In this document: piece after piece, positions 1 through 64,000 of the stretch
Layout: every line of letters starts with the position of its first letter
Position numbering within the stretch: the stretch's first letter is position 1
Origin: Acidimicrobiia bacterium
Lineage (GTDB): Bacteria > Actinomycetota > Acidimicrobiia > Spongiisociales > UBA4744
Direction of reading: 5' to 3'
DNA: 64,000 bases
NCBI GenBank assembly: GCA_029863625.1
Contig: JAOTUY010000005.1
Location: forward strand, 1,495-65,494
The notes under the pieces: model-generated
Seen by the model: only the letters and a program-made list of their open reading frames with translations
Told to the model about the DNA's origin: nothing
Database searches by the model: none
Translations under genes and position numbers: made by a program

Positions 1-52
1 TCGTCCGGGCCGCCGGTGCGGTCACGACGATCTCGTATCGCCCGGTGGTCAC
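1..52 (-). CDS. ParE/RelE-like toxin, N-terminal fragment truncated by the window edge
   Basis: Reverse strand from position 52 reads GTG ACC ACC GGG CGA TAC GAG ATC GTC GTG ACC GCA CCG GCG (VTTGRYEIVVTAPAARD...). This resembles the ParE/RelE N-terminal pattern (x-Y-x-[IV]-x-[FV]-[TS]-x-x-A-x-x-D-L). The GTG overlaps the stop of the upstream antitoxin as GTGA. Confidence 0.3.
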   Translation of the reverse strand, partial: MTTGRYEIVVTAPAART

Positions 53-318
53 CGAGGGCGCAGGGCTTGGACGGCCTCGACGCCGCGGACCACGTCACCG
101 TCCAGGTAGGCGCGGTGCGCCTCCACCAACTCCGCCACCGCCTCGGAGTCGCCGAGCATGGCCAGCGTTTCTTCGAGTGACTCAAGATCATCAGGGCTGA
201 TCAGCACCGCAGCGGGTGTGCCGTTCTTGGTGACGACCACCCGTTCATGGTGGGTTTGCACTCGGTCGATGAACTCCGAGAAGTGGTCCCGGACTGTACG
301 CAACGATTCACTGGACAT
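49..318 (-). CDS. Phd/YefM family antitoxin
   Basis: The translation MSSESLRTVRDHFSEFIDRVQTHHERVVVTKNGTPAAVLISPDDLESLEETLAMLGDSEAV is a textbook YefM/Phd core (VVxTKNGxPxAVLISxDDxESLEETLxxL). The start is taken at the internal Met because the long ORF's N-terminus (MWLFPFVDGCGTIVA) is not antitoxin-like. Confidence 0.8.
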   Translation of the reverse strand: MSSESLRTVRDHFSEFIDRVQTHHERVVVTKNGTPAAVLISPDDLESLEETLAMLGDSEAVAELVEAHRAYLDGDVVRGVEAVQALRPR

Positions 319-474
319 GGCCACAATTGTGCCACACCCGTCGACAAAAGGGAATAGCCACACCGATCACCAAACATGAGTCCGGTATTGGCACTCGATT
401 GCTGTTCAGACTGTCGACCACGCGGAATGGCGACTCCTAACCCCGCTTGTCTGGTCGGTTGTCGCTCAGTCTCC

Positions 475-502
475 GGTGTTGGGTGTTGGGTGTTGGGTGT
501 TG
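475..502. repeat. tandem heptamer (GGTGTTG)x4
   Basis: The sequence GGTGTTG GGTGTTG GGTGTTG GGTGTTG is read directly at 475-502, in non-coding-looking DNA between the TA module and the tRNA-like fragment. Confidence 0.7.
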
Positions 503-707
503 GTGGGCGTTCGTTTCTAGGCAGGATCACCCATTCAGGCGCACGAGGTGTTTCGTCGCCGAGGTGGACGACTAATCGACGCGACACATCACTCACACTC
601 CTGGGCCGCGACTGGGCGCGGGAGAACCGAAAACGACGCGAAATATCGCGAGCTGCTGCAAGCCAAAACATCAACGTTTATAAGAGTATTTGCCGGATCT
701 GCCCATG

Positions 708-771
708 GAGCCGGAACCCCCTGAATGGACTCTTAATCCCAAGGTCGTGAGTTCGATTCTCACCGGGCTCA
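708..771 (+). other. tRNA-Lys(CUU)-like 3' fragment (anticodon arm, variable loop, T-arm and acceptor 3' strand; no D-arm)
   Basis: 727-771 reads ggaCTCTTAAtcc-caaggtc-GTGAG-TTCGATT-CTCAC-cgggctc-a. That gives an anticodon loop CUCUUAA (anticodon CUU), a 5-nt variable loop, a perfect T stem-loop (GTGAG/TTCGATT/CTCAC) and an acceptor 3' strand plus discriminator. The only upstream complement is a 7-nt stretch gagccgg (708-714), 6/7 pairs. No D-arm (tagctcagttggtagagc-like) is present, so at 64 nt it is too short to be a functional tRNA. Confidence 0.45.
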
Positions 772-1024
772 CTGCTTGCCCATTCCCCTGTCGTTCCTTG
801 ATGCGACGATTTCCGGGTTCACAGAGATGAAACGAAGCATCCCACGCGTCCCGGGGAGACGGACCGCCGGACGCCCTGAATCAATATCAGGCTTCCCAGC
901 CCGGAATCGCGCAAGCAGCTTGAAGACGCGCGCCCAGCACGAACAACCGACCCGTCATCAAGCGCCAAGATCTGCAGCCAGCGCCACTCTCCTCCTAGGC
1001 TGCCCAAGAGGAGCGGGCTAGACC

Positions 1025-2029
1025 ATGACCATTGTGGTAACAGGCGCAAGTGGTTTCATAGGCGGAGAGCTCACCAGGATGCTCGTTGAACGAGGCGAGC
1101 AGGTACGGATCCTGGCGCGCCCCTCCAGCAACCTGGACCCCTTGGACGGCCTCCCTCTGGACATCGTTCGGGGCGAACTCGACGATTCTCCCGCACTGGC
1201 GCGCGCCATGTCGGCGGCGGACGTGGTTTTCCACTGCGCGGCGCTGGCGGCCGACTGGGGACCATGGAGCGACTTCGAACGGGCCAATGTGAGCGGGGTG
1301 AAGAACCTCCTCCAGGCGGCTGTCGACGCAGGGACGGTTCAGAGGTTCGTCCATGTCAGCACCTCCGACGTATACGGCTATCCACGAACGGCGGTCGACG
1401 AGTCCTACCCATTGCGCGACGTCGGATACAACTACAACCGCTCCAAGATCATGAGCGAGAGACTCGTCGATGAGTACCTCCATCAATTCGGCCTGCCGAC
1501 CACGATCATCCGACCAGTCACTGTCTTCGGACCGCGCAGTTTCACCTTCACTGTCGGTCTGAGCCGTCTCCTCCTGGACGGCGACTTGCCGTTTCTCGCC
1601 AAGGGAAGGGCGCGAGCCGGACTCATCTACATCGACGACCTGATAGAAGGCATGATCTCGGCCGCTTCGGAACCCGCCGCGATCGGACAGGCTTACAACC
1701 TGCGAGATCCGTCGAACATCACGTGGAGGGAGTCACTGCTCACGCTTGCGGACGGACTGGGGGCAAGTACGCGTCCGAGAAACATCCCCACGCCGGTGGC
1801 CGTCCTCGCCGCATTCGGGCTCGAGACCGCCTACTCGTTGTTCCGTATCAAAACCCGGCCTCTCCTCACCCGGCAGGTTGTGTATGCCATGACCCGCGAT
1901 CAGGGCTACCCGATAGAAAAGGCCGAGGATGAATTGGGTTTTGCCCCGACAATCGGGGTCGACGAGGGATTCCGCAGGACCATCGAATGGTTGCGGTCCG
2001 CTGAAGGCCAAAAGGCGCTGACGGACTAG
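1025..2029 (+). CDS. NAD-dependent epimerase/dehydratase (extended SDR family)
   Basis: The N-terminal Rossmann motif is VVTGASGFIGGEL, the length is 334 aa, and the ATG sits just after a GC-rich spacer. SDR epimerase-like conservation runs throughout (FHCAAL, YNRSK). Confidence 0.85.
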   Translation: MTIVVTGASGFIGGELTRMLVERGEQVRILARPSSNLDPLDGLPLDIVRGELDDSPALARAMSAADVVFHCAALAADWGPWSDFERANVSGVKNLLQAAVDAGTVQRFVHVSTSDVYGYPRTAVDESYPLRDVGYNYNRSKIMSERLVDEYLHQFGLPTTIIRPVTVFGPRSFTFTVGLSRLLLDGDLPFLAKGRARAGLIYIDDLIEGMISAASEPAAIGQAYNLRDPSNITWRESLLTLADGLGASTRPRNIPTPVAVLAAFGLETAYSLFRIKTRPLLTRQVVYAMTRDQGYPIEKAEDELGFAPTIGVDEGFRRTIEWLRSAEGQKALTD

Positions 2030-2036
2030 GCCGGTC

Positions 2037-4151
2037 TCAGGCTTCCATGACACCTTCCCGGGGCAGCAAAGCAGGAATGATGACCAGCGCCGTCAAAGCA
2101 GCAGTCGTCATCGACACCCACATGATCATCGAGATGTGCGGATGGATACGGAACGGCGACAGCCAGAGCGCGGTGAGCGCGACGGCGATCCCCAGGGCGT
2201 TGGCGATGATCGGTCGGCCGGCCCGGTCGACGGCTCGCAGGACATACCCGTTCCCCTCTCCACGAGCGAAATCGATGGCCGCCACGAAGTGAATGGCGTA
2301 GTCGATGCCGACCCCGATAACGATTGAAGAGATGACGGCCGTCACCAGATTGAGCTGAATGCCTGAAGCCGCGATGAACCCCAACAACATGGCACTGGTG
2401 AGCAACAGCGGCACCAGGCTCACGACGGTTTGGCGCCACTTGCGATAGGCCAAAGCCAGCATCAGGGTCACAAGACCGTAGGCGACGGCCAGGGAGATGA
2501 ACTGGGCTCGCAGGACCAACCGGGCCACTTCATCCCAGATGACGGGCATACCGGTCAGGATCCGGATCTCCTTCTTATCGTCGGCGTAATCGAGCCATCC
2601 CTGCAGATCTACGGTCTCGAAGGCACCCGGCAACAGCATGAACCGGAGTCCGTCCTCTGATGCCATCTGACCGAGCGGCAAGGGTGTTTCCCCGCTAAGT
2701 GCCCCCAGAAGCTGATCATCCGGGACCACCCCTTGTAGATCGGCCAGGCTGAAAATGGTCCGGATACCCGGGAGCTGTTCGAACTCCCTCGAGAGTTCCG
2801 CGACGGGGGCGAGACCGGCTAAGCCGTCAGCCCGATCGTAGGCGTACTCACCGATCAGAGGGGTTGCTCCGCCGAAGAGTTCCGCGGTCTTCTCAAATCC
2901 GAGGCGGACCGGGTCGTCTTTCTTGAAATAGATGAGCTGATCGCCGTCGACCTGCAGTTGCGGGATGAAGACGCCGGAAAAGGCAATCAGGACTCCGGCC
3001 AGAACCGCCGCTACCCACCGCCGCTTGGCCAGCTCTTTGACGGCAGACGTGAGACGGGGGCCGAGCAGCGCCGTGCGGTGCTTCGGTTCGACGTGAATCC
3101 GGCTGAGCAAAGCGGGTAGCGAGAAGAACGAGATGATGCCGGCGAAGACGATTCCGGCCGCTGTGAAGGATCCCAGCTGGGCGATCGGTGCGACGCCGGC
3201 AAATATCAGCGACAGAAACCCGGCGGCGGTGCTGATGGTGGTGAGGATCATCGGAACCCCGACCTGGCGGAGTGTCGACGTGACCCGATCGACTTCATCG
3301 GAGGTGCGGTCGACCTGTTCCTGGTAATGGGTGACGAAATGGAGACCGTCGGCGGAGCCCATCACGATCACGAAGATCGGCACCAGGATGGTGACAATGT
3401 CGACTTCTCGTCCCAGGGCGAAGATGAACCCGAACGTCCACACCGAGCCGAGTAGGGCGGGAAACACCGCGAATATGGTGAGTTTGCGGTCGCCTACGTT
3501 GGCGTAGAAAACGGCCAGTAATAAGAGGACGATGACCGGCGGGATCACAATGAGGAACCAGCTCATCTTGTCGAGCATCGAGGCGAAAATGACTGGATTG
3601 CCCGAGAGGGTCAGCTCCAACCCGTCGGGGGCAGTCACATCGTTCACCGCCTGCGCCACTGCCAGCGAATCGCCGAGCGGAACGACCAGCATCAGCGTGC
3701 TTCGGCCGTCATCACTGACCAGTAGATCGGCCAGGGGATTCTGTCCGAGGAGATCGGTGATTACCTGCTCGGGAACAAGGGCGATCTGGTCCGCCGTCAA
3801 TGGCGCACCGGTGAGCGGGTTGACCTCGGGAATGATCGAACCAACCTGGCCGACACCCTCGATACCGGCCAACGTGTCTCGAAGTTCGCCCACTGCCACC
3901 AGGAGATCCTTCTCGAGCAGGCTGCGACCCTCCGGTGCCGAGACCAGAACGTTGATCGGGTCACCCGTCTCGTACTTCTCCTGCAGGGCGACCCAGGCCT
4001 CACCCGTTTCGTTCCCCTCAGTGATGAACTTGGACACGTCGGCGTTGAACGACATCCGGAACAGCATGGCCAACGAGACGAGGGTGATGATCCCGGTGAT
4101 CGCCAGCACTCGCTTGGAGTGCTCAACAAGGAATCTGGCGATGCGGTCCAT
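2037..4151 (-). CDS. MMPL family (RND superfamily) membrane transporter
   Basis: 704 aa. An N-terminal TM helix (VLAITGIITLVSLAMLF) is followed by a large periplasmic domain and two blocks of about six TM helices (e.g. VIVMGSADGLHFVTHY, GIGVGIDYAIHFV), the classic MMPL/RND layout. Confidence 0.85.
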   Translation of the reverse strand: MDRIARFLVEHSKRVLAITGIITLVSLAMLFRMSFNADVSKFITEGNETGEAWVALQEKYETGDPINVLVSAPEGRSLLEKDLLVAVGELRDTLAGIEGVGQVGSIIPEVNPLTGAPLTADQIALVPEQVITDLLGQNPLADLLVSDDGRSTLMLVVPLGDSLAVAQAVNDVTAPDGLELTLSGNPVIFASMLDKMSWFLIVIPPVIVLLLLAVFYANVGDRKLTIFAVFPALLGSVWTFGFIFALGREVDIVTILVPIFVIVMGSADGLHFVTHYQEQVDRTSDEVDRVTSTLRQVGVPMILTTISTAAGFLSLIFAGVAPIAQLGSFTAAGIVFAGIISFFSLPALLSRIHVEPKHRTALLGPRLTSAVKELAKRRWVAAVLAGVLIAFSGVFIPQLQVDGDQLIYFKKDDPVRLGFEKTAELFGGATPLIGEYAYDRADGLAGLAPVAELSREFEQLPGIRTIFSLADLQGVVPDDQLLGALSGETPLPLGQMASEDGLRFMLLPGAFETVDLQGWLDYADDKKEIRILTGMPVIWDEVARLVLRAQFISLAVAYGLVTLMLALAYRKWRQTVVSLVPLLLTSAMLLGFIAASGIQLNLVTAVISSIVIGVGIDYAIHFVAAIDFARGEGNGYVLRAVDRAGRPIIANALGIAVALTALWLSPFRIHPHISMIMWVSMTTAALTALVIIPALLPREGVMEA

Positions 4152-4386
4152 GGCTTCCTTTCGATGGCCACACTAGATCAACCACTTTGACCATCCCCTC
4201 CAGATGAGCCAGCCAAATCCTGGGACATATGCACGGGCCGGATGGAACAGGACTCGTTATGCAAGAAATCCGCCCTTCGACTTAGAAGGAACCGGTGGCA
4301 TGCACCATCCGAACCGTTATTGTCGCGCTCCCCGGTGCAGGGTGGAGGACTCTCCTTCACTCAATCCGGATTGGAAGAGGTAGGGA

Positions 4387-5670
4387 ATGTCCAGAAGCGG
4401 CTTGCGTCATGAGCGAGTCCTCGACCTGATCGAGACGTCGATGGGACATGGTGTCGAGGCCGGCGTCATCCGCCTCCGCGTCGACGACCAAGCTTCGGCG
4501 GGCGACACCATCACCTTGGGCGGCCGACCCCTGGTCAATTTCGGTTCCTGCGCCTATCTGGGCCTCAATGTCGATCCACGACTGAAGCAGGGAGCTATCG
4601 ATGCGATTCGACGTTTTGGGCCGGTCTTCTCGTCTTCGACCGCCTACACCTCAATAGATCTCTACACATTGCTCGAGGACCGGCTCGCCCAAATGTTTGG
4701 GACGGGGCACATTGTTCTCCCGGCCACTACCACGCTCGGCCACCTTGCGGCCCTCCCTGTTCTCGTTTCGCCGGACGATGTTGTTCTGATCGACACCCAG
4801 TCTCATGCTTCACTACGCCTCGCCACAGATGTCCTGCGGGGAAGGGGAGTGTCTGTCACCGATCTTCCTCACAACGACATGTCTGCGCTGGAGTCAGCCA
4901 TCCAAAAGGCCGAATCCAACCGTGTCTGCCGTATCTGGTATATGGCCGACGGGATCTACTCAATGCATGGGGACGTCGCCCCGGTACACACGATCGCCGA
5001 CCTGCTGGATCGCCACCCGGCTCTGCATGTTTATCTGGATGATGCCCATGGTTTCGGATGGCGCGGGAAACACGGGCGGGGCTATGTGCTCGACAAGACC
5101 CCACTGCATGAGCGCATGGTGATAGTGGTTTCGCTGGCGAAGTCGTTCGGTACCGGGGGCGCCGCGCTTCTGTTCGCAGATCCCGCGACCGCCCGACGGG
5201 TCTGGCTCACCGGCGGCACGCTCACCTTCTCCGGGCCCATCCATCCGGCCGAACTCGGAGCTGCCGTCGCCGCGGCCGAAATCCACCTGTCCGACGAGCA
5301 GGCGGAGCGCCAAACCAAGCTGATCCGCCAAATCGACTTCGTCAGAGATCTGTTGGTCGAGCATCAGCTTCCGGTCGTGTCCCTCGACCCGACCCCAATC
5401 TGGTTCATTCGGGTGGGTCGCCACGACCAAGCGATCAACTTGGCGAAGCGGCTCATGCAGGACGGTTTCTACACCAATACGTCGGCATTTCCGGCCGTGC
5501 CGCGCGGGAAGGGCGGGATTCGCTTCACGCAAACGCTATATCAGACGGATGATCAGATACGCGCGCTCATTAATTCTATGGCCCGACACGTGCCAGAAGT
5601 TGTCGACGAACCGGGAGTAATCGTGGATCTGACCGAAGAAACAGCGCAGCCCGCGGCCAAGAGCGCCTGA
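4387..5670 (+). CDS. PLP-dependent alpha-oxoamine synthase family acyltransferase (8-amino-7-oxononanoate synthase / serine palmitoyltransferase-like)
   Basis: 427 aa with aminotransferase class I/II fold features: GSCAYLGL, a DDAHGFGW-type PLP aspartate region, and SLAKSFGTGGA with the Schiff-base lysine. It is divergent from the MMPL gene. Confidence 0.8.
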   Translation: MSRSGLRHERVLDLIETSMGHGVEAGVIRLRVDDQASAGDTITLGGRPLVNFGSCAYLGLNVDPRLKQGAIDAIRRFGPVFSSSTAYTSIDLYTLLEDRLAQMFGTGHIVLPATTTLGHLAALPVLVSPDDVVLIDTQSHASLRLATDVLRGRGVSVTDLPHNDMSALESAIQKAESNRVCRIWYMADGIYSMHGDVAPVHTIADLLDRHPALHVYLDDAHGFGWRGKHGRGYVLDKTPLHERMVIVVSLAKSFGTGGAALLFADPATARRVWLTGGTLTFSGPIHPAELGAAVAAAEIHLSDEQAERQTKLIRQIDFVRDLLVEHQLPVVSLDPTPIWFIRVGRHDQAINLAKRLMQDGFYTNTSAFPAVPRGKGGIRFTQTLYQTDDQIRALINSMARHVPEVVDEPGVIVDLTEETAQPAAKSA

Positions 5671-5734
5671 AACACCGTCGAGCGCCCGGCAAGACCAACC
5701 CCTTCAGTTCCTGGTCCTGACCTGCCGATATCTG

Positions 5735-7429
5735 TTGCGAATGCAATCGACGGCCCCCCGTTATCGAACCGTTCTCAGGGGCACCGTCCCAACGGGATTC
5801 CGATGGGGCGTCGCTCTTGTTTTGGTGGCGCTCACCCTGGCATGCGCAGCGGTCATAACCATCCCTGCGCAAAAGGACGCGATCGGCCCACCTGGTATGT
5901 TGATCGGAGTGGGGGCCGTAGGCATTCTGCTGGTGCGGTCCTCCCGCCACATGGACGGTCGCGACCGCCGGGCCTGGCGGTTGATCGGAATGGGTTTCCT
6001 GGTAGTTGGGGTTGGCATTCTCACCATTGCGATCCTGGACGTGGCATTCGGCCCGATACCGGCATTTGGACCTCCCGATATCATCGTTATCGCCGGGTAC
6101 GCCCTTGTTCTCGCCGGATTCGGCTCACTGCCCCATCTCAGCACCAGCAAACCACAGCGGGTCCGTATCTACCTCGACAGCGCGATCGGCGCCATCTCAC
6201 TTGCCGTCGTGATGTGGGTGCTGTTTCTCGACGAGCTCATCGCTGCTTTCGCGCAGGCGAATGCGTGGGAAAGGTGGGCAGGATCCATCTACCCGATTCT
6301 CGACGTTGCTGCCTTGATGGTCGTGGTCATCGTGACGGTGCGCCGCAGCAGCTACCGGTTCGACCTTCGGCTCATGTTGTTCGGGGTCGGCATCGTGGTT
6401 CAGTCATTGGCGGATCTGACCCTTTTGAAATCGGGTTTCGGTCAGACCTTCGGCGAGGCCGAACCCAACTACGTCATGTTTCTCCTTGCGGCCCTCGCAT
6501 ACGTGGCCGCTGCCAGCAACGCCAACCGACAGCCAAAACCCCGAGCTTATGCGGATCGCAGGGCTTCCCTGATATCGATGGTGGCGCCCTACTCCGCGGC
6601 GGGGATCTTGGTCATTGTCCTGATAATCGAGATGCAAGCGTCGCAGCTGACGACTAATGCCAGGATCGTTCTCTACGCCACCCTATCCGTCGGAGTTCTG
6701 GTCATCATCAGACAGGGAGTGGCGATTGGCGAAAACCGTCAGCTGGTCGAAAGGCAGCGTGCCGAATTAGTGTCGTCGATCTCCCACGAGTTGCGGACGC
6801 CCCTCACCGCCATTGTCGGGTTCCTCGATGTCATGACCGACGAGGAGGCAGGGATAGATGAAGCGGAGACTCGTGAACTCACCGAAGTCATCCATGAACA
6901 AGCCCGGCACATGTCCCAGATCGTGTCAGATCTAATCCTTCTCGCTCGAGGATCACCCGACGAGTTGACGCTCAAGGAATCCCTGGTCTCGATCGCCGAT
7001 CTGGTCAAGGGCGCCGTGAGATCAGTCGAGCAGAAGACCACATCTCTGACCATCGAAGTTGAAACCCACCTTCAGGGCAGCCTCGATGCCGGTCGAGTTC
7101 AACAGGTCATCGTCAACCTCCTGACCAACGCTGTTCGCTACGGAGGAGACAGAAGCCTGATCGTGGTAAAACGGGAAGGAACCGATCTGGCCATAGAGGT
7201 CCACGACAACGGCCCCGGCGTGCCCAAGAAGTTCGAGTTGGCGATCTGGGAACGCTTCGAGCGGGGGCCGAATCGTTTCAACGCCAGCACTCCCGGATCT
7301 GGTATCGGCCTGGCCGTGGTGGATGCCATCACAAGGGCACACCACGGCAGCACCGCCTATCGGCAATCGGAACGCCTGGGTGGCGCCTGCTTCCGGGTGG
7401 TACTGCCCAACCGAGTCAAAGCGGCCTAA
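5735..7429 (+). CDS. membrane sensor histidine kinase
   Basis: The N-terminal roughly 330 aa carry many TM helices. They are followed by an HisKA H-box (SHELRTPLTAIVGF) and HATPase_c N/G boxes (NLLTNAVRYGG, GSGIGLAVV). Confidence 0.85.
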   Translation: MRMQSTAPRYRTVLRGTVPTGFRWGVALVLVALTLACAAVITIPAQKDAIGPPGMLIGVGAVGILLVRSSRHMDGRDRRAWRLIGMGFLVVGVGILTIAILDVAFGPIPAFGPPDIIVIAGYALVLAGFGSLPHLSTSKPQRVRIYLDSAIGAISLAVVMWVLFLDELIAAFAQANAWERWAGSIYPILDVAALMVVVIVTVRRSSYRFDLRLMLFGVGIVVQSLADLTLLKSGFGQTFGEAEPNYVMFLLAALAYVAAASNANRQPKPRAYADRRASLISMVAPYSAAGILVIVLIIEMQASQLTTNARIVLYATLSVGVLVIIRQGVAIGENRQLVERQRAELVSSISHELRTPLTAIVGFLDVMTDEEAGIDEAETRELTEVIHEQARHMSQIVSDLILLARGSPDELTLKESLVSIADLVKGAVRSVEQKTTSLTIEVETHLQGSLDAGRVQQVIVNLLTNAVRYGGDRSLIVVKREGTDLAIEVHDNGPGVPKKFELAIWERFERGPNRFNASTPGSGIGLAVVDAITRAHHGSTAYRQSERLGGACFRVVLPNRVKAA

Positions 7430-7592
7430 GCAGTTCCTCGTTTCTTGTTTCTCGTTCCCGGTTCGTGGTGTTCTCTCGGCCACCAGGGGGCAAGCGGCCT
7501 GGAAGGGCTGACTTTCTTACGTCTTCCCTCGGCGTCAGCCGGTGGAGCTGGTCGGTTCGAAGAGAGTCGAGCCTGAGGGGCAAAAGACCCGC

Positions 7593-7976
7593 CTACGCCA
7601 CCCCGACTAGATCGGTCACCGCTCTGCGAAAACTGTCGACGTCGAAAGGCTTGGTTAGGTAACCGTTCGCCCCGGACAATCGAGCCCTCTGTTGCGTCTC
7701 GGCGTCGTCGCGAGCCGTGACGATCAGCACCGGTACCATAGCGGTCCGGGGTTCGGCTCTCAGCCGGCCCAGAATCGCCCAGCCGTCCACCCCGGGAAGG
7801 GCGAGATCCAACACCACGAGATCGAAATCCTGGGTGGCGATCGCCTTGAGGGCCGCGGACCCGGTGGTGCAGATGACCGGCTCGAAGCCGGACCCATCCA
7901 GGGTGCGCTCCTCAACCCTCGACGTCGCTTCGGTGTCCTCTACGACCAGGACTTTGCGTTTCACGGTTTTGATCAT
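7593..7976 (-). CDS. single-domain response regulator (CheY-like receiver)
   Basis: 127 aa: KVLVVEDTE...DLVVLDLALPGVDGW...VLIVTA...TKPF. It has the receiver Asp pocket and a conserved Lys, and no output domain. Confidence 0.85.
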   Translation of the reverse strand: MIKTVKRKVLVVEDTEATSRVEERTLDGSGFEPVICTTGSAALKAIATQDFDLVVLDLALPGVDGWAILGRLRAEPRTAMVPVLIVTARDDAETQQRARLSGANGYLTKPFDVDSFRRAVTDLVGVA

Positions 7977-8026
7977 ATGAACCTCGGCGGTTTCACACCA
8001 GGAAGAAGGCGAACCTCCCCCTCTTT

Positions 8027-11000
8027 ATGTCGACCACCCCGCTGCAGATCTTGAATTGTTTCGACCATTTGTCGGGAACTGCTCGCAATTCGCCCGGCCG
8101 TAACACCACCGAATTCAATAGACTGCGATGGTCGGAAATCGACCTACCGGGGGGTGTCGTGGCCGTAGGGGTGGAAGAGAATGTCGACGCGAGCACTGAC
8201 CTCTATCAGTACTACTTGCCGCGCCTGGTTCAGCAGTGGGACACCGACGCTCCTTCGTCTACCCATCGTCAGATCGATGGGACCATGGTCTTTGTCGACA
8301 TTTCAGGTTTCACGGCGATGTCGGAACGCCTGGCCAGGTTCGGGAAGGTCGGGGCTGAAGAGGTCACCGAAGTCCTGGGGGAATGCTTCAAGGGCTTGCT
8401 AGCGGTTGCGTACCCGCTGGGCGGCCGGCTCATCAAGTTCGGGGGCGATGCCCTCCTATTGCTCTTCGACGGCCCCCTGCACGAACGCCGCGCCGTGAAC
8501 GCAGCGGTGGGAATGCAGCATGCCATACGCACACTGGGCAAGGTCAAGACTTCGGCCGGGAACATGACGTTGCGCATGTCGATCGGTGCTCACTCCGGAG
8601 CGTTCCACTTCTTTCTCGTCGGTGACTCGCATCGAGAGTTGATCCTGACCGGCCCCGCCGCCACCGAAACGGTCAAAATGGAGGGGGCCGCCGAGGCAAC
8701 CGAGATCGTCATATCGAAGGCCACGGCATCCGTTCTTCCCAAGGCGGCCGTCGGCCGGCCGAAGGAACCTGGTTTCCTCGTCCGGGCGGCCGTTCCAGAC
8801 GTTGATGAGGGCACCGTCGACGTCCGCCCCCCGCCCGGCAATCTCGAGCAATACATTCCGGTGGCCGTGCGAGAATCGATCCTGGCAGGAGCCAACGAAC
8901 CCGAACACCGCCAGGTCACCGTTGCGTTTCTGCACTTCATGGGGGTAGATGACCTTCTTTCGGAGCAGGGCCCTGCAGCAGTCAGCCGGGCGCTGTCGGA
9001 ACTGATCGGTCAGGTTCAGAAGGCCATCGATCCGCGCGGTGTGGCCTTCCTCGCCACAGACGTCTACGACGACGGGGGGAAGATCATCCTCGCCGCCGGT
9101 GCCCCGACCGCCACCGGGAACGACTCGGAACGCATGCTGCTGGCATTGCGGGAGATGGTCGGTCAAGACCACGAATTGCCAATCAGGATCGGCGTCAACC
9201 GCGGCCACGTTTTCTCCGGTGACGTAGGCCCCGCCTACCGGCGGACGTACACCATCATGGGCGACGACGTGAACCTGGCCGCCCGTCTCATGTCGGCCGC
9301 CTCGCCGGGAGAGATCTACGCGACACCCGTCGTAGTCGATGGCTCCCGAACCCTGTTTGCCACCCGGGCGCTGGAGCCATTCTCGGTCAAGGGCAAAGCC
9401 GAACCGGTCCAGGCGTTCGAAGTTGGAGAAGAGACCGGGACCCGTTCGACCAGGACCAGGGAAGAACTCCCATTCACGGGCCGCAACGAAGAGCTCACCA
9501 GGCTGACCGACGCTTTGGAGGATGCCCGGCTCGGTTCGGGCGGTGTCTTCGCCATTGTTGGCGACCGGGGCATCGGTAAGACCCGGTTGCTCCAGGAGGC
9601 AGTAGCTCTGGAATCGGACGTACCGGCCGTCACGGTCCGAGCCGAGCCCTACGGCACCGCCTCTCCGTACCGGCCGTTCCGGGACCCCATTCGAGACCTT
9701 CTGGGCGTTGAAGGCGGCGAGCAACAGAAAATGGTCCGTCAACTGGCCAAAGCGGTAGGTCGCCTCGACAAAGAACTTCTTCCCTTCCTGCCGCTGATCG
9801 GTGATGTGACCCATGTGGACGTCGACTCAACCCCCGAGGTCCAAGACATCGACCCTCAGTTCCGTCGGGATCGGCTGGCCGGCGTCGTGATCCGGATTCT
9901 GGAACTCGCCAAACCGGGCCCGCTGGCCGTGATCCTGGAAGAAGGCCAGTGGATGGACGAGGCCTCCACCGAGCTTGCCCAACGGCTGAGCCGGGCGACC
10001 GCCGATCATTCCTGGCTGGTCATGACGACCAGGATCGGTAGCGAGGGCGGCTTCGAACCCGAAGACACCCCGATCATCACCCTTGGTCCCCTCGAGTCGC
10101 AGGACGCATTGTCCATCGTCGTGGCTGCGACCGACGAGAGCCCGCTCCGCCCTCACGACATCGATGCGATCGTGCAGCGAGCCGGCGGCAACCCGCTCTT
10201 CCTCGAAGAGATCCTCACGGTGGTGAGACAGACCGAGTCCGTAGCGGACCTCCCCGATTCACTTGACGCGTTGGTGAGCGCCCAGATCGACGCCCTCGCC
10301 CCGCTGCCAAAACAATTGCTCCGCTACGCCAGCGTGCTCGGTCGCAGCTTCCGTCTGACGGTACTGAACGAGGTGCTGCGCGACGACCCGCTGGAGCTCG
10401 ATTCGAGTGCCCAGGACTCCCTCGTCGGGTTCCTCGAGTCCGAGGGCGGCGACCGTATGCAATTTCGGCACGGGCTCATCCGCGACGTGGCCTACGAGGG
10501 TCTTTCGTACCGCCGTCGCCGTGAACTGCACGCAAAGGCTGCCCATGCGACCGAACGACTGGCCGGCGACGACCCCGACTCGGTCGCCGACCTCCTTGCT
10601 CTTCACTACTCGCTGGCCCAGGAATACCAGCCAACCTGGCACTACGCCCGCATCGCCGGCGACGATGCTCGTGAGGCCTACGCCAACGTTGATGCAGCCA
10701 CCCAATATGAGCGAGCCCTCGAGGCAGCCGGGCGTTTGCGGACAGTTAGCGCTCGGGAGAAGGCGGGGGTCTGGGAAGCCCTTGGCGACGTGCGCGAACG
10801 AGTCGGTCTTTACGATGGCGCAGTCGACGCCTATCGGCGAGCAGTCCGACTCCGTGCCGATGACCCTATCGCTAGAGCTAACCTGCTCCTCAAGCGAGCC
10901 CGGGCCCGGATGCGATCCAGTGCCTACGCCGTCGCGCTCGGCGACACGACCCGTGGTCTGCGCTCCTTGGAGAACCTCGACGGCCACGAAGCAGCCAAGG

Positions 11001-11989
11001 CCCGAGCCGGGATGATTTCGTTCAAGGCCGCCATCCGAATGACACAGGACCGACCGCGAGAAGCTCTCGCCAACGCCCAAGAAGCAGCAGACCTGGCCAG
11101 TCTGACCGGGGAGGACGAAGCGCTGGCCCGCGCCTACGGAATTCTTGACTGGGCCCACCTGGCACTCGGAGAACCCCAGAAGGCCGTGCACGGAACAGAA
11201 TCCTTAGAGATCTCGCTGCGGATCGGCGATCTGGCTCAGGCTGCGTTCATTATGAACAACCTGGGCGGCATGGCCTATTTCGACGGTCGCTGGGACGAGG
11301 CGGTGACGTGGTATGCAAAAAGCCGGGAGGCCTTCCGGCGGGCCGGTAACGATGTGGGAGCGGCCTTCGCGGGCGCCAACACCGGCGAAGTGCTGGTGAG
11401 CCAGTACAGGTTCGACGAAGCTGAACCTGTACTGAGAGAGGCAATCCGCGTCTTGCGCGCCTCCGGTTCGGCGAAAGAAGCCACGTTCGCCGAGACCCAG
11501 CTGGCAAGGTTGCTCACGGAGCGAGGCGAGCACGATGAGGCCCACAACATGCTCAGGCGCATCCACGCTGAGGCAGAGGCGCTCGGCCAGACGATTATCA
11601 CCCTGGAGGCTGCGCTTTATCTCGCCCGCCTGCGGGTCCTCCAGGGCGATCCCGGCGGAGCTCTCGGTGTCCTCGAAAGCGCCGAGGAGGCGGCCGGAGC
11701 CGACGCTGTCCTCCTTGCGTCGGCGCTTGCTCGGACGCGTGCCTCTGCCCTGATCGCAATCGGGAGAATCGCTGAGGCAAGAGGAGTCGTTGAGGGTGGA
11801 TTGGCCGAAGCTCGCCGGCAGGGCCTGGACTACGAGGAAGCCTTGCTACTCCGTCTGGCAACCGATGTCGCCCGTTCGGCCGGCCAGAATGCCGAGCCAA
11901 ATCGCACGAACGAAGCCGAGGCGCTCTTCGAGCGCCTCGGCATTCGCTATCCGTTGAGTGATGATTCAGAGGCTCCGTCGCCTACCTGA
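8027..11989 (+). CDS. multidomain signalling protein with two class III adenylate/guanylate cyclase homology domains, a STAND/AAA ATPase and a TPR-like region
   Basis: The first cyclase domain reads GTMVFVDISGFTAMSE...FGGDALLLLF. The second reads VTVAFLHFMG...IRIGVNRGHVFSGDVG...YTIMGDDVNLAARL. A Walker A follows (FAIVGDRGIGKTRLL) after the sequence FTGRNEELTRL, typical of mycobacterial cyclase/LuxR-family ATPases. The long C-terminus is alpha-helical and repeat-rich, and no LuxR HTH is visible at the end. Confidence 0.85.
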   Translation: MSTTPLQILNCFDHLSGTARNSPGRNTTEFNRLRWSEIDLPGGVVAVGVEENVDASTDLYQYYLPRLVQQWDTDAPSSTHRQIDGTMVFVDISGFTAMSERLARFGKVGAEEVTEVLGECFKGLLAVAYPLGGRLIKFGGDALLLLFDGPLHERRAVNAAVGMQHAIRTLGKVKTSAGNMTLRMSIGAHSGAFHFFLVGDSHRELILTGPAATETVKMEGAAEATEIVISKATASVLPKAAVGRPKEPGFLVRAAVPDVDEGTVDVRPPPGNLEQYIPVAVRESILAGANEPEHRQVTVAFLHFMGVDDLLSEQGPAAVSRALSELIGQVQKAIDPRGVAFLATDVYDDGGKIILAAGAPTATGNDSERMLLALREMVGQDHELPIRIGVNRGHVFSGDVGPAYRRTYTIMGDDVNLAARLMSAASPGEIYATPVVVDGSRTLFATRALEPFSVKGKAEPVQAFEVGEETGTRSTRTREELPFTGRNEELTRLTDALEDARLGSGGVFAIVGDRGIGKTRLLQEAVALESDVPAVTVRAEPYGTASPYRPFRDPIRDLLGVEGGEQQKMVRQLAKAVGRLDKELLPFLPLIGDVTHVDVDSTPEVQDIDPQFRRDRLAGVVIRILELAKPGPLAVILEEGQWMDEASTELAQRLSRATADHSWLVMTTRIGSEGGFEPEDTPIITLGPLESQDALSIVVAATDESPLRPHDIDAIVQRAGGNPLFLEEILTVVRQTESVADLPDSLDALVSAQIDALAPLPKQLLRYASVLGRSFRLTVLNEVLRDDPLELDSSAQDSLVGFLESEGGDRMQFRHGLIRDVAYEGLSYRRRRELHAKAAHATERLAGDDPDSVADLLALHYSLAQEYQPTWHYARIAGDDAREAYANVDAATQYERALEAAGRLRTVSAREKAGVWEALGDVRERVGLYDGAVDAYRRAVRLRADDPIARANLLLKRARARMRSSAYAVALGDTTRGLRSLENLDGHEAAKARAGMISFKAAIRMTQDRPREALANAQEAADLASLTGEDEALARAYGILDWAHLALGEPQKAVHGTESLEISLRIGDLAQAAFIMNNLGGMAYFDGRWDEAVTWYAKSREAFRRAGNDVGAAFAGANTGEVLVSQYRFDEAEPVLREAIRVLRASGSAKEATFAETQLARLLTERGEHDEAHNMLRRIHAEAEALGQTIITLEAALYLARLRVLQGDPGGALGVLESAEEAAGADAVLLASALARTRASALIAIGRIAEARGVVEGGLAEARRQGLDYEEALLLRLATDVARSAGQNAEPNRTNEAEALFERLGIRYPLSDDSEAPSPT

Positions 11990-13466
11990 TGCCGAACACC
12001 GGGTCGTCGTTCCCGAAGGAACCGTAGACGTCGATCACCGAGCCGGCGCCCAGGCTGGTTGTGTTGATAGCAGCCAGACACCAGGTGGCCTGAACCAGGT
12101 CGGTGTCAATGACCCCAACCAGGCTCGGGAACAGGTCATCGCCAACACCCGGATCCGGACCTGCCAGCTCGGGGAACAAGCCCTCTTCTATCGCGGCAGC
12201 AGGCCGCAGATTGCAGGCCTGCATGTCCACCAGCGGAGCCGGTCCGTCCAGATCACGATCGTATTGGAGGATCGGCTGCGGGTCACTCGGGCTTCGACTG
12301 TCGAAGACAATGTCACCCCGGTAGTTGGCGGTGATATCGGGACTGAACGGATCAAACGAAACGAACAACGTTGTCGCGTCCATGGTGTAGGGCTTTGGTG
12401 GTCCCGAACATCCAGCGGCAACATCATCGTTACTCGTGAAGATCCTCTTGATGAACGAGGTGAAGCCCGCCTCATTTGTGGCTTCGGCAGTATCACCGCA
12501 GTCCAGTTCACCGTCGTAAACGATCACATCCCTGACCACTCGTATCGCATCATTTCCGGAAGTGTCGGATGCCTCGTAAGTGATTGTGTAGTTACCAGCT
12601 GTAGTCACCAAGCCACCGTCCACGGGGACCGTGGAAGTCCCATAGACGATGTCGTCAGGATCGAAGTTATCTCTGAAGTCGGCACCTGGATCGATGAATT
12701 CATCGCCGACAATGAAGATCAGGGGATTGCCTCCAATCAGAGAAAGCACCGGGGCTTCGCTGTCGGTGGCCATTGTGAAGTACGTGTCATACCCTGCCCC
12801 GGGGTCGTCCAGCAACGAAACTGACCCATCGGCTGGAGAAGAGACGCTGATTTCGACGGCATCGAAAAGGTAGCTTTCACCAACAGCCGGCAGCTCGAAC
12901 AGATGCCGGTCGTCGCCCGAGTCGGGCCCACAATCACTGCCTAAGCACGCGAACGTTGCAGGCGTCCCAATCTCAGATCCATCCTTGAAGGCCTGGATCT
13001 CGCCGGTCGCCCCGAACTTCAGTTTGATCCCGAACTGGGCCTGGTCGGCATACCAATGGCCGATGATGAGACCGGCCAACTCAATCCTGAGGATCTCACC
13101 GCGGTCCAACTGCGTGCCGTTGATCCTCGCACAGGGTGTCCCATTGCCCTCACCCTGGGCTAACACGCCCAGAATGTGGTCTTTGAGGCCTGGTCCAGGG
13201 TTATTACGGTTGGCCTCGGCCGAAAGTTCGACAAGTAGGTGGCCGCTCGGATCAGGATCATTGACGCGACAACCCGACCTACTCAGAGCCTGCGTATAGT
13301 CCGGTGACCCCCCAGCCGGACCCAGCGTGAACTTGTCGCCGTCAGTGTCGTTCATCACGAGGTCGAGTCTTTGACCTGGGACTCCTCCCGAAGCTATCGA
13401 GGCCGTCACCAGCAACGCTCCGACCATGCCGACCACGAGCGCAAGAATCGTCAACTTGCGTTTCAT
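11982..13466 (-). CDS. secreted protein with Ig-like (DUF5011-type) domain
   Basis: The signal peptide is MKRKLTILALVVGMVGALLVTASIASG (start taken at this Met, not the upstream Met of the long ORF). The internal segment PVLSLIGGNPLIFIVGDEFIDPGADFRDN...TAGNYTITYEASDTSGNDAIRVVRDVIV matches the DUF5011/Ig-like pattern. It is convergent with the cyclase gene, overlapping it by 8 nt. Confidence 0.7.
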   Translation of the reverse strand: MKRKLTILALVVGMVGALLVTASIASGGVPGQRLDLVMNDTDGDKFTLGPAGGSPDYTQALSRSGCRVNDPDPSGHLLVELSAEANRNNPGPGLKDHILGVLAQGEGNGTPCARINGTQLDRGEILRIELAGLIIGHWYADQAQFGIKLKFGATGEIQAFKDGSEIGTPATFACLGSDCGPDSGDDRHLFELPAVGESYLFDAVEISVSSPADGSVSLLDDPGAGYDTYFTMATDSEAPVLSLIGGNPLIFIVGDEFIDPGADFRDNFDPDDIVYGTSTVPVDGGLVTTAGNYTITYEASDTSGNDAIRVVRDVIVYDGELDCGDTAEATNEAGFTSFIKRIFTSNDDVAAGCSGPPKPYTMDATTLFVSFDPFSPDITANYRGDIVFDSRSPSDPQPILQYDRDLDGPAPLVDMQACNLRPAAAIEEGLFPELAGPDPGVGDDLFPSLVGVIDTDLVQATWCLAAINTTSLGAGSVIDVYGSFGNDDPVFGIR

Positions 13467-13739
13467 ACCAACCGACCTCCCTTTGGCGGCGCAATACAGC
13501 ACCGTTGTATCAGTTCAGGGTCGAGGAGGCACAATAGACGCCCGGACCCACCGTCCGGGTATCCGTAACGTCGTTCCACGCCTCCCACCGCGATGAACCC
13601 AATCCCCTTCGTTACGTACCGAACCCTACGATGTCACAAGTAGTGAGATTCGTAAAGGGATTCTTTCCGACACCAGGTTGTGAACTCTGATCAAAAGGGA
13701 CTCGATCTGCCCCTCTTGATTGGCGCTACCCGCGTCCCG

Positions 13740-14579
13740 CTAATCGACACAGGTCGTCAAACCGACCCGCCCGGGCACAAGCTCGAACTCGAGATCGTGA
13801 CTCTCGGACATCTCCGCCATAGCTCGATCCAGCATCTCATCCGAATGCCCGGGGTCATGGTGAAACGTGACCAGCTGTTTCACACTTGCCAGCGCGGCAA
13901 ACGCCAGCGCGTGATCGAACGTGCTGTGGCCCCACCCGACCCGACTCTTGTACTCATCGTCGGTGTACTGAGCGTCATGGATCAACACATCGACTCCGTG
14001 AGCCAGCTCAAAACCCGAGGTCCAGTCCGGTACATCGGGGAACTCCGCCACCCCCAGGGCCGGCTCGTGATCGGGCAGATAGGCAAGGACACACTCCGGG
14101 GATTCGATCCGATATCCCATCGTAGGTCCGGGGTGGGTGATGAGCTCGGCGCGCACGGTAAGGCTTCCCAGGGCGAACGAGGCCGGCGGACGGATCTCGT
14201 GCAGCGTGACGTCGGGGAGGTCGCGCAGCATGACCGGGAACAACGGCGGGGACAGATACCGGGTCAGCCGTTCGCGCAGACCAAGCGTCGTCGAACCCGG
14301 ACCCCATACGTGGACTTCGATCTCGGGGTCAAACAGCGGGGAGAAAAACCCAAGACCCTGGATGTGGTCCATGTGGAGGTGGGTGAGGAGGATGTCGACT
14401 CGTTTAGTCCCACTCGGCGTCTGCTCGCCGATCGGCCGGATCCCCGAACCGGCGTCGAGCACGACGAATTCACCGGCCGGACCTCGCAACTCAACGGCAG
14501 CCGTGTCGCCGCCGTACTGAACCGTGTCCGGCCCACCGCTGGCCAACGATCCCCGCGTTCCCCACAGGGTGACCTTCAC
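13740..14579 (-). CDS. MBL-fold metallo-hydrolase
   Basis: 279 aa with the HxHxDH motif (LTHLHMDHIQGLGFF), downstream His/Asp ligands (VLIHDAQY, GWGHST) and C-terminal HHDPGHSDE. Its start overlaps the stop of the upstream PAS gene as ATGA. Confidence 0.8.
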   Translation of the reverse strand: MKVTLWGTRGSLASGGPDTVQYGGDTAAVELRGPAGEFVVLDAGSGIRPIGEQTPSGTKRVDILLTHLHMDHIQGLGFFSPLFDPEIEVHVWGPGSTTLGLRERLTRYLSPPLFPVMLRDLPDVTLHEIRPPASFALGSLTVRAELITHPGPTMGYRIESPECVLAYLPDHEPALGVAEFPDVPDWTSGFELAHGVDVLIHDAQYTDDEYKSRVGWGHSTFDHALAFAALASVKQLVTFHHDPGHSDEMLDRAMAEMSESHDLEFELVPGRVGLTTCVD

Positions 14580-15172
14580 GAGTCGTGCGTCTCCCAGAAC
14601 ATGGCCACGGCGCCGAGGTGGCGGCCTCCCTGGCCTTCAACCGGAAAGGCGGTGATCGCCAGAATCCGCCACACCCCGTCGAGGCCCCTCACTCGCACCG
14701 TGTCGTGACTGGGCACCCGCCCGACCAAGGCGACAACGATTGGCAGCTCAGCATTCGGATAGGGCTTCCCATCAAGCCTGGTCGTATGGAAGTGCTCGGC
14801 GAGCTGATCGGCATTAATCTCACCCGCCTCCTCGAAGCGGACCCCGAGCAACGCCTCCGCCGGTTCGTTGTAGTAGAGGAGATTCCCAGAATCGTCGATC
14901 AGCCAGACGGGGAGAGCGAGGTAGGAGGCCCACTGCTTGAGGAGGATGAGCTCGATCGGCTGTTGGGCCATGTGCCTCCCGTTCGGATTCAGTTTTCCAT
15001 CATGACGCAAAACGGGTATGTCTGCACGAAGTTCTTCGGAACCTGTTGCGACCAAAAAGTCGGGGTCAGAGGTTGAGCCGTCCAGCCCGCCCTCCTCCAT
15101 TACTTGAACAGCCTGACGGTAGCCGGCGTCGATCAGCCCGAACGCCGAGAGCAGCCCGACATGGTCGACCAA
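14576..15172 (-). CDS. stand-alone PAS-like sensor domain protein
   Basis: 198 aa. The segment LPVWLIDDSGNLLYYNEPAEALLGVRFEEAGEI...PIVVALVGRVPSHDTVRVRGLDGVWRILAITAFPV has PAS-fold spacing. There are no TM segments or output domain. It is operonic between the two MBL genes. Confidence 0.6.
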   Translation of the reverse strand: MVDHVGLLSAFGLIDAGYRQAVQVMEEGGLDGSTSDPDFLVATGSEELRADIPVLRHDGKLNPNGRHMAQQPIELILLKQWASYLALPVWLIDDSGNLLYYNEPAEALLGVRFEEAGEINADQLAEHFHTTRLDGKPYPNAELPIVVALVGRVPSHDTVRVRGLDGVWRILAITAFPVEGQGGRHLGAVAMFWETHDS

Positions 15173-15236
15173 AGGGTGTTCACCATTCCCCTATGTGCCG
15201 CCGGCAAAATCTGGGAACGACGGGTGAGGGTGTCGT

Positions 15237-16067
15237 TCAGAACTCGATCTGCATGCCCTCGAAGGCCCCGTCGGTGGCGGGGAACTTCTCACGTGCCAAA
15301 GCGACGATTGCGTCGATTTCATCATCCGAGCGATGCGGATCGTGACTGACCAGAACCAGTCTTTTGACCCGTGATTCGAGAGCCGCCGCAACGGCATGGT
15401 GCCGCGTGCTGTGGCCCCATCCAACGTAGAGGCTGGGGTACTCATCGGGTGTGTATTGCGCATCGTGGATGAGAACATCCACGCCTGCGGCGAAGGTCCT
15501 CAGCGTCTCATCGGAGGCCGGGTCGCCTCGTTCGTAATCGGTGGCCAGGACAATCGTGTTGGCACCGTTGGAAATACGGTAGGCGGTAACGCCCTGCGGG
15601 TGATGGAGCGTCGCCGGGTCGATCGTCAGCCGCCCGACCCGGAAGGGCGATCCCGCCAGGTCGACGTACTCCTTGCCGGCCGCCGTCTCGAAGATGGAAA
15701 CCGGGAACCAGGGCGGTCGGAGAGCACCCTCCACGGCTTCCCTCACGCCCATACCTTCCCAGCTGTGCCCGTAGAAGGTGAACCGGTTTCGCTCATCGAA
15801 GAGGGGCGGGAAGAAGAGAATGCCCTGCAGATGATCCCAGTGGTAGTGGGTGAGGAAAACATGGAAGTCGATACCGTCCGGAGGGATAACCAGATCTTGA
15901 GCCAGGGTGGTGATCCCGGTTCCACCGTCGATGATCAGTCTCTGTCTGGTGCCAAGGTCGATGTCGATGCTGAGGGTATGACCACCGTATCTCTCGGTGG
16001 TCGGTCCCGACACGGGCATGGACCCCCGGACACCTCGAAACGTGAGGGTGACTGGTTGGTCGGCCAT
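15237..16067 (-). CDS. MBL-fold metallo-hydrolase (paralog of 13740-14579)
   Basis: 276 aa with HxHxDH (LTHYHWDHLQGILFF), VLIHDAQYT, GWGHST and SHDPHRSDDE. It has the same architecture as the downstream MBL gene and clearly similar sequence. Confidence 0.8.
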   Translation of the reverse strand: MADQPVTLTFRGVRGSMPVSGPTTERYGGHTLSIDIDLGTRQRLIIDGGTGITTLAQDLVIPPDGIDFHVFLTHYHWDHLQGILFFPPLFDERNRFTFYGHSWEGMGVREAVEGALRPPWFPVSIFETAAGKEYVDLAGSPFRVGRLTIDPATLHHPQGVTAYRISNGANTIVLATDYERGDPASDETLRTFAAGVDVLIHDAQYTPDEYPSLYVGWGHSTRHHAVAAALESRVKRLVLVSHDPHRSDDEIDAIVALAREKFPATDGAFEGMQIEF

Positions 16068-16165
16068 GGTGACATGTCCCTGTGTGGACTGCGATGCGAC
16101 ACCCTATCCGGTATCGACGCTTGCGTGCATGAATTCTTCTCCGACATGTCGCCGGAACGGCCGGT

Positions 16166-17413
16166 ATGCTCGTCCACCGAACCAACGTTCAGGGAGGGGA
16201 GGGCTCATCGGTGAAGGTCACCGCTATTCGACCACCCCGGTTGCGTACCACCGAGACCGAAGCAGAGCGCAAGGTCACCTGGACCGAGCTTTTCTACGAC
16301 CTGGTTTTCGTCGTGGCTGTTTCCGGTTTGGGCGCTCGACTCCTCGACGATCCGACGATACGAGGAGCGGCCGCTTTCACCGGCCTGTTTGTCCCGTTGT
16401 GGTGGGCCTGGGCCGGGTTCACCTTCTACGCCGATCGCTACGACACCGACGATCTGGGCCAGCGAATCCTGGCCGTTGCCCAGATGGTCACCATCGCCCT
16501 GATGGCCGCCAGCATCTCGGGAGACGAAACCCAGTCGCTCATCGGGTTCGCGCTCGCCTATGTCGGAGCCCGGTTGATTCTCATCGTCATGTACCTGCGG
16601 GCCCGCCGCCACGTCCCGGAAACCCGCCAATTAGTCGGCGGCTACGTGCGCGGCATGTCGATAGCGGTCGCCTTCTGGCTGGTTTCTATCTTTATCCCGG
16701 AGCCGTTCCGGTATTTCCTCTGGGCTATTGGACTGCTCATCGACGGCTACACCCCCTACCGCCTCAGGCGCATCCAGGCCAAAGTGCCCCTCGATGTCGC
16801 CCATCTCCCTGAGAGGTTCGGGCTGTTCACCATCCTGGTGCTCGGCGAGTCCATCGCCGCCACTGTGGCGGGGCTGGGCCACGAAGGCTGGAACGCCGGA
16901 CCGGTCGTGACCGCCGTACTGGCCGTGGTGGTAGCCGCCGGCTTGTGGTGGGTCTACTTCGACAACCTCGATGGAACCGTCGTGCGCCGTCGGGCAAATC
17001 AGAAGACCGCCTGGAAACCCACGACGTGGATCTACGGCCACCTGCCCCTGGCCATCGGCTTGATGGCCACCGCCATCGGCTTGGAAGGGGCAGTCATTGG
17101 CGCCGGCGGGCACGACTGGCCGGCCAATGAAAGGTGGTTGCTCGTCGCCGGGGTAGGCGGAGCGCTGATCGGGATCGGCATCATAGAAGTCGCCACCGAG
17201 CGTCGGGACAATGCCGTGTCCCGACTCAAGGCACAGTGGCGGGTCGTCGGAGGAGTCATCGCGGCCGTCATCGGCCTCCTAGGAGGCCTCACCGGACCAC
17301 TCGTCACCATGGCACTTCTCGCTCTGCTCTGCGCAGCTCAGGTCGGCGGAGACGTCTGGCTCAACCAGCGGGAAGCCGCCAATGCCGGAGGCGTAGACAT
17401 TCAGGACGGCTGA
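16166..17413 (+). CDS. LtrA (low temperature requirement A) family membrane protein
   Basis: The N-terminal VTWTELFYDLVFVVAVS matches the hallmark LtrA/DUF1211 motif (ELFFDLVFVFAI), followed by multiple TM helices. The true start may be downstream of the annotated Met (for example the in-frame GTG at VKVTA). Confidence 0.75.
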   Translation: MLVHRTNVQGGEGSSVKVTAIRPPRLRTTETEAERKVTWTELFYDLVFVVAVSGLGARLLDDPTIRGAAAFTGLFVPLWWAWAGFTFYADRYDTDDLGQRILAVAQMVTIALMAASISGDETQSLIGFALAYVGARLILIVMYLRARRHVPETRQLVGGYVRGMSIAVAFWLVSIFIPEPFRYFLWAIGLLIDGYTPYRLRRIQAKVPLDVAHLPERFGLFTILVLGESIAATVAGLGHEGWNAGPVVTAVLAVVVAAGLWWVYFDNLDGTVVRRRANQKTAWKPTTWIYGHLPLAIGLMATAIGLEGAVIGAGGHDWPANERWLLVAGVGGALIGIGIIEVATERRDNAVSRLKAQWRVVGGVIAAVIGLLGGLTGPLVTMALLALLCAAQVGGDVWLNQREAANAGGVDIQDG

Positions 17414-17832
17414 TCGCCGCCCGCACCGCGTCGGGCCTGGGATTTCTCGACCAGCGCAATCACTTCGCGCCGCAAGCGATCAACATCGTATGGTTTGGCC
17501 AGGAACGCGTCCGGTTTGGTCACGGTCGAAAGCCGTTGCGACTCCGCCCCCTCGTAGGCGGTGACCACGAGCACGGGAAGATCCGAGGTCCGGGGGTCTT
17601 CCCGCAGGCGAGCCAGCACGTCCCACCCATGCATTTTCGGGAGCCGGATATCGAGCACCGCGGCATCAAAGGACTGGGTGTTGGCAGCCTCGAGGGCGCT
17701 CGGTCCGTCCTCGCAAGCAACAACCTCGAACCCCACCCGCTCGAGGCTCAACACCAGTAAACGGCGCGGAACCACTTCGTCCTCGACGACCAAAACCTTG
17801 CCACGACTCGTTTGGTGTTCCGCCACGTTCAT
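17401..17832 (-). CDS. single-domain response regulator (CheY-like receiver), paralog of 7593-7976
   Basis: KVLVVEDEVV...DAAVLDIRLPKMHGW...PVLVVTA...AKPYD. It is clearly alignable with the receiver at 7593-7976 and is convergent with the LtrA gene, overlapping it by 13 nt. Confidence 0.85.
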   Translation of the reverse strand: MNVAEHQTSRGKVLVVEDEVVPRRLLVLSLERVGFEVVACEDGPSALEAANTQSFDAAVLDIRLPKMHGWDVLARLREDPRTSDLPVLVVTAYEGAESQRLSTVTKPDAFLAKPYDVDRLRREVIALVEKSQARRGAGGDQPS

Positions 17833-17996
17833 CCTTCAGTCAAATCCAATGTGAGCAGACCTGGTCAGATGGGGCCGATCGCTCGTATCACCCTAGCCAG
17901 CATCCGCCGCCCCACCCACCGACGTGATCCAGACTCGGAGCAGGCCCAAGCCGATGAGGTAACTCCCAACCCCACATGTCGGCCGATCCTCCTAGT

Positions 17997-18431
17997 TCAC
18001 GCTGACTTGTTGTGGCCAACCGGCCACCACCAAGCCAATGACTCCCCCGGCACCGCGCCGACCACGGACTCAACAAAGGCATCTCCGAACGGGAGCAGCG
18101 AGGGGCCTGACAGGAAGCCGGCCACCATCAGCAAGGATGTGCTGATCACGGCCAACCCCGCCCCGACCGATGCAAGAAGGACGCCGGTTGATCGAGACGT
18201 CCCACCCTGGATTCGATAGACCAAAGGGGCCGCAAGGGCAACCAGAGGCGGCGCTAGATGAAACGTCGTGCCGCTTCGAGCCATCGCCAGGACCGCCCAC
18301 AACAGGACAAAGCCGAGCGGGTATCCGACTGCGTTGGCTGTGATCCGGTTTCTCTTCGCTAATTGCGCCATCCACGCAGCTAACCACCCTCGCCATGCGG
18401 TGCTTCCCGAACCTGTCGGGCTTGCGACCAT
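17997..18431 (-). CDS. hypothetical membrane protein
   Basis: 144-aa ORF with three or four hydrophobic helices (PLGFVLLWAVLAMA, VLLASVGAGLAVISTSLLMVAGFL), divergent from fabH. No recognisable motif. Confidence 0.35.
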   Translation of the reverse strand: MVASPTGSGSTAWRGWLAAWMAQLAKRNRITANAVGYPLGFVLLWAVLAMARSGTTFHLAPPLVALAAPLVYRIQGGTSRSTGVLLASVGAGLAVISTSLLMVAGFLSGPSLLPFGDAFVESVVGAVPGESLAWWWPVGHNKSA

Positions 18432-18493
18432 TGTGACCAGTCATGGTTGCGTGCGTTACCATCGGCCAACTCGTACTCAAGGAAGGTGCACCC

Positions 18494-19510
18494 GTGACCA
18501 GCCTCCGCTCCCGCGTGATCGGCCTCGGGTCTTTCCTACCCCCTCGCGTCGTAACCAACGACGATCTGGCCCAAATCATGGACACTTCGGACGAGTGGAT
18601 CGTCCAACGAACCGGGATCAAGGAGCGACGATGGGTAGAGGGTGTCACTTCCACCTCCGACCTGGCCGTCGAAGCATCACGACGGGCCCTGGACTCCGCC
18701 GGCCTCACACCCGAAGACCTCGACATGATCTTTCTCGCCACCATCAGCCCGGATCACTTCTTCCCCGGGTCGGGGGTCTTTCTCCAGACCAAGCTGGGCC
18801 TGGCCGGGATCCCCGCCATCGACGTACGCCAGCAGTGCACCGGTTTCATCTACGCCCTGTCGATGGCCGATCAATACATCCGAACCGGCTCGGCCCGGAA
18901 GATCCTGGTGGTCGGGGCGGAGGTTCACTCGAAAGGACTCGACAAGAGCACGAATGGGCGGGACATTACCGTGCTGTTCGGCGACGGAGCAGGAGCCGTC
19001 GTCCTCGAGGCTATGGAGGTGAACAACCCGCAGCTCGACTCGCATCTCCTCTCAACCCATCTGTACACAGACGGCGCTCATGCAGAGGACCTATGGGTGC
19101 CGGCCGTGAGCACTGCTTACGATGAGCAGATCGTTGACCAACGCATGCTCGACCGGGGTGACCAGTACCCCAAGATGAACGGGCGCCAGGTGTTCGTCCA
19201 CGCAGTGAAGAGAATGCCGGAGGCCGTCGAGATAGCACTCGAGCACAACGGCTACCAGATCGACGACGTCGATCTGTTCGTTTTCCACCAGGCGAACCTC
19301 CGCATCAACGAGGCGGTCGCCCACCGGCTCGGCGCTCCGGAAGAGAAGGTCTTCAACACCATCGAGAAATATGCCAACACCACGGCTGCCACTATCCCTA
19401 TCGGTCTGGACGAAGCCGTCAAGGCTGGAAGGCTGCAACCGGGCATGCTGGTCGCTCTGGCCGCCTTTGGGGGCGGGTTTACCTGGGGGTCTGCCCTCCT
19501 GCGCTGGTAG
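18494..19510 (+). CDS. fabH: 3-oxoacyl-[ACP] synthase III
   Basis: The FabH N-terminus reads SRVIGLGSFLPPRVVTNDDL...SDEWIVQRTGIKERR, with active-site Cys (QQCTGF), His (FVFHQAN) and Asn (NTIEKYANT) regions. The start is placed at the GTG preceded by ggaaggtg, rather than the upstream ATG at 18443 which adds a non-homologous 17 aa. Confidence 0.85.
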   Translation: MTSLRSRVIGLGSFLPPRVVTNDDLAQIMDTSDEWIVQRTGIKERRWVEGVTSTSDLAVEASRRALDSAGLTPEDLDMIFLATISPDHFFPGSGVFLQTKLGLAGIPAIDVRQQCTGFIYALSMADQYIRTGSARKILVVGAEVHSKGLDKSTNGRDITVLFGDGAGAVVLEAMEVNNPQLDSHLLSTHLYTDGAHAEDLWVPAVSTAYDEQIVDQRMLDRGDQYPKMNGRQVFVHAVKRMPEAVEIALEHNGYQIDDVDLFVFHQANLRINEAVAHRLGAPEEKVFNTIEKYANTTAATIPIGLDEAVKAGRLQPGMLVALAAFGGGFTWGSALLRW

Positions 19511-19635
19511 AACGCTGCATGGAGGGGACAACGGCTCGGACGAATAGGGTCTTTCCGCCCCATCACACGGCCGTCCAGTTTCTGTAGGTTGAGAGGCGAC
19601 CGAACCAAGTGCCGACCCGAAGGGGGCCAAGTGTC

Positions 19636-20106
19636 ATGTCCACCCCACCCGATTTCGGCGACCTACCTGAAGACGAGCTGGTCCCGCCACCGTATGAACC
19701 CGACCCGGCTCCTGCTCTGACAACGGGACCCAACGTTTTGCGCCGTAGCAGGTCAGACAAGGTGCTCGCCGGAGTGGCAGGCGGTCTGGGTCGATACCTC
19801 GGCATCGATCCCGTGATCCTGCGGGTCGCGTTTGTTGTGCTCACTCTGGCCGGCATGGCCGGGGTACTCGTCTACATCATCGGCTGGATCGCAATCCCGG
19901 AAGAGAAGCCGGGTGAGCAGGTCGGGACTGCTCAACACTCGAGCGGCAACACCGCGCGCATGATTGTCGGCGGTCTCCTCATCCTGGTCGGCGGAGCCTT
20001 CCTGTTCGACAACGTAATCCCGGATCTGAGCAAGTTCTTCTGGCCGGCCGCGATCATCCTGCTCGGCGCCGGCGTGCTGTTCGGAGGCATGGGGAGGCGA
20101 TCATGA
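19636..20106 (+). CDS. PspC domain-containing membrane protein
   Basis: The sequence RSRSDKVLAGVAGGLGRYLGIDPVILRVAFVVLTLAG...YIIGWIAIP is a classic PspC domain followed by a second TM region. The start is taken at MSTPPDF. Confidence 0.7.
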   Translation: MSTPPDFGDLPEDELVPPPYEPDPAPALTTGPNVLRRSRSDKVLAGVAGGLGRYLGIDPVILRVAFVVLTLAGMAGVLVYIIGWIAIPEEKPGEQVGTAQHSSGNTARMIVGGLLILVGGAFLFDNVIPDLSKFFWPAAIILLGAGVLFGGMGRRS

Positions 20107-20735
20107 CCCCGACAACGGAAACCCCGCCCAGACGCACGAGCAGTGCCCGCATCATCGTCGGTGCGCTCATTCTGCTGATCGGCGTCGGCTGGATGCTCGA
20201 GATCGCCGGGGCGGTCGATGAGATCCCCTGGTCCTACCTGCTGCCGGCCGCAGTGATTGTCGTCGGCGTCGGCCTGGTCGCCGATTCGCGGGGCCCGACT
20301 CACGGTGGGTTGATAGCGCTTGGGATCATCTTGACGATCTTCCTCCTGATCGACGTCTCGGTTTCGACGTTCGACTTCACCTCCGGCGACATCGTGATCG
20401 GTCCGAGGACCGAACACCCCGCCTCCGTGAACGATCTGGAGGATTACGGCATCTTCGCGGGCGAATTGACGATCGACCTCGGCGACGTAGCTTTCCCGGT
20501 CGGCGAGACCGAAGTAAATGTTAACGCCTTCGCCGGGTCGGTTCGCATCATCGTTCCCGATAACGTGACTGTAGAGCTAGCGGCCAGGACCTTTGCCGGT
20601 GAGATCCGTGCATTGGGCAAGCAAAGCGAGGGGCTCGGACCAAACGTCGATGAGACATTCACCGGCAGCGATGCCACCAGGATCCTGGTGCTCGATGTGT
20701 CAACTTTCGCGGGAGAGATCGAGGTAACCAGATGA
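20103..20735 (+). CDS. LiaF-like / DUF2154 cell-envelope stress protein
   Basis: Two N-terminal TM helices are followed by a beta-rich C-terminal domain with repeated TFAGEI/AFAGSV motifs. It overlaps the PspC stop as ATGA. Confidence 0.6.
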   Translation: MTPTTETPPRRTSSARIIVGALILLIGVGWMLEIAGAVDEIPWSYLLPAAVIVVGVGLVADSRGPTHGGLIALGIILTIFLLIDVSVSTFDFTSGDIVIGPRTEHPASVNDLEDYGIFAGELTIDLGDVAFPVGETEVNVNAFAGSVRIIVPDNVTVELAARTFAGEIRALGKQSEGLGPNVDETFTGSDATRILVLDVSTFAGEIEVTR

Positions 20736-20923
20736 ATGACCGACCCATCAATCGCGGTTCCGTCGTTGCCGGCGTGTTCTTCATCCTGGTCGGTGCCGCT
20801 TTTCTGCTGCAAGAACTGGACGTCTGGGATCTCAAAGCGGTCTACGTTTTCCCGGTGCTGCTGGTCGTCCTCGGGGTGGCCGTCCTCCTCGGCGGAACAG
20901 GCAAGAGCGAGGGCAGTTCGTAA
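20732..20923 (+). CDS. small two-TM membrane protein (third gene of the PspC operon)
   Basis: 63 aa with two hydrophobic helices and an ATGA overlap with the upstream gene. Confidence 0.5.
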   Translation: MNDRPINRGSVVAGVFFILVGAAFLLQELDVWDLKAVYVFPVLLVVLGVAVLLGGTGKSEGSS

Positions 20924-20972
20924 TTCTCCCCCCTGAGGAGCAGGCGCAGCCGGAGCCGGGTTGGGGGGAGTA

Positions 20973-20985
20973 CCGCCGAAGGCGG
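20973..20985. terminator. possible bidirectional terminator hairpin
   Basis: ccgcc-gaa-ggcgg lies between convergent genes (ending at 20923 on + and 21069 on -). A second GC hairpin (gggg-ttccgt-cccc) follows. There is no U-tract, which is common at high GC. Confidence 0.3.
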
Positions 20986-21068
20986 GGAGGGGTTCCGTCC
21001 CCAACAACGAAAGACTCACCTGAAGGAGGGGCCGTCCCTTGCGAACAGCGGACGGCGGACCGCGCACA

Positions 21069-21824
21069 TCACTTCAGTGAAAGCAGTCTTCCCACCGGGA
21101 TCTCGCGTTCGGTCCCCGTGATCTGCAGCAAACCGCCGTCAACTTCGCGCACGGTGGTGTTGGTACACCCGCCCTGGGCGTAGCTCTGGTAGTTGACCCG
21201 TATGCTCTCGATGGGGATGTCGTTCCCGTCGGTCGTCGCCCGGAAGTCGCTCCAGCGGGCCACTACCGATGGATCGTCACATCGGCAGAAGGCCTCGGTC
21301 CAGACCATGGGTCCGGCGAGCCGAGTACCAGTCGAGAAGAGATCTCTCACGACCGTAGGCTCTCCCGTGGCGAGATTGGTGACGGTGCCTCTCCAACGTC
21401 CGGTTTCGGGCGAAGAGATGACAAACCGGTAGGGGATGCCGGGTTCCCACGAGTAGTCGCGGGTATTGGAGTTCTCCAGCGCACTTGGCAACTCGGAGAC
21501 GGAACCAGCGAGTTCGCCGGATTCGCCGTATCCGCCCCAATTCACGGCCCGGTTGCCCGGATAGGACGGATGCCACTGTAGACCGAGGTGGGCACCTCCC
21601 CGCGCGGTGCTCCCCTCGAGGAAGGTTGCCTGCAGCGCCCAGAAGTACAGCCGCGACACTGCCGGTTCGACGAGCAGTTCGAAGACTGCCGACACCTCTT
21701 CGAGCGGTACTGACGGCACGGTCCAAATCAAGTGAAACGAAGACGCTCTGTTTGATGAAGCCGGCTCGCCCGAGTCGCGAACCGTCAAGCGAGCCAGAAA
21801 GCGGGCGATCGGACCTGGAGCCAC
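21069..21824 (-). CDS. hypothetical protein
   Basis: 251-aa ORF with coding-like G/C-rich third positions and no recognised motif. Antisense ORFs in the same span are shorter. Confidence 0.45.
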   Translation of the reverse strand: MAPGPIARFLARLTVRDSGEPASSNRASSFHLIWTVPSVPLEEVSAVFELLVEPAVSRLYFWALQATFLEGSTARGGAHLGLQWHPSYPGNRAVNWGGYGESGELAGSVSELPSALENSNTRDYSWEPGIPYRFVISSPETGRWRGTVTNLATGEPTVVRDLFSTGTRLAGPMVWTEAFCRCDDPSVVARWSDFRATTDGNDIPIESIRVNYQSYAQGGCTNTTVREVDGGLLQITGTEREIPVGRLLSLK

Positions 21825-21928
21825 AGTGCGACAGTAGTCAGCCGTCAGCCGTTGGTAGTCAGTAGTCAGTTCGGCGGATTGCCGACTGCGGGCTCACGAC
21901 CGGAAACTGAGAACTGAGGACTGAAAAC

Positions 21929-22252
21929 TCAGATCGTCGGGAGCTCCTCGAATGAAGGGAAGAGGCGATCTGCGCCCGGCACTTCCGAGAGGCTGAGATT
22001 CTCGGCCAGGGTCCGTTTCTTGGTCCAAATTGCCATCACTCGTTCGTTGCTCGAGGAACGAGCCGGAGCGTCCTCGTCGGCCCATTCGACCAGCTGCAGG
22101 AACACGTCGGCTCCGGCCTTGAGGATCATCGCCCGCCAATCGCTGATGAGCCCTTCATCGCGCATGGTGGCGATGTCCTGGCGGAGGGCCTCCAGGAACA
22201 GCTCTTCGCGGCCCTCGTGGACCCGGTATGCGCCGATCGCGATCATTCCCAT
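21929..22252 (-). CDS. ABM (antibiotic biosynthesis monooxygenase / Dabb)-like small protein
   Basis: About 107 aa. MIAIGAYRVHEGREELFLEALRQ...WADEDA fits the ABM ferredoxin-like fold pattern. The start Met is ambiguous (M1, M4 or M6). Confidence 0.5.
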   Translation of the reverse strand: MGMIAIGAYRVHEGREELFLEALRQDIATMRDEGLISDWRAMILKAGADVFLQLVEWADEDAPARSSSNERVMAIWTKKRTLAENLSLSEVPGADRLFPSFEELPTI

Positions 22253-22312
22253 CAAGTGCACGGTACACGGGAGCGATTCGGGATCAAGCCTTTCCGCGAG
22301 CTACACTTGCCT

Positions 22313-22410
22313 TCTCACGGGAGCTCGGTGTACCGGGCTGAGAGGGGGGCCGTCACAGCCTCCGACCGTTTGAACCTGTCCCGGATAATGCCGGCGTAGG
22401 AAGCTCTCTC
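22313..22410 (+). promoter_or_regulatory. TPP (thiamine pyrophosphate) riboswitch, THI element
   Basis: cacgggagctcggtgtaccgggCTGAGAggggggccgtcacagcctccgaccgtttgaACCTGtcccGGATAATGCCGGCGtAGGAAg contains the conserved CUGAGA and ACCUG-AUC-GGAUAAUGCC-GCGUAGGGA boxes of the THI element. It sits directly upstream of the thiB-like gene. Confidence 0.8.
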
Positions 22411-22443
22411 AGCTCGGCCCTCCGACCAACTGAACGGAGAGCC

Positions 22444-23538
22444 ATGTCTGCGAAGAACCCGAAGCGGTCAATACGGAGACTCATCGCGATAGTGGTCTTG
22501 GTGGTGGCGGCCGGCTGTTCCGATCCGGCGACGACGACCAGTAGCCCGGCGCCAACCACCGCCCCCCTCGAACACGTCGAGATCATTCTGATGACCCACG
22601 ACTCGTTCGTGGTGTCGGACGAGCTTCTGGAATCCTTCGAAACCGAGACCGGCATCGAGATAAGGGTCCTCCCCGCGGGCGATGCAGGCACCATGGTCAA
22701 CCAGGCCGTCCTCACCAAAGACAACCCGTTGGCGGACGTCATCTTCGGAGTCGACAACAGTTTCCTGTCGCGGGCGTTGGACGCAGGCCTGTTCGCACCC
22801 TATCTATCCCCCCTCCTGGCGTCGGTCCCAGACGAACTGGAGATCGACCCGCGGGTGACCCCGATCGATTTCGGTGATGTGTGCATCAACTGGGACAAGG
22901 CCTACTTCGCCGACGCGGGGCTGACTCCACCGAAAACCCTCTTCGATCTCACCGATGCCATCTATCGAGACCTGCTGGTTGTTCAAAGCCCGGCGACTTC
23001 TTCTCCGGGACTGGCCTTCCTGTACAGCACCATCGCCACGTTTGGAGAGAACGGTGATTACACATGGATCGACTTCTGGACTGACCTCCGGGACAACAAC
23101 GTGCTGGTGACCTCAGGATGGGAGGAGGCGTACTACTCCTACTTCACGGCTGCTTCTGACGGTGACCGACCCATGGTCGTTTCCTATGCGTCGTCCCCGC
23201 CTTTCGAGGTGATCTACGCTACCGAACCTATCGACGAGCCGCCGACCGCGGTCATGACCCAAGGCTGCTTCCGGCAGATCGAGTATGCCGGGATCGTGGC
23301 CGGGACTGAGGCCCGTCCGGCTGCTGAGAGAGTCATCGACCTCCTGCTCTCCACCCGGTTCCAGGACGGCATCCCGCTCTCCATGTTCGTATTCCCGGCC
23401 AATGCGGATGCGACGCTGCCACCCGCCTTCGTCGAGCACGCCGTCGTCCCGGCAGATCCTCTGTCGCTTCCGGACGGCGCAACCGAAGCGAACGTGCGGC
23501 TCTGGATTCTGGAGTGGACAGAGGTCATGAGCAGGTGA
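22444..23538 (+). CDS. thiB: thiamine ABC transporter substrate-binding lipoprotein
   Basis: Signal peptide with lipobox (LVVAAGCS), SBP family-1 conservation (DVIFGVDNSFL...GLFAPY), and a TPP riboswitch upstream. Confidence 0.8.
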   Translation: MSAKNPKRSIRRLIAIVVLVVAAGCSDPATTTSSPAPTTAPLEHVEIILMTHDSFVVSDELLESFETETGIEIRVLPAGDAGTMVNQAVLTKDNPLADVIFGVDNSFLSRALDAGLFAPYLSPLLASVPDELEIDPRVTPIDFGDVCINWDKAYFADAGLTPPKTLFDLTDAIYRDLLVVQSPATSSPGLAFLYSTIATFGENGDYTWIDFWTDLRDNNVLVTSGWEEAYYSYFTAASDGDRPMVVSYASSPPFEVIYATEPIDEPPTAVMTQGCFRQIEYAGIVAGTEARPAAERVIDLLLSTRFQDGIPLSMFVFPANADATLPPAFVEHAVVPADPLSLPDGATEANVRLWILEWTEVMSR

Positions 23539-25175
23539 CCGAACAGGACAGTCCCAACCGGCGCAGCCGGATCGCGAGAATCGCCCTCATTGCGATACCG
23601 CTGAGCTTTCTCGGCTACTTCTTCGTCTATCCGGTGGCAAGCATCCTCGGGATCAGCCTGTTCGGGGAGGGAGGGTTCTCGTTCTCTGCGTTCTCGGCGA
23701 TTGCCTCGAGGCCCTCCCTGCGCGCCGCGATCTGGTTCACCGTGTGGCAGGCGGTGGCTTCGACGTTGCTGACCCTGGTGGTCGCGATGCCCGCCGCCTA
23801 CGTCTTCGCTCGATTCTCCTTTCCCGGCAAGAGCTTCTTCCGGGCTGCTATCACCGTGCCTTTTGTTCTGCCGACCGTCGTAGTTGGCGCTGCGTACCTA
23901 GCCCTGCTCGGACCGAACGGCCCCCTCGGCATCGATCTTCGCCAAACGATCTGGGCGATCCTCATCGCCCATGTCTTCTACAACTACGCGGTGGTGGTGA
24001 GGACGGTTGGCGGTTTATGGGCCCATCTCGACCCGCGCCTCGAGGAAGCCGCCCGGATGCTGGGAGCCGGCCGCTGGCGGACCTTCCGGGAGGTTTCGCT
24101 TCCCCTCCTCCGCCCGGCTATCGCCGCCGCCTCCTCCATCGTCTTCCTCTTCACGTTCACTTCATTCGGAGTTGTGCTGATCCTTGGTGGGTTCGAGTAC
24201 TCGACCATCGAAGTGGAAATATGGCGACAAACTACGGCCTTTCTCGACTTGCCGGTGGCAGGAGCCCTGGCCGTCCTGCAACTGGTCGGCATCTCGTCGA
24301 TCCTCGTCGCCTACTCCCGTTATCAGGAGCGCCGCAGTGTCGAGCAACAGTTGCGGCCGGCAATCGAAGTGGCCCGCCGGCCGCGGGGCCGGCGGGAATT
24401 CGCGCTGGTGTGGGGCGTGCTCGGCTTTACCGGCTTGTTCCTCGGAACGCCGCTGGCCGTGCTGGTCGGGCGGTCGTTGCGAGTCGGAGATGGGTACGGA
24501 TTCGATGCGTACCGTTCGCTCGGGAAAGCGACGGCCACACTCGTGCCACCCGCTGAGGCGATCGGCAACTCTGCGCTCTTTGCGACCGCGGCGATGGCGA
24601 TCGCCCTCATCGTCGGAACCATGGCCGCGACCCTGATCGCCTACCACCGCACTGCCGTCTCGCGCTGGTTCGACGTGCTGCTGATGCTGCCACTCGGGAC
24701 ATCGGCGGTGACGATTGGATTCGGTTTCCTGGTAGCCCTCGACACACCTATCGATCTGCGGACCGCACCCATCCTGGTGCCCATCGCTCACGCCCTGGTG
24801 GCCATCCCGTTCGTGGTACGCACGGAGGTGCCCGTGATGCGATCGGTGCGTACCAGGCTTCGAGAGGCCGGCGCGGTACTGGGTGCGCCGCCGGGACGGG
24901 TGTGGAGAGAGATCGACCTGCCGCTCATTTTCCGGGCGATGCTGGTCGGGGCCGGGTTTGCGTTCGCCATTTCCCTCGGCGAGTTCGGCGCCACCTCATT
25001 CATCGCCCGGCCGGATGCCCCGACCTTACCGGTTGCAATCTTCCGGTTGCTCGGCCGGGCCGGGGCAGCCAACTTCACCCAGGCCATGGCGCTGAGCACG
25101 ATATTGATGGGCTTGACCGCCATCTCGATCCTGGCCATCGAACGGTTCCGGATCGGCGACATGGGAGAGTTCTGA
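23535..25175 (+). CDS. thiP: thiamine/iron-type ABC transporter permease with two fused domains
   Basis: About 546 aa with 12 TM helices in two repeats (duplicated permease). The start is taken at the GTG overlapping the thiB stop as GTGA; the annotated ATG at 23514 would overlap thiB by 25 nt. Confidence 0.8.
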   Translation: MTEQDSPNRRSRIARIALIAIPLSFLGYFFVYPVASILGISLFGEGGFSFSAFSAIASRPSLRAAIWFTVWQAVASTLLTLVVAMPAAYVFARFSFPGKSFFRAAITVPFVLPTVVVGAAYLALLGPNGPLGIDLRQTIWAILIAHVFYNYAVVVRTVGGLWAHLDPRLEEAARMLGAGRWRTFREVSLPLLRPAIAAASSIVFLFTFTSFGVVLILGGFEYSTIEVEIWRQTTAFLDLPVAGALAVLQLVGISSILVAYSRYQERRSVEQQLRPAIEVARRPRGRREFALVWGVLGFTGLFLGTPLAVLVGRSLRVGDGYGFDAYRSLGKATATLVPPAEAIGNSALFATAAMAIALIVGTMAATLIAYHRTAVSRWFDVLLMLPLGTSAVTIGFGFLVALDTPIDLRTAPILVPIAHALVAIPFVVRTEVPVMRSVRTRLREAGAVLGAPPGRVWREIDLPLIFRAMLVGAGFAFAISLGEFGATSFIARPDAPTLPVAIFRLLGRAGAANFTQAMALSTILMGLTAISILAIERFRIGDMGEF

Positions 25176-25208
25176 TGGCCGGGGTGAACCGGGAAGCAGC
25201 CACCGACC

Positions 25209-26219
25209 ATGCTTGAAGCAACCAACCTCACCGTGCGATTCGGCGAGAAGATCGCCCTCGATGCGGTCAGTCTGACCGTGACCGATGGAGAGGTCCTCGC
25301 CGTGCTCGGGCCGAGCGGGAGCGGCAAGACAACCTTGCTCAGAGTGATCGCCGGGTTGCAGGCTCCTGGATCCGGATCGCTCTCCTGGGATGGCCAGCCT
25401 CTCGACCAGGTCGCTGCCCACGAGCGTGGGTTTGGTCTGATGTTCCAGGACTATGCGCTGTTCCCCCACCGGACCGTGGCCGGAAACGTGGCCTTTGGCT
25501 TGCGGATGGCCGGGATGGCGGGCGATCGCATCGAGGAGAGGGTGGCCGTGGTGCTCGACTGGGTGGGTCTTCCGGGATACCAGGATCGCTCCGTCGGCAA
25601 CCTGTCGGGTGGTGAGCAACAAAGGGTGGCATTGGCCCGCGCCCTGGCCCCGGCCCCTCGCATGCTCATGCTCGACGAACCGGTTGGGTCCCTCGACCGG
25701 GGAATGCGAGAACGCCTGGTGGGTGAGCTTCGCCAACTTTTCGTCGAGCACGGCATCACCACCCTCTACGTCACCCACGATCAGGAGGAGGCTTTCGGTC
25801 TAGCCGACCGAATCGTCATCATGAAGGACGGATCCGTAGCCCAGGAGGGAACCCCCGAGCAGGTGTGGCGCCAACCGGTCGGTGAATGGGTGGCGCGGTT
25901 CCTGGGATTCGACAACATCATCGACGCCACCATCACCGAGGGGGTCGCCCAAACCAGCTTCGGCCGATTCGGAATCGCCGGCCCGGCCTCCGGCTCACAC
26001 CGTCTGGTGATTCGGCCCGACGGATTCACGGTCGCGGCAGGCGGAACCATCCAGGGAACGGTGGTTACCAGGAGTTTCCGCGGCGGGCACTACCAACTGG
26101 CTGTGGAGGCCGGTCCCGGGGTCCTCCTGGAGATGGAGATCGACGAACACCCGGTGCCGGCCGTCGGCGAGGTCGTAACGCTGAGCATTGATCCCGAGGC
26201 GGTGGTGGTCCTGGACTGA
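25209..26219 (+). CDS. thiQ: ABC transporter ATP-binding protein (ThiQ/FbpC-like)
   Basis: Walker A GPSGSGKTT, signature LSGGEQQRVALARAL, Walker B MLMLDEP, and a C-terminal TOBE-like domain. Confidence 0.8.
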   Translation: MLEATNLTVRFGEKIALDAVSLTVTDGEVLAVLGPSGSGKTTLLRVIAGLQAPGSGSLSWDGQPLDQVAAHERGFGLMFQDYALFPHRTVAGNVAFGLRMAGMAGDRIEERVAVVLDWVGLPGYQDRSVGNLSGGEQQRVALARALAPAPRMLMLDEPVGSLDRGMRERLVGELRQLFVEHGITTLYVTHDQEEAFGLADRIVIMKDGSVAQEGTPEQVWRQPVGEWVARFLGFDNIIDATITEGVAQTSFGRFGIAGPASGSHRLVIRPDGFTVAAGGTIQGTVVTRSFRGGHYQLAVEAGPGVLLEMEIDEHPVPAVGEVVTLSIDPEAVVVLD

Positions 26220-26225
26220 CCTTCT

Positions 26226-26275
26226 CCCCGTTCTTGCGTGAGTCGCCGGCGCTATCCGCAGGCTTCTCACGCAAG
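26226..26275. repeat. about 50-bp palindromic repeat element, copy 1
   Basis: ccccgttCTTGCGTGAGtcgccggcgctatccgcaggcttCTCACGCAAG carries a perfect 10-bp inverted repeat. A second copy at 26710-26758 has the same core (ccccgttcttgcgtga ... gcgctatccgcagg ... ttctcacgc). Confidence 0.55.
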
Positions 26276-26680
26276 TTCGGGATGAGCCCGTAGCATCTCC
26301 AGGGTCTCGGCCATACCGTCGGGCAAGCGGCACGGACGGCCATCTGTGTTGATGGAAGCCGCCTTTACGTCGAGCGTCGCGATCGTCTCCCCGTCCCGCG
26401 TCATCGTCTGCCGCCAGCGGGAACTCGCTCGCTTGACCTCGAGCACCTCCGATTGGACCGTCAGGGTGTCCCCGGCCACCGCCGGGACCTCAAAACGAGC
26501 CGTCATGTCGAAGACCACGATCTGCACGCCGATCGCCTTGAGACGGTGGAGTCCCCATCCAATCGACTCGAGTGCCTCGACCCGGGCGGTCTCGAAATAC
26601 CCGAAATACGAAGTGTGATTGACGTGGTCGTACGGGTCGAGCTCATAGAAGCGAACCTTCAGTTCGGTGCGGTGGACCAT
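26267..26680 (-). CDS. acyl-CoA thioesterase (YbgC/4HBT hotdog family)
   Basis: 137 aa. VRFYELDPYDHVNHTSYFGYFETAR is the canonical YbgC/4HBT N-terminus with catalytic Asp/His. Confidence 0.8.
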   Translation of the reverse strand: MVHRTELKVRFYELDPYDHVNHTSYFGYFETARVEALESIGWGLHRLKAIGVQIVVFDMTARFEVPAVAGDTLTVQSEVLEVKRASSRWRQTMTRDGETIATLDVKAASINTDGRPCRLPDGMAETLEMLRAHPELA

Positions 26681-26709
26681 GGCGCCACGCTAGCGCGCCA
26701 GACCCCCTC

Positions 26710-26758
26710 CCCCGTTCTTGCGTGACTTTGCAGCGCTATCCGCAGGTTTCTCACGCCG
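26710..26758. repeat. about 50-bp palindromic repeat element, copy 2
   Basis: cccccgttcttgcgtgactttgcagcgctatccgcaggtttctcacgcc. Same orientation as copy 1, located in the divergent promoter region between the thioesterase and the ADH-like gene. Confidence 0.55.
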
Positions 26759-26815
26759 GAACGGACAAAAAGCGACCCGTCCGAGGCCTCCTGCGAAACC
26801 GCTACCCTGGCCGCC

Positions 26816-27829
26816 ATGAAGGCCTGGGTGCTGCACGACATCAGCGGACCGCAATCCTTTGTGCTCGAAGATGTGGAAACGCCGGACCCGGGGCCAGGCG
26901 AGGTGCGGGTCAAACTGGCCGCTTCGGCACTCAACCACCTCGACATCTGGAGCTCGCTCGGATTGCCAAAGCCTCACCTTCCCCACGTGGCCGGAGCCGA
27001 CGGCGCCGGTGTGATCGATGCGATCGGGGAAGGCGTTTCTTCCGTCAACCCCGGCCAGGAGGTGGTTGTCAATCCGAGCGTTGGTTGCGGCACCTGCCCG
27101 GCCTGCTTGCGGGGCGATACCCCCCTCTGTTCGACCTATCAGATCCTTGGTGAACACCGGTGGGGCACTCTGGCCGAGTACGTCGTCGTGCCGGAACGGA
27201 ATGTGCTTCCCAAACCAGACCAGCTGGGGTGGGAGGAAGCAGCCGCCTACGGACTGGTAACCGGGACCGCCTACCGGATGTTGCGGCGGGCCCGCCTCAG
27301 TTCCGGTGATGTGCTGTTGGTTGTTGGGGTTGGCGGAGGCGTCTCCAGCGCCGGTCTGGCTCTCGGCAAGACGATGGGTGCCACCGTCTATGTCACGTCA
27401 ACCAACACCGACAAGATCTGCCGGGCCATCCAGCTCGGCGCAACCGGCGGGTTCAACTCCACCAACCTCTTCGCCAAGGACCTGAAGCAAGAAATCGGGC
27501 GCGGTGCAGACGTCGTATTGGAGAATGTTGGTCCGGCCACCTGGGAACAGTCGGTCCGCTCACTCGAACCCGGGGGAAGGTTGGTCACCTGCGGTTCGAC
27601 CAGCGGCACCAAGGTCGAGATCACCGTGCCACATCTGTTTTTCAAACAGCTGGAGATCCTGGGGTCGACAATGTTCGACTACGCCGAGTTTGCCGCCGTG
27701 ACCAACCTGATCGGCAGCGGCCGGGTTCCGGTAGTGATCGACAAGATCTTCGACTTCGGTGACCTCCCCGCCGCTCTCGCCCGATTGGAAGCCGGTCAGC
27801 AGCTCGGCAAGATCGTCCTCCGCGCCTAG
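26816..27829 (+). CDS. zinc-binding alcohol dehydrogenase / quinone oxidoreductase (MDR family)
   Basis: 337 aa with GEVRVKLAASALNHLD, structural zinc cysteines (GCGTCPACLRGDTPLC) and a Rossmann VVGVGGGVS. Confidence 0.85.
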   Translation: MKAWVLHDISGPQSFVLEDVETPDPGPGEVRVKLAASALNHLDIWSSLGLPKPHLPHVAGADGAGVIDAIGEGVSSVNPGQEVVVNPSVGCGTCPACLRGDTPLCSTYQILGEHRWGTLAEYVVVPERNVLPKPDQLGWEEAAAYGLVTGTAYRMLRRARLSSGDVLLVVGVGGGVSSAGLALGKTMGATVYVTSTNTDKICRAIQLGATGGFNSTNLFAKDLKQEIGRGADVVLENVGPATWEQSVRSLEPGGRLVTCGSTSGTKVEITVPHLFFKQLEILGSTMFDYAEFAAVTNLIGSGRVPVVIDKIFDFGDLPAALARLEAGQQLGKIVLRA

Positions 27830-27938
27830 CCGCGAGACCGACCGGGGCCTATACTCTCCGGCTGTTCCGCCACCTGGCGCGCCTCCCCAACGCATGGCTA
27901 ACCTGTGCGACGCGAGCCAAGCGGCGAGCAAACCCCCT

Positions 27939-28013
27939 GGGGGCGTGGTGAAGCCTGGAGTTCACGCCGGCCTGTCAAGCCGGAGGTCGCGGGTTCAAAT
28001 CCCGTCGCTCCCG
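27939..28013 (+). tRNA. tRNA-Asp (anticodon GUC)
   Basis: Hand-folded cloverleaf. Acceptor gggggcg/cgctccc with a G-U pair, D-arm, anticodon stem ccggc/gccgg with loop CUGUCAA (anticodon GUC), variable loop aggtc, T-arm gcggg-ttcaaat-cccgt, discriminator G. CCA is not encoded. Confidence 0.85.
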
Positions 28014-28051
28014 CCGGTGATTCTCCAGCTGCGCCCGGCACGGGCGCACCC

Positions 28052-28127
28052 GGCCAGGTAGCTCAGTTGGCAGAGCACAGGTCTGAAAAACCTGGGGTCG
28101 GCAGTTCGATTCTGCCCCTGGCCACCA
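28052..28127 (+). tRNA. tRNA-Phe (anticodon GAA)
   Basis: ggccagg-ta-gctc-agttggca-gagc-a-caggt-CTGAAAA-acctg-gggtc-ggcag-ttcgatt-ctgcc-cctggcc-a-CCA. A perfect cloverleaf of 76 nt with encoded CCA. Confidence 0.9.
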
Positions 28128-28212
28128 AAAGAAACCCCAGCGTGTGCGGCTATTCTGGCCCACTAGCTGGGGTTATTCGTTCAAGACACTCTTCATTGCG
28201 ACCTGGCCCTTT

Positions 28213-28745
28213 TCAACGGTTTTCAACATCACAGCACAAATAGAGACCGAACCTCTGTGCGGGTCGGGTCGGCTCTGCCGGAACCTTCGCCGTCCATGTC
28301 GGGTCGAACCGGTAGACGCCGACACGGGAGATGTGGGCGAATCGCAACGTATCACCATGGTGCGTTGATAACCCGTACTCCCCAAGTGTCGGACTGATGA
28401 TGTGGGTGGTGGTGCGAGAGTGGCTGGCATAGTGCTCGGATGCGATCAAGCGGTAGAGGCATGTGGCTCACGACAGTTGGCGGTGGCCATGTCGGGCCGA
28501 GGGACACCCGATGGACGCACTCGACCACCAGACCGCCGACCGTCATTCGAGATGGCGCCGCCGGCCTGAGACGCAGGTTCAATCTGAGCGATTGCTCCGC
28601 CTCCTTGGTCGCCGGGCGGCGGGGCCCAGGTGGGACCGTTGCGCAGACAGAAGTCGATCTCCGACGGTTCCAACCAACCAACAGACGTCGCTAGAGCCCG
28701 GAGGGCACCCAGGAACGTCTCCGTAGTGTGCGTGGCTCGGCCCAC
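28213..28745 (-). pseudogene. degraded ORF remnant, possibly a tyrosine-recombinase C-terminal fragment
   Basis: Three overlapping minus-strand reading frames are needed to cover the segment. The last frame reads ...YASHSRTTTHIISPTLGEYGLSTHHGDTLRFAHI, loosely reminiscent of the integrase box-II region (RHTxATHLL...LGH...T..Y.H) but with the catalytic Tyr position altered. It lies immediately 3' of tRNA-Phe, a classical integration hotspot. Confidence 0.2.
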
Positions 28746-28815
28746 ATCCTGATCACCGATCCTTCAGCACAGCCACCCCGAACCGAACCGTGACAGATAT
28801 CGGTAACCTGAGCGA

Positions 28816-29547
28816 ATGAATTCGCGTGGCGCCGCCGGCGGGTGGCTGCGGTCCCGGAAGCTGGTTGGTCTCCGCGAGTACGTGGTGGTTTGGGCCGGAT
28901 CCGCAGGCGCGATCGTTGTCCTGGGCCACTCGAGTGACGCCGACTTCGCTCGATACTTCGGCGAGACGCCCCCCCTCATCGCAGTCGGGCTGGTGGGAAC
29001 CGCCGGCCTGGCGGCCCTACGGACGCTCTCGTCTGAGGGGTGGCTGACAGCCGAGGGTATGTCGGCGTTTCGCCGCGGAGCCGGGTCGGCAGCCAAGATC
29101 GCCACGATGTTTGGTGGGGCGATCCTCGTAGCGGACCGTCTCGGGAGGTTCCCGGAAGACATCAACGTCGCGTGGCCGCGTGCGCTGCTTTTCTACCCGG
29201 CGATGGGGTTCGTCGCCGAGGTCGTCTTCCATCTCATACCGCTGTCCCTGTTCTCGCCGCTCGTCCGCATGCTCACCAACTGGGACAAAGGACAGCGGTC
29301 GTACATCATCGTCTCGATAGCGGCCGTCGCTCTCGCGGAGGCTGCCTTCCAGGTGTTCACCGGGGGCTCCGGTGACCGTAATCGGTGGTTGTCGGCCTAC
29401 TTGGGGTTGCATCTCCTCGGGTTCGGTGGGGCGCAACTCGCCGTCTTGCGCAAACGCGGTTTCGCCTCCATGGCGCTCATGCGCCTCGTCTACTACGCCA
29501 TCTGGCACATCCTGTGGGGACGCCTTCGACTCACCCTCCTGTTCTGA
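28816..29547 (+). CDS. hypothetical integral membrane protein
   Basis: 243 aa with five or six hydrophobic helices (IVVLGHSS, LIAVGLVGTAGLAAL, FYPAMGFVAEVVFHLIPLSLF, YIIVSIAAVALAEAAF, YLGLHLLGFGG). No motif recognised. Confidence 0.55.
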   Translation: MNSRGAAGGWLRSRKLVGLREYVVVWAGSAGAIVVLGHSSDADFARYFGETPPLIAVGLVGTAGLAALRTLSSEGWLTAEGMSAFRRGAGSAAKIATMFGGAILVADRLGRFPEDINVAWPRALLFYPAMGFVAEVVFHLIPLSLFSPLVRMLTNWDKGQRSYIIVSIAAVALAEAAFQVFTGGSGDRNRWLSAYLGLHLLGFGGAQLAVLRKRGFASMALMRLVYYAIWHILWGRLRLTLLF

Positions 29548-29742
29548 CCCCACTTCGTGTCGGCCCGTGCCGGGCGCGCCAGGTCCGCACGGAGAGCCCC
29601 CGGAACGGCCGTCGGGGTGGAAACCGTCGTATTATCAACACCGAGGTGGCCGAAGTCCCCACGGGTGCATAGTCATCGCACGTGGCGGCGACCAACGCGA
29701 CGGCGACAAACCACACCAATAGCCTCACCCCGAGTGCTCTCC

Positions 29743-30933
29743 TCATCTCGAATCCTCTTCAGGCGCCGCTTCGTGCAGGTTCAATGAGACAACGTCGATC
29801 CGATCGGGACGGGGCACCATTGCGATCAGCCGCCCGTCGGGAGCCACCGAGATGAAATCCTGGGGGACGTATGCGTTGGCCGCGACTTCCGGGAGCGGGT
29901 AGGTGGCGGTGGCCAGAACTCGCCCGGCCAGATCGACATACAGAACCGTCAGATCGACGGCGAGCACCCCGTCGTCGAGCCAGACGTCAGAGAGGAGCAC
30001 CGCCACGGCGCCCGGGACGGTTCCCTCGTAGGTGAGTGAGCCTTGTTCCCGGATGGGGATCTCAAGAGTGGCCTCACCTATCGCGAACCGGGCCAGACGT
30101 TCCGTTGTGGCGAGCGGGCGAAGCGTGAGGCCGTCTATCTGATAGCCGGGAAGCAGCCGGGGTGAGAACCGCCCACCCTCATCGAAGGCCGCATACACCA
30201 TGGTGCCCGCTTCGAGTTCAACCCACAGATCCCCGTTGGGCCCCATTTCGATCCCGGTCAATCCATTCTCGAGATGCAGACCGTCGGGGAGGGTATGGGC
30301 GCCGAGGTAGTTGCCGGTATTGGAGTAGGAGACGAGCCGGTAACGGTCGAGCACCGGCACGGCCTCGAGTCCCCACACCCCACCGTCGTGAGCAACCACG
30401 TCGATGAGCGGACCCACCTCGTCTGCGTCGGTGTCCACATCGACGAGGATCGAGCCGTCCGCGCCGACTCGGAGAAGGCGTAGCCCTTGCGTATCGGCGA
30501 TCCACACCGAAACGTCCGCCGCCACCGAAAATCCTGCCGGACCGGTCAGGAGCCAATCCGGTTCGCCGCCCTCATAGGTAACACCCCCCTCACCAACCGG
30601 GATGGTAAACAGGACACTCACCGGGGCAGACCCGGGCTCGGAGATCGGCAGCTGCACTGGGATCGTCGTTGCAGTCGGAGACGTGGTCGGCGGGCCGGTC
30701 GACGTGACCGGTGTCGACGGCGATGAGGTCTCTCGGGTGGTTACACCGCAACCGGCGCCCATCAGCGAGATGGTTCCGAAGAGAACCACCAACAGCCATC
30801 GAGTGGCACGGCCGTAGGTTGGTCGCCACGGTGAGGGACCCCGGAGGAGGCGACCCAGCTGGTTGAACGGAGCGGCTCCAGAAGGCGATCGGGTTCGGCT
30901 CCTCCCCCGAAAGGGCGCAGCGCGGTTAATCAT
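29743..30933 (-). CDS. lipoprotein, hypothetical (Thr/Pro-rich linker followed by a beta-rich domain)
   Basis: Signal peptide with lipobox (WLLVVLFGTISLMGAGCG) and a TSPSTPVTSTGPPTTSPTATT linker. The annotated N-terminal extension before the signal peptide suggests the true start may be further downstream. Confidence 0.6.
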   Translation of the reverse strand: MINRAAPFRGRSRTRSPSGAAPFNQLGRLLRGPSPWRPTYGRATRWLLVVLFGTISLMGAGCGVTTRETSSPSTPVTSTGPPTTSPTATTIPVQLPISEPGSAPVSVLFTIPVGEGGVTYEGGEPDWLLTGPAGFSVAADVSVWIADTQGLRLLRVGADGSILVDVDTDADEVGPLIDVVAHDGGVWGLEAVPVLDRYRLVSYSNTGNYLGAHTLPDGLHLENGLTGIEMGPNGDLWVELEAGTMVYAAFDEGGRFSPRLLPGYQIDGLTLRPLATTERLARFAIGEATLEIPIREQGSLTYEGTVPGAVAVLLSDVWLDDGVLAVDLTVLYVDLAGRVLATATYPLPEVAANAYVPQDFISVAPDGRLIAMVPRPDRIDVVSLNLHEAAPEEDSR

Positions 30934-31153
30934 CGTCGATCGTCTCTAACCGCACGGGTTCAATCCCGAGATCGAAGAGATGGTTGATGACGCCGTGGAG
31001 ATGGGATTGGTCGACCAGACGGCCGGCCAGGACCGTGTTCCCGCGGTCATCTCCCCGATTCGAGCCGATGTTGATCCCGCCGGCGAAGCGGTCGCTGAAG
31101 CGACCCTTCGCAATGATGGCACCTGTGTCAAATACGACGTGAACGCTGGTCAT
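30926..31153 (-). CDS. small hypothetical protein
   Basis: 75 aa. Its stop overlaps the lipoprotein start by 8 nt, and its own start overlaps the upstream membrane gene as ATGA, consistent with a three-gene operon. Confidence 0.5.
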   Translation of the reverse strand: MTSVHVVFDTGAIIAKGRFSDRFAGGINIGSNRGDDRGNTVLAGRLVDQSHLHGVINHLFDLGIEPVRLETIDDD

Positions 31154-31980
31154 GAAGCAGTCTCGCTAGTGAGGGTCTCAGAGGTTGCGTCGCTTGATAG
31201 TGGCCGCTTCACCGTGGCGAGACGGATTCCCATCAGGAGCATCCAGGCAAGCCAGAGCAGCGATCCGAGCAGGCCGGCCATCTCCCACTTGGGGAAGTTG
31301 GGGATAACGGTGGCGAAGAGTTCGAGTTGGGCAATGCTGTAGACGACGGCGGCGGTGATGCCAAACCATCCGAGCCACGGACGGAAGATGCGGGAGCGGA
31401 ACATCATGGTCGCCACCATCACCATCCAAGCGATGGTGAACAGCTGGCCGAGGTGCTCGCCGAGTACGACCCCGCCGTATTGATGGATCGCTTGGAAGGT
31501 CACTTCGATCGCCGATCGGGTGGCATCGGAGGCGCCGGGTGCTGTGTGGGCGGCGGCCAGTCCTGGGACCACAAACACCCATCGCAACAGTCCGACGATC
31601 TGGATGATGCCGCCCACAATGCCGAACGCGGTGGCGATTCCGATCAGCTGGTGGCGTTCCTCCACGAGGATCCGTCGGAGCAGCATGACGCCGAGCAGGA
31701 TGGGGAGACCGGCCCAGGCGAAGGCCAACCAGGTGAGGATGAGACCGCTCCCGCCGGCCTGGAACTGGGCCAGGATTTCACTGGTCGGCTTCCGAAGGAG
31801 GTCGGGATAATTGAAGTTGGCGATCAGCATGCTGTAGGGGATGTTCACCAGCAGTGCCCCCAGGATGAACATCAATCCGGTGAACCGATACCGCCGCCTC
31901 TGAAAACGGCCATCTTCGGTTCGGGCGCCGGCGCTCATCACGGGTCGATCCGTTGTCGTGGGTGAGAGTGTGTTGACCAC
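31150..31980 (-). CDS. DUF4386-like multi-pass membrane protein
   Basis: 276 aa with six or more TM helices (FTGLMFILGALLVNIPY, LILTWLAFAWAGLPILLGVMLL, AFGIVGGIIQIVGLL, etc.). It is the first gene of the operon controlled by the palindromes at 31999-32038. Confidence 0.6.
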   Translation of the reverse strand: MVNTLSPTTTDRPVMSAGARTEDGRFQRRRYRFTGLMFILGALLVNIPYSMLIANFNYPDLLRKPTSEILAQFQAGGSGLILTWLAFAWAGLPILLGVMLLRRILVEERHQLIGIATAFGIVGGIIQIVGLLRWVFVVPGLAAAHTAPGASDATRSAIEVTFQAIHQYGGVVLGEHLGQLFTIAWMVMVATMMFRSRIFRPWLGWFGITAAVVYSIAQLELFATVIPNFPKWEMAGLLGSLLWLAWMLLMGIRLATVKRPLSSDATSETLTSETAS

Positions 31981-31998
31981 TTGCTACCTCCTCAGCTT

Positions 31999-32013
31999 GT
32001 GTACTTAGTACAC
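31999..32013. promoter_or_regulatory. operator palindrome 1 (GTGTACT-T-AGTACAC)
   Basis: A perfect 7-1-7 inverted repeat read directly, located between the divergent DUF4386 operon and the TetR gene. Confidence 0.6.
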
Positions 32014-32023
32014 TTATGATAGG

Positions 32024-32038
32024 GTGTACTAAGTACAC
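32024..32038. promoter_or_regulatory. operator palindrome 2 (GTGTACT-A-AGTACAC)
   Basis: A second perfect 7-1-7 palindrome 10 bp downstream of the first. Tandem operators are typical for TetR-family repressors. Confidence 0.6.
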
Positions 32039-32055
32039 ATGTCAAGGGGGAATGA

Positions 32056-32748
32056 ATGAAACCAACACCGCAGTCTGCTCAAGCGAAGACGCTCGACCGA
32101 TCGCAGGTCGTCGCCGAAGCACTGCACCTGGTCAACCAAGAAGGCTTCGATCGGTTGACGATGCGAAACCTCGCCGCCCGCCTCGGCGTGGTACCCATGG
32201 CCCTCTACCGCCACGTCACCAACAAGGAAGAGCTGATCGACGCCGTATTCGAACTTGCGCTAAGCGACATCAAACTCCCCGACCCCGATCTCACCTGGCG
32301 TCCTGGACTCGACGCCCTGGCCCGAGCAATCCGCGAACTACTGCTCGAACATCCGCCGCTGGCCGTCGAGGTGGTCGGCCGGCCCACCCTGGGACCCGCC
32401 TCACTTCGCATCGCCGAATACGGGTACCGTGTCATGCGCACCTCAGGCTTCTCCGACATCGACACCAACGGCGGCATCAACACACTCGTCACCTACGTGA
32501 TCGGGTTCACCGCCCTCGAAGTCCCCAGACGGCACTCGGTCGGCGCAAACCCGCCGCCCGACCTTTCCAAACTACAATCGCTCTACGCCGACCTCCCCGC
32601 CGACCAGTTCCCCCACACGGTGCAGCTGCAACCCCAAGTAGAAGGCCTCGTCACCCCCGAACAGTTCGACCACGGCCTCACCACCCTCCTCGACGGACTC
32701 GAACACCGACTTCAAGACAGCAAAAATGCCGCGTCTCAGTGTCGATGA
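32056..32748 (+). CDS. TetR family transcriptional regulator
   Basis: The N-terminal HTH reads VVAEALHLVNQEGFDRLTMRNLAARLGVVPMALYRHVTNKEEL. Confidence 0.85.
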   Translation: MKPTPQSAQAKTLDRSQVVAEALHLVNQEGFDRLTMRNLAARLGVVPMALYRHVTNKEELIDAVFELALSDIKLPDPDLTWRPGLDALARAIRELLLEHPPLAVEVVGRPTLGPASLRIAEYGYRVMRTSGFSDIDTNGGINTLVTYVIGFTALEVPRRHSVGANPPPDLSKLQSLYADLPADQFPHTVQLQPQVEGLVTPEQFDHGLTTLLDGLEHRLQDSKNAASQCR

Positions 32749-33173
32749 CCCCGGCAGCCAAACAAAGAAGGTCGGCGCATGACAGACGCCCAGCACAGCC
32801 ATCAGCTGACGATTCACGACGGCGCCGGCGCCCTCGCCGTCCGTGACAGTCACTGCCACGTGTTCGGCACCGGCCCACCTCGCCCGCCCTCGGCGAACTC
32901 CTGCTCCAGCTAGCTCCCTGCCATGGAACCAGCAAATCCCGCCGCTCGCCCGCGAGCACGAACCCGCAAACGCCGCGAGAACCGCCCCGAGGGTGGGCCA
33001 ACGGCCAATGTCTCACCGGGTGAGCCGGTCTGCGGGCCGCCCAATCCCCCGAACGGCGCCGCAACGCGGCTTGCGGGTATGAGGGCCTGCTGCGCGGGTT
33101 ATTGATCTGGTGCTCAAAGTAGATCGGGCCACGACGCCTGGGGCGAGGCCCGACCCACCGGAGGGACCTCGAT

Positions 33174-33725
33174 TCACCCGGTGACCGTGATCATCCCGGT
33201 CATGGAGGGGTGGATGGTGCAGATGTAGGCGTAGGTCCCCGGGGTGCTGAACGTGAAACTGAAGCGATCGTCGGGGAACAGGGTGGCTGCCCACACCCCA
33301 TCGTTCGAAGTCGTGGTGTGGTTGAAGCCGTCCCTGTTCCGCCACCTGACCGTCGTTCCCTTGCTAACCGTGGCGTTCGCCGGTTGGAAGGCCGACCCCG
33401 AGATGTCGATCTCGAACTCGCCGCCGCCGGCGGTGGTCGACGTCGTGCTCGAAGAGGTGGACGACGTCGCGCTCGAAGAGGTGGACGACGTCGCGCCCGA
33501 AGAGGTGGACGACGTCGCGCCCGAAGAGGTGGACGACGTCGCGCCCGAAGAGGTGGACGACGTCGCGCCCGAAGACGTGGACGTGGTCTCTGCAGACGTT
33601 GTCGACGTGACCTCCGCAGTGGAAGTACTCGCGGTATTCGCGGTCTCCCCGGTGTCGTCACCACATGCAGCGACCACCAGGACAAACGCGGCAAACCACA
33701 CCATCCAACAGATCCGGCGATTCAT
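33174..33725 (-). CDS. cupredoxin (plastocyanin/azurin-like) lipoprotein with a Ser/Thr-rich repeat linker
   Basis: The N-terminal MNRRICWMVWFAAFVLVVAACG is a signal peptide with lipobox. The linker repeats SGATSSTSS four times. The C-terminal domain ends in YAYICTIHPSMTGMITV, the type-1 copper site C-x2-H-x4-M, with an upstream His (FNHTT). Confidence 0.75.
   Translation of the reverse strand: MNRRICWMVWFAAFVLVVAACGDDTGETANTASTSTAEVTSTTSAETTSTSSGATSSTSSGATSSTSSGATSSTSSGATSSTSSSATSSTSSSTTSTTAGGGEFEIDISGSAFQPANATVSKGTTVRWRNRDGFNHTTTSNDGVWAATLFPDDRFSFTFSTPGTYAYICTIHPSMTGMITVTG
33427..33590. repeat. 24-bp tandem repeat (about 5.5 copies) inside the cupredoxin gene
   Basis: gaagaggtggacgacgtcgcgc[c/t]c repeats head-to-tail from about 33451 to 33570, with degenerate copies at each end. 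In frame on the minus strand it encodes the SGATSSTSS units. Confidence 0.75.
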
Positions 33726-34142
33726 GCTTCCCCCTCGTTCCATGTGCTTCACACGACCCACGTCGCCGACGGCGACGAGTCTCCATCTGCCGTTCCAGGG
33801 TCGCCAACACGTTCGGGTACTCCCCTCGCGACACGCCCACCATCAACTGGACCACCGAAAACGCTTCGTCGGCCCACCTGAGTCCTCTCTTGTCGAGCCA
33901 GTACGCATCTTGTCGGAGACAGTACGCAGCCCGAGAGCGATTCGGTTCCCGGGAGACTGCTTTTACTCGGCGCCGGTGCCCCAACGGGATCGGACCTTCT
34001 GGCTGACACCCGAACCTTCGGCAGCATATTTGGCGATCTCGGGCGGGAAGCTCAGTTGGTGCCGAGGGGCTTGTTGGCGTGACCTGCGTCTGTGCTGCCG
34101 CTCAGACGGATTTGCGTCCTCCTATGACAGGTCCAGTACCTG

Positions 34143-34706
34143 CTAGTTCGGCTCTACCGAGAAGCCGGGATTCGAAGCCAGGGTGGTTAGCTGTTGCATG
34201 ATCCGGCCGTAGAGGGTTTGGTCGATTGATTCAGGTTCGATGGTTGTTTGGATGATGAACCCTGAGCCGAGTGCCATGGCTACTGCGGCGAGTTCTTCCC
34301 AGGTCGCGAATGACGGGTCGGGTCGGCCGCCGCTCATGGTTGCTCCGACCTCGTTGCGGGCTTGTTGATACCGCTCGGCGAGGGCAGCCCGGGTTTGGGG
34401 GTTGTGGACTGCTTCGAGGAAGAAGTCCAGGGTGGCGAGCGCCCATCCGGTTGGGGTGATGTCGACTTGATCGGGGGTCCCTAGGTCGGTGTCGGTTCGT
34501 TCTTGGTCGAGGAGTTCGAGGAATAGCGCCTCTTTGCTGGGCCAGTTCGAGTAGACGGCGCCTTTGGAGTATCCGGCCGTTTCGGCGATCTCTTCGAGTG
34601 ATGCGCCTCGATATCCCCGTTGTGAAAACAACTCTCGCGCAGTGTGGAGGATGGCCTGGCGGGTGCGTTGGCGTGCTTCTTGTCTGCTGAGTCTGCGTTG
34701 AGCCAT
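34143..34706 (-). CDS. TetR family transcriptional regulator
   Basis: HTH: TRQAILHTARELFSQRGYRGASLEEIAETAGYSKGAVYSNWPSKEALF. Confidence 0.85.
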   Translation of the reverse strand: MAQRRLSRQEARQRTRQAILHTARELFSQRGYRGASLEEIAETAGYSKGAVYSNWPSKEALFLELLDQERTDTDLGTPDQVDITPTGWALATLDFFLEAVHNPQTRAALAERYQQARNEVGATMSGGRPDPSFATWEELAAVAMALGSGFIIQTTIEPESIDQTLYGRIMQQLTTLASNPGFSVEPN

Positions 34707-34732
34707 CTTCGACCTTTCTCTTCAAGATCATG

Positions 34733-34779
34733 ATACCATAGGTATTGACATACCTATAGTATTGAAGTACTATACGTAT
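34733..34779. promoter_or_regulatory. AT-rich operator region with palindromes (ATACC-ATA-GGTAT, ATACCTATAGTAT, ATACGTAT)
   Basis: ATACCATAGGTAT is a perfect 13-bp palindrome at 34733-34745. A related imperfect site and an ATACGTAT palindrome follow. The region lies in the divergent promoter between TetR (34143-34706) and the small membrane gene. Confidence 0.5.
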
Positions 34780-34799
34780 GACACATAGAGGAGGTCAAG

Positions 34800-35180
34800 G
34801 TGGAACAGCAGAAGACCCGACGGATAACCATCATCGGAACATCGCTGATAGCCGCGGGTGTGGTGATGGCGGCGGTGGGCGGCACCCTCGACGATCAGAC
34901 CGTGGCCGCGGTACTTCCGGCGATCGGAGCAGCCCTCGTGGCCGCCGGCCTGGCCGCGATCCTGATCATCCTGGTGACCGGCACGCCACGATCCGCGTTG
35001 ATGGGAGCGGCACTGATCGCCGCCGGAACCGTGACGGCAGTCATCGGTGGCCTCAGCACGGACCCAGCGGTGCTGGCAACCTTGCCGACCATGGGAGGCG
35101 CGCTCCTGGCAGCCGGATTGATCACCACCCTGGTCGGTGTCGGCGCACCCAGTTCACAGGTTGACACCACCAGATCCTGA
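34800..35180 (+). CDS. small membrane protein with three internal Ala/Gly-rich repeats
   Basis: GTG start preceded by gaggagg. Three roughly 35-aa repeats each read IAAG-V-AVIGG-DxxVLATLPxxGxALLAAGL. It is divergent from TetR. Confidence 0.5.
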   Translation: MEQQKTRRITIIGTSLIAAGVVMAAVGGTLDDQTVAAVLPAIGAALVAAGLAAILIILVTGTPRSALMGAALIAAGTVTAVIGGLSTDPAVLATLPTMGGALLAAGLITTLVGVGAPSSQVDTTRS

Positions 35181-35848
35181 CCACCAAGGTGTCGGCCCCC
35201 CCGGGCCACCCACCCAGAGCCCACCGCCCCTGTGACGGGGGCTCCCGGCATAACCCACCAAGCCAGCGGAACCCCTCAAAGGCGACCCCGAACTCGCGTC
35301 CTCGGCAATTCTGGCTCGAAGACCTTGTGATCGCGGACAAGGACGACCTCTCCGTATTCGCCTTCCTCAGCGACGAGAGGGCTATGAGTCGAAACGATCC
35401 TTTAGAGACCTTCTGATTCCCGAAGGGAAATGGCCACAGACCTCTGGGGTGACGGATGTAGGAACGCCCCTGGCTCCTCGATGAGGAGCCACGTCGGCGC
35501 ATCTAGGTTCGTTCCGGACCTCATGACCGCCAGATCGAGCAATGATTGAAGCCCCGATCCCACTTCGCTGGGTCTAACCCGCCTTTCGTCGTGTTCCTTG
35601 GGGCTGAGCGAGAAAACGGGGGTCCGTCAGCAGCATCGTCGTGGCAACCTGTCCGCCCTCCGGCTCGGACCTCGCGCCGCAGCCCATTGTCGCCGACCCC
35701 AGCCTCGATCGAGGTACGAGAGTCATCCTCAGAGGGATGTGGGACGTCCACCAGATCCCCAGGTCGGCCCGGGACGCGACGGCGACCACCACGGCGTTTG
35801 GTTACTTCAGCTTGGTGAGCTTGACCGCGGCGAACCGTGATTCCGCCC

Positions 35849-36331
35849 TCAAGCAGAATCGGTTTCTCTGAAGAACAGCCGACCGACGGTACGACCGAGC
35901 GCTCGCATGATCGCTTGCCGGGGTTGCTCGCCGGTCTGGGTGGCGGTCTGGTGGAAGAAGTCGGCGCCCAGCCGCCAGGCGAGTATGCCGTCCGTGAGGA
36001 CCTGGTCGCCCACCACCCACACGTTTGAGTCCGAGTTGACCAAGCCGAGACGACGACGCGTGGTCCAAGGCTTGTTGCCTCGGTTGATCATGCGCTCCAC
36101 ACCGCGCGGAGGTCCGTTGGAGAGGACGATCACTCGCTCCACGGCAGGCAACGCTTCAAACCGATCGATGATTCGGTTTATCTGATCGGCGAATTCTGCC
36201 GGCGGGGCTCCTTGACGCACGAGCGTGTTGTCGGCGTCGAAGATAAGGACCAGTGGTCCCGCTGTGGTTTTAGCACGCGCTCTCACCATCGCGAGATCTT
36301 TGACCGTTGTGATTGGCGTTCTGCGGAACAT
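35849..36331 (-). CDS. HAD-superfamily phosphatase (YqeG-like)
   Basis: LVLIFDADNTL is HAD motif I, VIVLSNG is motif II, and VWVVGDQVLTDG is motif IV. The start is taken at MFRRTPI because the 120-aa N-terminal extension of the long ORF (to 36691) is Arg-rich and non-homologous. Alternative starts are 36505 and 36691. Confidence 0.6.
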   Translation of the reverse strand: MFRRTPITTVKDLAMVRARAKTTAGPLVLIFDADNTLVRQGAPPAEFADQINRIIDRFEALPAVERVIVLSNGPPRGVERMINRGNKPWTTRRRLGLVNSDSNVWVVGDQVLTDGILAWRLGADFFHQTATQTGEQPRQAIMRALGRTVGRLFFRETDSA

Positions 36332-36894
36332 GAACAAGGGAGGGTCGAAGGCCCCTGGTGATGCTAGTGGGGTGGTGAACACCAGCCGGCGCCACCCTGT
36401 GGCGGGCCGTGCCCCGGCACGTCTATCGGCCCCAATACCCCCATGGCGAACACATCCCGGCCTCTCCTTCGCAACGTGGGTAGGACTCCGTCGGTGGATC
36501 GTCATCGACTGCTGACCGTCGGTCGGTTCTTGCTCGCGGCGAAGAGGGGCGTCGGGGAGGTGGACATCACCAAGAAACCGGTGATCGACGTCAGGGCCGA
36601 GACGGCCGGTGCTCCGTCCGTCCTTCGCCCACTCGACGCCAGGCCGGGAACCGGCTCGGTTCACCTTTGAATCCTCAAGGAATCGCACCATGAAGTGGGC
36701 CTTCCTCGGGCTCCGTCGGCAAGCGAATCGCTCATTGCTCGTGTGACATCGGCGTTGACCCTACCGGGGATGCTCGGCGGGTGGATAGAGCCTCACGGCT
36801 GCAAAGGGGTGACCTCAGGGTCGGCCCGGCAAGGGCCGGAAACGTCGACGGGCACACCAGGTGGCAACGGTGCCAGCATCAGGAACAAGACGCA

Positions 36895-37752
36895 TTAGCC
36901 ACCCCCAGGGACTCCCACGTCGATACCCTGTCTGCGGCCCAGCTCCCTCAAGTCCGCCAAGGGGTAAAAACCGAGAGAGGTCACTACATCATCCGCGACC
37001 GTTTCGGCAACCGTGCCGTGCGCGTCAAACTCATACGTGATGCAGCCTCCGTCGAACACGAAATACCAGTTCCCCTCGTAGACGACCTCCGGGGCCAGCT
37101 CTTCTATCCTCTGCAGCGCCTCATTGGCCGCCAGGCCGCGAGCTCCCTCCCCTTCTGGGGTGCTCCGCATTTCGAGGGTGTCTTCGTTGACGTCGAGTTC
37201 GCTGATGATCCACACGAACTGGTTCGTGAACAGCGCGCGGTTCACTCTCGACCGCACGGCGAACGTAATGTCGGGATCGACCGTGAATAGGACCCGGCGG
37301 CCATCAACTCGGACGTCTTCGAATTCTTCGGCGAGTGTTCTTGCGTGAATCAGCGGACCTTCCGCAGATGGGATGATGGTCACTTTGATATCGGACCCGA
37401 TCGAGCGGATCAATTCGTATTTCTCTATATCGGGGTGCGGGACGGGGGTGGCATTGCCAATGTCACACTTCTCGGTGAGGGTTGCCGTGAAGAACGGCGC
37501 CATCATGTCGGCGTGCGTAATTGAGAAACTTGCCTTGCCGCTCTCGACTTCGAAATCGAGGTTGTCCCAGCCGAGCTGCAGTGAATTGATGCAGGGGGCG
37601 TACATGGCGGTTGGCACAGCCTGCAAAGAAAGAACCATTGCCGGGCTCGGATTGTTGACGATGCGCTCGCATTCGGGAATGCCCACGCCGAGTCGGCTGC
37701 AGGATCCGAAGAGTACGACGGCTGCGACCGCCAACGCGGTCCGCCTACTCAC
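36895..37752 (-). CDS. lipoprotein, hypothetical
   Basis: GTG start with ggagg six nucleotides upstream. Signal peptide with lipobox VSRRTALAVAAVVLFGSCS. The GTG overlaps the stop of the upstream kinase-like gene as GTGA. Confidence 0.55.
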   Translation of the reverse strand: MSRRTALAVAAVVLFGSCSRLGVGIPECERIVNNPSPAMVLSLQAVPTAMYAPCINSLQLGWDNLDFEVESGKASFSITHADMMAPFFTATLTEKCDIGNATPVPHPDIEKYELIRSIGSDIKVTIIPSAEGPLIHARTLAEEFEDVRVDGRRVLFTVDPDITFAVRSRVNRALFTNQFVWIISELDVNEDTLEMRSTPEGEGARGLAANEALQRIEELAPEVVYEGNWYFVFDGGCITYEFDAHGTVAETVADDVVTSLGFYPLADLRELGRRQGIDVGVPGGG

Positions 37753-39506
37753 AGGAAGCCTCCCCCTGTGAGTTGGGAGATTATGAACACAAGGAGAAAG
37801 AGGCAGGCCAGGACCGCTCCGATGGTGAGTCGAACCCGCCTTTGGCTCCACCGCTGTATCGAGATCGGTTCTGCGGGTGGGGCGAGTTCTCGGAACTCTT
37901 TGACAACGTCGATGTCTCTCTCTTTCTTGAGCAAAGCCAGCGAGCTTCGGGACTGAGACGGAAGAGTGATGCTGTGGGTGGCTGCAAAGGCTTCGGCGAT
38001 ATCCTCGGGAGCAAATTGTCGCAAGGCGCGCCTGTAGACCATGGTCGTATCCGTCCGGAGAGCCAGGATGACCATCATGTTGGCGAGGTCAACAGCCTGG
38101 CGCCACGGAGTCGGGCGAACGGTTCCGAAGGCAACGTCGATGAGCACCACCCGGCCTTCGCGGATCATCACATTGGCCGGCTTTATGTCACGATGGGCCA
38201 GGCCTGCATCCCACATCAGGCGAATGACGGACAGGGCGTCATCAATAATGCGTTCGTCGATATCGGCCTTGGTCAACTCCTCGGATCCGTCGAGAAATGC
38301 AGAGACCATCATGAACTCACGCTCGGGGGTGATCTCGACAAGGCCGAGCGGTTCGGCAGACGGGATACCCGCGTCGCGCATTACCCGCTGGATATAGTCC
38401 TCATACTCGACGAGGCGTCGAACCGAAGCGAACTTGACCTCGTCTTCGAGAGAACCGTAGAGAATGGTCCGACCCAACTTGTACCAACGGTCCGAACGCA
38501 GATGAGTCTGACTGTACAACTTGGCGAACAGGTAGCAGCACTCTTCTCCCCCCTCGCCAACCACCTCGAGCCGCATGGGCGTGGAGCCCCCCGAACCCTC
38601 TTGTCCGTAGGGCTCAATTCCTATCACCTCCACGCCCAGCTGTTCCCGGGCTGCCTTGCGAATTGCTTCGCCCCGCGCCCCCGTCACGTCCAGGTGAGCG
38701 GTTGCGCCCGGCTTCCAGGTGACGGGGAACACACTCTCGGGAGCAAAGAGCCGGAATACAACGACGGCTACCGCCGGCGCAAAGATGAGCGACACCAAGA
38801 CATCCGACGGATGGTCGACGCCGAGATACAAACGGGCGATGCCGAGCAGTAGCAGCGCAACGGCCGAGAGCCTCCAAAACACGCGGCGCCACTTTCCCTC
38901 ATGCACCAGGGTGAACGCCATGACGCTGAGGGTCACACTCAATGCCGCGATGGGAGCCGATGGATGCGACGGCCCTTTCCACGATCCGATGATGGGGACG
39001 CCCGGCCGTATCCGACCGATCGCCTGCTGCAAACCGTCGACTGTGGTTGCGACGATCAGGATCGCAATGAGCACTGCAAAGACGTGGCGCCACCTGCGCA
39101 CGAGGATCAGCGCCAGGAGCGTTCCAACGCGTAGCGATCGCACAAACCACTCGGAACCGAGCGAATGTATCGCTCGTGCGATGGAGGTCGATGCACTCGT
39201 CCGCAAGTCGACAAACCAACGGAGGATATCTGTGTCGACACGGGTCCACCAGTTGGTTGTGGCCGGCACCGCGAAGAGCGACAACCAGATCGCCACCATG
39301 ATCAGACCGGCGACCAGCCATATGCGCCCCGACGTGCGGAGCTCCCGAGGCAAGGGAGCCTTCTCGCCCGACGGGCGCCGCCGCCGACCGGCAACCCTTA
39401 CTCCGGCAACGCGAAACTCGCGGCGACGACCAACCAGGCCGAGCTCACGAACCACCCTGGTTCCCAACTCGACTTCCTCAACAGAAATGCCCCGCTCCAA
39501 GTCCAT
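37749..39506 (-). CDS. PAP2 phosphatase / protein-kinase-like fusion membrane protein
   Basis: The N-terminal half has TM helices and PAP2 motifs (GRIRP; PSHPS; ARLYLGVDHPSDV). The C-terminal half is kinase-like: a Gly-rich loop (GQEGSGGS), a Lys motif (YLFAKLY), a catalytic loop (AHRDIKPANVMI) and a DFG-like VLIDVAFG. A C-terminal TM helix follows. The start is taken at MDLERG; the ORF extends to 39707. Confidence 0.7.
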   Translation of the reverse strand: MDLERGISVEEVELGTRVVRELGLVGRRREFRVAGVRVAGRRRRPSGEKAPLPRELRTSGRIWLVAGLIMVAIWLSLFAVPATTNWWTRVDTDILRWFVDLRTSASTSIARAIHSLGSEWFVRSLRVGTLLALILVRRWRHVFAVLIAILIVATTVDGLQQAIGRIRPGVPIIGSWKGPSHPSAPIAALSVTLSVMAFTLVHEGKWRRVFWRLSAVALLLLGIARLYLGVDHPSDVLVSLIFAPAVAVVVFRLFAPESVFPVTWKPGATAHLDVTGARGEAIRKAAREQLGVEVIGIEPYGQEGSGGSTPMRLEVVGEGGEECCYLFAKLYSQTHLRSDRWYKLGRTILYGSLEDEVKFASVRRLVEYEDYIQRVMRDAGIPSAEPLGLVEITPEREFMMVSAFLDGSEELTKADIDERIIDDALSVIRLMWDAGLAHRDIKPANVMIREGRVVLIDVAFGTVRPTPWRQAVDLANMMVILALRTDTTMVYRRALRQFAPEDIAEAFAATHSITLPSQSRSSLALLKKERDIDVVKEFRELAPPAEPISIQRWSQRRVRLTIGAVLACLFLLVFIISQLTGGGFL

Positions 39507-39684
39507 GTGCCATCCCTCGCGCTCCTGGCGGGCTTGACATCCCGAAGCTGAGCCTATAGCAGTGAGTGGGTCGCCGTCTGCAATGTCCCCTTCAAAGACG
39601 GACAGTCCGCGGATGGAACTCCGATGAGCGGAACTACCTCGAGATCCGCAATGGGACGGTCGATGGTCTCCTAGCCTGTGGTGC

Positions 39685-40800
39685 ATGCGGTTGCTGCTCG
39701 TCACCAATGACTACCCACCCAAGCCGGGCGGCATCCAGCAAACCCTGGCGAACCTCGTCGACCGGTGGTCCGATCCGGTGCGGGTTCTGGCACCCAACGA
39801 TCCGGCAGCCAAGAGTGACGCCAGGGTCGTCCGCCACGAGCGGACCTTCATGCGGCCTACCCGTCAAGTCCGTCAGTGGGTTGAGGCGCACGTCGCCGAT
39901 TTCCGGCCGGAAGTGATTCTGTTCGGGGCGCCCCATCCGCTCGCCATGCTCGGGCCCGGCCTGCGCAAGCGAACCGGACGACCCTATGTAGTGATGACCC
40001 ACGGTGCCGAGGTGACCTTTCCCGCTGTCATCCCCGGGTTGCGCCAAGTCCTCGCCTGGTCGTTGGGATCGGCCGGCACTGTTTTCGCCGTCTCTCAGTT
40101 CACTGCCGGCCGGGTGGCCCGGCTCTCGGGTCGCAGCGTTGAGGTACTCGGTGCCGGCGCCGACATCGAGAGTTTCCACCCGCAGGTTCTTCCGACCGCT
40201 GAAGGGAAGTCGTCTGAGGGGGAGACGCCCACCCGCAAAGACCGAGCGACCTTCACTCTCGGCTGCGTGAGCCGCTTCGTTCCGCGCAAAGGCCTTACCC
40301 GGCTCTTGCGAGCTGCCGCTGAGTTGCAGGCCCGGGGTCACCGAGTCGAGGTGCTGATCGTCGGGTGGGGTCCACTCGAACAGCGGATGCGGGACCTGGC
40401 CACCCGGCTCGGGGTGCCCACTCGTTTCGAGGTCAACGTGCCGTGGGAGCGCCTCCCGACGCTATATCGCGAGATGGATGCCTTTGTCATGCCGGTCCGC
40501 TCACGGTGGTTTGGTCTGGAGATCGAAGGCCTCGGCCTCTGCTACTTGGAAGCGGCAGCCACTGGACTCCCGATCGTGGCCGGAACGTCAGGTGGTGCAC
40601 CCGAAACGGTCGATCCGGGGGAAACGGGCTTCGTGGCGGATTCAGTGGCTGGCATCGTCGAGGCGGTCGAGATGTGGCTTGCCGATCCGGCCACGGCTCG
40701 GGCGATGGGCGAATCGGGGCGAGAACGAATTGAGGATCATTTCACGTGGGATCTCGTGATGGACCGGTTTCGGAAGGGAATCTCGGCAGCTGTTGAATAG
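39685..40800 (+). CDS. glycosyltransferase family 4 (GT-B fold, GT1/GT4)
   Basis: MRLLLVTNDYPPKPGGIQQ is the GT4 N-terminus. The C-terminal EGLGLCYLEAAATGLPIVAGTSGGAPETV carries the E-x7-E donor-binding motif. Confidence 0.85.
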   Translation: MRLLLVTNDYPPKPGGIQQTLANLVDRWSDPVRVLAPNDPAAKSDARVVRHERTFMRPTRQVRQWVEAHVADFRPEVILFGAPHPLAMLGPGLRKRTGRPYVVMTHGAEVTFPAVIPGLRQVLAWSLGSAGTVFAVSQFTAGRVARLSGRSVEVLGAGADIESFHPQVLPTAEGKSSEGETPTRKDRATFTLGCVSRFVPRKGLTRLLRAAAELQARGHRVEVLIVGWGPLEQRMRDLATRLGVPTRFEVNVPWERLPTLYREMDAFVMPVRSRWFGLEIEGLGLCYLEAAATGLPIVAGTSGGAPETVDPGETGFVADSVAGIVEAVEMWLADPATARAMGESGRERIEDHFTWDLVMDRFRKGISAAVE

Positions 40801-40930
40801 CCAGGCGAATAGGCAGTGTGGGCGAACACACCCGTTCAGCCGGGCATCCGGGTCGTGGTGATAACTTCGTTGGGGAACACGAGGACAAGACGCGGTCTTG
40901 GTCAACCGCTATGTCTCGCAGACCTCCCCG

Positions 40931-41704
40931 TCACCCAGTGTTGCCCAGGTCCCGGCGCTCGAACACTATTCCCCCGGCGATGACGACCGCCGAGACCCAC
41001 AACCCTAGGACGGCGCCGCCCTGCCAAACCTCCACGTTTTCCGTGCCACCCGGCGCGAAGAGGGCCCCGCCCGCCGCAAAGGGAAGGACCTGTTTGATCC
41101 AGTCGCCGGGGATCAACGCTGCTAGGGCCGGATCCACAACGAGCGGGATGATGATGGCGAGGGTGATCGCGAGCGACTGGTTGGTCAGGATCAAACCGAG
41201 CCCAAAGCCGAACAGCGCCAAGGCCACCAGGTACAGCACTGCACCACCGGCTGCCTGGAGGAGATTGGCGGCACCGAAGTCGATGTCGAACCCCTTCTGG
41301 TCGAGCCATAATATCCCAACGATAACGTCGACGGCAACCATGAGGAGGCTCGTGACGAGGGCGACGGCGGCGAGGACGATCCCCTTGGCAGCAATTACCT
41401 CGCCGCGAATCGGAGCCGCCGAAAAACTGGGGAGCACCGTCTTCGACTTGTATTCCCCGCCCATCGCCATCACGCCGAGCACGGCTAGCAAGATTCCGGC
41501 GACGGGTGTCGAAAAGCCCAGGATCGCTCCAAGCAGGGCGTCGGTGTTGTTGAGCGCCTCCTTGGGGACATCTGGCTCGGTATCGTAGAAGCCCACAGCA
41601 AGAGCGAGCATGCCCCAGCTAAGGATGAGGGTCGAGGCCAACATGACCCAGTGGCTGCGCAGCGTCTTGAACTTGATCCATTCGGAGCGGAAGAGCTTGT
41701 TCAC
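40931..41704 (-). CDS. ABC-2 type transporter permease
   Basis: 257 aa with six TM helices, a typical ABC-2 start (FRSEWIKFKTLRSHWV), and an ATGA overlap with the upstream ATPase gene. Confidence 0.75.
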   Translation of the reverse strand: MNKLFRSEWIKFKTLRSHWVMLASTLILSWGMLALAVGFYDTEPDVPKEALNNTDALLGAILGFSTPVAGILLAVLGVMAMGGEYKSKTVLPSFSAAPIRGEVIAAKGIVLAAVALVTSLLMVAVDVIVGILWLDQKGFDIDFGAANLLQAAGGAVLYLVALALFGFGLGLILTNQSLAITLAIIIPLVVDPALAALIPGDWIKQVLPFAAGGALFAPGGTENVEVWQGGAVLGLWVSAVVIAGGIVFERRDLGNTG

Positions 41705-42645
41705 GGGGCTACCTCCCCGCTCGGCGCGGCATTCTCCCCGGGCGTCCCGCCGGTCCGGTACTCTCGTTCATCCGCGGTGAGCTCGAGGAATGCGTCCTCC
41801 AACGAGGTGGTCTTTTCGCGCAACCCATGCAGGGGAATGCCGAGCAACGCCGCCAGGTCGCCAATCGCTGCGGCCGAGGTGTCCGACACCCGCAACTCGC
41901 CATCCTCAGCGAGCACAGTCGCACCCCGGTTCTCGAGCTCAACCTTCAGCTCGTCCGGCCGGGGAGTGCGTACGAGGATGGCTGTCTGACTCTCGGCCAT
42001 GAACTCGTCGACGGACGTCATGGCCATGAGACGGCCCTTACCGATCACGATCAGGTAATCGACGAACAGGGAGAGCTCGGCGAGCAGATGGCTTGACACG
42101 AACACGGCCCGCCCCTCGTTCGCCAGGCCCCGCAGGTATTTGCGAATCCAGCGCATGCCTTCCGGGTCCAGGCCGTTGGCCGGTTCGTCGAGCATCATGT
42201 AGATCGGGTCGCCGAGCAGCGCGGAGGCGAGGCCGAGCCGCTGCCGCATACCGAGTGAAAATGCCCCGACGGTCTTGTTGGCGGCCGGCGTGATGCCGGT
42301 TACCTCCATCACCTCGTCGACGCGGGAGTCGGGCACCCGGGAGCAGGCGGCCAGCATGCGCAGGTGGTTGCGAGCTGTGCGCTTCGGGTGGACCGCCTGG
42401 GCTTCGAGGAGAGTGCCGACCGCTCGGGCCGGGTATTGAATATCGCGGAAGCGCTGCCCGTCGACGGTCACCCGGCCGGCGTCGGGCCGATCGAGGTCGA
42501 GCATGAGACGCATCGTGGTCGACTTCCCTGCCCCATTCGGGCCGAGGAACCCCGTTACCTTTCCCGGGACCACCTCGAAACTCAAGTCATCTACGACGGT
42601 CTTCGGTCCATACGCCTTCGTCAGGCCGTCAACCACGATGGCCAT
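41701..42645 (-). CDS. ABC transporter ATP-binding protein
   Basis: Walker A GPNGAGKST, signature region, Walker B MLDEPANGLD. The start is at MAIVVDGL, preceded by aagagggaggaagaa. The upstream GTG of the longer ORF lacks an RBS. Confidence 0.85.
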   Translation of the reverse strand: MAIVVDGLTKAYGPKTVVDDLSFEVVPGKVTGFLGPNGAGKSTTMRLMLDLDRPDAGRVTVDGQRFRDIQYPARAVGTLLEAQAVHPKRTARNHLRMLAACSRVPDSRVDEVMEVTGITPAANKTVGAFSLGMRQRLGLASALLGDPIYMMLDEPANGLDPEGMRWIRKYLRGLANEGRAVFVSSHLLAELSLFVDYLIVIGKGRLMAMTSVDEFMAESQTAILVRTPRPDELKVELENRGATVLAEDGELRVSDTSAAAIGDLAALLGIPLHGLREKTTSLEDAFLELTADEREYRTGGTPGENAAPSGEVAP

Positions 42646-42994
42646 TTCTTCCTCCCTCTTTGGTGACACCCAACTTCAGACTTCCTGCCAACCGATCCAC
42701 ATGCACTTGTACGCCGCACCAGCGGCCTAGCGCTAGAGGCAAAGGACCTTTACCAGGCGCGGTTCAACCGCACAGAACGACACCCGCCGGGGCCGGTTGG
42801 AAACTCGCGGCCGCCGCTCCGAAGCGGCAGGGAGGATGTGGGGGTGCGCTGATCGTGGTGGATGGCTGTCACCCTCGCACACCCGCCGTCGACGACCTCA
42901 ATCGGGAGCCTTAGGGTCGCCACACCACCCGGACGGCTGGACGGCCGTAAGAGGTCAGGCCGGCACGATTGGCCTCGGTTAGGCTGACCACACG

Positions 42995-43294
42995 ATGCTG
43001 CATCGCCATCCACATCCCGGCGCAAAGGCGGTTGCTGACTTCCTCAACGAACGTCACCACACCGGGCTCACCGACGAAGATGTAGCCGAGGCGCTGCAGT
43101 CGTTGGGATTGAACCTGGTTGCAGCCGATGAGACCCGTTCGGCCACCGTGGCGGACTCCAACATCACCGACAGTAACTTGGTGTGCCTCGATGGTCCTGA
43201 AGGATGCACCGGGGACGTGACCACCGTCACGGGCTCTCGACACTTCCGCTGCGAGCAACACTGGAGCACCTTCCTCGAATCTGAGGGGATGTAG
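42995..43294 (+). CDS. small hypothetical Cys-containing protein
   Basis: 99-aa ORF with largely G/C third positions inside an otherwise gene-poor gap of about 900 bp. It contains C-x5-C-x20-C. No RBS is evident. Confidence 0.3.
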   Translation: MLHRHPHPGAKAVADFLNERHHTGLTDEDVAEALQSLGLNLVAADETRSATVADSNITDSNLVCLDGPEGCTGDVTTVTGSRHFRCEQHWSTFLESEGM

Positions 43295-43563
43295 AGGCAT
43301 AACGGCTTCCCAATGAGGGGTTTCCGACGTCGACGCCGCGGCGGATTGGCTTCACGCGCAAGTATCCAACACCCGAGGCCCGGCCCAACGACTTGACCAC
43401 CCGATAGGGGGCGCAAGGCCCAATCAATAGCACCGAACGACACGGACATCTGATCTCGAAATGGGACATTGGGCCCTGGCGTACTTGAACTCCATCCCGC
43501 ACCATTGCGAATAACCGCGCCAAACGCGGGCACACTGATTGCGTTCGTTCAGGAGGGGTTTCA

Positions 43564-44595
43564 GTGAGAAGCAGAGCCTTTGGTCCGACCGCGTTAACGC
43601 TTGGAATTCTGTTGCTCGCAGCAGGATTGGTGATGTTGTTCTTGATCATTCCAGGCATAGCCCAGTTCCCGGACGACGTTGACTCGACCCGCGCCTATGA
43701 GGGTGAATTGAGTGTGATGCTCAACGCCGATGCGCTGGCGACGATGGAGCTGGCCAACATCTTCATCCGCGACGTTCCGGTGACCATCGACCGCCATGTC
43801 CAGACACTCGAAGTCGACGGCGAAAAAGCGCTGGTAAGCGACGTGGCCGTAATGTCCGGCCCGGCCGGTCCACTGCAACAAGCCGAGGACATCTACTCGA
43901 TCGACCGCAAGACCATGGAGAGCATCACCAACTTCACCGACGATGCCAGGGTGACCGACCGGCAAGGGCTGGTGGTGGGATTCCCGATCGGTACAGAGAA
44001 GGCGGACTACACCGGTTGGAACGGCGACACGCTCGAGACCAACACGCTCACGTTTGTACGGGAGGAAGAACACGAGGGTCTGAATACCTACGTGTTCACC
44101 GCGGCCTCCGGCCCCGACCTGATCAAAGACCCGATTCTTCTATCGGCCTTCCCGGCCGGATTGCCCAAAGCCGCCATCGAAGGCCTGATCCCGGCCCTCG
44201 GTTTGCCGGCAGAGGCCATCGCCCAGCTCGGGCAGGTACTCCCGCTCCTCCCGGATCCCATCCCGCTGGCATACACCTACAGGTACGAAACCATGTACTG
44301 GGTAGAGCCCGATACGGGTGTCCTGATCGACTACGACAAGCTGGAGTCACGCTCGGTCGCAATCAGCCTCGGCGACCAGCCGGTGCCGATCGCCGAAGTG
44401 ATGCACGTCGAGTATGTGCAGTCCCCTTCATCCGTGGCCGAGGCGGTAGCCGATGCTGAAGACGCCCAGGGCCAGCTCTTCTGGCTCGGGATGGTCTTGC
44501 CCTATGGGTTGATTGCGGTCGGAGCGGTCATCGGCTTGCTCGGAGTTGTCGCCTTCACACGCAAGCCGGCTGAGGAGAGTCCTCCAAGGACCTAG
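43564..44595 (+). CDS. DUF3068-like envelope protein (TM helices at both ends)
   Basis: GTG start after aggagggg. N-terminal helix TLGILLLAAGLVMLFLII and C-terminal helix GMVLPYGLIAVGAVIGLLGVVAF around a roughly 280-aa extracytoplasmic domain. The size and topology are typical of the actinobacterial DUF3068/PorA-like family. Confidence 0.6.
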   Translation: MRSRAFGPTALTLGILLLAAGLVMLFLIIPGIAQFPDDVDSTRAYEGELSVMLNADALATMELANIFIRDVPVTIDRHVQTLEVDGEKALVSDVAVMSGPAGPLQQAEDIYSIDRKTMESITNFTDDARVTDRQGLVVGFPIGTEKADYTGWNGDTLETNTLTFVREEEHEGLNTYVFTAASGPDLIKDPILLSAFPAGLPKAAIEGLIPALGLPAEAIAQLGQVLPLLPDPIPLAYTYRYETMYWVEPDTGVLIDYDKLESRSVAISLGDQPVPIAEVMHVEYVQSPSSVAEAVADAEDAQGQLFWLGMVLPYGLIAVGAVIGLLGVVAFTRKPAEESPPRT

Positions 44596-44822
44596 GCGGA
44601 CAACGACGAACTGGGCTATCCAGCCAATAGTTGGTCTGGCCGGCGAAGGGAGTCGTTTAGTCGCCCGCGCCGATGAGGACGGTGGCGCGGACCAGTGTCG
44701 AGGATCGGCCGGATCGAAGCGGCCACTTCTGCGACCCCGGCCGCCCTGTACCCGTTTCATTCCCAAGCCCACCGGTCGAATCGCGTTCGGAAGCGTATGA
44801 TCTTCCCGGAGAAGGAGGTCAG

Positions 44823-45029
44823 ATGTCGGACCATGAGAAGGACGCCGACCTGCGAGACGGTGGATCCCCGACCGCGCATCTCGCCGGCGCCGCCCAAGCA
44901 GAAAAGGCCATCGCCGACGGCATAGAAACGGCAATCGGTACTCCGGCCAGCATCGAAGAAGAGCTCATGCTGGAAGCAGCCGAGCTGCTCGAGGTTGAGC
45001 TCCTCGAGGTTGAGCTACCCGAAAACTGA
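44823..45029 (+). CDS. small acidic hypothetical protein
   Basis: ATG preceded by a strong RBS (ggagaaggaggtcag). 68 aa with a Glu/Leu-rich C-terminus (ELLEVELLEVELPEN). Confidence 0.4.
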   Translation: MSDHEKDADLRDGGSPTAHLAGAAQAEKAIADGIETAIGTPASIEEELMLEAAELLEVELLEVELPEN

Positions 45030-45036
45030 GCTGCGC

Positions 45037-45372
45037 CTATTCGCTCGATTCGGGGGCAGCTACCGGTCCGCTCGCCCGTTCGAGTGCGCCCTCGAACAAG
45101 GCGACGTAGTGCATCTCCCGATGGTCGCGAGCCAGATCTAGCAGCGCTTCGATGGCACGTTCGGCAGCGACGCCGACTTCGTTGCCGCGCAACCCGGCCA
45201 CCTCATTGCCAAACGCACGGGCCCGTTGGTTAGCTTCGTGGCCAAAGGCCCTGCCGGGCTCTACTCCGTCGTCGAAGGGATGCATCGCTCGCGCTGCCAG
45301 CACAGCGTCCTGCTGTCCGCTCCCGTGCTCGTCGCGGAAGCGTGCCTCGGCTTTGGTCCGATCAGTATTCAC
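45037..45372 (-). CDS. hypothetical protein
   Basis: 111-aa helical ORF convergent with the small acidic gene. No motif recognised. Confidence 0.4.
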   Translation of the reverse strand: MNTDRTKAEARFRDEHGSGQQDAVLAARAMHPFDDGVEPGRAFGHEANQRARAFGNEVAGLRGNEVGVAAERAIEALLDLARDHREMHYVALFEGALERASGPVAAPESSE

Positions 45373-45559
45373 CAGGAATCTCCCTCCGTCTCATCGCCCC
45401 TACCTTACGCCCCGAAAGGAAGACGATGCGATGGAAATGAACCTCGGCGGGAATGGGGCGATGAGACATTCGAGCAAGTAGTAGAGAAGGGCGATGAAAC
45501 GGGATGAGCCGGCCGGTCGGTGCTCTCGTGGCTGGCAGCTACATGCTCGTGGCTCGCAG

Positions 45560-46324
45560 CTAATTACTAAACGTCACCGCTACCACGGGAGCCCAGCGCG
45601 ACGCCATACTGCTGTACCGCCCGATCGCCTCATCCATGTCGCCCGCCTCGAGTGCCTCGATCGAACCCCAGATGTCGCCTGCGCTTTCGTCGAGCACCAG
45701 GTCGCCCTCGCCGAACAAGCGGGCCACCCCCCCGTAGTCGAGTTCCACCATCGAGTCCTCCGGGAAGTCATCCAACCATTCGGCCAACTCTTCCAGGTCG
45801 TCGGTGACCGAGCCATTGAAGCCGGCCTCCTTGAGAGCGATGAGAGCACGCTCGAGCCGCTGCGAAGACAATGTCAAAAGGGTCCGATAGCGAAGCCGGA
45901 GATGATCGGAGGTCTGGACAATCTCGCGCTCCTCCGGGTCGAAAGCTGAGAACCACCGGAGAGGCACGTGCCACGGAGCCGTGAGGATGTGCGACCGTTC
46001 CGCCGGTCGTTTCTCGTACAGACGCTGCAACTCCCGCCCGGCTCGTCGGGCGATGTTCTCCGGCACGATCAAGTCTCCGCCGATCTCCCCATAGGTGTTG
46101 TGGAACGCCAGCAAGCCTTCCAACATGCGGAGGTGCGGGTGGCGGGGACATACAAAACGCCGCCCCGACCAGTCCGCATGCAAGGCGTCTTCGTGCATCG
46201 ACTCGCCAAGCAGGCCATACCTCCCGGACCGCAGAGTCCGAAGCACGCCGGAGTCGGGGGCGGGTTCTTGCGCCGGGAACTTCTCGGCAGCGATGTACAC
46301 CCGAAGGAACGATGACGGTGTCAT
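45560..46324 (-). CDS. hypothetical protein
   Basis: 254-aa ORF with a coding-like composition and an acidic C-terminal half. It is preferred over the 151-aa antisense ORF at 45494-45949, which is Arg/His-rich. Confidence 0.5.
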   Translation of the reverse strand: MTPSSFLRVYIAAEKFPAQEPAPDSGVLRTLRSGRYGLLGESMHEDALHADWSGRRFVCPRHPHLRMLEGLLAFHNTYGEIGGDLIVPENIARRAGRELQRLYEKRPAERSHILTAPWHVPLRWFSAFDPEEREIVQTSDHLRLRYRTLLTLSSQRLERALIALKEAGFNGSVTDDLEELAEWLDDFPEDSMVELDYGGVARLFGEGDLVLDESAGDIWGSIEALEAGDMDEAIGRYSSMASRWAPVVAVTFSN

Positions 46325-46462
46325 GGGTCCGGATGCTAATGAAGTGCTGCGCCAAGGTCCTGCTCAGGGACCAATGCGCTCCGCGATGCGACCACAAGCC
46401 CGCAACGAAATATGGTGCTCCGTTAGAATGAGAACAGTTCGCCTCCGAAAGGACGCACGCAC

Positions 46463-47560
46463 ATGGGCGTCTTCACTCTGGTCGAAAAGGCCGGCCACGA
46501 ACAGGTTCTTTTCGGCCACGATCCGGAGTCCGGTTTGCGGACCATCATCGCGATTCACTCAACAGCCCTCGGTCCCGCTCTCGGCGGGACTCGCTTTTTT
46601 CCCTACGACACCGAAGAGCAGGCGCTGGGGGATGTTCTCCGCCTGTCACGCGGCATGACCCTGAAAGCGGCCGCCGCCGGACTGGACCTGGGTGGCGGAA
46701 AAGCGGTCATCATCGGAGATCCCCACCGTGACAAGAGCGAACGTCTCTGGCGGGCGTACGGCCGCATGGTCGATTCGTTCAACGGGCGGTACATCACTGC
46801 CGAGGATGTGGGCACCACATCGCTCGATCTGTCCATCGTCAGACGCGAGACCCGATGGGTGTGCGGCGTGCCCATCGAGGAGGGCGGATCGGGCGATCCC
46901 TCCCCTGCCACGGCCATTGGCCTGTTGGCCGCACTCAAAGCAACAGCCGATTTTCTGTGGGGTTCTGAGGATCTCATCGGTAGGCGGGTGGCCGTCCAGG
47001 GAGTTGGCAAGGTCGGCTACTACCTCACCGGTCTGCTCAGGAACGAAGGAGTCGAGGTGGTTGTCGCCGACGTCTACCAACCTGCAATCGCCCGGGCCGT
47101 AGAAGATTTTGGGGTCAAGGCCGTAGGAATCGAAGAGATCATGACCGTCGATTGTGACGTGTTTGCTCCCTGCGCCCTCGGTGCCGTTCTCAACGAAGAG
47201 AGCATTCCCAAACTCGGGTGCGAGGCCGTGGCCGGGAGCGCCAACAATCAGTTGGAGAAAGATGACGACGCGTTGCTGCTGGCCGAGCGCGGCATTCTCT
47301 ATGCGCCCGACTTCCTGGTCAATGCGGGTGGCCTCATCAACGTTTTCGAGGAGTTGATCGGTTACTCAAACCAGCGAGCGATGCATCGCGTCGCCGCCAT
47401 CGGCCGGCGCACGCTGGACGTCCTGACCGCAGCCAAAGAAAAGGGCATCCTCCCCCTGGACGCTGCTCTGCAGCTGGCGAATGAGCGCATCGAGGCGATC
47501 AGCGACTTACGCCGCTTGTCACGGGGCGACCTTGCCCGGACGGAAGTCAACGGAACCTGA
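46463..47560 (+). CDS. Leu/Val dehydrogenase (Glu/Leu/Phe/Val dehydrogenase family)
   Basis: GGGKAVIIGDP is the active-site Lys region, GVGKVGYYL is the NAD Rossmann motif, and the 365-aa length is typical of valine/leucine dehydrogenases. Confidence 0.85.
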   Translation: MGVFTLVEKAGHEQVLFGHDPESGLRTIIAIHSTALGPALGGTRFFPYDTEEQALGDVLRLSRGMTLKAAAAGLDLGGGKAVIIGDPHRDKSERLWRAYGRMVDSFNGRYITAEDVGTTSLDLSIVRRETRWVCGVPIEEGGSGDPSPATAIGLLAALKATADFLWGSEDLIGRRVAVQGVGKVGYYLTGLLRNEGVEVVVADVYQPAIARAVEDFGVKAVGIEEIMTVDCDVFAPCALGAVLNEESIPKLGCEAVAGSANNQLEKDDDALLLAERGILYAPDFLVNAGGLINVFEELIGYSNQRAMHRVAAIGRRTLDVLTAAKEKGILPLDAALQLANERIEAISDLRRLSRGDLARTEVNGT

Positions 47561-47571
47561 AGGGAGCGTTC

Positions 47572-49602
47572 GTGGAGGCAATAGCGGAGCTGAAGGAAGA
47601 CCACCGCGACCTGGGTCTCACCGATGAACAAGTCCTGGGAATGTACCGGACCATGCTCGAGGCCCGACGGGTCGATGATCGGATGTGGGCACTGAACCGG
47701 CAGGGCCGCGCCCCGTTTGTGGTGTCGTCTTCGGGACATGAAGGAGCTCAGGTCGCCAGCGTCCTGGCGATGAATCCCGACATCGACTGGTGTCTTCCGT
47801 ACTACCGCGATGTCGGCGTCGTCCTGGGATGGGGTTTCCGCCCTCTCGACATCTTCCATGGCGTCTTCTCCCGAAAAGCCGATCCGACCAGTGGAGGGCG
47901 GCAGATGCCGAATCACTGGTCACTGCGAGAGCGGCGCATGTTCACCCACTCCTCCCCGATCGCAACGCAGTACCCGCACGCCGCCGGAATCGCATACGCG
48001 ATTCAGAAAGACGGCCGGCCGGGCGTGGTAGCCGTATATGGCGGTGAGGGTTCGACCTCTGAGGGCGACTGGCACGAGGCAATGAACTTCGCCGGTATCC
48101 ATCGCCTGCCCCTGATCGTCGTCATCGAGAACAACCAGTACGCCATCTCTGTGCCGGTGGCCGAAGAGGTGGCGGGCCAGGTTGCCGATCGGGCGCTCGG
48201 CTACGGCATACACGGAGTGGCCGTCGACGGCAACGACCCCCTGGCGATGTATGCCATCGCCCGCGAAGCCATCGACCGGGCCCGGAACGGCGAGGGGCCG
48301 ACCCTCATCGAAGCTAAGACCTACCGCTACTACGCCCACACATCTGATGACGACGACAAGCTGTACCGCAGCCGTGAAGAGGTCGAATCATGGCGACGCC
48401 GGGACCCGCTCATACTTCTCAAGCAGTACCTGATAGAGACCAGACTGCTGAGCGAGACGCTCGAAGAGCAGATGGAAACCGAGATTGCCGGAGAACTGGA
48501 AGAAGCGGTGAAGCAAGCCGAGGCCGCTCCGGTCGGCGACGATCCGCTCGCCCGTGTCTACGCCCTGCCGATATTCCCGACGGATCCGGTCACCAGCGTC
48601 GAGGCCGAACCGGCTGGTGAAGAAGTCAGCATCATCACCGCCATCAACCAGACCTTGCATGAGGTGATGGCCACCCATCCCGAAGCCCTGATCTTCGGGG
48701 AGGACGTCGCAGACCCAAAGGGAGGCGCCTTCAAGGCAACCAAGGGCATCACCGAGGCATTCGGGAAGGACCGTTGTTTCAACACACCACTGGCTGAATC
48801 CCTCATTATTGGTATCGGCGTGGGAATGGCTGCCGCCGGCAAGATCCCGATACCTGAGATCCAGTTCGCCGACTTCATCCACCCCGCCTTCGACCAGATC
48901 CTTTCTGAGGTTGCCCGGATCCACTACCGCACCGACGGCGACTGGACGTGCCCGATGGTGATCCGGGTTCCCTATGGAGGAGGGATCCATGGGGCCCTCT
49001 ATCATTCGCAATCAATCGAGGCGTTCTACGCGCACATCCCCGGGCTCAAGGTGGTCATACCTTCGACACCGGCCGACGCCAAGGGATTGCTGGTCTCGTC
49101 GGTTGAGGATCCTGATCCCGTCATGTTCCTCGAACCGAAGAAGCTGTACCGCCTGGCCAAGGGACCCTATCCCGCCGGCGACCACCGGGTTCCGCTCGGC
49201 CGGGCGGCCATCCGTCGGGCCGGCACCGATCTGACCATTGTGGCCTACGGAGCCATGTCCTACTTCACACTGGAGGCCGCCGATATCCTTTCCGAACAGG
49301 GCGTTTCAGCCGAAGTGATCGATCTTCGGTCGATCAAGCCTCTCGACTGGCCAACGCTGGAAACCTCCCTGGCGAAGACGGGCCGTCTTCTGATCGTGCA
49401 CGAAGACAACGAATTCGTCGGATTCGGAGCCGAGATCGCCGCCCAGGCTGCAGACAAGGCCTTCGAATTGCTCGATGCGCCGGTGCGCAGGTACGCAACG
49501 CCCGACGTGCCCACCTTCCCGTTTGCCTCCGAACTTGAAGCGATGGTTATGCCCAACACCGCAGGGATCGTGCGCCACGCGCTTGCGTTGGCAGAGTATT
49601 GA
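47572..49602 (+). CDS. 2-oxoisovalerate (branched-chain alpha-keto acid) dehydrogenase E1 component with fused alpha and beta subunits
   Basis: GTG start after gaaggga. The N-terminal half is E1-alpha-like with a TPP-binding motif (GDGATSEGD-like GEGSTSEGDWHE...N). The C-terminal half is E1-beta-like (EDVADPKGGAFKATKGI, transketolase-C-like). The 676 aa are in a single ORF. Confidence 0.85.
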   Translation: MEAIAELKEDHRDLGLTDEQVLGMYRTMLEARRVDDRMWALNRQGRAPFVVSSSGHEGAQVASVLAMNPDIDWCLPYYRDVGVVLGWGFRPLDIFHGVFSRKADPTSGGRQMPNHWSLRERRMFTHSSPIATQYPHAAGIAYAIQKDGRPGVVAVYGGEGSTSEGDWHEAMNFAGIHRLPLIVVIENNQYAISVPVAEEVAGQVADRALGYGIHGVAVDGNDPLAMYAIAREAIDRARNGEGPTLIEAKTYRYYAHTSDDDDKLYRSREEVESWRRRDPLILLKQYLIETRLLSETLEEQMETEIAGELEEAVKQAEAAPVGDDPLARVYALPIFPTDPVTSVEAEPAGEEVSIITAINQTLHEVMATHPEALIFGEDVADPKGGAFKATKGITEAFGKDRCFNTPLAESLIIGIGVGMAAAGKIPIPEIQFADFIHPAFDQILSEVARIHYRTDGDWTCPMVIRVPYGGGIHGALYHSQSIEAFYAHIPGLKVVIPSTPADAKGLLVSSVEDPDPVMFLEPKKLYRLAKGPYPAGDHRVPLGRAAIRRAGTDLTIVAYGAMSYFTLEAADILSEQGVSAEVIDLRSIKPLDWPTLETSLAKTGRLLIVHEDNEFVGFGAEIAAQAADKAFELLDAPVRRYATPDVPTFPFASELEAMVMPNTAGIVRHALALAEY

Positions 49603-49702
49603 ATCGGCAGAGGTTTGTTCTTGGTTCATAGTTCCTAATTCCTGTCACTCGGTCGTACTTCGGGCGAGTAACCTCGCCGCTCGGAGGTGTGCGGTGGGAC
49701 TC

Positions 49703-50212
49703 ATGGATGATCTCGGCTACGAGGCGAAGTCACCGAATAGGCTGCAACAAGTCATGCAGAGGCTCGGGTCCACCCGCCTGAGTGGACGGATACTTTCCAA
49801 GACCCTTTATCCGATGGACAGAGCACTTTTCAAGGCGACCGGCGGCCGGACGACCGTCTCGGGCGTTCTGGGGGGGTTAGCGGTGATCATGCTGACCACC
49901 ACCGGGGCCAAGAGCGGCAAGCTGCGGACCATGCCGCTGATCGGGATCCCGCTGGGAAACGACCTGGCGATCATCGGCACCAATTATGGGCAAGAATCCA
50001 CACCGGGCTGGGTCTACAACCTCGAAGCCAGCCCGGCGGCAGCAGTCGGGTACAGGGATAAGATCGTGGCCGTCACAGCCCGACGAGCCGACGAGAGTGA
50101 GACGGACAGGGCGTTCGATCTGGCAGCCGCCGTGTTAACCGCCTATGCCGAGTACCGCCTCCGGGCGGACCACCGCGCCATCCGAGCGTTCGTTCTCCAG
50201 TCAACGGCCTGA
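49703..50212 (+). CDS. deazaflavin(F420H2)-dependent nitroreductase family protein (DUF385)
   Basis: TTTGAKSGKLRTMPLIGIP...IIGTNYGQESTPGWVYNLEASP...YAEYRLRADHRAIRAFVL matches the DUF385/PNPOx-like family pattern. The start is taken at MDDLG. Confidence 0.65.
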   Translation: MDDLGYEAKSPNRLQQVMQRLGSTRLSGRILSKTLYPMDRALFKATGGRTTVSGVLGGLAVIMLTTTGAKSGKLRTMPLIGIPLGNDLAIIGTNYGQESTPGWVYNLEASPAAAVGYRDKIVAVTARRADESETDRAFDLAAAVLTAYAEYRLRADHRAIRAFVLQSTA

Positions 50213-50305
50213 GCCGCCAGAGCCCCTGCTGGGACCGGGTATGCAGACTGAGGCTGGCAGCTTGAGCCGCGTTCCCAGTTCGTAACCATTGACATCGGTC
50301 GATAG

Positions 50306-50335
50306 ATCATATATGATTCGATGTAGATCGAATCA
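50306..50335. promoter_or_regulatory. overlapping palindromes in an AT-rich upstream region (ATCATATATGAT; TGATTCGAT-GTAG-ATCGAATCA)
   Basis: A 12-bp perfect palindrome and a 9-4-9 perfect inverted repeat, read directly. They lie 25-55 bp upstream of the ArsR-like regulator gene, in the most AT-rich stretch of the window. Confidence 0.55.
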
Positions 50336-50359
50336 TTCGGATATTCTGAAAGTGAGAGG

Positions 50360-51448
50360 ATGATGTCAAGCGGACCCCGGGTAAGGGACTTCACCGATCA
50401 GGACCGTGAATTGCGGGTGGACATCGATCCCTCGCCGGTCCACGAGGTGCTATCGGCATTGTTTGTGGCCGCCCACAGCTCAAAAGCTGCGGAATATGAG
50501 ATCGGTTCGCATGTCATCGAACTGTTCAACCTCTATGCCTCCGACCAGCTGAAGGCTGATATGCGGGCCACGGGACACTGTGGTGAAGTGTGGCTGTGGT
50601 TGATCGGTGTCGCACACTCCCTCCCGGAGCCCCGCACCGCGGAATCCCTCGTGGCTTACCTGGAGATGATGGACCCTGTGTCGATGCGGCGAGAACTGCT
50701 GGGCACTGCCTGCATCACGGAATCGAAAGGCTTTGAGCTTGCGGCCATCGAGGGCGCCGCCGCCGGGGAGACCGAGTCGGTGGACAGTCTCTTCGAACAG
50801 CTCGACGCTGAATCGGGATTGCGGTCCATCCTCCAACTCAGCCCCACCGACACCCGTGAGAAACTGGTGCGAATCGTGCAGCAGTTCACAGACGAAGTCT
50901 TCCCGAAGCTCGAGATCGACCAGTCCGTCCGGGAGCGGGACGCCGGAGACAAGCGGGCAATGGCCCGCACGCTGGCCGCCGACCGGCTGGTGGAAACCGC
51001 CACGAATGGCATCACCTTCACGCCCCGGCCTGACGTGGGAGGAGTGGTGCTGATCCCGTCGATCGTGGCCCGCCCGTGGGTGTTCATCACCGACTACGCG
51101 GCATTGCGCATTTTCGTCTACCCGGTGGCCGATGAGCACTTGGCCGAAGATCCGGACGCCCCTCCCGGCTATCTGATCGAACTCTACAAAGCACTAGGCG
51201 ACGAGAGCCGTCTGCGCATCCTGGGCATGCTCAGCGACGGACCTATGAGTCTGGCGGACATCACCGAGCGTCTCGATCTCGCCAAATCCACGGCCCACCA
51301 TCACCTGCGGGTGTTGCGGACGGCTGGGCTGGTGCGGGTATCCATAGATGAAACCAGGGCCTACAGCTTACGGAGTGGTGCTATGTCCGAGGCCGGGCAG
51401 TTGCTAGAGCGGTACTTGGCCGAGCGACCCACTCGAGACGCTACCTGA
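50360..51448 (+). CDS. ArsR/SmtB-family transcriptional regulator with a long N-terminal domain
   Basis: The C-terminal winged HTH reads YKALGDESRLRILGMLSDGPMSLADITERLDLAKSTAHHHLRVLRTAGLV. The roughly 250-aa N-terminal domain is of unknown function. Confidence 0.75.
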   Translation: MMSSGPRVRDFTDQDRELRVDIDPSPVHEVLSALFVAAHSSKAAEYEIGSHVIELFNLYASDQLKADMRATGHCGEVWLWLIGVAHSLPEPRTAESLVAYLEMMDPVSMRRELLGTACITESKGFELAAIEGAAAGETESVDSLFEQLDAESGLRSILQLSPTDTREKLVRIVQQFTDEVFPKLEIDQSVRERDAGDKRAMARTLAADRLVETATNGITFTPRPDVGGVVLIPSIVARPWVFITDYAALRIFVYPVADEHLAEDPDAPPGYLIELYKALGDESRLRILGMLSDGPMSLADITERLDLAKSTAHHHLRVLRTAGLVRVSIDETRAYSLRSGAMSEAGQLLERYLAERPTRDAT

Positions 51449-51463
51449 TCAAAGGAGACAGAC

Positions 51464-51685
51464 ATGCAAGGACTATTGCACCAATACGTGATGGAGGAGA
51501 TGACCCGGGCTCGCAGGGCAGAGCTGGCAGAGAACGCCCGGGCCCACAGTCTCCGGGCCAGGGCCGTTTCGTATGCCGGGTGGCGAGATCGCGTCGGACT
51601 GAGATTGATCCACGCCGGCGTCCACCTCGTATCTCGTCCTCTCGAGGTCAGGGTACGGCCCAGCCAATCGATCGCCTATCGCTGA
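51464..51685 (+). CDS. small hypothetical protein
   Basis: 73-aa ORF starting 16 bp after the ArsR-like gene, with RBS caaaggagacagac before the ATG. Confidence 0.35.
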   Translation: MQGLLHQYVMEEMTRARRAELAENARAHSLRARAVSYAGWRDRVGLRLIHAGVHLVSRPLEVRVRPSQSIAYR

Positions 51686-52005
51686 CCTGCCGCGGTCCGA
51701 TCACCCATCGAGATCTCCCCGGCAGTGGGGCCGATGAACCCGCCACGGCGCAGAGAATGGGTGGACTTCTGGGACCCGGCTGGTCCGAGGACGGGCCGGG
51801 TGACCGAACCGCTATTGGCCCCGCCTGGCGAAGAAGAGCCGCCGAGCACGCTCAGCACAGCCAGGTGGACTGCGCGCACTGTTTCTGTTGACCCTGCGCC
51901 CAATGCTTCGACCTACCACGCTCCAAACCCCCGGCCACAACCGCCAAGGGACTGAGGCGGCGCATCGGCAGCCTATCCTGCAAGCAGTCTCGACAACGGC
52001 AGCCC

Positions 52006-53766
52006 ATGACTCTCCTCAACGACCTCACCCGAATCTTCGGTGACGCCTTCGAGCAGACCGGTCTCGATCGGGCGCTCGGCACTGTGGTCGTCTCGCAACG
52101 GCCCGATCTCGGCGAGTTCCAATGCAACGGTGCGCTGCCCGCCGCGAAGACGACCGGACGACCTCCGCGAGAGATTGCGCAGGACATCGTTGATCGGGTG
52201 CAAGGCGACGATCGATTCGCGGTCCTCTCGCTGGCCGGACCCGGGTTCATCAACATCAGCCTGACCGACAGCTTTCTGGCCAAAGCCATGCAGCTGGTCA
52301 TCGACGACCCGCGGGTCGGGGTGCCCGAGGTTCGGCCCCGGAAAGTGCTGGTCGACTACGGCGGACCTAACGTCGCCAAAGAGATGCATGTGGGACACCT
52401 CAGAGCCACCATCATCGGCGACTCCCTCAAACGGATCGCTCGATTCCTCGGTCACGACACGCTCGGCGACGCCCATTTCGGGGACTGGGGCACCCAAATG
52501 GGCATGCTCATCGTCGAGATCGCCCACCGGAACCCCGAGCTTCCGTTCTTCGACCCTGCCTATACGGGCCAGTATCCGGCGATCGATATCACTCTCGACG
52601 ATCTCGAAGCGATGTACCCACTGGTCTCAGCCCGCTGTGTTGAAGACCCCGTGGAGGCAGACCGTGCCCGCATCGCTACTTTCGAATTGCAGCAAGGCCG
52701 GTCCGGTTATCGGGCGCTCTGGCAACAACTCCACGACATCTCGATGGCGGCCCACCGTCGAGACTTCGCCAGCCTGGGTGTCGAGTTCGACCTCTGGCAC
52801 GGCGAGTCAACCGTGCACGAGCGGATCGGTCCAATGATCGAACGTCTCCGCGAGGCCGGTGTCGTCACCGAGAGCGAGGGCGCCATGGTCATCGCCATCG
52901 ATGAACCGGGAGACAAGACCGAAATGCCCCCGTTCCTGGTCGCCAAATCGGACGGCGGATTCCTGTATTCGACAACCGACCTGGCCACCGTCGAAGCACG
53001 GGTCGATGAACTGAAGCGCGAAGTCCTGCTGTATGTCGTCGACGCGCGCCAATCGTTTCACTTCGACCAAGTGTTCCGGGCGGCGCGGCGCGGCGGCATC
53101 GCACCGGAAAGCGTCGAATTGGAGCACATCAAGTTCGGAACCATGAACGGCCCGGACGGTAGACCGTTTCAGACTCGCAAGGGTGGAGTGCTCAAGCTGC
53201 ACGACCTGATCTCCATGGTGACCGAAGCGGCGGACCAACGCCTCTCGGAAGCCGACATCGCCCAGGAGTACCCGGAGACCGAGCGAATCGAAATCGCCCG
53301 GCAGGTGGGCCTGGGCGCTCTGAAGTTCGGAGATCTGAGCAACCACCGGACCTCCAACTATCTGTTCGATCTGGACCGTTTCGCGTCGTTTGAGGGGAAG
53401 ACCGGGCCCTATTTGCAGTACTCGGCGGTCCGGATCAAATCGATCCTCCGTAACGCCGAGGAGGCCGGGCTGTCTCCGGGACCGCTCGTACCGCCCGGGG
53501 TCGATACGGAACGCAACCTATTGCTGCATCTGGCACGGCTGCCCGAAGTTCTCGAACGAACCTTCGAACTCCGCGCTCCCAACCACGTTGCCGAGTACGC
53601 CTACGACGTGGCCACTCAGTTCAACCGCTTCTATGAGGAATGCCACATTCTCCGGGAGGAGGACCCGGCTCGACAGGCGTCGTGGCTGGCTCTCGTCGAT
53701 CTGACCTTACGGGAGCTCCACCTGCTGCTCGATTTGCTCGGCATCGAGGTCCCCGAAAAGATGTGA
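52006..53766 (+). CDS. argS: arginine--tRNA ligase
   Basis: The class-I HIGH motif is present as MHVGHLR, and the anticodon-binding DALR-type C-terminus and the 586-aa length are typical of ArgRS. Confidence 0.9.
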   Translation: MTLLNDLTRIFGDAFEQTGLDRALGTVVVSQRPDLGEFQCNGALPAAKTTGRPPREIAQDIVDRVQGDDRFAVLSLAGPGFINISLTDSFLAKAMQLVIDDPRVGVPEVRPRKVLVDYGGPNVAKEMHVGHLRATIIGDSLKRIARFLGHDTLGDAHFGDWGTQMGMLIVEIAHRNPELPFFDPAYTGQYPAIDITLDDLEAMYPLVSARCVEDPVEADRARIATFELQQGRSGYRALWQQLHDISMAAHRRDFASLGVEFDLWHGESTVHERIGPMIERLREAGVVTESEGAMVIAIDEPGDKTEMPPFLVAKSDGGFLYSTTDLATVEARVDELKREVLLYVVDARQSFHFDQVFRAARRGGIAPESVELEHIKFGTMNGPDGRPFQTRKGGVLKLHDLISMVTEAADQRLSEADIAQEYPETERIEIARQVGLGALKFGDLSNHRTSNYLFDLDRFASFEGKTGPYLQYSAVRIKSILRNAEEAGLSPGPLVPPGVDTERNLLLHLARLPEVLERTFELRAPNHVAEYAYDVATQFNRFYEECHILREEDPARQASWLALVDLTLRELHLLLDLLGIEVPEKM

Positions 53767-53855
53767 GGGTCGTTTCCGGGTTTCGGGGTTTCAGGTCTCG
53801 GCAAGATGGGCTCGTTTTGGGGGTCGTAGCACCAGGGCACTTCCTGCGCCGACCT

Positions 53856-54737
53856 ATGCTTTTGGCTATGACCATCCGACCGGCCCGGCCTGAGGACAAG
53901 GCGGCCATCGCGGCTTTCACTACCGACACGTTTTCGTGGGGTGACTACGTGGCAGATGCTTTTGATTCGTGGATGGACAACCCCGACGGTCAGATTCTGG
54001 TTGCCGCCACGGATACGGACGAAGCCGTCGGAATGGCTCACGTGTCCATGCTGTCACCGACCGAGGCGTGGGCTCAGGCCGCCCGAGTCCATCCGGATCA
54101 TCGGCGACAGGGCATCGCCGGACGTCTCACCAGGGCGGGTGAGATCTGGGCAGCCGGGCAGGGAGCCCTGGTCATGCGCCTCGTGACCGAGGATTGGAAC
54201 CAACCCGCCCAGCGCCAGGTCGAGAAGTCGGGATACCGGTCGGTGGCGAAATGGACGATGGCGCAGAAGGGCGTTGGCAGTTCGGTACCGACCGTTCCCG
54301 GGAACGGCGGTCGGAGAGCACCGGCCGAAGAGCGGTTGCGACCATCCTCGATCCACGAGGTAGAACCGGCGTTCCTGGCTTGGTCGACCGGGGATTTGAT
54401 AACTGCCGGACACGCCCTTTTCCCCGCCGTCGGGTGGATGTGGCGTCAGATGACCCTCGACGACGTTGCGAAGACAGCCCGGTCTCGATCTCTCTGGGAT
54501 TGTCCGGCCGGCTGGCTGATCGGAACGATCGAGGAGGATATGTTCTGGGTTTCGTGGATTGTCACCGGTCCCGAAGACACCTACCGGCTATTCAAGGCCG
54601 CCATTGACCTGGCGGGAGAGCAGGGAGCCGAACGTCTGCGCTTGCTCTTCCCTCAAACCGACTCACTGACGCTGGCGGCCCAGCGGGCCGGCATGGAGCT
54701 GCATCCGCTACTCGTGTACGAGAAGCCGCTGAGATAG
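53856..54737 (+). CDS. GNAT family N-acetyltransferase
   Basis: MTIRPARPEDKAAIAAF is the GNAT N-terminus and HPDHRRQGIAGRL is acetyl-CoA motif A. The start could be 53856 (MLLAMTIRP) or 53868 (MTIRP). Confidence 0.7.
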   Translation: MLLAMTIRPARPEDKAAIAAFTTDTFSWGDYVADAFDSWMDNPDGQILVAATDTDEAVGMAHVSMLSPTEAWAQAARVHPDHRRQGIAGRLTRAGEIWAAGQGALVMRLVTEDWNQPAQRQVEKSGYRSVAKWTMAQKGVGSSVPTVPGNGGRRAPAEERLRPSSIHEVEPAFLAWSTGDLITAGHALFPAVGWMWRQMTLDDVAKTARSRSLWDCPAGWLIGTIEEDMFWVSWIVTGPEDTYRLFKAAIDLAGEQGAERLRLLFPQTDSLTLAAQRAGMELHPLLVYEKPLR

Positions 54738-54842
54738 CAGCCAACAACCGGCGACCAGCGACCATTCCTAACATGTTCTGGCCGGAAACTGGAGCGAGGC
54801 GGGCCGGCAGCTCGCGGCGGCGGAGCGAAGCTTCGGACCCGG

Positions 54843-55487
54843 TCAGTCAACGAACATGACGTTGAACACGATCACCGTCCCGATCACCCACGACGAGTAG
54901 AGCAGGGGCAATTCGATCAGGTCCAGCCAAGGCTTGTCGAGGTAGAGGCGACGAATGCCCCACAGGGTCGTGGCCCCTAGCAGCAACGTGGCGGTCAGAC
55001 CGGCAACGCCGGTGGCCACCAGGACGTCGTTGGCGATGCCAAAAATGGACGGGAGGTCTTCGAGGTACGGCTCGATGAACCTTCCGACGAACAGGAGAAG
55101 GCCACCCACCAGAAGAAGCGAACCGGCTCGAATCAGGAGCATCTCGATCTCTGTACCGGTGCGGGTTCGTAAAGCTCGGATCGGGCCCTCGACCGCCACT
55201 CCGAGCGCAAATGCGCCGAACACGGCGATGACCAGACCGGATCCCAGCATCTCTCCGGTCGACTTGGTCAAACCGACCTCCAAGATCTCAAACCCGTCGA
55301 GGAGCACAACGATGGCGAGAGATACCAGGGCCGTGCCCACCACCAGCAGACCCACGTCAAGAGTCGTGCCGGTTATGCGCCGGAACAGGCGGAACAGACG
55401 CTTGGCGTCGGGTTCGGCTTCTTCCTTGATCGTGACCTGCGGATCGTCCACGGTCCCCAACTCCTGGAGGTCGCTTGCGGTCGGCAC
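54843..55487 (-). CDS. hypothetical integral membrane protein
   Basis: 214 aa with five hydrophobic helices and no motif recognised. Confidence 0.5.
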   Translation of the reverse strand: MPTASDLQELGTVDDPQVTIKEEAEPDAKRLFRLFRRITGTTLDVGLLVVGTALVSLAIVVLLDGFEILEVGLTKSTGEMLGSGLVIAVFGAFALGVAVEGPIRALRTRTGTEIEMLLIRAGSLLLVGGLLLFVGRFIEPYLEDLPSIFGIANDVLVATGVAGLTATLLLGATTLWGIRRLYLDKPWLDLIELPLLYSSWVIGTVIVFNVMFVD

Positions 55488-55490
55488 AGC

Positions 55491-56750
55491 CTACTCCCCT
55501 CGAGAGTCCGTGCCGGGACCCAGGGTTTCGTTCTCTCGCACCGCATCCCAGTAAAGCTCAACCGGATGCGCGACGCTATACCAATTCTCGAGATGGGCAC
55601 GCACTTGCATCTCACACCCGGGGTTCGCCGAAGCCACTACGGTCGACCCGGTCACCCGAATCTGGGCTGCCTTGTTCTCGCCCAGCTCGTTCGATGTCTC
55701 GGGGAACAGCATGGAGTAGAGGCCGGCCGCACCGCAACACTGATCGTCGGTCAGGTCAACAGGTTGGTAACCCGCCGCGGCAACGATGACCCGCGGAGCG
55801 TCGACGATACGCTGAGCGTGCCGAAGATGGCACGGATCTTGCACGGCAACGGCACCCCGGTTCATCGACAGCTTGGGAAGCCGACCATCGGCGATGGCCG
55901 CGGCGACGACCTCGGTGACATCTCGGGCACGATCGGCGAGGATCGCCCCTCCATCTCCCGCCCACTCGGCGTACTCCTTGAGGTGGGCACTGCAACCGGC
56001 AGCATTGCTGATGACCAGATCGACGGCCTGCAGGGCTCGAACGTTCCGGACGGCCAGCCGGCGGGCCCGCCTGGTATCTCCATCGTGGGCAGCGAGAGCT
56101 CCACAGCAGGTCTGAGTGGTGGGAACGACGACCCGGTACCCGGCTCTTTTCAGCAGTTCGATGGTGGCTTCATGGACCCCACCGAACCAGGGATCCATAA
56201 CGCAACCGGCCAGAAGGGCGGCGGTGCCCCGCTCTTCGCCCTGCGCCAGATGGACGGCCCCGCGAATCGTCGGAGGAGTAGACGGCACGTCCCTCATTCC
56301 GGCCAGGCTCGACCTCAAGGCGGAGGGCACGATACGCAAGGCGCCCGATCGGCGGGCGAGACCGATAGCTCTTGTCGCCAGCCGCAAAAGCACCGGAGTC
56401 GAAACCAACCGTCCCAGGAGAGCATGGCGGGTCCGTCGAACAGGGTCGGGCCGCTGAGCCGTCAACTCCGCCCGGGCCCCTTCCATCGCCCGGCCGAACG
56501 GGACCAGTGAGGGACAGGCCGCCTCACATGCCCGGCACTGCAGACAGAACGACATCATGTCCTCGAAGGCGTCATCGATGGGGACCAGATCACCAGCCAC
56601 GGCTCGCATGGCGGCGATTCGTCCCCGCGGAGAAGCGGTCTCATCGCCGGTCAGTCGATAGGTTGGGCAATGTGGCAGACACAAACCGCAGTCAACACAT
56701 GCGCTGAGCTCAGCGGGCCGCGGAGCTTCTGCCGTGACCCAACCCATCAC
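55491..56750 (-). CDS. glcF: (Fe-S)-binding protein, glycolate oxidase iron-sulfur subunit GlcF-like
   Basis: Two 4Fe-4S ferredoxin motifs (CVDCGLCLPHCP, CLQCRACEAACP) and C-terminal CCG domains. An ATGA overlap links it to the upstream glcE-like gene. Confidence 0.8.
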   Translation of the reverse strand: MMGWVTAEAPRPAELSACVDCGLCLPHCPTYRLTGDETASPRGRIAAMRAVAGDLVPIDDAFEDMMSFCLQCRACEAACPSLVPFGRAMEGARAELTAQRPDPVRRTRHALLGRLVSTPVLLRLATRAIGLARRSGALRIVPSALRSSLAGMRDVPSTPPTIRGAVHLAQGEERGTAALLAGCVMDPWFGGVHEATIELLKRAGYRVVVPTTQTCCGALAAHDGDTRRARRLAVRNVRALQAVDLVISNAAGCSAHLKEYAEWAGDGGAILADRARDVTEVVAAAIADGRLPKLSMNRGAVAVQDPCHLRHAQRIVDAPRVIVAAAGYQPVDLTDDQCCGAAGLYSMLFPETSNELGENKAAQIRVTGSTVVASANPGCEMQVRAHLENWYSVAHPVELYWDAVRENETLGPGTDSRGE

Positions 56751-57865
56751 AGACCCCCCGGCAACCGACCCGGGTTGACAATCCGGTCCGGATCGAACCG
56801 AGCCACTAAACGACGCTGCAAATCCAGGCCGGGCGGAGCGGTGCCCCAGGCGTCAAAGGCGTCGTACACCTCTGCGGGCGCGTTCGTAAGCACCAGAGCA
56901 CCGCCGCGACTCTCAACCCAGCGGCGAAGCGCTCGTAGGGTCTCCGCGTCGAAATCCCGTACACCGATCCGAACCTCGCCGACCCCCGGCAACGCCTGGT
57001 AGCTCCAGGATGACGGTATATGTCCCAGGATCTCCGGCAACAGCCGCGGGGCGAGGCGCAGAGACAGGCCAACCGATCCTTCAAGTGGGCCGGGCCACAA
57101 CCACTCATCTTCATGACTACCACCCAACTCAGCTGTTCGCGCCTCAACCTCGGCGGAGGTCCCGGCGAGGTAGACCCGCACCTGATGGCGCGCTTCGATG
57201 ACGGCCAGGGGCCGATACCCATAGCCAGGTTGACGATTGACCAGTGTCACCGTCCGCCGTGCCTCCGAGAGTGGCCACAGCTTGAGACACACCCGTCCAA
57301 TCAGCCCAAGCGAGCCAAACGAACCGGCTACAAACCGGGGGAGGTCATACCCGGTAACGTTCTTGACGACCCTTCCACCACCCCGCACGATCCGCCCATC
57401 GCCGGTCACCAGGTCGACTTCCAGCATCCGGTCCCGGGTCGGCCCGTACCGCAGACGCCGGAACCCTGAGATTCCGGCCGCTACTACACCGCCGACTGTT
57501 GCACCTCCGGGGACTTCCGGGAGCACAGCCGTTTGGTCGCGCTCGGCCAGTCGATCTTCGAGGTCTCTGACTCGCACCCCGGCCTCGACGACAACGGTTA
57601 GGTCATCCGGTTGCCAGTCGACGATCGAATTCAGTCGAGCGGTCGAGAGCACGATGGCCGGGTCCACCCGTCCCCCCATACCCTGATGGGTACCTCCACC
57701 CCAGACCAGTACCGGCAGAGAGTGTGCTGAGGCCGCCCCGAGAACCTCAGCAGCGTCAGCGAGAGTGGCGGGTGCGACCACCACCGCCTCGTCGGGAACC
57801 CCTTCGATCGGATCCGACAGGAAGGCGGCCAGACGGCGCTGTAGCGCCGATCTCAGCGAGGTCAT
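56747..57865 (-). CDS. glcE: FAD-binding oxidoreductase, glycolate oxidase subunit GlcE-like
   Basis: FAD-binding PCMH domain. The start is taken at MTSLRS, which overlaps the glcD stop as ATGA. The annotated longer ORF overlaps glcD by 46 nt. Confidence 0.75.
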   Translation of the reverse strand: MTSLRSALQRRLAAFLSDPIEGVPDEAVVVAPATLADAAEVLGAASAHSLPVLVWGGGTHQGMGGRVDPAIVLSTARLNSIVDWQPDDLTVVVEAGVRVRDLEDRLAERDQTAVLPEVPGGATVGGVVAAGISGFRRLRYGPTRDRMLEVDLVTGDGRIVRGGGRVVKNVTGYDLPRFVAGSFGSLGLIGRVCLKLWPLSEARRTVTLVNRQPGYGYRPLAVIEARHQVRVYLAGTSAEVEARTAELGGSHEDEWLWPGPLEGSVGLSLRLAPRLLPEILGHIPSSWSYQALPGVGEVRIGVRDFDAETLRALRRWVESRGGALVLTNAPAEVYDAFDAWGTAPPGLDLQRRLVARFDPDRIVNPGRLPGGL

Positions 57866-59325
57866 ATCCAGGTTCCCTCGGGAATCGGCCGTCCCAGGTC
57901 GAAACATCGTGATCCGGTCGGGAGCACTTTGTCGGGGTTGAACAGCTTGTTGGGATCGAAGGCTTCGACCAACCGGGCCTGGGCGTCCAGATCAACCTCG
58001 GAAAAGACGAGCGGCATGAGGTCGCGTTTCTCCAACCCGATACCGTGCTCTCCGGACAGGGAGCCGCCCGCCTCAACGCATACCCTGGCCACTTCATCGG
58101 CGGCTGCGTGGACTCTATCCAGCACGCCTTCCTCCGAAGCATCGAAGGCCATCAGCGGGTGAAGGTTGCCATCACCGGCATGAAATACGTTCATGATCGC
58201 CAGGTCGTAGCGATCGGCGATCTCGTACACCTTGACCAGCACATCCACCAATTTGGTGCGCGGCACCACGGTGTCATGGAGGTAGTAGTCGGGGGCCAAT
58301 TGGGCCACCGCCCCGAAAGCCGCCTTGCGACCCTTCCACAGCAGGTCGCGCTCAGCTTGATCGGCAGCCACCCGGATCTGAGTGGCGTGGTTGGACTCGG
58401 CGACCGTCCGAACCAATTCCGCTTCTGCAGTGACCGCAGCAGGGTGACCGGTGACTTCGGCCAGCAGCACGGCTGCGGCATCAGTCGGAAAACCCGCTCC
58501 CACAAACCGCTCCACGGCGATGGTCATCGGCTGATCCATCATTTCCAGGGCGGCCGGAACGATCCCCGCGGCAATGATCCCGGACACGGTGGCCGCCGCA
58601 TCCTCAACGCGCTCGTACGCGGCAAGCAGCGTGCGAGCGGCCGGAGGGTTGGGAGTCAGCTTGACGAGCGCCCGGGTCACGATGCCCAGCGTGCCTTCCG
58701 ATCCGACCACGATCCCCCGCACATCCAGTCCAATCGGGTCGGGAGCGTCGCCGCCCAGCATCAGTACCTCACCTGTGGCGTTCACCATTTCAACAGCCAG
58801 CACGTGGTTGACGGTCGAGCCCTCGGCCAGGCAGTGAGGACCTCCGCTGTTGTTGGCTACGTTGCCGCCGATGGTGCAGGCTGCCTGGGACGAGGGGTCG
58901 GGCGCAAAGTGCAGGCCGAAAGGAGCCGTGTGCTCGCTGAGGTCGAGGTTGAGCACCCCGGCACCGACCCACGCCGTACGGCTCTCGGTATCAACCTCGA
59001 TCTCCGTCAGCCGGGTCAACGAGACGACGACCGAGGGACTAGTCGGGACTGCACCGCCGGCTAGGCCCGTCCCGGCACCGCGGGGCACCACGGGGATCTC
59101 ATGGCGCGCCGCGATCCGAACGATCTCGGCCACCTCGCCGACCGTCGCCGGAAGGGTCACGACGGCCACGTCACCGCGTCTGATGCCACCATCCTTGCCG
59201 TACACGTGCCTGCGGAGCGGGTCGGACAGAACCCGTTCCTCACCCAAGAGATCTTTCAGCTCACGAACCAACGTCACATGCCACACGCTAGCCATTACCG
59301 GTTGGGCTCTTGAAAAGGGGATCAT
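57862..59325 (-). CDS. glcD: FAD-linked oxidase, glycolate oxidase subunit GlcD-like
   Basis: FAD-binding PCMH domain (RGAGTGLAGGAVP) and a C-terminal FAD-oxidase_C domain (HAGDGNLH). 487 aa. Confidence 0.85.
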   Translation of the reverse strand: MIPFSRAQPVMASVWHVTLVRELKDLLGEERVLSDPLRRHVYGKDGGIRRGDVAVVTLPATVGEVAEIVRIAARHEIPVVPRGAGTGLAGGAVPTSPSVVVSLTRLTEIEVDTESRTAWVGAGVLNLDLSEHTAPFGLHFAPDPSSQAACTIGGNVANNSGGPHCLAEGSTVNHVLAVEMVNATGEVLMLGGDAPDPIGLDVRGIVVGSEGTLGIVTRALVKLTPNPPAARTLLAAYERVEDAAATVSGIIAAGIVPAALEMMDQPMTIAVERFVGAGFPTDAAAVLLAEVTGHPAAVTAEAELVRTVAESNHATQIRVAADQAERDLLWKGRKAAFGAVAQLAPDYYLHDTVVPRTKLVDVLVKVYEIADRYDLAIMNVFHAGDGNLHPLMAFDASEEGVLDRVHAAADEVARVCVEAGGSLSGEHGIGLEKRDLMPLVFSEVDLDAQARLVEAFDPNKLFNPDKVLPTGSRCFDLGRPIPEGTWI

Positions 59326-59376
59326 GCGCCATCCCGAGACGATACGATTCGGCTCCCTATTTCGAGGAGTCTCCAG

Positions 59377-59610
59377 GTGGACGTCGGTTTGCTTGGCATC
59401 CTGGTGTTGGTCATCGCCTTGACGCTATTCATCTTTCACATCTGGGCGCTCATCGATGTGCTCAGCACTCCCACCAGCGTCTGGACTGCCGCAGATCAGA
59501 ACCAGATCCTGTAGGCCCTCATGGTCCTGGTCCTCTCCTTCATCGGACCGATCCTGTACCTCGCGATCGCCAGGCCCCAACTGGTCGCGGCCCGCTCTCG
59601 AACCGTCTGA
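59377..59610 (+). pseudogene. PLDc_N-family small membrane protein gene interrupted by an in-frame TAG
   Basis: GTG start after gaggag. The sequence VDVGLLGILVLVIALTLFIFHIWALIDVLSTPTSVWTAADQNQIL-*-ALMVLVLSFIGPILYLAIARPQL... has a TAG at 59512-59514 exactly where PLDc_N proteins carry a conserved Trp (TGG), in the motif hWAhhDhh...WhhhhhhhPhhGxhhYhhhxR. The frame stays open to the TGA at 59608-59610. Confidence 0.5.
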
Positions 59611-59780
59611 CTTCGACTTGCCCCGCCTTGAGGTGCGCCAGAACCGGATCGACTTTAAGGTTTTCGCGGCACTAGTTTGGTCTCGTACTCAACGGGTAAC
59701 TCATCGGCCCCGTTGGAGGTCTGAACTCCAACCAAAGACCGGGACGACATGCAACAAATTCTTTACGACGGGATCGGCTC

Positions 59781-61559
59781 GTGAAGACAGTTCACGAATT
59801 CCACATACCCGTCATGGGTACCGGGTTCACCATCGACACCCCGCTCAAAGTGGCCCGCTTTGGGATTGATTCCGTTATTCAGATCGTCGACGACGTACTC
59901 ATCGAACAAATGAGGCAGGTCCATAGCGAGCGGGCCGGAGAGCCGTACCGAGAAATCACCGACGACGATGACGATGCTCGAGCCAACCGGATCACGGCAT
60001 ACCTGAATCTGATCCACCTGCTCGTCCAGCGCCAGATGGAAGTCGTGAAAGGACTTCCATTCGAGACGGACACCGACCTCACCCGCTACTTCGAAATGCT
60101 GCCGGAAGGCCCACTCAAGGGCTCGTATCGACAGATGTTGGCCGCCGAGGACGACCGGCGGGCGGCGCTGGAAGCCGCCCTGCGGCGGCAGGTGGTACCG
60201 GGGTCGATCGATGTCAACATCATGACCAAACTGGACCGCGATACGTATCTTGGCAAAAGAAAACGCCCCCCCGAATTCAGTGACGCGCTGTCGGGTCTGC
60301 GGGGCTTCGCCAGAAGCAACCTACGGTCGGCGGTGGTGTTCTCGGCAGGCCTGAACCCTCGTCTGTTCGGTTACCTCACCGAGTTCAGCGACTTCTTCCC
60401 GGATGAGTATGGCGAACTCCGCAAGCGAATCATCCTCAAAGTGAGCGACTACCGCTCCGCGTTCGTGCAAGGCAAGTACCTCGCCAAACGCGGGCTGTGG
60501 GTCTCGGAGTACCGGGTCGAGTCCGGCCTCAATTGTGGTGGGCATACGTTCCCGACCACCGGCCAATTGATGGGCCCGATTCTGGAAGAGTTTTGCGCCA
60601 GGCGGTCTGAACTGATCGAGACCCTCCACACGATTACCAACGAGGCCCTCATCGCCGTCGGCCGCTCATCACTGGATCGCCCCCTCCCCATGCGGATTAC
60701 TGCCCAGGGCGGTATCGGAACGAACAACGAGCATAGGCTGCTGCTCGACCATTTCGAGCTGGATGCGACAGGGTGGGCCACTCCTTTCCTCCTGGTTCCT
60801 GAGGTGACCAATGTCGATGACTCGCACCGCGAGATGCTCCTCGAAGCGGTCGGCGATGATGTGGAGCTGAGCGACGCCTCCCCCTTCGGGATTCCCTTCT
60901 GGAACCTTCGCAATTCGGCCAGCGACCTTCTCCGACGGGCCCGGATAGCGATCGGCAAACCGGGCAGTCCGTGTCCGAAGGGCTACCTCGCGTTGCACAA
61001 CACCGAGTTCTCCGAGGTACCAATTTGCACGGCGTCCCGCAAGTACGTAGTCCAGAAGCTCGCCCACCTGGAAGAGGAGGGATACACACCCGAGCAGCGG
61101 GCGATGGTGGAGGAAGACGTGCTAGCCAAGACCTGCCTGTGCCGTGACCTGGCCGGTGGCGCGGAACTCAACTCCGGCCTCAACGACGAAGCGGCGACGG
61201 CTGTGTGTACCGGTCCCAACATCGTCAATTTCTCCAAGGTGGCGACCCTCCGGGAGATGGTCGACCACATATACGGCCGTATCTCCCTGCTCACCAACCC
61301 GGATCGCCCCCACATGTTCATCCGGGAGATCGAGTTGTATGTCGACTATGTGGGGAAGGAATTCCGGCGTTTCGCCCTCGGGCTCTCGGCCCGAAAAGAG
61401 AGCTACTTCAGTGAAGTCAAGGAGAACCTTAGGTCTGGAGTTGAGTACTACATGGGTCTGATCGACCGTCTCCCCACGCCCGACCGAGCGCTGTTCGAGG
61501 ATCAGCTGGAGGGTCTGCGCCACGCCGTTCAGCAGATCGGCGCACTGGCTCCCGTCTAA
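59781..61559 (+). CDS. hypothetical conserved protein (possibly an FMN-dependent NMO/PfaD-like TIM-barrel oxidoreductase)
   Basis: 592-aa ORF with clean coding composition. There are weak motif resemblances to the nitronate monooxygenase/PfaD enoyl-reductase family: an N-terminal HIPVMGTGF, a mid-protein ESGLNCGGHTF (compare EADxGGHT) and a C-terminal ITAQGGIGT (compare IAAGGI). This is not a confident assignment. Confidence 0.5.
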   Translation: MKTVHEFHIPVMGTGFTIDTPLKVARFGIDSVIQIVDDVLIEQMRQVHSERAGEPYREITDDDDDARANRITAYLNLIHLLVQRQMEVVKGLPFETDTDLTRYFEMLPEGPLKGSYRQMLAAEDDRRAALEAALRRQVVPGSIDVNIMTKLDRDTYLGKRKRPPEFSDALSGLRGFARSNLRSAVVFSAGLNPRLFGYLTEFSDFFPDEYGELRKRIILKVSDYRSAFVQGKYLAKRGLWVSEYRVESGLNCGGHTFPTTGQLMGPILEEFCARRSELIETLHTITNEALIAVGRSSLDRPLPMRITAQGGIGTNNEHRLLLDHFELDATGWATPFLLVPEVTNVDDSHREMLLEAVGDDVELSDASPFGIPFWNLRNSASDLLRRARIAIGKPGSPCPKGYLALHNTEFSEVPICTASRKYVVQKLAHLEEEGYTPEQRAMVEEDVLAKTCLCRDLAGGAELNSGLNDEAATAVCTGPNIVNFSKVATLREMVDHIYGRISLLTNPDRPHMFIREIELYVDYVGKEFRRFALGLSARKESYFSEVKENLRSGVEYYMGLIDRLPTPDRALFEDQLEGLRHAVQQIGALAPV

Positions 61560-61616
61560 AGCGGGTTTTGGCGCCTATCTTGCCCGCTGTGCAAGGAAGA
61601 TAGGCGCCAAAACGAG

Positions 61617-63155
61617 TCAGGGAGCTCCCCAACCCCCGCCTCCCGGGGTTCTCACCAGTAACCGATCGCCCGGTACCACGTCGAAGGTGGCCTTCCCGGG
61701 GACTCGCTCGGGTACCGCTCCGGCCCGGGTCAGCCAATCCTCCCCGCATTCTCCCGGCGCTCCGCCCGCCAGGCCCCACGGCGGCACCACCCGACGCTCC
61801 CCCATGAGGGAAACGGTGGCCGGAGCTAGGAACTCGATCTCGCGTTCGATGCCTTCCCCACCCGGATAGCGGCCGGCGCCCCCACTGCCTCGTCGGAGCT
61901 CGTAGCGGACAACCCGGAAGGGATAGTGGGTCTCGAGCGCCTCGATCGGAGTGTTCTTGGTATTGGTCATACCGGTGTGTATGCCCGATTGGCCCGGCTT
62001 GCCGGGGCGCCCACCCTGTCCACCGGCGAGAGTCTCGTAGTAGGCAAATTCCTCAGAACCGATCAGCACGTTGTTCATCGTGCCCTGCGATGCGGCCGGC
62101 ACCCGGTCTGGAGCAGCTTGGGCGAGTGCCCCGAGCAACACGTCGGCGATCCGCTGGCTGGTCTCAACATTGCCGGCTGCCACCGCCGCCGGCGGTCGGG
62201 CGTTGATCAACGAACCGGAGGGGACCGTGAGCGAAAGAGGTCGGTAGCAACCTCCGTTGGCCGGGATGGTCGGATCCGTTGCCACCCGGACCGCGTAGTA
62301 GAGACACGAGCGGGTCACGGCTTCAACGGCGTTGATATTTCCCTCGATCTGGTCGGTGGTGCCCGTGAAATCGGCCAACAAAGCCCCACCGTCGATGGTC
62401 ACGGTGACCCGGATCGGCAGGAGGCATCCCTTCCATTCCATCACGTCTTCGAACTGTGAGGTCCCGTCCGGAAGGGCGGTGATAGCGGCGACCGTCCGTC
62501 GCTCGCCGTACGCCAGAAGCGCCTCAGTGACCCGCGAATAGGCATCGAGTCCCTCCCGATCGGCCAATCCCGCCAACCTCCGGGCCCCGACCTCGTTGGC
62601 GCCAAGCTGGGCGGACAGGTCTCCCAACCGTTCGGTCGGCGTGCGAGTCGCCGCCAGGAATGGCTCAACGAAACTCTTCAACCATTCCCCATTTCGAACC
62701 GCAGCCATCGGGGCTACCAAGTGACCCTCCTGATCGATGGTCGTGGCGTGCGCAGGCATCGATCCGGGAGCCTCGCCACCGACATCGGCATGATGAGCGC
62801 GATTGGCCACCCAACCGACCAAGTCATCTCCCAGGTGCACCGGGCGGACCAGCGTGAGATCGTTGAGATGGGTTCCCCCGTGGTACGGGTCGTTGACGGC
62901 GTACTGGACTCCGGGTTCCAGATCGATATGCTCGAGCACGGCCGCCACCGAGGCGGGCATCGAGCCGAGGTGCACCGGGATGTGCTCCGCCTGGGCGAGC
63001 ATCTCCCCGTTCTCAACGAACGCCGCCGCCGAACAGTCGGACCGTTCCTTGATGTTGGGCGAATACGCCGTTCGGCGCAGCACTGCGCCCATTTCATCCG
63101 CAACAGAAGCGAATTCGTTGCGCGCCACTTCGAGCGTGATGGGATCAACGGTCAC
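61617..63155 (-). CDS. hyuB: hydantoinase B / 5-oxoprolinase family protein
   Basis: DPITLEVARNEFASVADEMGAVLRRTAYSPNIKERSDCSAA...VNDPYHGGTHLND is the canonical HyuB N-terminus. 512 aa. Confidence 0.85.
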   Translation of the reverse strand: MTVDPITLEVARNEFASVADEMGAVLRRTAYSPNIKERSDCSAAAFVENGEMLAQAEHIPVHLGSMPASVAAVLEHIDLEPGVQYAVNDPYHGGTHLNDLTLVRPVHLGDDLVGWVANRAHHADVGGEAPGSMPAHATTIDQEGHLVAPMAAVRNGEWLKSFVEPFLAATRTPTERLGDLSAQLGANEVGARRLAGLADREGLDAYSRVTEALLAYGERRTVAAITALPDGTSQFEDVMEWKGCLLPIRVTVTIDGGALLADFTGTTDQIEGNINAVEAVTRSCLYYAVRVATDPTIPANGGCYRPLSLTVPSGSLINARPPAAVAAGNVETSQRIADVLLGALAQAAPDRVPAASQGTMNNVLIGSEEFAYYETLAGGQGGRPGKPGQSGIHTGMTNTKNTPIEALETHYPFRVVRYELRRGSGGAGRYPGGEGIEREIEFLAPATVSLMGERRVVPPWGLAGGAPGECGEDWLTRAGAVPERVPGKATFDVVPGDRLLVRTPGGGGWGAP

Positions 63156-64000
63156 CAGGTCACCTCTAAGGCACCAGACGGATGCACCGTCGTCCGCTCT
63201 CCCGGCTGCAAGTATGCCGTAGCCTCGGGCTCCTCGATGATCGCCGGACCTACCACCTCAGCTCCCGCGACCAAGGCAGGTCGCCACCAAACCGACGCTT
63301 CCTGCGGTCCTCTTCCGGTCAGCACTGTTCGGGTCCCACGCCGGGGCTCACCGGACGGTACGATCTCGGGCAGGTCCGACCACCTCATAGCCGGCTCGCC
63401 AATTGCCTCGGCCCGAGCCGCCACAACCTCGATAGGGTCGCCGGGCCGGGCGAACCCGTTGCGCTCATGATGCGCCTGGTGGAAGCGATCGGCGAGCACC
63501 TCCCACCTGTCACCCGGCTGATAGGTAACAGGCGTCTCATGAGACTGGCCGCGATACCGCACGTCGACCATGCTGCGGACTTCCACCGCCGACCGACCGG
63601 TCTCGGCGAGCATGTGCTCCCGGGCCCGGATGACCACCCCGGCGACCACATCGTCGATTCGATTGCCTTCGGTCATCAGCACACCCTGCACCATGTCGCT
63701 CCGGGGCGGACTGAGCAGCAGTCCCACCGCGCTGAAGACTCCGGCGTAAGGCGGGATCACCGCACCTCCCATTTCCAAGCGACGGGCGAGCGCGGTAGCG
63801 TGCATCCCACCGGCGCCGCCGAAGGCCACCAGGACAGCCTGGCGGGGGTCGGCACCCTCCTCAATCGAAACGGCCCGCACCGCCCTTTCCATATGCGCTT
63901 CGACCACATCGATCACGCCAAGCGCAGTGGCCCACGCATCAAGATTCAACCGCTCGGCCAGGCCGGCCAATGCTCGCTGCGTTGCGTCGGGGTCGAGCCG
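63152..64000 (-). CDS. hyuA: hydantoinase A / 5-oxoprolinase family protein, C-terminal part (gene continues beyond the window)
   Basis: The reading frame is open to the window end. AFGGAGGMHATALARRLEMGGAVIPPYAGVFSAVGLL is the HyuA C-terminal region. An ATGA overlap links it to hyuB. Confidence 0.8.
   Translation of the reverse strand, partial: RLDPDATQRALAGLAERLNLDAWATALGVIDVVEAHMERAVRAVSIEEGADPRQAVLVAFGGAGGMHATALARRLEMGGAVIPPYAGVFSAVGLLLSPPRSDMVQGVLMTEGNRIDDVVAGVVIRAREHMLAETGRSAVEVRSMVDVRYRGQSHETPVTYQPGDRWEVLADRFHQAHHERNGFARPGDPIEVVAARAEAIGEPAMRWSDLPEIVPSGEPRRGTRTVLTGRGPQEASVWWRPALVAGAEVVGPAIIEEPEATAYLQPGERTTVHPSGALEVTW

Follow-up and report, generated by a model that had tools for sequence, protein, structure and literature searches.

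A displaced tRNA-Lys fragment at the end of a probable integrase-less island in an uncultured Acidimicrobiia lineage

The left end of the 64,000-nt stretch of Acidimicrobiia DNA analysed here (the window) is a textbook tRNA-gene island junction, the minor oddity of which is a long conserved end sequence. Positions 1–771 very probably form the right-hand part of an integrase-less island of 1.83 kb, which belongs to a tandem array inserted at the 3' half of a tRNA-Lys(UUU) gene and is the member next to the chromosome proper. The predicted attR of this island spans 510–771 and consists of an arm of ~215 nt and a displaced tRNA-Lys fragment; the chromosome would resume at position 772. From left to right the island comprises a 60-nt left end, an ORF of 190 residues, ParE, Phd, a segment termed seg84, a heptamer array, the 215-nt arm and a 48-nt tRNA fragment, with the first of these elements lying to the left of the window. 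Observed directly were the repeat arrangement, the intact-tRNA, empty-site and island-free states of the site in relatives, and the absence of an integrase from both the island of the window and that of a related locus (L021). The features are listed in Table 1.

Table 1. Features at the left end of the window (positions in the window; a dot marks features given without a strand).
Feature	Position	Strand	Remark
ParE-family toxin gene, 5' end (~17 codons)	1–52	−	Remainder left of the window
Phd/YefM antitoxin gene, 89 aa	49–318	−	PF02604, E = 9.7e-18; island cargo
seg84, conserved intergenic segment travelling with the right-end module of the islands	401–484	.	Sequence comparison
GGTGTTG heptamer array, 4.1 copies	475–503	+	TRF, 100% matches, score 58
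Conserved arm, ~215 nt, including the 637–650 hairpin and an AT-rich stretch at ~655–700	510–723	+	Non-coding
Displaced tRNA-Lys 3' fragment, tRNA positions 26–73 (anticodon stem to discriminator)	724–771	+	attR core
Chromosomal flank downstream of the ancestral tRNA-Lys site	772–1024	.	Homology to L018 and L023 flanks
Epimerase gene	1025–2029
MMPL gene	2037–4151

Positions 724–771 are identical at 44 of 48 nucleotides to tRNA positions 26–73 of the intact tRNA-Lys(UUU) genes of three related loci (L018, L021 and L022). The homology starts exactly at tRNA position 26, on the 5' side of the anticodon stem, and extends over 48 nt to the discriminator; the fragment occurs once within the window. 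An initial annotation of the same DNA had described a tRNA-Lys(CUU)-like 3' half without a D-arm at 727–771. The fragment is real, but the tRNA-derived block begins at 724 and the anticodon of its source is UUU, CUU being a variant carried by relic copies. Elsewhere in the window only tRNA-Asp(GTC) and tRNA-Phe(GAA) were called (27939–28127, plus strand, 36 nt apart), and no tRNA-Lys was called anywhere in the 64 kb.

ARAGORN did not call the fragment as a tRNA. The Rfam tRNA model aligned to positions 708–771 (E = 0.0014), its 28.5 bits falling just short of the gathering score of 29; six of the seven acceptor-stem base pairs are formed, and the 15-nt D-arm segment is replaced by 7 nt (at the D-arm position, the intact genes of relatives read GTAGCTCAGTTGGCAGAGC and the conserved unit described below reads AACCCCCTG). 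Three of the five anticodon-stem pairs are present in the window copy. Across the copies of the unit the anticodon is TTT, CTT, TTC or TAT, or the loop carries 1-nt deletions, and acceptor pair 2–71 is A·C in most copies. With no complete cloverleaf or D arm, a sub-threshold Rfam score, an incompletely paired anticodon stem and a variable anticodon, the fragment does not have the make-up of a functional tRNA gene. Given the loop variation, the A·C pair at 2–71 and the outcome of the non-coding-RNA tests reported below, the end-to-end Rfam alignment depends on a mostly coincidental GAGCCKG ahead of the genuine 48-nt tRNA block. Homology of the GAGCCTG of the unit to the 5' acceptor strand of the tRNA was considered and rejected as too weak (9 of 11 positions in a shifted register and 8 of 11 unshifted). 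A fortuitous match to tRNA or an artefact of assembly at the contig edge would be in keeping with an Rfam score just below the gathering threshold and with contigs that break nearby, but the probability of such an origin is negligible in view of the close match to syntenic, real tRNA-Lys genes. An artefact is further contradicted by the independent assembly of the same sequence in five or more samples (ENA, JGI and Logan).

The tRNA fragment is the right-hand part of a conserved unit of 264 nt (510–772) composed of the arm and the 48-nt tRNA part. Two contigs, L001 and L004, extend the window leftwards by 1.4–1.6 kb and are identical to it over the shared 1.1 kb. Both place a second copy of the unit 1,831 nt upstream as a direct repeat (92% identical), and the homology between the copies has sharp ends on both sides, the right-hand end coinciding with the 3' end of the tRNA. 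Between the copies lie the elements named above, from the conserved 60-nt left end to the heptamer array. The direct repeat that was to be sought with the 45 nt at 727–771 thus exists, 1.83 kb upstream, but what is repeated is the 264-nt unit. Nor is the upstream partner of the fragment the intact tRNA-Lys gene that had been anticipated, which is found instead in the relatives L021 and L017; the nearest copy is another relic, so that the junction in the window is an inner one within a tandem array.

Eight further independent copies of the unit, together with two decayed or truncated ones, were found by pattern scans and by anchoring on MMPL and HigB homologues, all of them in related Acidimicrobiia. 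Wherever the flank suffices (L013–L021 and L023), the unit occupies the same chromosomal place downstream of MMPL. Three other identities for the unit were considered and rejected: a protein-coding sequence, because the copies differ by indels of 1 and 5 nt that leave no frame intact; a tmRNA or other known RNA family, because ARAGORN and Rfam (E ≤ 1) matched only the tRNA model; and an integron-like cassette array, because the repeats are tRNA-derived and an intact tRNA-Lys bounds the array in relatives. No integron-type features were noticed in the course of comparing these loci.

The site was found in several states in relatives. Loci L018 and L022 carry an intact tRNA-Lys(UUU) and no unit and are empty sites; the DNA 3' of the intact tRNA in L018 shares 82% identity with window 854–935. 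Genes for carbonic anhydrase, LigD and DinB lie beyond the tRNA in L017, L021 and L022. A complete island of ~2.5 kb is present in L021, where the intact tRNA-Lys(UUU) (12550–12625) is followed by the 60-nt left end, a GNAT acetyltransferase, seg84, HigA, HigB and the unit (10331–10063) and then by MMPL, with no integrase. In L017, an intact tRNA is followed after 1.6 kb by a unit without its first 97 nt. The displaced fragment has the orientation of the intact tRNA in both of these loci, and such a pairing of a regenerated tRNA with a displaced 3' fragment at the opposite end is the hallmark of site-specific integration into a tRNA gene. In L023, HigBA and the unit are joined directly to the homologue of window 773–940, from which it follows that the island of the window is an indel bounded by the unit. 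The 60-nt left end is preceded by an intact tRNA in L021 and L017 and by a unit in L004, L016 and L020, and is absent after the tRNA of the empty sites L018 and L022. No tRNA was found on the tRNA side of the unit within 8.7 kb in L019, ~3.5–4 kb in L016/L020 and ~3.3 kb in L014; arrays may therefore be long, or the tRNA may have been lost or moved there. These comparisons bear out the initial annotation on three points. The fragment had been read as the far end (attR) of DNA inserted at tRNA-Lys, which agrees with the direct repeat, the attL–attR arrangement of L021 and L017 and the empty sites; the DNA to the left of about 727 had been taken for an integrated element, and very probably is a unit-bounded island with ParE and Phd; and the empty site to be sought in related genomes is provided by L018 and L022 for the unit and by L023 for the island of the window.

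Contigs carrying the region were traced using the epimerase, Phd and HigB proteins, and all of them end within the array. The epimerase and Phd proteins recur on several metagenome contigs that match the window exactly wherever they overlap it, and the names of MMPL homologues point to the Acidimicrobiia as the group of the organism. The contigs of this organism, which end in ParE, HigB or HigA, reveal only the second relic copy. Independent assemblies (L001–L005 and L025–L028) end in ParE, HigB or HigA or just past seg84. The breaks are consistent with disruption of short-read assemblies by the repeated unit, seg84 and HigA pieces or by strain heterogeneity, and the array would account for the broken assemblies of this population at this point. 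The most likely order in this organism, by analogy with L021, would be tRNA-Lys(UUU), a HigBA island with the upstream unit, the island of the 190-residue ORF, ParE and Phd with the window unit, the epimerase and MMPL.

Such an array could have arisen as follows. A tyrosine integrase would have recombined an attP site, made up of the arm, a core equal to tRNA positions 26–73 and the left end, with the tRNA gene, the crossover falling in or near the anticodon loop. The tRNA would thereby have been regenerated at attL, leaving the arm and the displaced fragment at attR; 510–723 would then be the P arm of the attachment site of the element. Later events would have added, on the tRNA side, a second related island with HigBA and its own copy of the unit, and the islands would have lost, or never had, an integrase of their own. 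The two insertions may have occurred by stepwise accretion at the tRNA or by insertion of one island into the attR of the other. The homology boundary at tRNA position 26 fits the anticodon-centred class of attP sites. Williams reportedly set out a position rule for tRNA attP sites in 2002.

Among the relic copies, changes are concentrated in the anticodon loop of 7 nt (T>C, T>A, A>G and 1-nt deletions). A hand count over window 724–771 and the homologous copies in L004, L012–L014, L016, L017, L019, L021 and L023, which are not phylogenetically independent, gave ~11 changes at 77 loop positions versus ~18 at 451 positions elsewhere. The cluster could mark the crossover (overlap) region.

The only integrase found belongs to another element that occupies the same site. 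In L012, a tyrosine integrase (PF00589, E = 1.7e-22) lies 74 nt after the unit. The integrative element that directly follows the unit there (3354–6840) encodes the integrase (3427–4539, minus strand), an 81-residue phage FDXHR zinc-binding protein and a 636-residue Toprim-containing protein that runs off the contig end. A decayed integrase fragment of the L012 type directly follows the unit in L013 (9215–9463). No integrase gene lies between the two unit copies of the organism of the window or in the complete island of L021, a tblastn search with the L012 integrase returned nothing in the window, and no relatives of this integrase were found in viral contigs. The initial annotation had placed an integrase of the island outside the window; given its absence from both islands, one is not to be expected there.

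The conservation of the island ends raises the question of whether they are still in use. The unit is 90–93.5% identical across the eight other copies, whereas the adjacent MMPL gene is 76.6–85.7% identical at the nucleotide level in the same genomes, and HigB plus the unit is 93–96% identical across them. Together with the sharp outer boundary of the block of seg84, HigA, HigB and unit, these values point to recent horizontal spread or else to selection acting on the ends. One reading is that the loci are non-autonomous mini-islands with selfish toxin–antitoxin cargo, the ends of which (60 nt on the left and roughly 264–370 nt on the right) are under selection and are moved by a trans-acting integrase. 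Both ends are ~90% or more conserved in at least five islands whose cargo is wholly different, similarity between genomes is higher for the unit and HigBA than for the core gene MMPL, the anticodon loop, where the crossover is presumed to fall, varies among the relic copies, and the polymorphism between L023 and the organism of the window is a presence/absence difference bounded exactly by the unit. However, no integrase with arms matching those of the mini-islands was found, and the integrase element of L012 has a left end unrelated to their 60-nt left end. The copies are all confined to a single chromosomal locus within a single lineage, where vertical inheritance with homologous exchange could produce a like picture, and some of them are clearly decaying (L014b and L017). 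Phage and plasmid collections gave no match to the unit or left end except for a 41-nt tRNA-like match in a Haloarcula plasmid, and pattern scans of viral contigs for either sequence returned nothing. We therefore regard mobilization in trans of such mini-islands as improbable. The related proposal that the unit and the 60-nt left end form a selected cis-acting module for excision and re-integration in trans at tRNA-Lys(UUU) across Acidimicrobiia is also unlikely; if it were true, the variable anticodon loop would record repeated crossovers. A decayed, integrase-less island remains the preferred explanation.

The same conservation relative to the neighbouring protein-coding gene could be expected if the unit were a structured non-coding RNA gene with a D-arm-less tRNA-Lys-like 3' domain (a decoy, an antitoxin-like RNA or a tmRNA-like RNA, for instance) that served as a chromosomal integration target and was not a by-product of integration. 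The end-to-end alignment of the Rfam tRNA model with its nearly complete acceptor stem, the L012 integrase gene directly 3' of the unit and the solitary unit of L019, with no tRNA within 8.7 kb, would also fit a gene. Yet the unit coexists with an intact tRNA-Lys in an attL/attR arrangement in L021 and L017, and it folds with an unremarkable energy (plus strand, z = −0.63; minus strand, z = −0.04). The RNAalifold structures differ between runs with six and ten copies, the covariation term is positive and only one or two pairs are compensatory. The substitutions and 1-nt deletions in the anticodon loop and the A·C pair at 2–71 likewise speak against a gene, as do the copies truncated from the 5' side (L017, L019 and L014b), the lack of a match to any Rfam family besides tRNA and the failure to find a sigma-70-type promoter. 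An RNA gene is thus highly improbable, as is the extreme version, in which the unit is transcribed into a D-arm-less tRNA-Lys mimic. The initial annotation had itself named a bona fide tRNA-like RNA as the alternative to be checked; the folding z-scores and RNAalifold lent it no structured-RNA support, and the attR of an island is retained as the identity of 510–771.

The cargo at the left edge of the window is a toxin–antitoxin module. The full ParE gene was recovered from L004 (1383–1649) and also from L001; it encodes 88–92 residues and matches PF05016 (E = 7.2e-9, 36.5 bits against a cut-off of 23). The Phd protein scored 64.2 bits against a cut-off of 29.8 and is identical on five metagenome contigs. 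The GTG start of ParE and the stop of Phd overlap by 4 nt as GTGA (tcac on the plus strand, 49–52). With both domains above their Pfam cut-offs in an overlapping two-gene operon, Phd/YefM–ParE is a predicted type II toxin–antitoxin module. An antitoxin with this overlap and a toxin leaving the window had been noted initially, as had the role of such modules as island cargo; both hold, since ParE/Phd and HigBA lie within islands. The HigB(Gp49)/HigA(XRE) module lies to the left of the upstream unit copy on the opposite strand (L001/L004). The ORF between the unit copies and before ParE (180–190 residues) has no family match; neither this 190-residue ORF nor ORFs of 308, 224 and 243 residues in related islands were matched by Pfam or PADLOC. 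Phd/YefM–ParE and HigB(Gp49)–HigA resemble known type II modules that stabilize islands in having Pfam domains above the cut-offs, a 4-nt overlap of antitoxin and toxin and a location inside mobile DNA, and nothing unusual was apparent in their sequences. The two modules probably help to retain the islands.

The remaining non-coding features noted initially, namely a heptamer array, a palindrome and a locally AT-richer stretch, are all present, the last being modest. The heptamer array has four full copies of GGTGTTG, and L012 and L014 have a single GGTGTT at its position, which indicates a local slippage expansion at the end of seg84. Copies of seg84 (~85–125 nt) adjoin HigA or Phd and are 81–87% identical (L012, L014, L016, L020 and L021). 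The block of seg84, HigA, HigB and unit has a sharp outer boundary, beyond which the DNA differs in five contexts. Outside the window the segment was located at 2183–2307 in L012, 12410–12536 in L014, 11111–11225 in L021 and both 14932–15059 and 19320–19445 in L016; there are two per genome in L016 and L020. It may belong to the right-end module or act as an operator or terminator. The palindrome CGCGA-AATA-TCGCG at 637–650 is followed on the minus strand by TCGTTTTCGG and was flagged as terminator-like; its stem is just 5 bp and is disrupted in L016. The hairpin is probably not conserved. The G+C content is 0.555–0.56 over positions 201–800 versus about 0.60–0.65 in most adjacent stretches, and the AT-rich stretch lies inside the conserved arm. 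Elsewhere in the window, a 24-nt tandem repeat of 6.3 copies (33432–33583, 96% matches) lies inside a minus-strand ORF of 195 residues (33174–33761) with a signal/lipobox-like N terminus and encodes SSGATSST repeats.

The analysis allows a near-threshold tRNA-like match to be annotated as an island junction and not as a gene. It identifies tRNA-Lys(UUU) as a hot spot in an uncultured Acidimicrobiia lineage at which small toxin–antitoxin islands stack in tandem. Should the conserved ends be functional, the islands would be a compact natural case of integrase-less islands mobilized in trans, in a phylum the mobile elements of which are poorly described. Partial tRNA genes that are miscalled as tRNAs in prokaryotic genomes are the subject of PMC9897764. 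The window fragment resembles such cases as a non-functional tRNA fragment scoring near tRNA-model thresholds; it differs from them in that ARAGORN made no call, the Rfam score was sub-threshold and its origin could be traced to a syntenic tRNA-Lys(UUU).

Integration of a genomic island into a tRNA gene regenerates the tRNA at one end of the island and displaces a 3' fragment to the opposite end, which is the principle of Islander (PMC4383910). Sublocation classes of attP sites (Williams, 2002, cited in PMC4383910) include the anticodon-centred class tallied by Islander (Table 1 of that paper). The islands described here share with Islander-type islands a direct repeat equal to the 3' part of the tRNA, from anticodon stem to discriminator and in the same orientation, as well as empty sites in relatives and an integrase-bearing element at the same site in one relative. 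They differ in that the islands of L021 and of the window have no integrase and so would fail the Islander integrase filter, and in that the repeat within one genome is 264 nt long because two tandem related islands share the arm.

Elements that lack integration and transfer genes and keep attL and attR are termed CIMEs (PMC5704250). Such elements and their tandem accretion are described for the ICESt1-related elements of Streptococcus thermophilus and for pathogenicity islands of Streptomyces (PMC5704250). With flanking direct repeats, a 60-nt left end, a 215-nt arm and no integrase, the mini-islands appear to fit the published definition. They share with CIMEs the absence of integration and transfer genes, the retention of attL and attR, a tandem arrangement at a tRNA 3' end and an integrase-bearing neighbour (L012). 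In contrast to the published cases, no ICE or IME was found whose arms would make it the parent. The present islands differ further in their uncultured Acidimicrobiia host, in their very small size (1.8–2.5 kb) and in a recognizable cargo that consists mostly of toxin–antitoxin genes.

Follow-up and report, generated by a model that had tools for sequence, protein, structure and literature searches.

The giant protein at the centre of a 12-kb signalling region on an Acidimicrobiia metagenome contig appears, by its sequence, to be a bacterial counterpart of mammalian soluble adenylyl cyclase (sAC), and its gene keeps recurrent neighbours across distant bacteria. We consider it probable that the region assembles several signalling units in a lineage-specific arrangement around this cytoplasmic sAC-like enzyme, and we favour, with similar reserve, reading the cluster as a lineage-specific composite around a real, recurrent core of genes that make, read and break cyclic nucleotides. 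The window, i.e. the whole 64-kb stretch of DNA analysed, carries nine genes here, at or near the positions first assigned to them and each with Pfam backing, which bears out the gene list of the initial annotation (the PAS gene lying just under its cut-off). Its interpretation as a cyclic-nucleotide signalling module holds in part: the link between the cyclase and genes of cyclic-nucleotide turnover and sensing stands, but two-component control and self-containment do not. The features are:

5735..7429, + strand: polytopic sensor histidine kinase (Pfam HisKA, HATPase_c)
7593..7976, − strand: stand-alone receiver RR1 (Pfam Response_reg, 82 bits)
8159..11989, + strand: sAC-like cyclase with C1-C2 class III cyclase domains, a STAND (AAA_16) ATPase and a TPR region
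11982..13466 (11982-13502 at widest), − strand: secreted or membrane-anchored all-beta protein (Pfam Bact_surface_Ig-like, N-terminal hydrophobic segment)
13740..14579, − strand: MBL1, MBL-fold metallo-hydrolase of the RNase Z / YhfI / PhnP branch (Pfam Lactamase_B_2)
14576..14971, − strand: PAS-like protein, 131 aa (PAS_9, 25.4 bits against a cut-off of 27)
15080..15178, − strand: relic, the last ~36 codons (~110 bp) of a cNMP_binding / NTE_Ploop / patatin gene (tblastn, DNA alignment)
15237..16067, − strand: MBL2, MBL-fold hydrolase (Pfam Lactamase_B_2)
16166..17413, + strand: LtrA-family polytopic membrane protein (Pfam LtrA, 290 bits)
17401..17832, − strand: stand-alone receiver RR2 (Pfam Response_reg, 77 bits)

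The longest ORF of the cyclase runs from 8027 (8027-11989, + strand; 1320 aa) and contains two Guanylate_cyc stretches, AAA_16, TPR_12 and TPR_MalT matches in Pfam. The 1320-aa dual-cyclase STAND/TPR protein originally described is right in its domains but not in its length, the probable start being GTG 8159, which agrees with the N-termini of 13 orthologues and would give 1276 aa. No membrane segment was found in a hydropathy scan of the protein. Human ADCY10 is matched along its catalytic core by the two cyclase domains in order (86.7 bits, E 1.3e-23; next match 64 bits), and the alignment divides the catalytic residues between C1 and C2, as in sAC: C1 keeps both metal-binding Asp residues, while C2 has lost them and keeps the transition-state Asn and Arg, plus the Thr typical of class IIIb adenylyl cyclases. 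Residues D91, K137 and D141 (C1) and T409, N416 and R420 (C2) are invariant in 14 orthologues, as are G512, G515, G517 and K518 of an intact Walker A motif. C1 and C2 are complementary, and therefore one active site should form within the single chain. The position of the adenine-contacting Lys of sAC (K334) is Asp349 in the window cyclase, so the substrate is not assignable from sequence; the product would most likely be cAMP, and the STAND/TPR part may serve as a ligand-operated switch of the enzyme.

A survey of 80 genome loci with cyclase family members (42-63% identical; designated L below) was used to follow the neighbourhood, 68 of them having enough sequence for counts of secreted-protein and MBL adjacency. 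The most constant neighbour is a convergent secreted all-beta protein family, encoded close downstream of the cyclase in 43-46 of the 68 loci (43 convergent within 400 bp, plus three mis-measured) and spanning Acidimicrobiia, Actinomycetes and bins labelled Acidobacteriota and Gammaproteobacteria; this protein could be a dedicated partner of the cyclase. The 3′ ends of the two genes overlap by 8 bp in the window, and such a convergent pair cannot be an operon. The secreted Ig-like protein annotated beside the cyclase was recovered with its N-terminal hydrophobic segment and its Bact_surface_Ig-like domain, the Pfam match being limited to an extra Ig-like insert of the window protein. Four cysteines are widely conserved in the alignment, three of them invariant, the family evolves fast and the AlphaFold2 model (mean pLDDT 75) is an adhesin-like beta-sandwich. 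The protein is moreover extracellular and the cyclase cytoplasmic, which, like the convergent arrangement, counts against a joint module.

Directly upstream of the cyclase, within ~150 bp of its start and on either strand, an MBL of the MBL1/MBL2 family is found in 14 of the 68 loci, a count which, like that for LtrA below, overstates independent events because several MBL-positive and LtrA-positive loci are interrelated. The 14 loci represent six lineages, between which cyclase identity does not exceed 48%, and no further MBL match occurs anywhere in their flanks. The adjacent MBL is fused to a GAF domain in L050, and in an Actinomycetes lineage the MBL is co-located with cNMP-binding genes and a metallophosphoesterase-like gene. 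ORFs with a cNMP_binding domain are present in the flanks of 26 of the 80 loci (25 of 34 such ORFs within 2.1 kb of the cyclase), the stand-alone ones being 145-190 aa long and without a recognised killing domain. An internal control over ~1 Mb of flanks returned these 34 cNMP_binding ORFs versus a single receiver and 9 kinase cores; near the cyclase family there is no enrichment of receivers or kinases. The proposed tie of the cyclase to turnover and sensing genes thus recurs far beyond the lineage. The cyclase product would be read by the cNMP-binding proteins, encoded beside a third of family members, and hydrolysed by the phosphodiesterase-like MBL proteins, directly beside a fifth.

The two window MBLs (276-279 aa) are paralogous, as first noted, with 35% identity over 263 aa. 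Their metal ligands are all conserved (in MBL1, invariant H67, H69, D71, H72, H149, D170, H218 and H241) and the motifs THLHMDH and THYHWDH conform to [T/S]HxHxDH. By sequence and fold, the latter from Foldseek matches with the AlphaFold2 model of MBL1 (pLDDT 89), they group with RNase Z, ElaC, YhfI and PhnP, the fold matches failing to separate phosphodiesterase and RNase Z families. No curated family cut-off is reached in profile comparisons: scores are 50 bits against a cut-off of 400 for the cyclic-nucleotide phosphodiesterase model and 66 against 293 for RNase Z. In the window the MBLs are separated from the cyclase by 1.7 and 3.2 kb rather than adjoining it; in other loci the closest relatives of MBL2 immediately precede a cyclase gene in the same orientation, and the MBL of L028, 51% identical to MBL2, ends 18 bp before the cyclase match. 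The suggestion that the MBLs are messenger hydrolases is favoured by the cyclase context, but not by homology, which leaves them among RNase Z/ElaC/YhfI/PhnP below every curated cut-off; they are candidate cyclic-nucleotide phosphodiesterases, on the basis of gene context rather than homology.

The PAS ORF measures 198 aa instead of 131 only because it extends into what is left of a deleted gene. A 4-bp overlap joins the PAS stop to the start of MBL1, and the two genes therefore form one conserved bicistronic unit, also present in L002, L017 and L087-L090. Of 80 MBL1-type metagenome loci, 61 have a PAS gene immediately preceding the MBL and only 4 have a cyclase domain. PAS+MBL1 is an autonomous two-gene operon, usually without a cyclase, and these counts speak against the view that it belongs to a cyclase module; it would rather be a separate sensor-hydrolase unit that is near the cyclase only sometimes.

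All three genes of the reported MBL-PAS-MBL triad are present, but the arrangement is derived by deletion from the order MBL2, cNMP-binding patatin, PAS, MBL1. Four of five close relatives covering this stretch carry the cNMP-binding patatin gene between PAS and MBL2, intact in L002, L087 and L171 and as an N-terminally cut copy in L172. In the window, 23 of 36 relic residues are identical to residues 574-609 of the L002 patatin protein (tblastn, E 8e-7), with further support from DNA alignment with L002 and L087. The window copy has evidently lost its local reader, a cNMP-binding patatin-like phospholipase. With this receptor deleted and no other cNMP-binding receptor gene in the 64 kb, the module here falls short of being self-contained, contrary to what had been suggested.

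The kinase, with about 8-10 membrane segments in its first 330 aa (hydropathy scan), has no cognate DNA-binding response regulator in the region, in agreement with the initial annotation, and so do both receivers agree in being paralogous (47% identity over 122 aa) and in consisting of a Response_reg domain alone. RR1 shows the acidic pair, the phospho-acceptor Asp in 'VLDLALPG', the Thr and the Lys on reading of its sequence; it is divergent from the cyclase and has orthologues only in L002 (76% identical), L171 and L172. The kinase accompanies the cyclase in five loci: full-length orthologues adjoin it only in L002, L003 and L031, and L171 has gene fragments. It is a lineage-level neighbour of the cyclase, outside the widely conserved core. 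RR2 overlaps the 3′ end of the expected LtrA-family gene by 13 bp at its own 3′ end and occurs only with LtrA, the pair being kept in L087 and L171 and in none of the distant loci. LtrA itself adjoins MBL1 in L107 and L110 and is near or adjoining the cyclase in five loci (L017, L027, L036, L041, L081), infrequently but recurrently. The adjacencies of kinase + RR1 and of LtrA + RR2 to the cyclase are confined to the lineage. Nothing in these distributions ties the receivers to control of the cyclase/STAND protein, as once suggested, and phospho-control of the cyclase by kinase and receivers is speculation.

It is possible, if somewhat unlikely, that the cyclase reading holds while the MBLs cleave another phosphodiester (RNA 3′ ends, 2′,3′-cyclic phosphates, a phosphonate or lipid head-group intermediate) while PAS responds to something unrelated. 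The best sequence matches of the MBLs are RNase Z, ElaC1 and PhnP, databases label homologues 'phosphoribosyl 1,2-cyclic phosphodiesterase' or 'ribonuclease BN', and PAS-MBL1 mostly lacks a nearby cyclase or cNMP-binding gene. Yet the MBLs score below the model cut-offs for RNase Z and PhnP, and their alignment with RNase Z is limited to two disjoint segments, whereas YhfI, which belongs to the atypical class II phosphodiesterases, aligns over the whole length; the tight, repeated cyclase adjacency, the GAF fusion and the Actinomycetes co-location point the same way. We find it slightly less plausible still that there is no functional module at all, AOS-kinase-RR1, cyclase, PAS-MBL1, MBL2 and LtrA-RR2 being independent units in the inherited gene order of one Acidimicrobiia lineage and the distant adjacencies stemming from numerous cyclase paralogues. 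The complete MMPL-to-LiaF order is indeed kept only in the close relatives L002, L087, L171 and L172 and decays fast with distance: all that remains in L003 is AOS, kinase and cyclase, together with an unannotated gene (452 aa) that follows closely on the other strand; L004 has just the cyclase with its convergent gene, and L006 has none of them. PAS-MBL1 turns up in unrelated contexts, and the cyclase family is very large (5754 matches, tandem copies in L002 and L057). However, chance would not place an MBL so close to the cyclase start in both orientations across six lineages, nor the same convergent secreted family in about two thirds of loci, nor 34 cNMP_binding ORFs against a single receiver.

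An anti-phage role of Pycsar/Avs type, in which the STAND/TPR part senses a phage protein and turns on the fused cyclase, the cyclic nucleotide activates the cNMP-binding patatin, which kills the cell, and the MBL acts as the phage protein Apyc1 does, resetting or buffering the signal, seems very improbable. Avs-type sensors likewise combine STAND with TPR, PADLOC's PycC models pick up the cyclase domains in domain-level matches (best E 8e-13), relatives carry the patatin as a would-be effector, a gene lost in the window, MBL2 orthologues weakly match Pfam Anti-Pycsar_Apyc1 and the secreted partner evolves fast. PADLOC, however, returned no match for the MBLs, kinase and other non-receiver partners and only weak, domain-level ones for the receivers; the region showed no mobile-element or defence-island signs, and the very large family holds a stable place among housekeeping genes (MMPL, FabH, PspC/LiaF) that is kept between genomes. 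Both the catalytic residue pattern and the best structural match point to sAC, an adenylyl cyclase of housekeeping type, and the small cNMP-binding neighbours lack a recognised killing domain.

Like orphan two-component systems with CheY-like receivers, the region holds a HisKA/HATPase_c kinase and two canonical receivers without output domains; unlike them, it shows no context of chemotaxis or phosphorelay, and only in this lineage do these genes go with the cyclase. cNMP-binding NTE/patatin-like phospholipases are known in Actinobacteria, e.g. the M. tuberculosis Rv2565 type, whose architecture (cNMP_binding, NTE_Ploop, patatin) is that of the relatives' intact gene, of which the window retains only the terminal codons. 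MBL-type phosphodiesterases of Dictyostelium carry cNMP-binding domains, and the L050 MBL-GAF fusion resembles this fusion or pairing with a cNMP-sensing domain. Similarity to Apyc1, an anti-Pycsar MBL-fold phosphodiesterase that hydrolyses cyclic mononucleotides, is very weak (7u2s, E 7e-4 in a profile search; Pfam Apyc1 match in 1 of 11 members, E 0.009). The window MBLs share the PF12706 MBL fold, the [T/S]HxHxDH motif and proximity to RNase Z with the atypical class II cNMP phosphodiesterases Rv1339, B. subtilis YhfI (PDB 6KNS) and C. glutamicum CpdA (PMC9293780). YhfI aligns over the full length (E 3.7e-11, TM-score about 0.68-0.77). In contrast to that group, the window MBLs score only 45-50 bits on the NCBIfam phosphodiesterase model (cut-off 400) and form a clade apart, with N-terminal GxRGS and RYGG motifs of their own.

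M. tuberculosis Rv0386, Rv1358 and Rv2488c combine one cyclase domain with an AAA_16/STAND-type ATPase, helical repeats and a terminal LuxR-type DNA-binding HTH. Like them, the window cyclase is an actinobacterial protein in which class III cyclase, AAA_16/STAND-type ATPase and helical repeats are fused, but it has two complementary cyclase domains and no HTH in Pfam. Among bacterial sAC proteins, some with a P-loop region are known (PMC6660944); that article cites Roelofs & Van Haastert 2002 and Kobayashi et al. 2004 for 'bacterial sAC' proteins. The literature searched yielded no description of the gene neighbours conserved around the cyclase family surveyed here (secreted protein, MBL, cNMP-binding). 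Full-length sAC is predicted to contain a STAND/P-loop region, for which no regulator is known (PMC12802110). It differs from the window cyclase at Arg176 of the bicarbonate site (Lys in the window, Glu in most orthologues) and at Lys334 (Asp), and no haem domain was detected in the window protein. The likeness to sAC/ADCY10 (sACfl) is one of architecture, tandem C1-C2 class III domains in one chain being followed by a P-loop/STAND region; the metal-binding Asp residues are confined to C1 and Asn, Arg and Thr to C2, Lys95 of sAC has a conserved equivalent, and ADCY10 is the best solved-structure match for both cyclase domains in order.

The initial annotation read the genes between 5735 and 17832 as what looks like a self-contained cyclic-nucleotide signalling module, with stand-alone receivers suited to controlling the cyclase protein. 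All the genes it listed are present and Pfam supports each of them (the PAS protein weakly), with three corrections needed. They are as follows:

5735-7429 (+), polytopic sensor kinase
7593-7976 (−), stand-alone receiver RR1
8159-11989 (+), soluble adenylyl cyclase (sAC)-like C1-C2, STAND and TPR protein (longest ORF from 8027)
11982-13466 (−), secreted 'Ig-like' protein
13740-14579 (−), MBL-fold hydrolase MBL1
14576-14971 (−), PAS protein
15237-16067 (−), MBL-fold hydrolase MBL2
16166-17413 (+), LtrA-family protein
17401-17832 (−), stand-alone receiver RR2

In Pfam searches the giant protein scores 97 bits against PF00211 (Guanylate_cyc, cut-off 21.9) in two stretches, followed by AAA_16 (73.8 bits, above cut-off) and then TPR_12 and TPR_MalT. 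The dual-cyclase STAND-TPR make-up first given for it thus holds, and only its length of 1320 aa needs revision: the first ~44 residues have no counterpart in 13 aligned orthologues, and the orthologue consensus N-terminus ('MAVxV...DTST..YQ.YLPRLV') maps to the GTG at 8159, which makes 1276 aa the probable length. NCBI names the window protein 'MAG: AAA family ATPase [Acidimicrobiia bacterium]' and JGI labels family members 'class 3 adenylate cyclase/TPR repeat protein'. The family is large (5754 matches at E ≤ 1e-10, mostly of ~1260 aa). Tandem paralogue pairs were seen in two loci (L002 6059-13822; L057 279-8199) and, since the L002 copies are only ~37% identical, the family expands by old duplications.

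The best solved-structure match of the N-terminal 422 residues is human soluble adenylyl cyclase (ADCY10; 86.7 bits, E 1.3e-23, against 64 bits for the second-best structure), a comparison of the catalytic part, the solved structures reaching residues 1-470 only. The cyclase domains come in the same order as in ADCY10 (C1, residues 38-192; C2, residues 288-453). Domain 1 keeps the metal-binding aspartates D91 and D141, in 'FVDISGFT' and 'KFGGDAL', which align with sAC D47 and D99. Domain 2 has His and Lys at the two metal-Asp positions and retains 'YTIMGDDVNLAARLM', where T409, N416 and R420 align with sAC T405, N412 and R416. D91, K137, D141, T409, N416 and R420 are all invariant among 14 aligned sequences (window plus 13 orthologues). 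The catalytic set of two metal aspartates and the transition-state Asn/Arg is therefore complete but divided between the cyclase domains and, because it divides between C1 and C2 as in sAC, the two should pair up into one intramolecular active site. Threonine at the T409 position is the marker of class IIIb adenylyl cyclases. The adenine-contacting Lys of sAC (K334) aligns with Asp349, in a stretch where the alignment is poor. At the bicarbonate site, K137 is the equivalent of sAC Lys95; where sAC has Arg176, the window protein has Lys and the consensus of its orthologues Glu. With one of these two key residues conserved, bicarbonate sensing is no more than a possibility.

The ATPase motifs are intact as well. 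None of the 14 aligned sequences departs from the glycines and lysine of Walker A ('GIGKT'), and the same holds for D644, A646 and S647 in the 'WMDEAS' segment of the AAA_16 region, so that the giant protein combines an NTPase core with Walker A/B motifs and C-terminal TPR repeats, as STAND proteins do. Hydropathy predicts no membrane segment in it.

Which genes accompany this cyclase was followed across 80 genome loci, whose family members are 42-63% identical to the window protein. They come mostly from Acidimicrobiia and Actinomycetes, with some bins labelled Acidobacteriota or Gammaproteobacteria and two cultured Agromyces strains (A. luteolus JCM 11431 and A. bracchium JCM 11433; loci L045 and L060), neither locus having an MBL match. 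All window proteins were compared with the loci, flanking ORFs were clustered and the flanks were searched with small HMMs. The most frequent partner is the secreted 'Ig-like' family. Of the 68 loci with at least 1.3 kb of sequence downstream, 43 have a member immediately beyond the cyclase, and in 3 more it is present but was mis-measured. Its gene is invariably on the strand opposite to the cyclase, the 3′ ends overlapping or usually lying less than 60 bp apart, and nowhere else in the cyclase flanks was the family found, bar a tandem second copy (locus L066) and a weak match 1.4 kb downstream (locus L030).

This secreted family corresponds to no Pfam family. Its members are all-beta and carry a signal or anchor helix; of four cysteines that are conserved widely, three are invariant. 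The family evolves fast, at ~20-31% identity between loci. The window copy, which has an N-terminal hydrophobic segment and a Bact_surface_Ig-like domain (Pfam), differs from the others only by an Ig-like insert of ~80 residues. A word-indexed protein search with it returned 15 relatives; the two looked up (in L171 and L172, close relatives of the window) both sit in the window's conserved arrangement. Foldseek with its structural model gave weak, low-TM matches to adhesins only.

A second partner is an MBL protein of the MBL1/MBL2 family, whose gene adjoins the cyclase on its upstream side in 14 of the 68 loci and has no match elsewhere in the flanks of the cyclase loci. The gap is typically ~100-150 bp, with outliers of 18 bp (L028) and ~1.1 kb (L050). 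These 14 loci represent six lineages, between which the cyclases are at most 48% identical; the MBL gene is divergent from the cyclase in L017 and in the Actinomycetes lineage (L037 plus eight more loci), and shares the cyclase strand in L023/L024, L028 and L050. The L050 gene (7582-9891, +), from a Microthrixaceae bin, joins the cyclase-linked MBL to a receiver-like segment and a GAF domain, and lies ~110 bp upstream of the cyclase; downstream, this locus has two cNMP_binding-patatin-like ORFs as well as two small ones with cNMP_binding.

Proteins with a cNMP_binding domain are the third partner. Their ORFs number 34 in the flanks of 26 of the 80 loci, 25 lying no more than 2.1 kb from the cyclase, and they encode either stand-alone proteins of 145-190 aa or cNMP_binding-patatin proteins. 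That ~1 Mb of flanking sequence contains, by way of internal control, a single receiver and nine kinase cores. Gene order is fixed in the Actinomycetes lineage (L056, L062, L072, L076, L079 and L082, ~7.5-15.3 kb each, including Ornithinibacter bins), namely cNMP_binding, a 242-aa protein, MBL, cyclase and secreted partner. Judged from its sequence alone, the 242-aa protein resembles a calcineurin-type metallophosphoesterase; if it is one, two different candidate phosphodiesterases lie beside one cyclase.

The co-location expected from the initial annotation is thus borne out for the secreted protein and the MBL, with cNMP_binding as a further recurrent neighbour, and is lineage-bound for the kinase and receivers. 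Pfam gives the kinase HisKA/HATPase_c domains, and hydropathy places ~8-10 hydrophobic segments within residues 1-330. RR1 and RR2 are receiver-only, are paralogous as claimed (47% identical) and, read from their alignment, conserve the phospho-acceptor residues. Only L002, L003 and L031 have a full-length kinase orthologue next to the cyclase, with kinase fragments in L171; the kinase adjoins RR1 in L002 and L171 and lacks an adjacent receiver in L003 and L031. Receivers accompany the cyclase only in close relatives of the window. Control of the cyclase by the kinase or the receivers finds no support. For annotation, the secreted partner, MBL and cNMP-binding genes are the ones truly linked to the cyclase, and the kinase and receivers mere neighbours.

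The kinase has company of its own. On its side the cluster is flanked by an MMPL transporter and a BioF/serine-palmitoyltransferase-like aminotransferase, and on the other by a FabH-like synthase and PspC/LiaF. The aminotransferase accompanies the polytopic kinase (window 2037-7429; L002 1-5018; L003 6875-9911; L171 15550-19632), as does the MMPL transporter in the closest relatives; in L049 (11131-12321) an aminotransferase with 54% identity is found ~6 kb away from a distant cyclase. These associations are a hint that the kinase goes with a lipid or envelope unit and not with the cyclase. Beyond the region, PspC-domain, LiaF-like and small LiaI/LiaF-TM genes (window 19609-20930) form an apparent envelope-stress operon, with a PspC/LiaF-like/LiaI operon at the matching position in L087 and L171. 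LtrA is a clear PF06772 member (290.6 bits, cut-off 31.9, 353 of 356 model positions); five loci have it adjacent to the cyclase or close by, three of these being from related Acidobacteriota-labelled bins. Rfam and tRNA scans found nothing inside the cluster region; outside it they gave a TPP riboswitch (22316-22403, +, 55.4 bits, slightly over the gathering score) upstream of an ORF at 22444-23538, and tRNA-Asp(GTC) and tRNA-Phe(GAA) genes at 27939-28127 (+).

The window's gene order is shared by L002, L171 and L172, whose cyclases are 72-85% identical to that of the window, and by L087, an MBL1-type locus. In L171 it reads LiaF, PspC, FabH, receiver, LtrA, MBL2, cNMP_binding/NTE_Ploop/patatin, PAS, MBL1, secreted protein, cyclase, receiver, kinase, aminotransferase and MMPL. 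In this long-read assembly LtrA, the cyclase and the kinase (3345-4546; 10527-16014) are each split into at least two called genes, which could reflect frameshifts introduced in assembly or genuine pseudogenes. Between PAS and MBL2, L002, L087, L171 and L172 have a gene for a cNMP-binding patatin-like phospholipase (in the last it is cut at the contig end, with NTE_Ploop and patatin parts visible). The window's PAS-MBL2 interval is just 265 bp, and in it we found a 99-bp patatin remnant (15080-15178, −) with 23 of 36 residues identical to the L002 C-terminus (E 8e-7). DNA alignment of window, L002 and L087 indicates that the patatin 3′ end was retained and that the sequence upstream of PAS is conserved.

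The 198-aa 'PAS' ORF is, from these alignments, an artefact of the patatin remnant, the real gene being 131 aa, and the MBL-PAS-MBL triad described initially is a deletion derivative. No other cNMP-binding ORF was found in the whole 64-kb window, and the cluster copy has therefore lost its local reader. The sequence just upstream of the PAS start is strongly conserved in three genomes ('GAAGAAC..GCGTGCA....TTTTGCGTCATGATGGAAAAC'; window 14972-15060, −; L002 16537-16620; L087 7540-7608), while the adjoining patatin coding sequence has diverged or been deleted; this stretch may be a promoter or operator of a PAS-MBL1 operon.

PAS and MBL1 are a unit apart from the cyclase. The PAS protein reaches 25.4 bits against PAS_9 (cut-off 27), its orthologues also matching weakly or faintly. 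MBL1-type proteins give more than 8000 matches, the best 120 listed being 60-83% identical. In four long contigs a PAS-like gene of 131-134 aa precedes the MBL with a 4-bp overlap, and three of the four have no cyclase within 8 kb. Among 80 MBL1-type metagenome loci, 61 have the PAS-like gene, each time just upstream of the MBL (where it is missing, the MBL is mostly near the contig start), and only four have a cyclase domain. Since the pairing is kept mostly without a cyclase, PAS and MBL1 constitute an autonomous sensor-hydrolase unit that merely happens to be situated in the cyclase neighbourhood here; the MBLs tied to the cyclase are those of the MBL2 type and of the Actinomycetes-lineage type. 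With its local reader lost, the cluster does not amount to a self-contained module here.

MBL1 and MBL2, paralogues as proposed (35% identical), score 73 and 59 bits against PF12706 (Lactamase_B_2), and the canonical metal ligands are all invariant in the cyclase-linked MBLs. The motif [T/S]HxHxDH, which defines the 'atypical class II' phosphodiesterases Rv1339, YhfI and CpdA (PMC9293780), is present in both (THLHMDH and THYHWDH), and it does not discriminate, because relatives of RNase Z and PhnP have it too. For the initial annotation, clustering with unrelated functions such as RNase Z, PhnP or glyoxalase II would speak against the proposed module: RNase Z and PhnP relatives do appear in the searches, no curated cut-off is reached, and YhfI also matches in full length. 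All 11 cyclase-linked MBLs match the cyclic-nucleotide-degrading phosphodiesterase model NF041851 (NCBIfam) weakly, MBL1 and MBL2 scoring 50.5 and 45.3 bits against a cut-off of 400. RNase Z TIGR02651 gives 65.9 and 51.6 bits against 293, and curated PhnP scores are lower still and below cut-off. The RNase Z alignment falls into two separate stretches, over proteins of 276-279 aa compared with 302-320 aa for RNase Z models and chains, and the full-length match expected of RNase Z/ElaC, tRNA-binding arm included, is not seen.

A PDB profile search with MBL1 found RNase Z (E 3e-22, two stretches), ElaC1, BA1088 and PhnP, YhfI in full length at E 3.7e-11, and Apyc1 and yeast PDE1 marginally. Its structural model (mean pLDDT 89) matches those enzymes at TM-scores of 0.6-0.78 in Foldseek, and neither search separates RNase Z-like from YhfI-like. 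Profile and fold matches spread over RNase Z, YhfI and PhnP place the family, as far as such comparisons go, in the phosphodiesterase branch of the MBL superfamily without fixing its substrate. It is the gene context that argues for cyclic-nucleotide hydrolysis, and the MBLs, particularly MBL1, may act on another phosphodiester. If cyclic nucleotides are the substrate, these proteins would be a third, widely distributed bacterial cNMP phosphodiesterase clade besides the CpdA/Rv0805 and Rv1339 types, and would go some way towards closing the missing-phosphodiesterase gap in Actinomycetota.

The sequences themselves show which domains are present, the catalytic split as in sAC, ATPase and MBL motifs that are intact, and gene associations that recur. 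Inherited gene order alone explains the lineage-specific part of the cluster, such as its kinase and receivers, and leaves the recurrent, position-specific adjacencies unexplained. A Pycsar/Avs-type defence system is also suggested by STAND plus TPR, the cyclase, the cNMP-patatin gene and the weak Apyc1 similarity. PADLOC, however, gives no system-level match, only domain-level ones to the cyclase (PycC, TPR) and the receivers; the effector is absent from the window, the flanks are housekeeping genes, the chromosomal position is stable and the cyclase family is large. The reading we prefer, as probable, is that the cyclase would make cAMP as its candidate product under gating by the STAND/TPR part, cNMP-binding proteins (in the window lineage including the phospholipase) would read the signal and the MBL proteins would remove it. 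A bolder reading is that bacterial sAC-like STAND cyclases, with a dedicated, tail-to-tail, fast-evolving surface protein, a new MBL phosphodiesterase clade and cNMP-binding effectors, constitute a conserved, undescribed signalling system, a possibility that we offer tentatively and that could well prove mistaken. The surface partner, or what it captures or releases, would then be the long-sought STAND/TPR input.

In the literature searched we found no description of the partner set of sAC-like cyclases including the secreted family, of the cyclase-linked MBL clade as a candidate phosphodiesterase, or of the effector (patatin) deletion in the window genome, and this cyclase architecture is absent from an eLife 2020 paper on conflict systems. 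Taken singly, the architecture of the cyclase, the stand-alone receivers and the MBL-type phosphodiesterases all belong to known kinds. The giant protein shares with sAC (ADCY10) the C1-C2 tandem followed by a P-loop/STAND region: full-length mammalian sAC has a predicted STAND domain with a P-loop (PMC12802110), and PMC6660944, citing Roelofs & Van Haastert 2002 and Kobayashi et al. 2004, records a P-loop NTPase region in bacterial sAC proteins, so the architecture was already known. In mammalian sAC neither the function of the STAND/P-loop region nor its regulator has come to light, even though the full-length protein was recently purified (PMC12802110). A large bacterial family with the same architecture as full-length sAC and a small recurrent set of partner genes therefore offers a tractable route to what STAND/TPR senses.

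Follow-up and report, generated by a model that had tools for sequence, protein, structure and literature searches.

Does a bacterial protein in which two cyclase homology domains (CHDs) are fused to a STAND NTPase and helical repeats belong to an unusual signalling or defence system, or to a known type of nucleotidyl cyclase? The question is raised by a reading frame found in a window of 64,000 nucleotides (the whole stretch of DNA that was analysed) from an Acidimicrobiia bacterium. The evidence makes it probable that the gene encodes a cytosolic signalling nucleotidyl cyclase of this bacterium resembling ADCY10, the soluble adenylyl cyclase of animals (sAC). Since the family is large in environmental Actinomycetota, the protein counts as an uncharacterised signalling enzyme of a rather common sort and as no new kind of system.

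The gene, its domains and its neighbours

In a mechanical ORF listing, the frame spans 8027-11989 on the plus strand, starts at ATG 8027 and encodes 1320 amino acids, on which residues are numbered here. The tandem CHD, STAND and TPR protein described in the earlier note indeed exists, and every motif quoted there lies where it was placed: FVDISGFT...FGGDALLLLF at aa 89-147, VAFLHFMG...GDDVNLAARL at aa 299-421, GVNRGHVFSGDVG at aa 389-401 and GDRGIGKTRLL at aa 512-522. The first residue of 114/114 full-length homologues corresponds to residue 45 of the query (MAVGVEE vs VAVGVEE), and this residue is encoded by a GTG at 8159 with GGGGGG at 8149-8154, i.e., 5-10 nt upstream. Judged from the homologue starts together with this G-run, the real gene most likely begins at the GTG (Table 1).

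Table 1. Features of the cyclase locus, with positions counted from the first letter of the window
Feature	Position	Strand	Remarks
Histidine kinase (HisKA + HATPase_c), upstream of cyclase	5735..7429	+	Pfam
Single-domain response-regulator receiver, divergent from cyclase	7593..7976	-	127 aa; Response_reg E 4e-23
Probable true CDS of the cyclase	8159..11989	+	1276 aa plus stop; homologue starts and upstream G-run
CHD1, C1-like half	8282..8740	+	aa 86-238; Pfam Guanylate_cyc E 4.7e-12
CHD2, C2-like half	8900..9403	+	aa 292-459; Pfam Guanylate_cyc E 4e-16
STAND NTPase module	9485..10498	+	aa ~487-824; NBD, helical domain, winged helix; AAA_16
TPR / MalT-like alpha-solenoid	10508..11938	+	aa ~828-1304; TPR_12, TPR_MalT, AF2 model
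Secreted Ig-like protein, convergent with cyclase	11982..13502	-	506 aa; Bact_surface_Ig-like E 2.3e-9

The part behind the cyclase domains is an intact STAND module followed by TPRs, as had been proposed. Pfam AAA_16 matches aa 482-659 (E 3e-21), and Walker A (G512-R520, nt 9560-9586, lysine K518) as well as Walker B (AVILEE, aa 634-639, nt 9926-9943) are intact; a GGNPLF motif is present at aa 720-725, and the STAND motifs are conserved among homologues. Matches to TPR_12 and TPR_MalT run to aa 1288. The AF2 model of the STAND-TPR part (pLDDT 89.9) has the STAND-TPR protein 6mfv as its best fold match (E 1e-13), and no relative of the NOD at sequence level was found among PDB proteins. In this model the helical repeats are continuous to model residue 835, and a disordered tail of ~16 residues follows (pLDDT <50).

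Neither the Pfam search nor the AF2 model revealed a DNA-binding domain after the TPR solenoid, and no HTH or GerE match was obtained on the protein even at E 0.1. The absence of a LuxR ending thus survived re-inspection. It had been regarded as a departure from known proteins, which it is not: GerE was found in 0/120 of the top homologues, and ADCY10 likewise continues into a region with a P-loop and putative TPR motifs (PMC3475452). Within the Actinobacteria, proteins combining a CHD with LuxR are restricted to Mycobacterium (PMC3466318), so that it is the LuxR ending that represents the speciality and its lack in the query is normal.

The cyclase gene is monocistronic and lies between a divergent and a convergent neighbour. 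The histidine kinase is syntenic only in the two closest relatives (L001, L002) and the receiver gene only in the first of these; the receiver is a possible partner of the tandem cyclase. The Ig-like gene overlaps the cyclase stop by 8 nt and is the family's most recurrent neighbour, with homologues directly downstream of the cyclase at five related loci (L001, L003, L004, L008, L018). With a kinase, a receiver, an aminotransferase, an MMPL protein, LtrA and FabH, the surroundings represent an ordinary chromosomal context.

One predicted active site from two half-degenerate domains

The best sequence matches in the PDB are human ADCY10 entries, in which both domains are colinear with the query (E 1.3e-23, 22-23% identity). 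Here, phmmer aligns CHD1 with residues 38-191 of sAC C1 and CHD2 with residues 287-453 of sAC C2. The roles of the active-site residues of sAC have been tabulated (PMC12867704, Table 1), and a C1 fragment of sAC mapped on the family HMM places D47, K95, D99, K144 and R176 in the expected columns.

According to these alignments, CHD1 holds the metal-binding Asp91 and Asp141 as well as Lys137 (D47, D99 and K95 of sAC) and lacks the transition-state Asn and Arg, with Thr213 and Lys217 in their place. CHD2 is the reverse: both metal-binding Asp are missing (His303 at the first position, Gly350/351 of the DDGG350-351 turn at the second), and Thr409, Asn416 and Arg420 (T405, N412 and R416 of sAC) are kept together with the KGK motif. 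D91, K137, D141, T409, N416 and R420 are unchanged in each of the 114 homologues that have a residue there, down to 46% identity (the D91 column contains 113 Asp and one gap), and the complementary positions are consistently non-canonical across the same set.

Because CHD1 and CHD2 are degenerate in complementary ways, a single composite active site is predicted. To this site CHD1 would give the metal Asp pair D91 and D141, and CHD2 the ribose/transition-state residues Asn416 and Arg420, the class IIIb Thr409 and the phosphate-binding KGK, which leaves exactly one complete predicted catalytic site and one degenerate pseudo-site. The earlier suggestion of a single regulatory or degenerate domain was therefore half right: each domain is half-degenerate and supplies what the other lacks, and the loss of Asn and Arg from CHD1 had gone unnoticed. 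Likewise, the substitutions claimed for the metal and substrate positions of CHD2 are real at His303 and Gly350/351, but they do not lie in the GVNRGHVFSGDVG strand to which they had been assigned.

For the two-domain unit, the AF2 model (pLDDT 88.8, pTM 0.89) predicts that CHD1 and CHD2 pack together within the chain and form a C1-C2 pseudo-heterodimer. In a Foldseek search of the PDB with this model, the first 24 matches are all human sAC (TM 0.77-0.81, E down to 2.8e-30, ~460 columns), and the C1-C2 unit of AC9 ranks behind them. The proposed pseudo-heterodimer is thus borne out, with one composite site and with sAC rather than the transmembrane cyclases as the specific match.

Pocket, product and control

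The one unusual point that the alignments bring out is the clade-wide replacement of three residues, Lys334, Lys144 and Arg176 of sAC. Their positions are occupied by Ala343 in CHD2 (phmmer alignment) and by Ser185 and Val216 in CHD1. Among the 114 homologues the Lys334 column contains 101 Ala, 11 Gly and 2 Ser; in the family, the Lys144 column is invariant Ser and the Arg176 column varies between Thr, Ala and Val. These residues serve the base, the pyrophosphate and bicarbonate, respectively, and their loss makes both product and regulator uncertain. With Lys334 exchanged for Ala (Ala or Gly in the Acidimicrobiia-type homologues) and Lys144 for an invariant Ser, substrate binding would not be sAC-like in detail.

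The putative product is most likely cAMP, which is an assumption. Only in mammalian sAC do Lys95 and Arg176 make up a site for bicarbonate (PMC12867704), and a site of this mammalian type is probably not to be predicted for the query, since its Arg176 equivalent is Val/Thr. The pseudo-site would be lined by the invariant Lys137, Asp345 and Lys352 together with the basic residue 303, and by analogy with the bicarbonate site of sAC it is probably a regulatory pocket for a small ligand.

The STAND NTPase and the TPR solenoid may act as a nucleotide-dependent switch or sensor that holds the cyclase in an autoinhibited state as long as no ligand or partner has bound to the TPRs. This proposal follows the analogy to MalT-type STAND proteins and to sAC, where the activity of the full-length form is ~10-fold below that of the truncated one, probably owing to an autoinhibitory sequence (PMC11006738). 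Since a single chain already contains both halves of the catalytic dimer, a role of the STAND module in gating or localising the activity is more likely than one in creating the dimer.

There is a small chance that the nucleotide pocket of this clade has been re-tooled, either so that it makes a second messenger different from cAMP or so that it is controlled by another ligand than bicarbonate. Such re-tooling would comprise the exchange of Lys334 for Ala/Gly (Glu in a sister subclade) and of Lys144 for Ser, and the basic residue in the pseudo-site. If true, the clade would be an example of the sAC scaffold with naturally altered specificity, and its lineage is one that matters for how eukaryotic sAC arose from bacteria.

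Among the rival explanations, the one that survives best keeps the same scaffold and assumes another or a promiscuous product, namely cGMP, a pyrimidine cyclic nucleotide or a mixture, instead of specifically cAMP; we regard it as unlikely, at about the level of the re-tooled pocket. It draws on the Lys334 column, where Chloroflexota relatives still carry Lys ('INKV'), and on the invariant Ser in the Lys144 column. In related loci of Gaiellaceae/Thermoleophilia, the Lys334 position is occupied by Glu, the residue of guanylyl cyclases, and the Asn412 position by Ala. Furthermore, Rv0386 of M. tuberculosis, in which Gln/Asn replace Lys/Asp, has a guanylyl cyclase side-activity. For Rv0386 an alternative mechanism of substrate binding has been described (PMC3466318). 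Against this rival, the invariant Thr409 is of the class IIIb adenylyl type. Several mycobacterial cyclases that lack the Lys, e.g., Rv1900c, are nevertheless adenylyl cyclases. In addition, Asp345 of CHD2, invariant and on the same strand, is common to the Lys-containing Chloroflexota proteins as well and could contact the adenine N6.

Distinctly less probable is an inactive sensor or scaffold, in which ATP or another ligand would be bound by the CHDs but not converted, and the signal would pass via the STAND/TPR part. A class III cyclase-like ATP-binding protein of P. aeruginosa is a precedent for such a protein. The loss of two substrate-contacting lysines of sAC would fit, and the cyclase-like ATP-binding protein 6yii is among the fold matches of the two-domain model (rank 32, TMq 0.61). 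However, the sAC matches lie far above 6yii (TM 0.8 vs 0.6), and the invariance of the metal Asp pair, Asn416, Arg420, Thr409 and KGK down to 46% identity is hard to explain without catalysis.

The earlier note had also considered antiviral defence of the NLR-like type. In an Avs-type or Pycsar-like defence protein, the TPRs would sense a phage protein, the STAND module would oligomerise and the cyclase would produce an alarm nucleotide. The effector-STAND-TPR layout does resemble Avs proteins, and PADLOC PycC models match CHD1 (best E 8e-13), but this role is highly improbable and finds no support: the best PycC score (46.3 bits) equals that of Pfam Guanylate_cyc (46.3 bits) over the same CHD1 region, the PADLOC matches were confined to PycC and a single generic TPR model, with no Avs/NLR match, and no cNMP-binding effector was found in the ten flanking genes (Pfam) or among the ORFs of the window (a single-sequence search of low sensitivity). 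Moreover, the flanking housekeeping and signalling genes show no defence matches beyond generic receiver similarity and no defence-island or mobile context, the synteny is stable in close relatives and the gene is monocistronic.

The probable ADCY10-like cyclase among known systems

At E <= 1e-30, ~2000 representative clusters (50% identity) are matched by the tandem unit; Acidimicrobiia and Thermoleophilia account for most of them, and a family member is present in the cultured isolate Agromyces luteolus JCM 11431. The sAC-like architecture of tandem cyclase and STAND/TPR is abundant in Actinomycetota and Chloroflexota, beyond a few Chloroflexus genes. This abundance is relevant to a long-standing question, namely whether sAC gained its second cyclase domain in bacteria or in early eukaryotes. 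To our knowledge, the putative STAND/TPR regulatory region of sAC is still unsolved, and the bacterial proteins would offer compact full-length models for it. For the diversity of substrates and regulators, the residues that this clade has exchanged at the positions for base, pyrophosphate and bicarbonate represent a modest lead. The TOMM system kinase/cyclase fusion (TIGR03903) was rejected as a family assignment, with 151 bits against a cut-off of 705.75, a match to model positions 285-917 only and no kinase domain.

Among the closest known systems, sAC itself (e.g., PDB 4CLF, 4OYA) gives the best match in sequence and fold. Both proteins carry two CHDs per chain in C1-C2 order, with the metal Asp pair and the Lys95 equivalent in C1 and Thr/Asn/Arg in C2, and the beta2/beta3 hairpin of the query C2 aligns without gaps to the FDKG-loop region. 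In both, a P-loop lies ~45-55 residues past C2, with TPR-type repeats after it; in sAC, according to the published description, residues 516-523 form the P-loop and the TPR motifs of the C-terminal region are putative (PMC3475452). The query differs in having Ala, Ser, Val and His for Lys334, Lys144, Arg176 and Asn298, respectively, and in being shorter by ~330 aa; a search for a haem domain in it found none.

A bicarbonate-stimulated Chloroflexus cyclase has been reported (cited in PMC11006738 and PMC2613629). A Chloroflexus sp. protein (L061) shares the identical tandem CHD-AAA_16-TPR order and aligns end to end with the query (BLAST, 30% identity, E 6e-113). The Chloroflexus enzyme assayed by Kobayashi, Buck and Levin in 2004 reportedly had the tandem architecture as well. 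The Chloroflexota proteins keep the sAC-type Lys334 and Asn298 and carry a basic residue at the Lys144 position, all of which the clade of the query lacks.

MalT-type STAND NTPases (e.g., PDB 6mfv; TPR Pfam PF17874) resemble the query in that NBD, helical domain and winged helix precede a TPR solenoid; their effector is a DNA-binding domain, whereas that of the query is the N-terminal tandem cyclase. The mycobacterial CHD-ATPase-TPR-LuxR proteins Rv0386, Rv1358 and Rv2488c, finally, likewise join an actinobacterial class III cyclase to AAA_16/STAND and TPRs, and non-canonical substrate-specifying residues are common to both. In contrast to the query with its two complementary CHDs, the Rv0386 group has a single CHD, which must homodimerise, and ends in the LuxR HTH that the query lacks.

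The tandem cyclase unit and its predicted catalytic site

The two class III cyclase domains (CHD1 and CHD2) and the modules that follow them are listed below, and every motif cited by the earlier note was located in the protein. Using phmmer, the best match among PDB sequences was human soluble adenylyl cyclase (sAC, ADCY10; E 1.3e-23), with which both domains are colinear, CHD1 with C1 (38-191) and CHD2 with C2 (287-453). The roles of the sAC residues follow a table in PMC12867704.

Features of the cyclase gene, its product and its neighbours (nucleotide positions refer to the window, residues to the 1320-aa ORF)
Feature	Position	sAC equivalent	Role or match	Remark
Histidine kinase	5735-7429 (+)		HisKA/HATPase_c	upstream of cyclase
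Stand-alone receiver	7593-7976 (-)		single domain	upstream of cyclase, divergent
Cyclase ORF	8027-11989 (+)			1320 codons
Codons 1-44	8027-8158			without counterpart in nearly all homologues
G-rich run (GGGGGG)	8149-8154		Shine-Dalgarno-like	upstream of codon 45
Codon 45 (GTG)	8159			most likely start
Ig-like protein	11982-13502 (-)		secreted	downstream, convergent; 8-nt overlap at cyclase stop codon
CHD1	aa 86-238		Guanylate_cyc, E 4.7e-12
CHD2	aa 292-459		Guanylate_cyc, E 4e-16
NTPase	aa 482-659		AAA_16, E ~3e-21
Repeats	up to aa 1288		TPR_12/TPR_MalT
CHD1 Asp91		D47	metal binding	kept
CHD1 Lys137		K95	bicarbonate site	kept
CHD1 Asp141		D99	metal binding	kept
CHD1 Ser185		K144	pyrophosphate binding	lost
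CHD1 Thr213, Lys217		canonical Asn/Arg positions	transition state	lost
CHD1 Val216		R176	bicarbonate site	lost
CHD2 His303		N298	first metal-Asp position	degenerate
CHD2 Ala343		K334	base recognition	lost
CHD2 DDGG turn	aa 348-351		second metal-Asp position	degenerate
CHD2 Thr409		T405		kept
CHD2 Asn416		N412		kept
CHD2 Arg420		R416		kept
CHD2 VKGK motif		none mapped	phosphate binding	kept

Since the losses in CHD1 and CHD2 are complementary, the two half-degenerate domains are predicted to form a single complete active site plus a pseudo-site. Here, a single composite site would be built in trans, CHD1 providing the metal-binding residues and CHD2 the Thr, Asn, Arg and KGK residues. Across 114 aligned full-length homologues, with identities down to 46%, D91, K137, D141, T409, N416 and R420 show no substitution wherever the column is filled; D345, K352, H394 and R405 are likewise unchanged, and the positions lost in each domain are consistently non-canonical. 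Placed on the family HMM, the human sAC C1 fragment brings D47, K95, D99, K144 and R176 into exactly the expected columns.

For aa 45-483, AlphaFold2 gave a confident model from 59 homologues (pLDDT 88.8, pTM 0.89), which displays an sAC-like two-domain fold. In a Foldseek search of the PDB the best 24 matches of this model are all human sAC and span the entire two-domain unit (TM 0.77-0.81, 22-23% identity, E as low as 2.8e-30); next come the AC9, AC8 and AC5 C1-C2 units, and only thereafter single-domain bacterial cyclases. The pseudo-heterodimer proposed in the earlier note is therefore supported by the complementary residues, the colinearity with sAC C1-C2 and this model. Its suggestion that one domain may be degenerate holds for CHD2 at the metal-Asp positions, but CHD1 is half-degenerate as well, at the Asn/Arg positions.

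For aa 470-1320 the model is likewise confident (pLDDT 89.9, pTM 0.85) and reveals a five-stranded nucleotide-binding domain with a helical domain and winged helix behind it, then an uninterrupted TPR solenoid up to approximately aa 1304 and a disordered tail; its best fold match is the archaeal STAND-TPR protein 6mfv. Walker A (GxxGxGK[ST]R), Walker B (hhhh[ED][DE]) and the subsequent W-M-D and GGNPLF motifs are all conserved, and the NTPase therefore looks functional. No HTH or GerE domain was matched in Pfam, even at E 0.1, and no terminal DNA-binding domain is present in the model, in agreement with the C-terminus without LuxR described earlier. The cyclase unit is thus followed by an intact STAND NTPase and TPR solenoid without a DNA-binding output.

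Substrate pocket, product and proposed mechanism

The pocket residues were compared among 45 genomic relatives, split into Chloroflexota and the clade of the protein studied here. At the position of sAC Lys334, the Chloroflexota carry Lys (INKV, as in human sAC), whereas in this clade it is filled by Ala or Gly in the loci of Acidimicrobiia type, by Glu in a subclade from Gaiellaceae/Thermoleophilia and by isolated Asp, His or Ser. Asn298 is Asn in Chloroflexota versus His, Arg or Lys in this clade, Lys144 is Lys or Arg versus Ser, His or Ala, and the Arg176 position is occupied by Val, Thr or Ala in this clade. Due to the latter, the K95/R176 criterion (PMC12867704) does not predict a bicarbonate mechanism of the mammalian kind for the clade; this criterion is not absolute, since the Chloroflexota proteins lack the Arg as well.

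In the five loci of the Glu subclade (L025, L026, L027, L028, L036), the Glu is a guanylyl-cyclase-type residue and is accompanied by His at the Lys144 position, Arg at 352 and, in some members, Ala at the Asn412 position; by its residues this is a co-varying alternative pocket.

The loss of the base-recognition Lys raises the question of a product different from cAMP. Some cyclases, however, function although they lack the canonical Lys, Rv1900c being one of them. Rv0386 is a further example (PMC3466318), and by this analogy cAMP is still the most likely product, a different one being unlikely. The invariant Asp345 is a candidate base-facing residue. More doubtful still is a catalytically inactive scaffold: although each domain has lost part of its residues, the alignment does not find the catalytic residues absent from both, the finding which the earlier note had named as the mark of a pure scaffold.

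With its composite site, the enzyme would most likely make cAMP, and building this site would need no oligomerisation since the catalytic dimer is intramolecular. The pseudo-site, with Lys137, Asp345, Lys352 and the basic residue at 303, may serve as a regulatory pocket. By analogy with MalT-type STANDs and with sAC, whose full-length form is approximately 10-fold less active than the truncated one (PMC11006738), the STAND/TPR module might act as a nucleotide-dependent autoinhibitory switch or sensor, which would be released by a ligand or partner.

Gene start and neighbourhood

The G+C content of the window is approximately 62%. The deposited record P0001 ('MAG: AAA family ATPase [Acidimicrobiia bacterium]') is identical to the 1320-aa protein. 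In all 114 full-length homologues the first residue lines up with codon 45 (MAVGVEE versus VAVGVEE). Because of this and the G-rich run upstream of the GTG, the ORF start is most likely over-called and the true gene spans 8159-11989 (1276 aa), leaving a divergent intergenic region of 182 bp to the receiver gene; P0001 probably has the same over-called N-terminus as the mechanical ORF. Around the gene, neither Rfam families (E <= 0.1) nor a sigma-70-like promoter were detected.

The histidine kinase and receiver might feed a phosphorelay signal into the cyclase. As conserved partners they were rejected: synteny of the kinase, with or without the receiver, is confined to the two closest relatives, the loci L001 and L002, and does not extend to approximately 50 other loci. 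Homologues of the Ig-like protein (506 aa; its N-terminus resembles a signal peptide and its Ig-like domain, of the bacterial surface type, is weak) lie directly downstream of the cyclase orthologue in five loci (L001, L003, L004, L008, L018), which makes this gene the most recurrent neighbour. Further neighbours encode an epimerase, an MMPL protein, an aminotransferase, a metallo-beta-lactamase-fold protein, LtrA and FabH.

The possible defence role raised earlier is very improbable: PADLOC, run on the protein and 10 neighbours, yields PycC matches for the protein, but these score the same as the generic Pfam cyclase match and are joined only by one TPR model, with no Avs/NLR match, and the neighbours show nothing beyond generic receiver similarity. 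Neither the ten scanned flanking genes nor the window ORFs, the latter searched at low sensitivity, yielded a cNMP-binding effector. The sole trace in that search, at 14579-15190 (-), is 36 aa with 64% identity to the C-terminus of a cNMP-binding patatin protein of L001 and could represent a remnant or else a small ORF related to it. In L001 itself, a cNMP_binding-NTE_Ploop-Patatin gene (12632-14473, -), whose product is a candidate cyclic-nucleotide receptor, lies three genes past two tandem cyclase paralogues (2059-5898 and 6001-9822; 36% and 73% identical to the protein).

Family distribution and comparison with known systems

A word-indexed search with the protein gave 5754 proteins at E <= 1e-10. 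The best 120 of these, mostly of ~1260 aa, all contain Guanylate_cyc and AAA_16, nearly all have TPRs and none has GerE. An exhaustive phmmer search of 1.84 billion cluster representatives with the tandem unit gave 1996 clusters at E <= 1e-30; the best 150 are mostly of 1200-1300 aa and nearly all cover the whole unit, about a third being shorter, apparently truncated entries. In the genome scan, close relatives (45-56% identity) were found in Acidimicrobiia, in Thermoleophilia, Gaiellaceae and Solirubrobacteraceae, and in the cultured Agromyces luteolus JCM 11431, and relatives at 28-35% in Chloroflexota, including Chloroflexus sp. The Agromyces locus (L012, NZ_WODA01000023.1) has the same Pfam domains, a tandem unit with 53% identity and the same pocket residues (Ala, Ser, His), and therefore offers a practical experimental handle. 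Copies with 51-56% identity to the cyclase unit in MAGs labelled Acidobacteriota, Betaproteobacteria and Casimicrobiaceae (L008, L009, L014, L046) reflect either mis-binned contigs or horizontal transfer.

The lack of LuxR, which the earlier note regarded as an anomaly, is in fact the norm, since among Actinobacteria CHD+LuxR proteins are restricted to Mycobacterium (PMC3466318). With a score of 151 bits, well below the cut-off of 705, membership of the NCBIfam TOMM kinase/cyclase family was rejected. Single-CHD STAND cyclases differ from the protein, whose catalytic dimer is intramolecular. L061, a protein of Chloroflexus sp., shares the Pfam architecture and is 30% identical over aa 19-1101 (E 6e-113). 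The Chloroflexus enzyme assayed by Kobayashi in 2004 reportedly had a tandem sAC-like architecture. PMC11006738 and PMC2613629 credit Kobayashi et al. (2004) with showing that bicarbonate stimulates an adenylyl cyclase of Chloroflexus. In human sAC, residues 516-523 form a P-loop, and putative TPR motifs lie in the C-terminal region of 1131 residues (PMC3475452). The protein is an uncharacterised member of this known sAC-like kind of tandem cyclase-STAND-TPR proteins, with clade-specific substitutions in the pocket.
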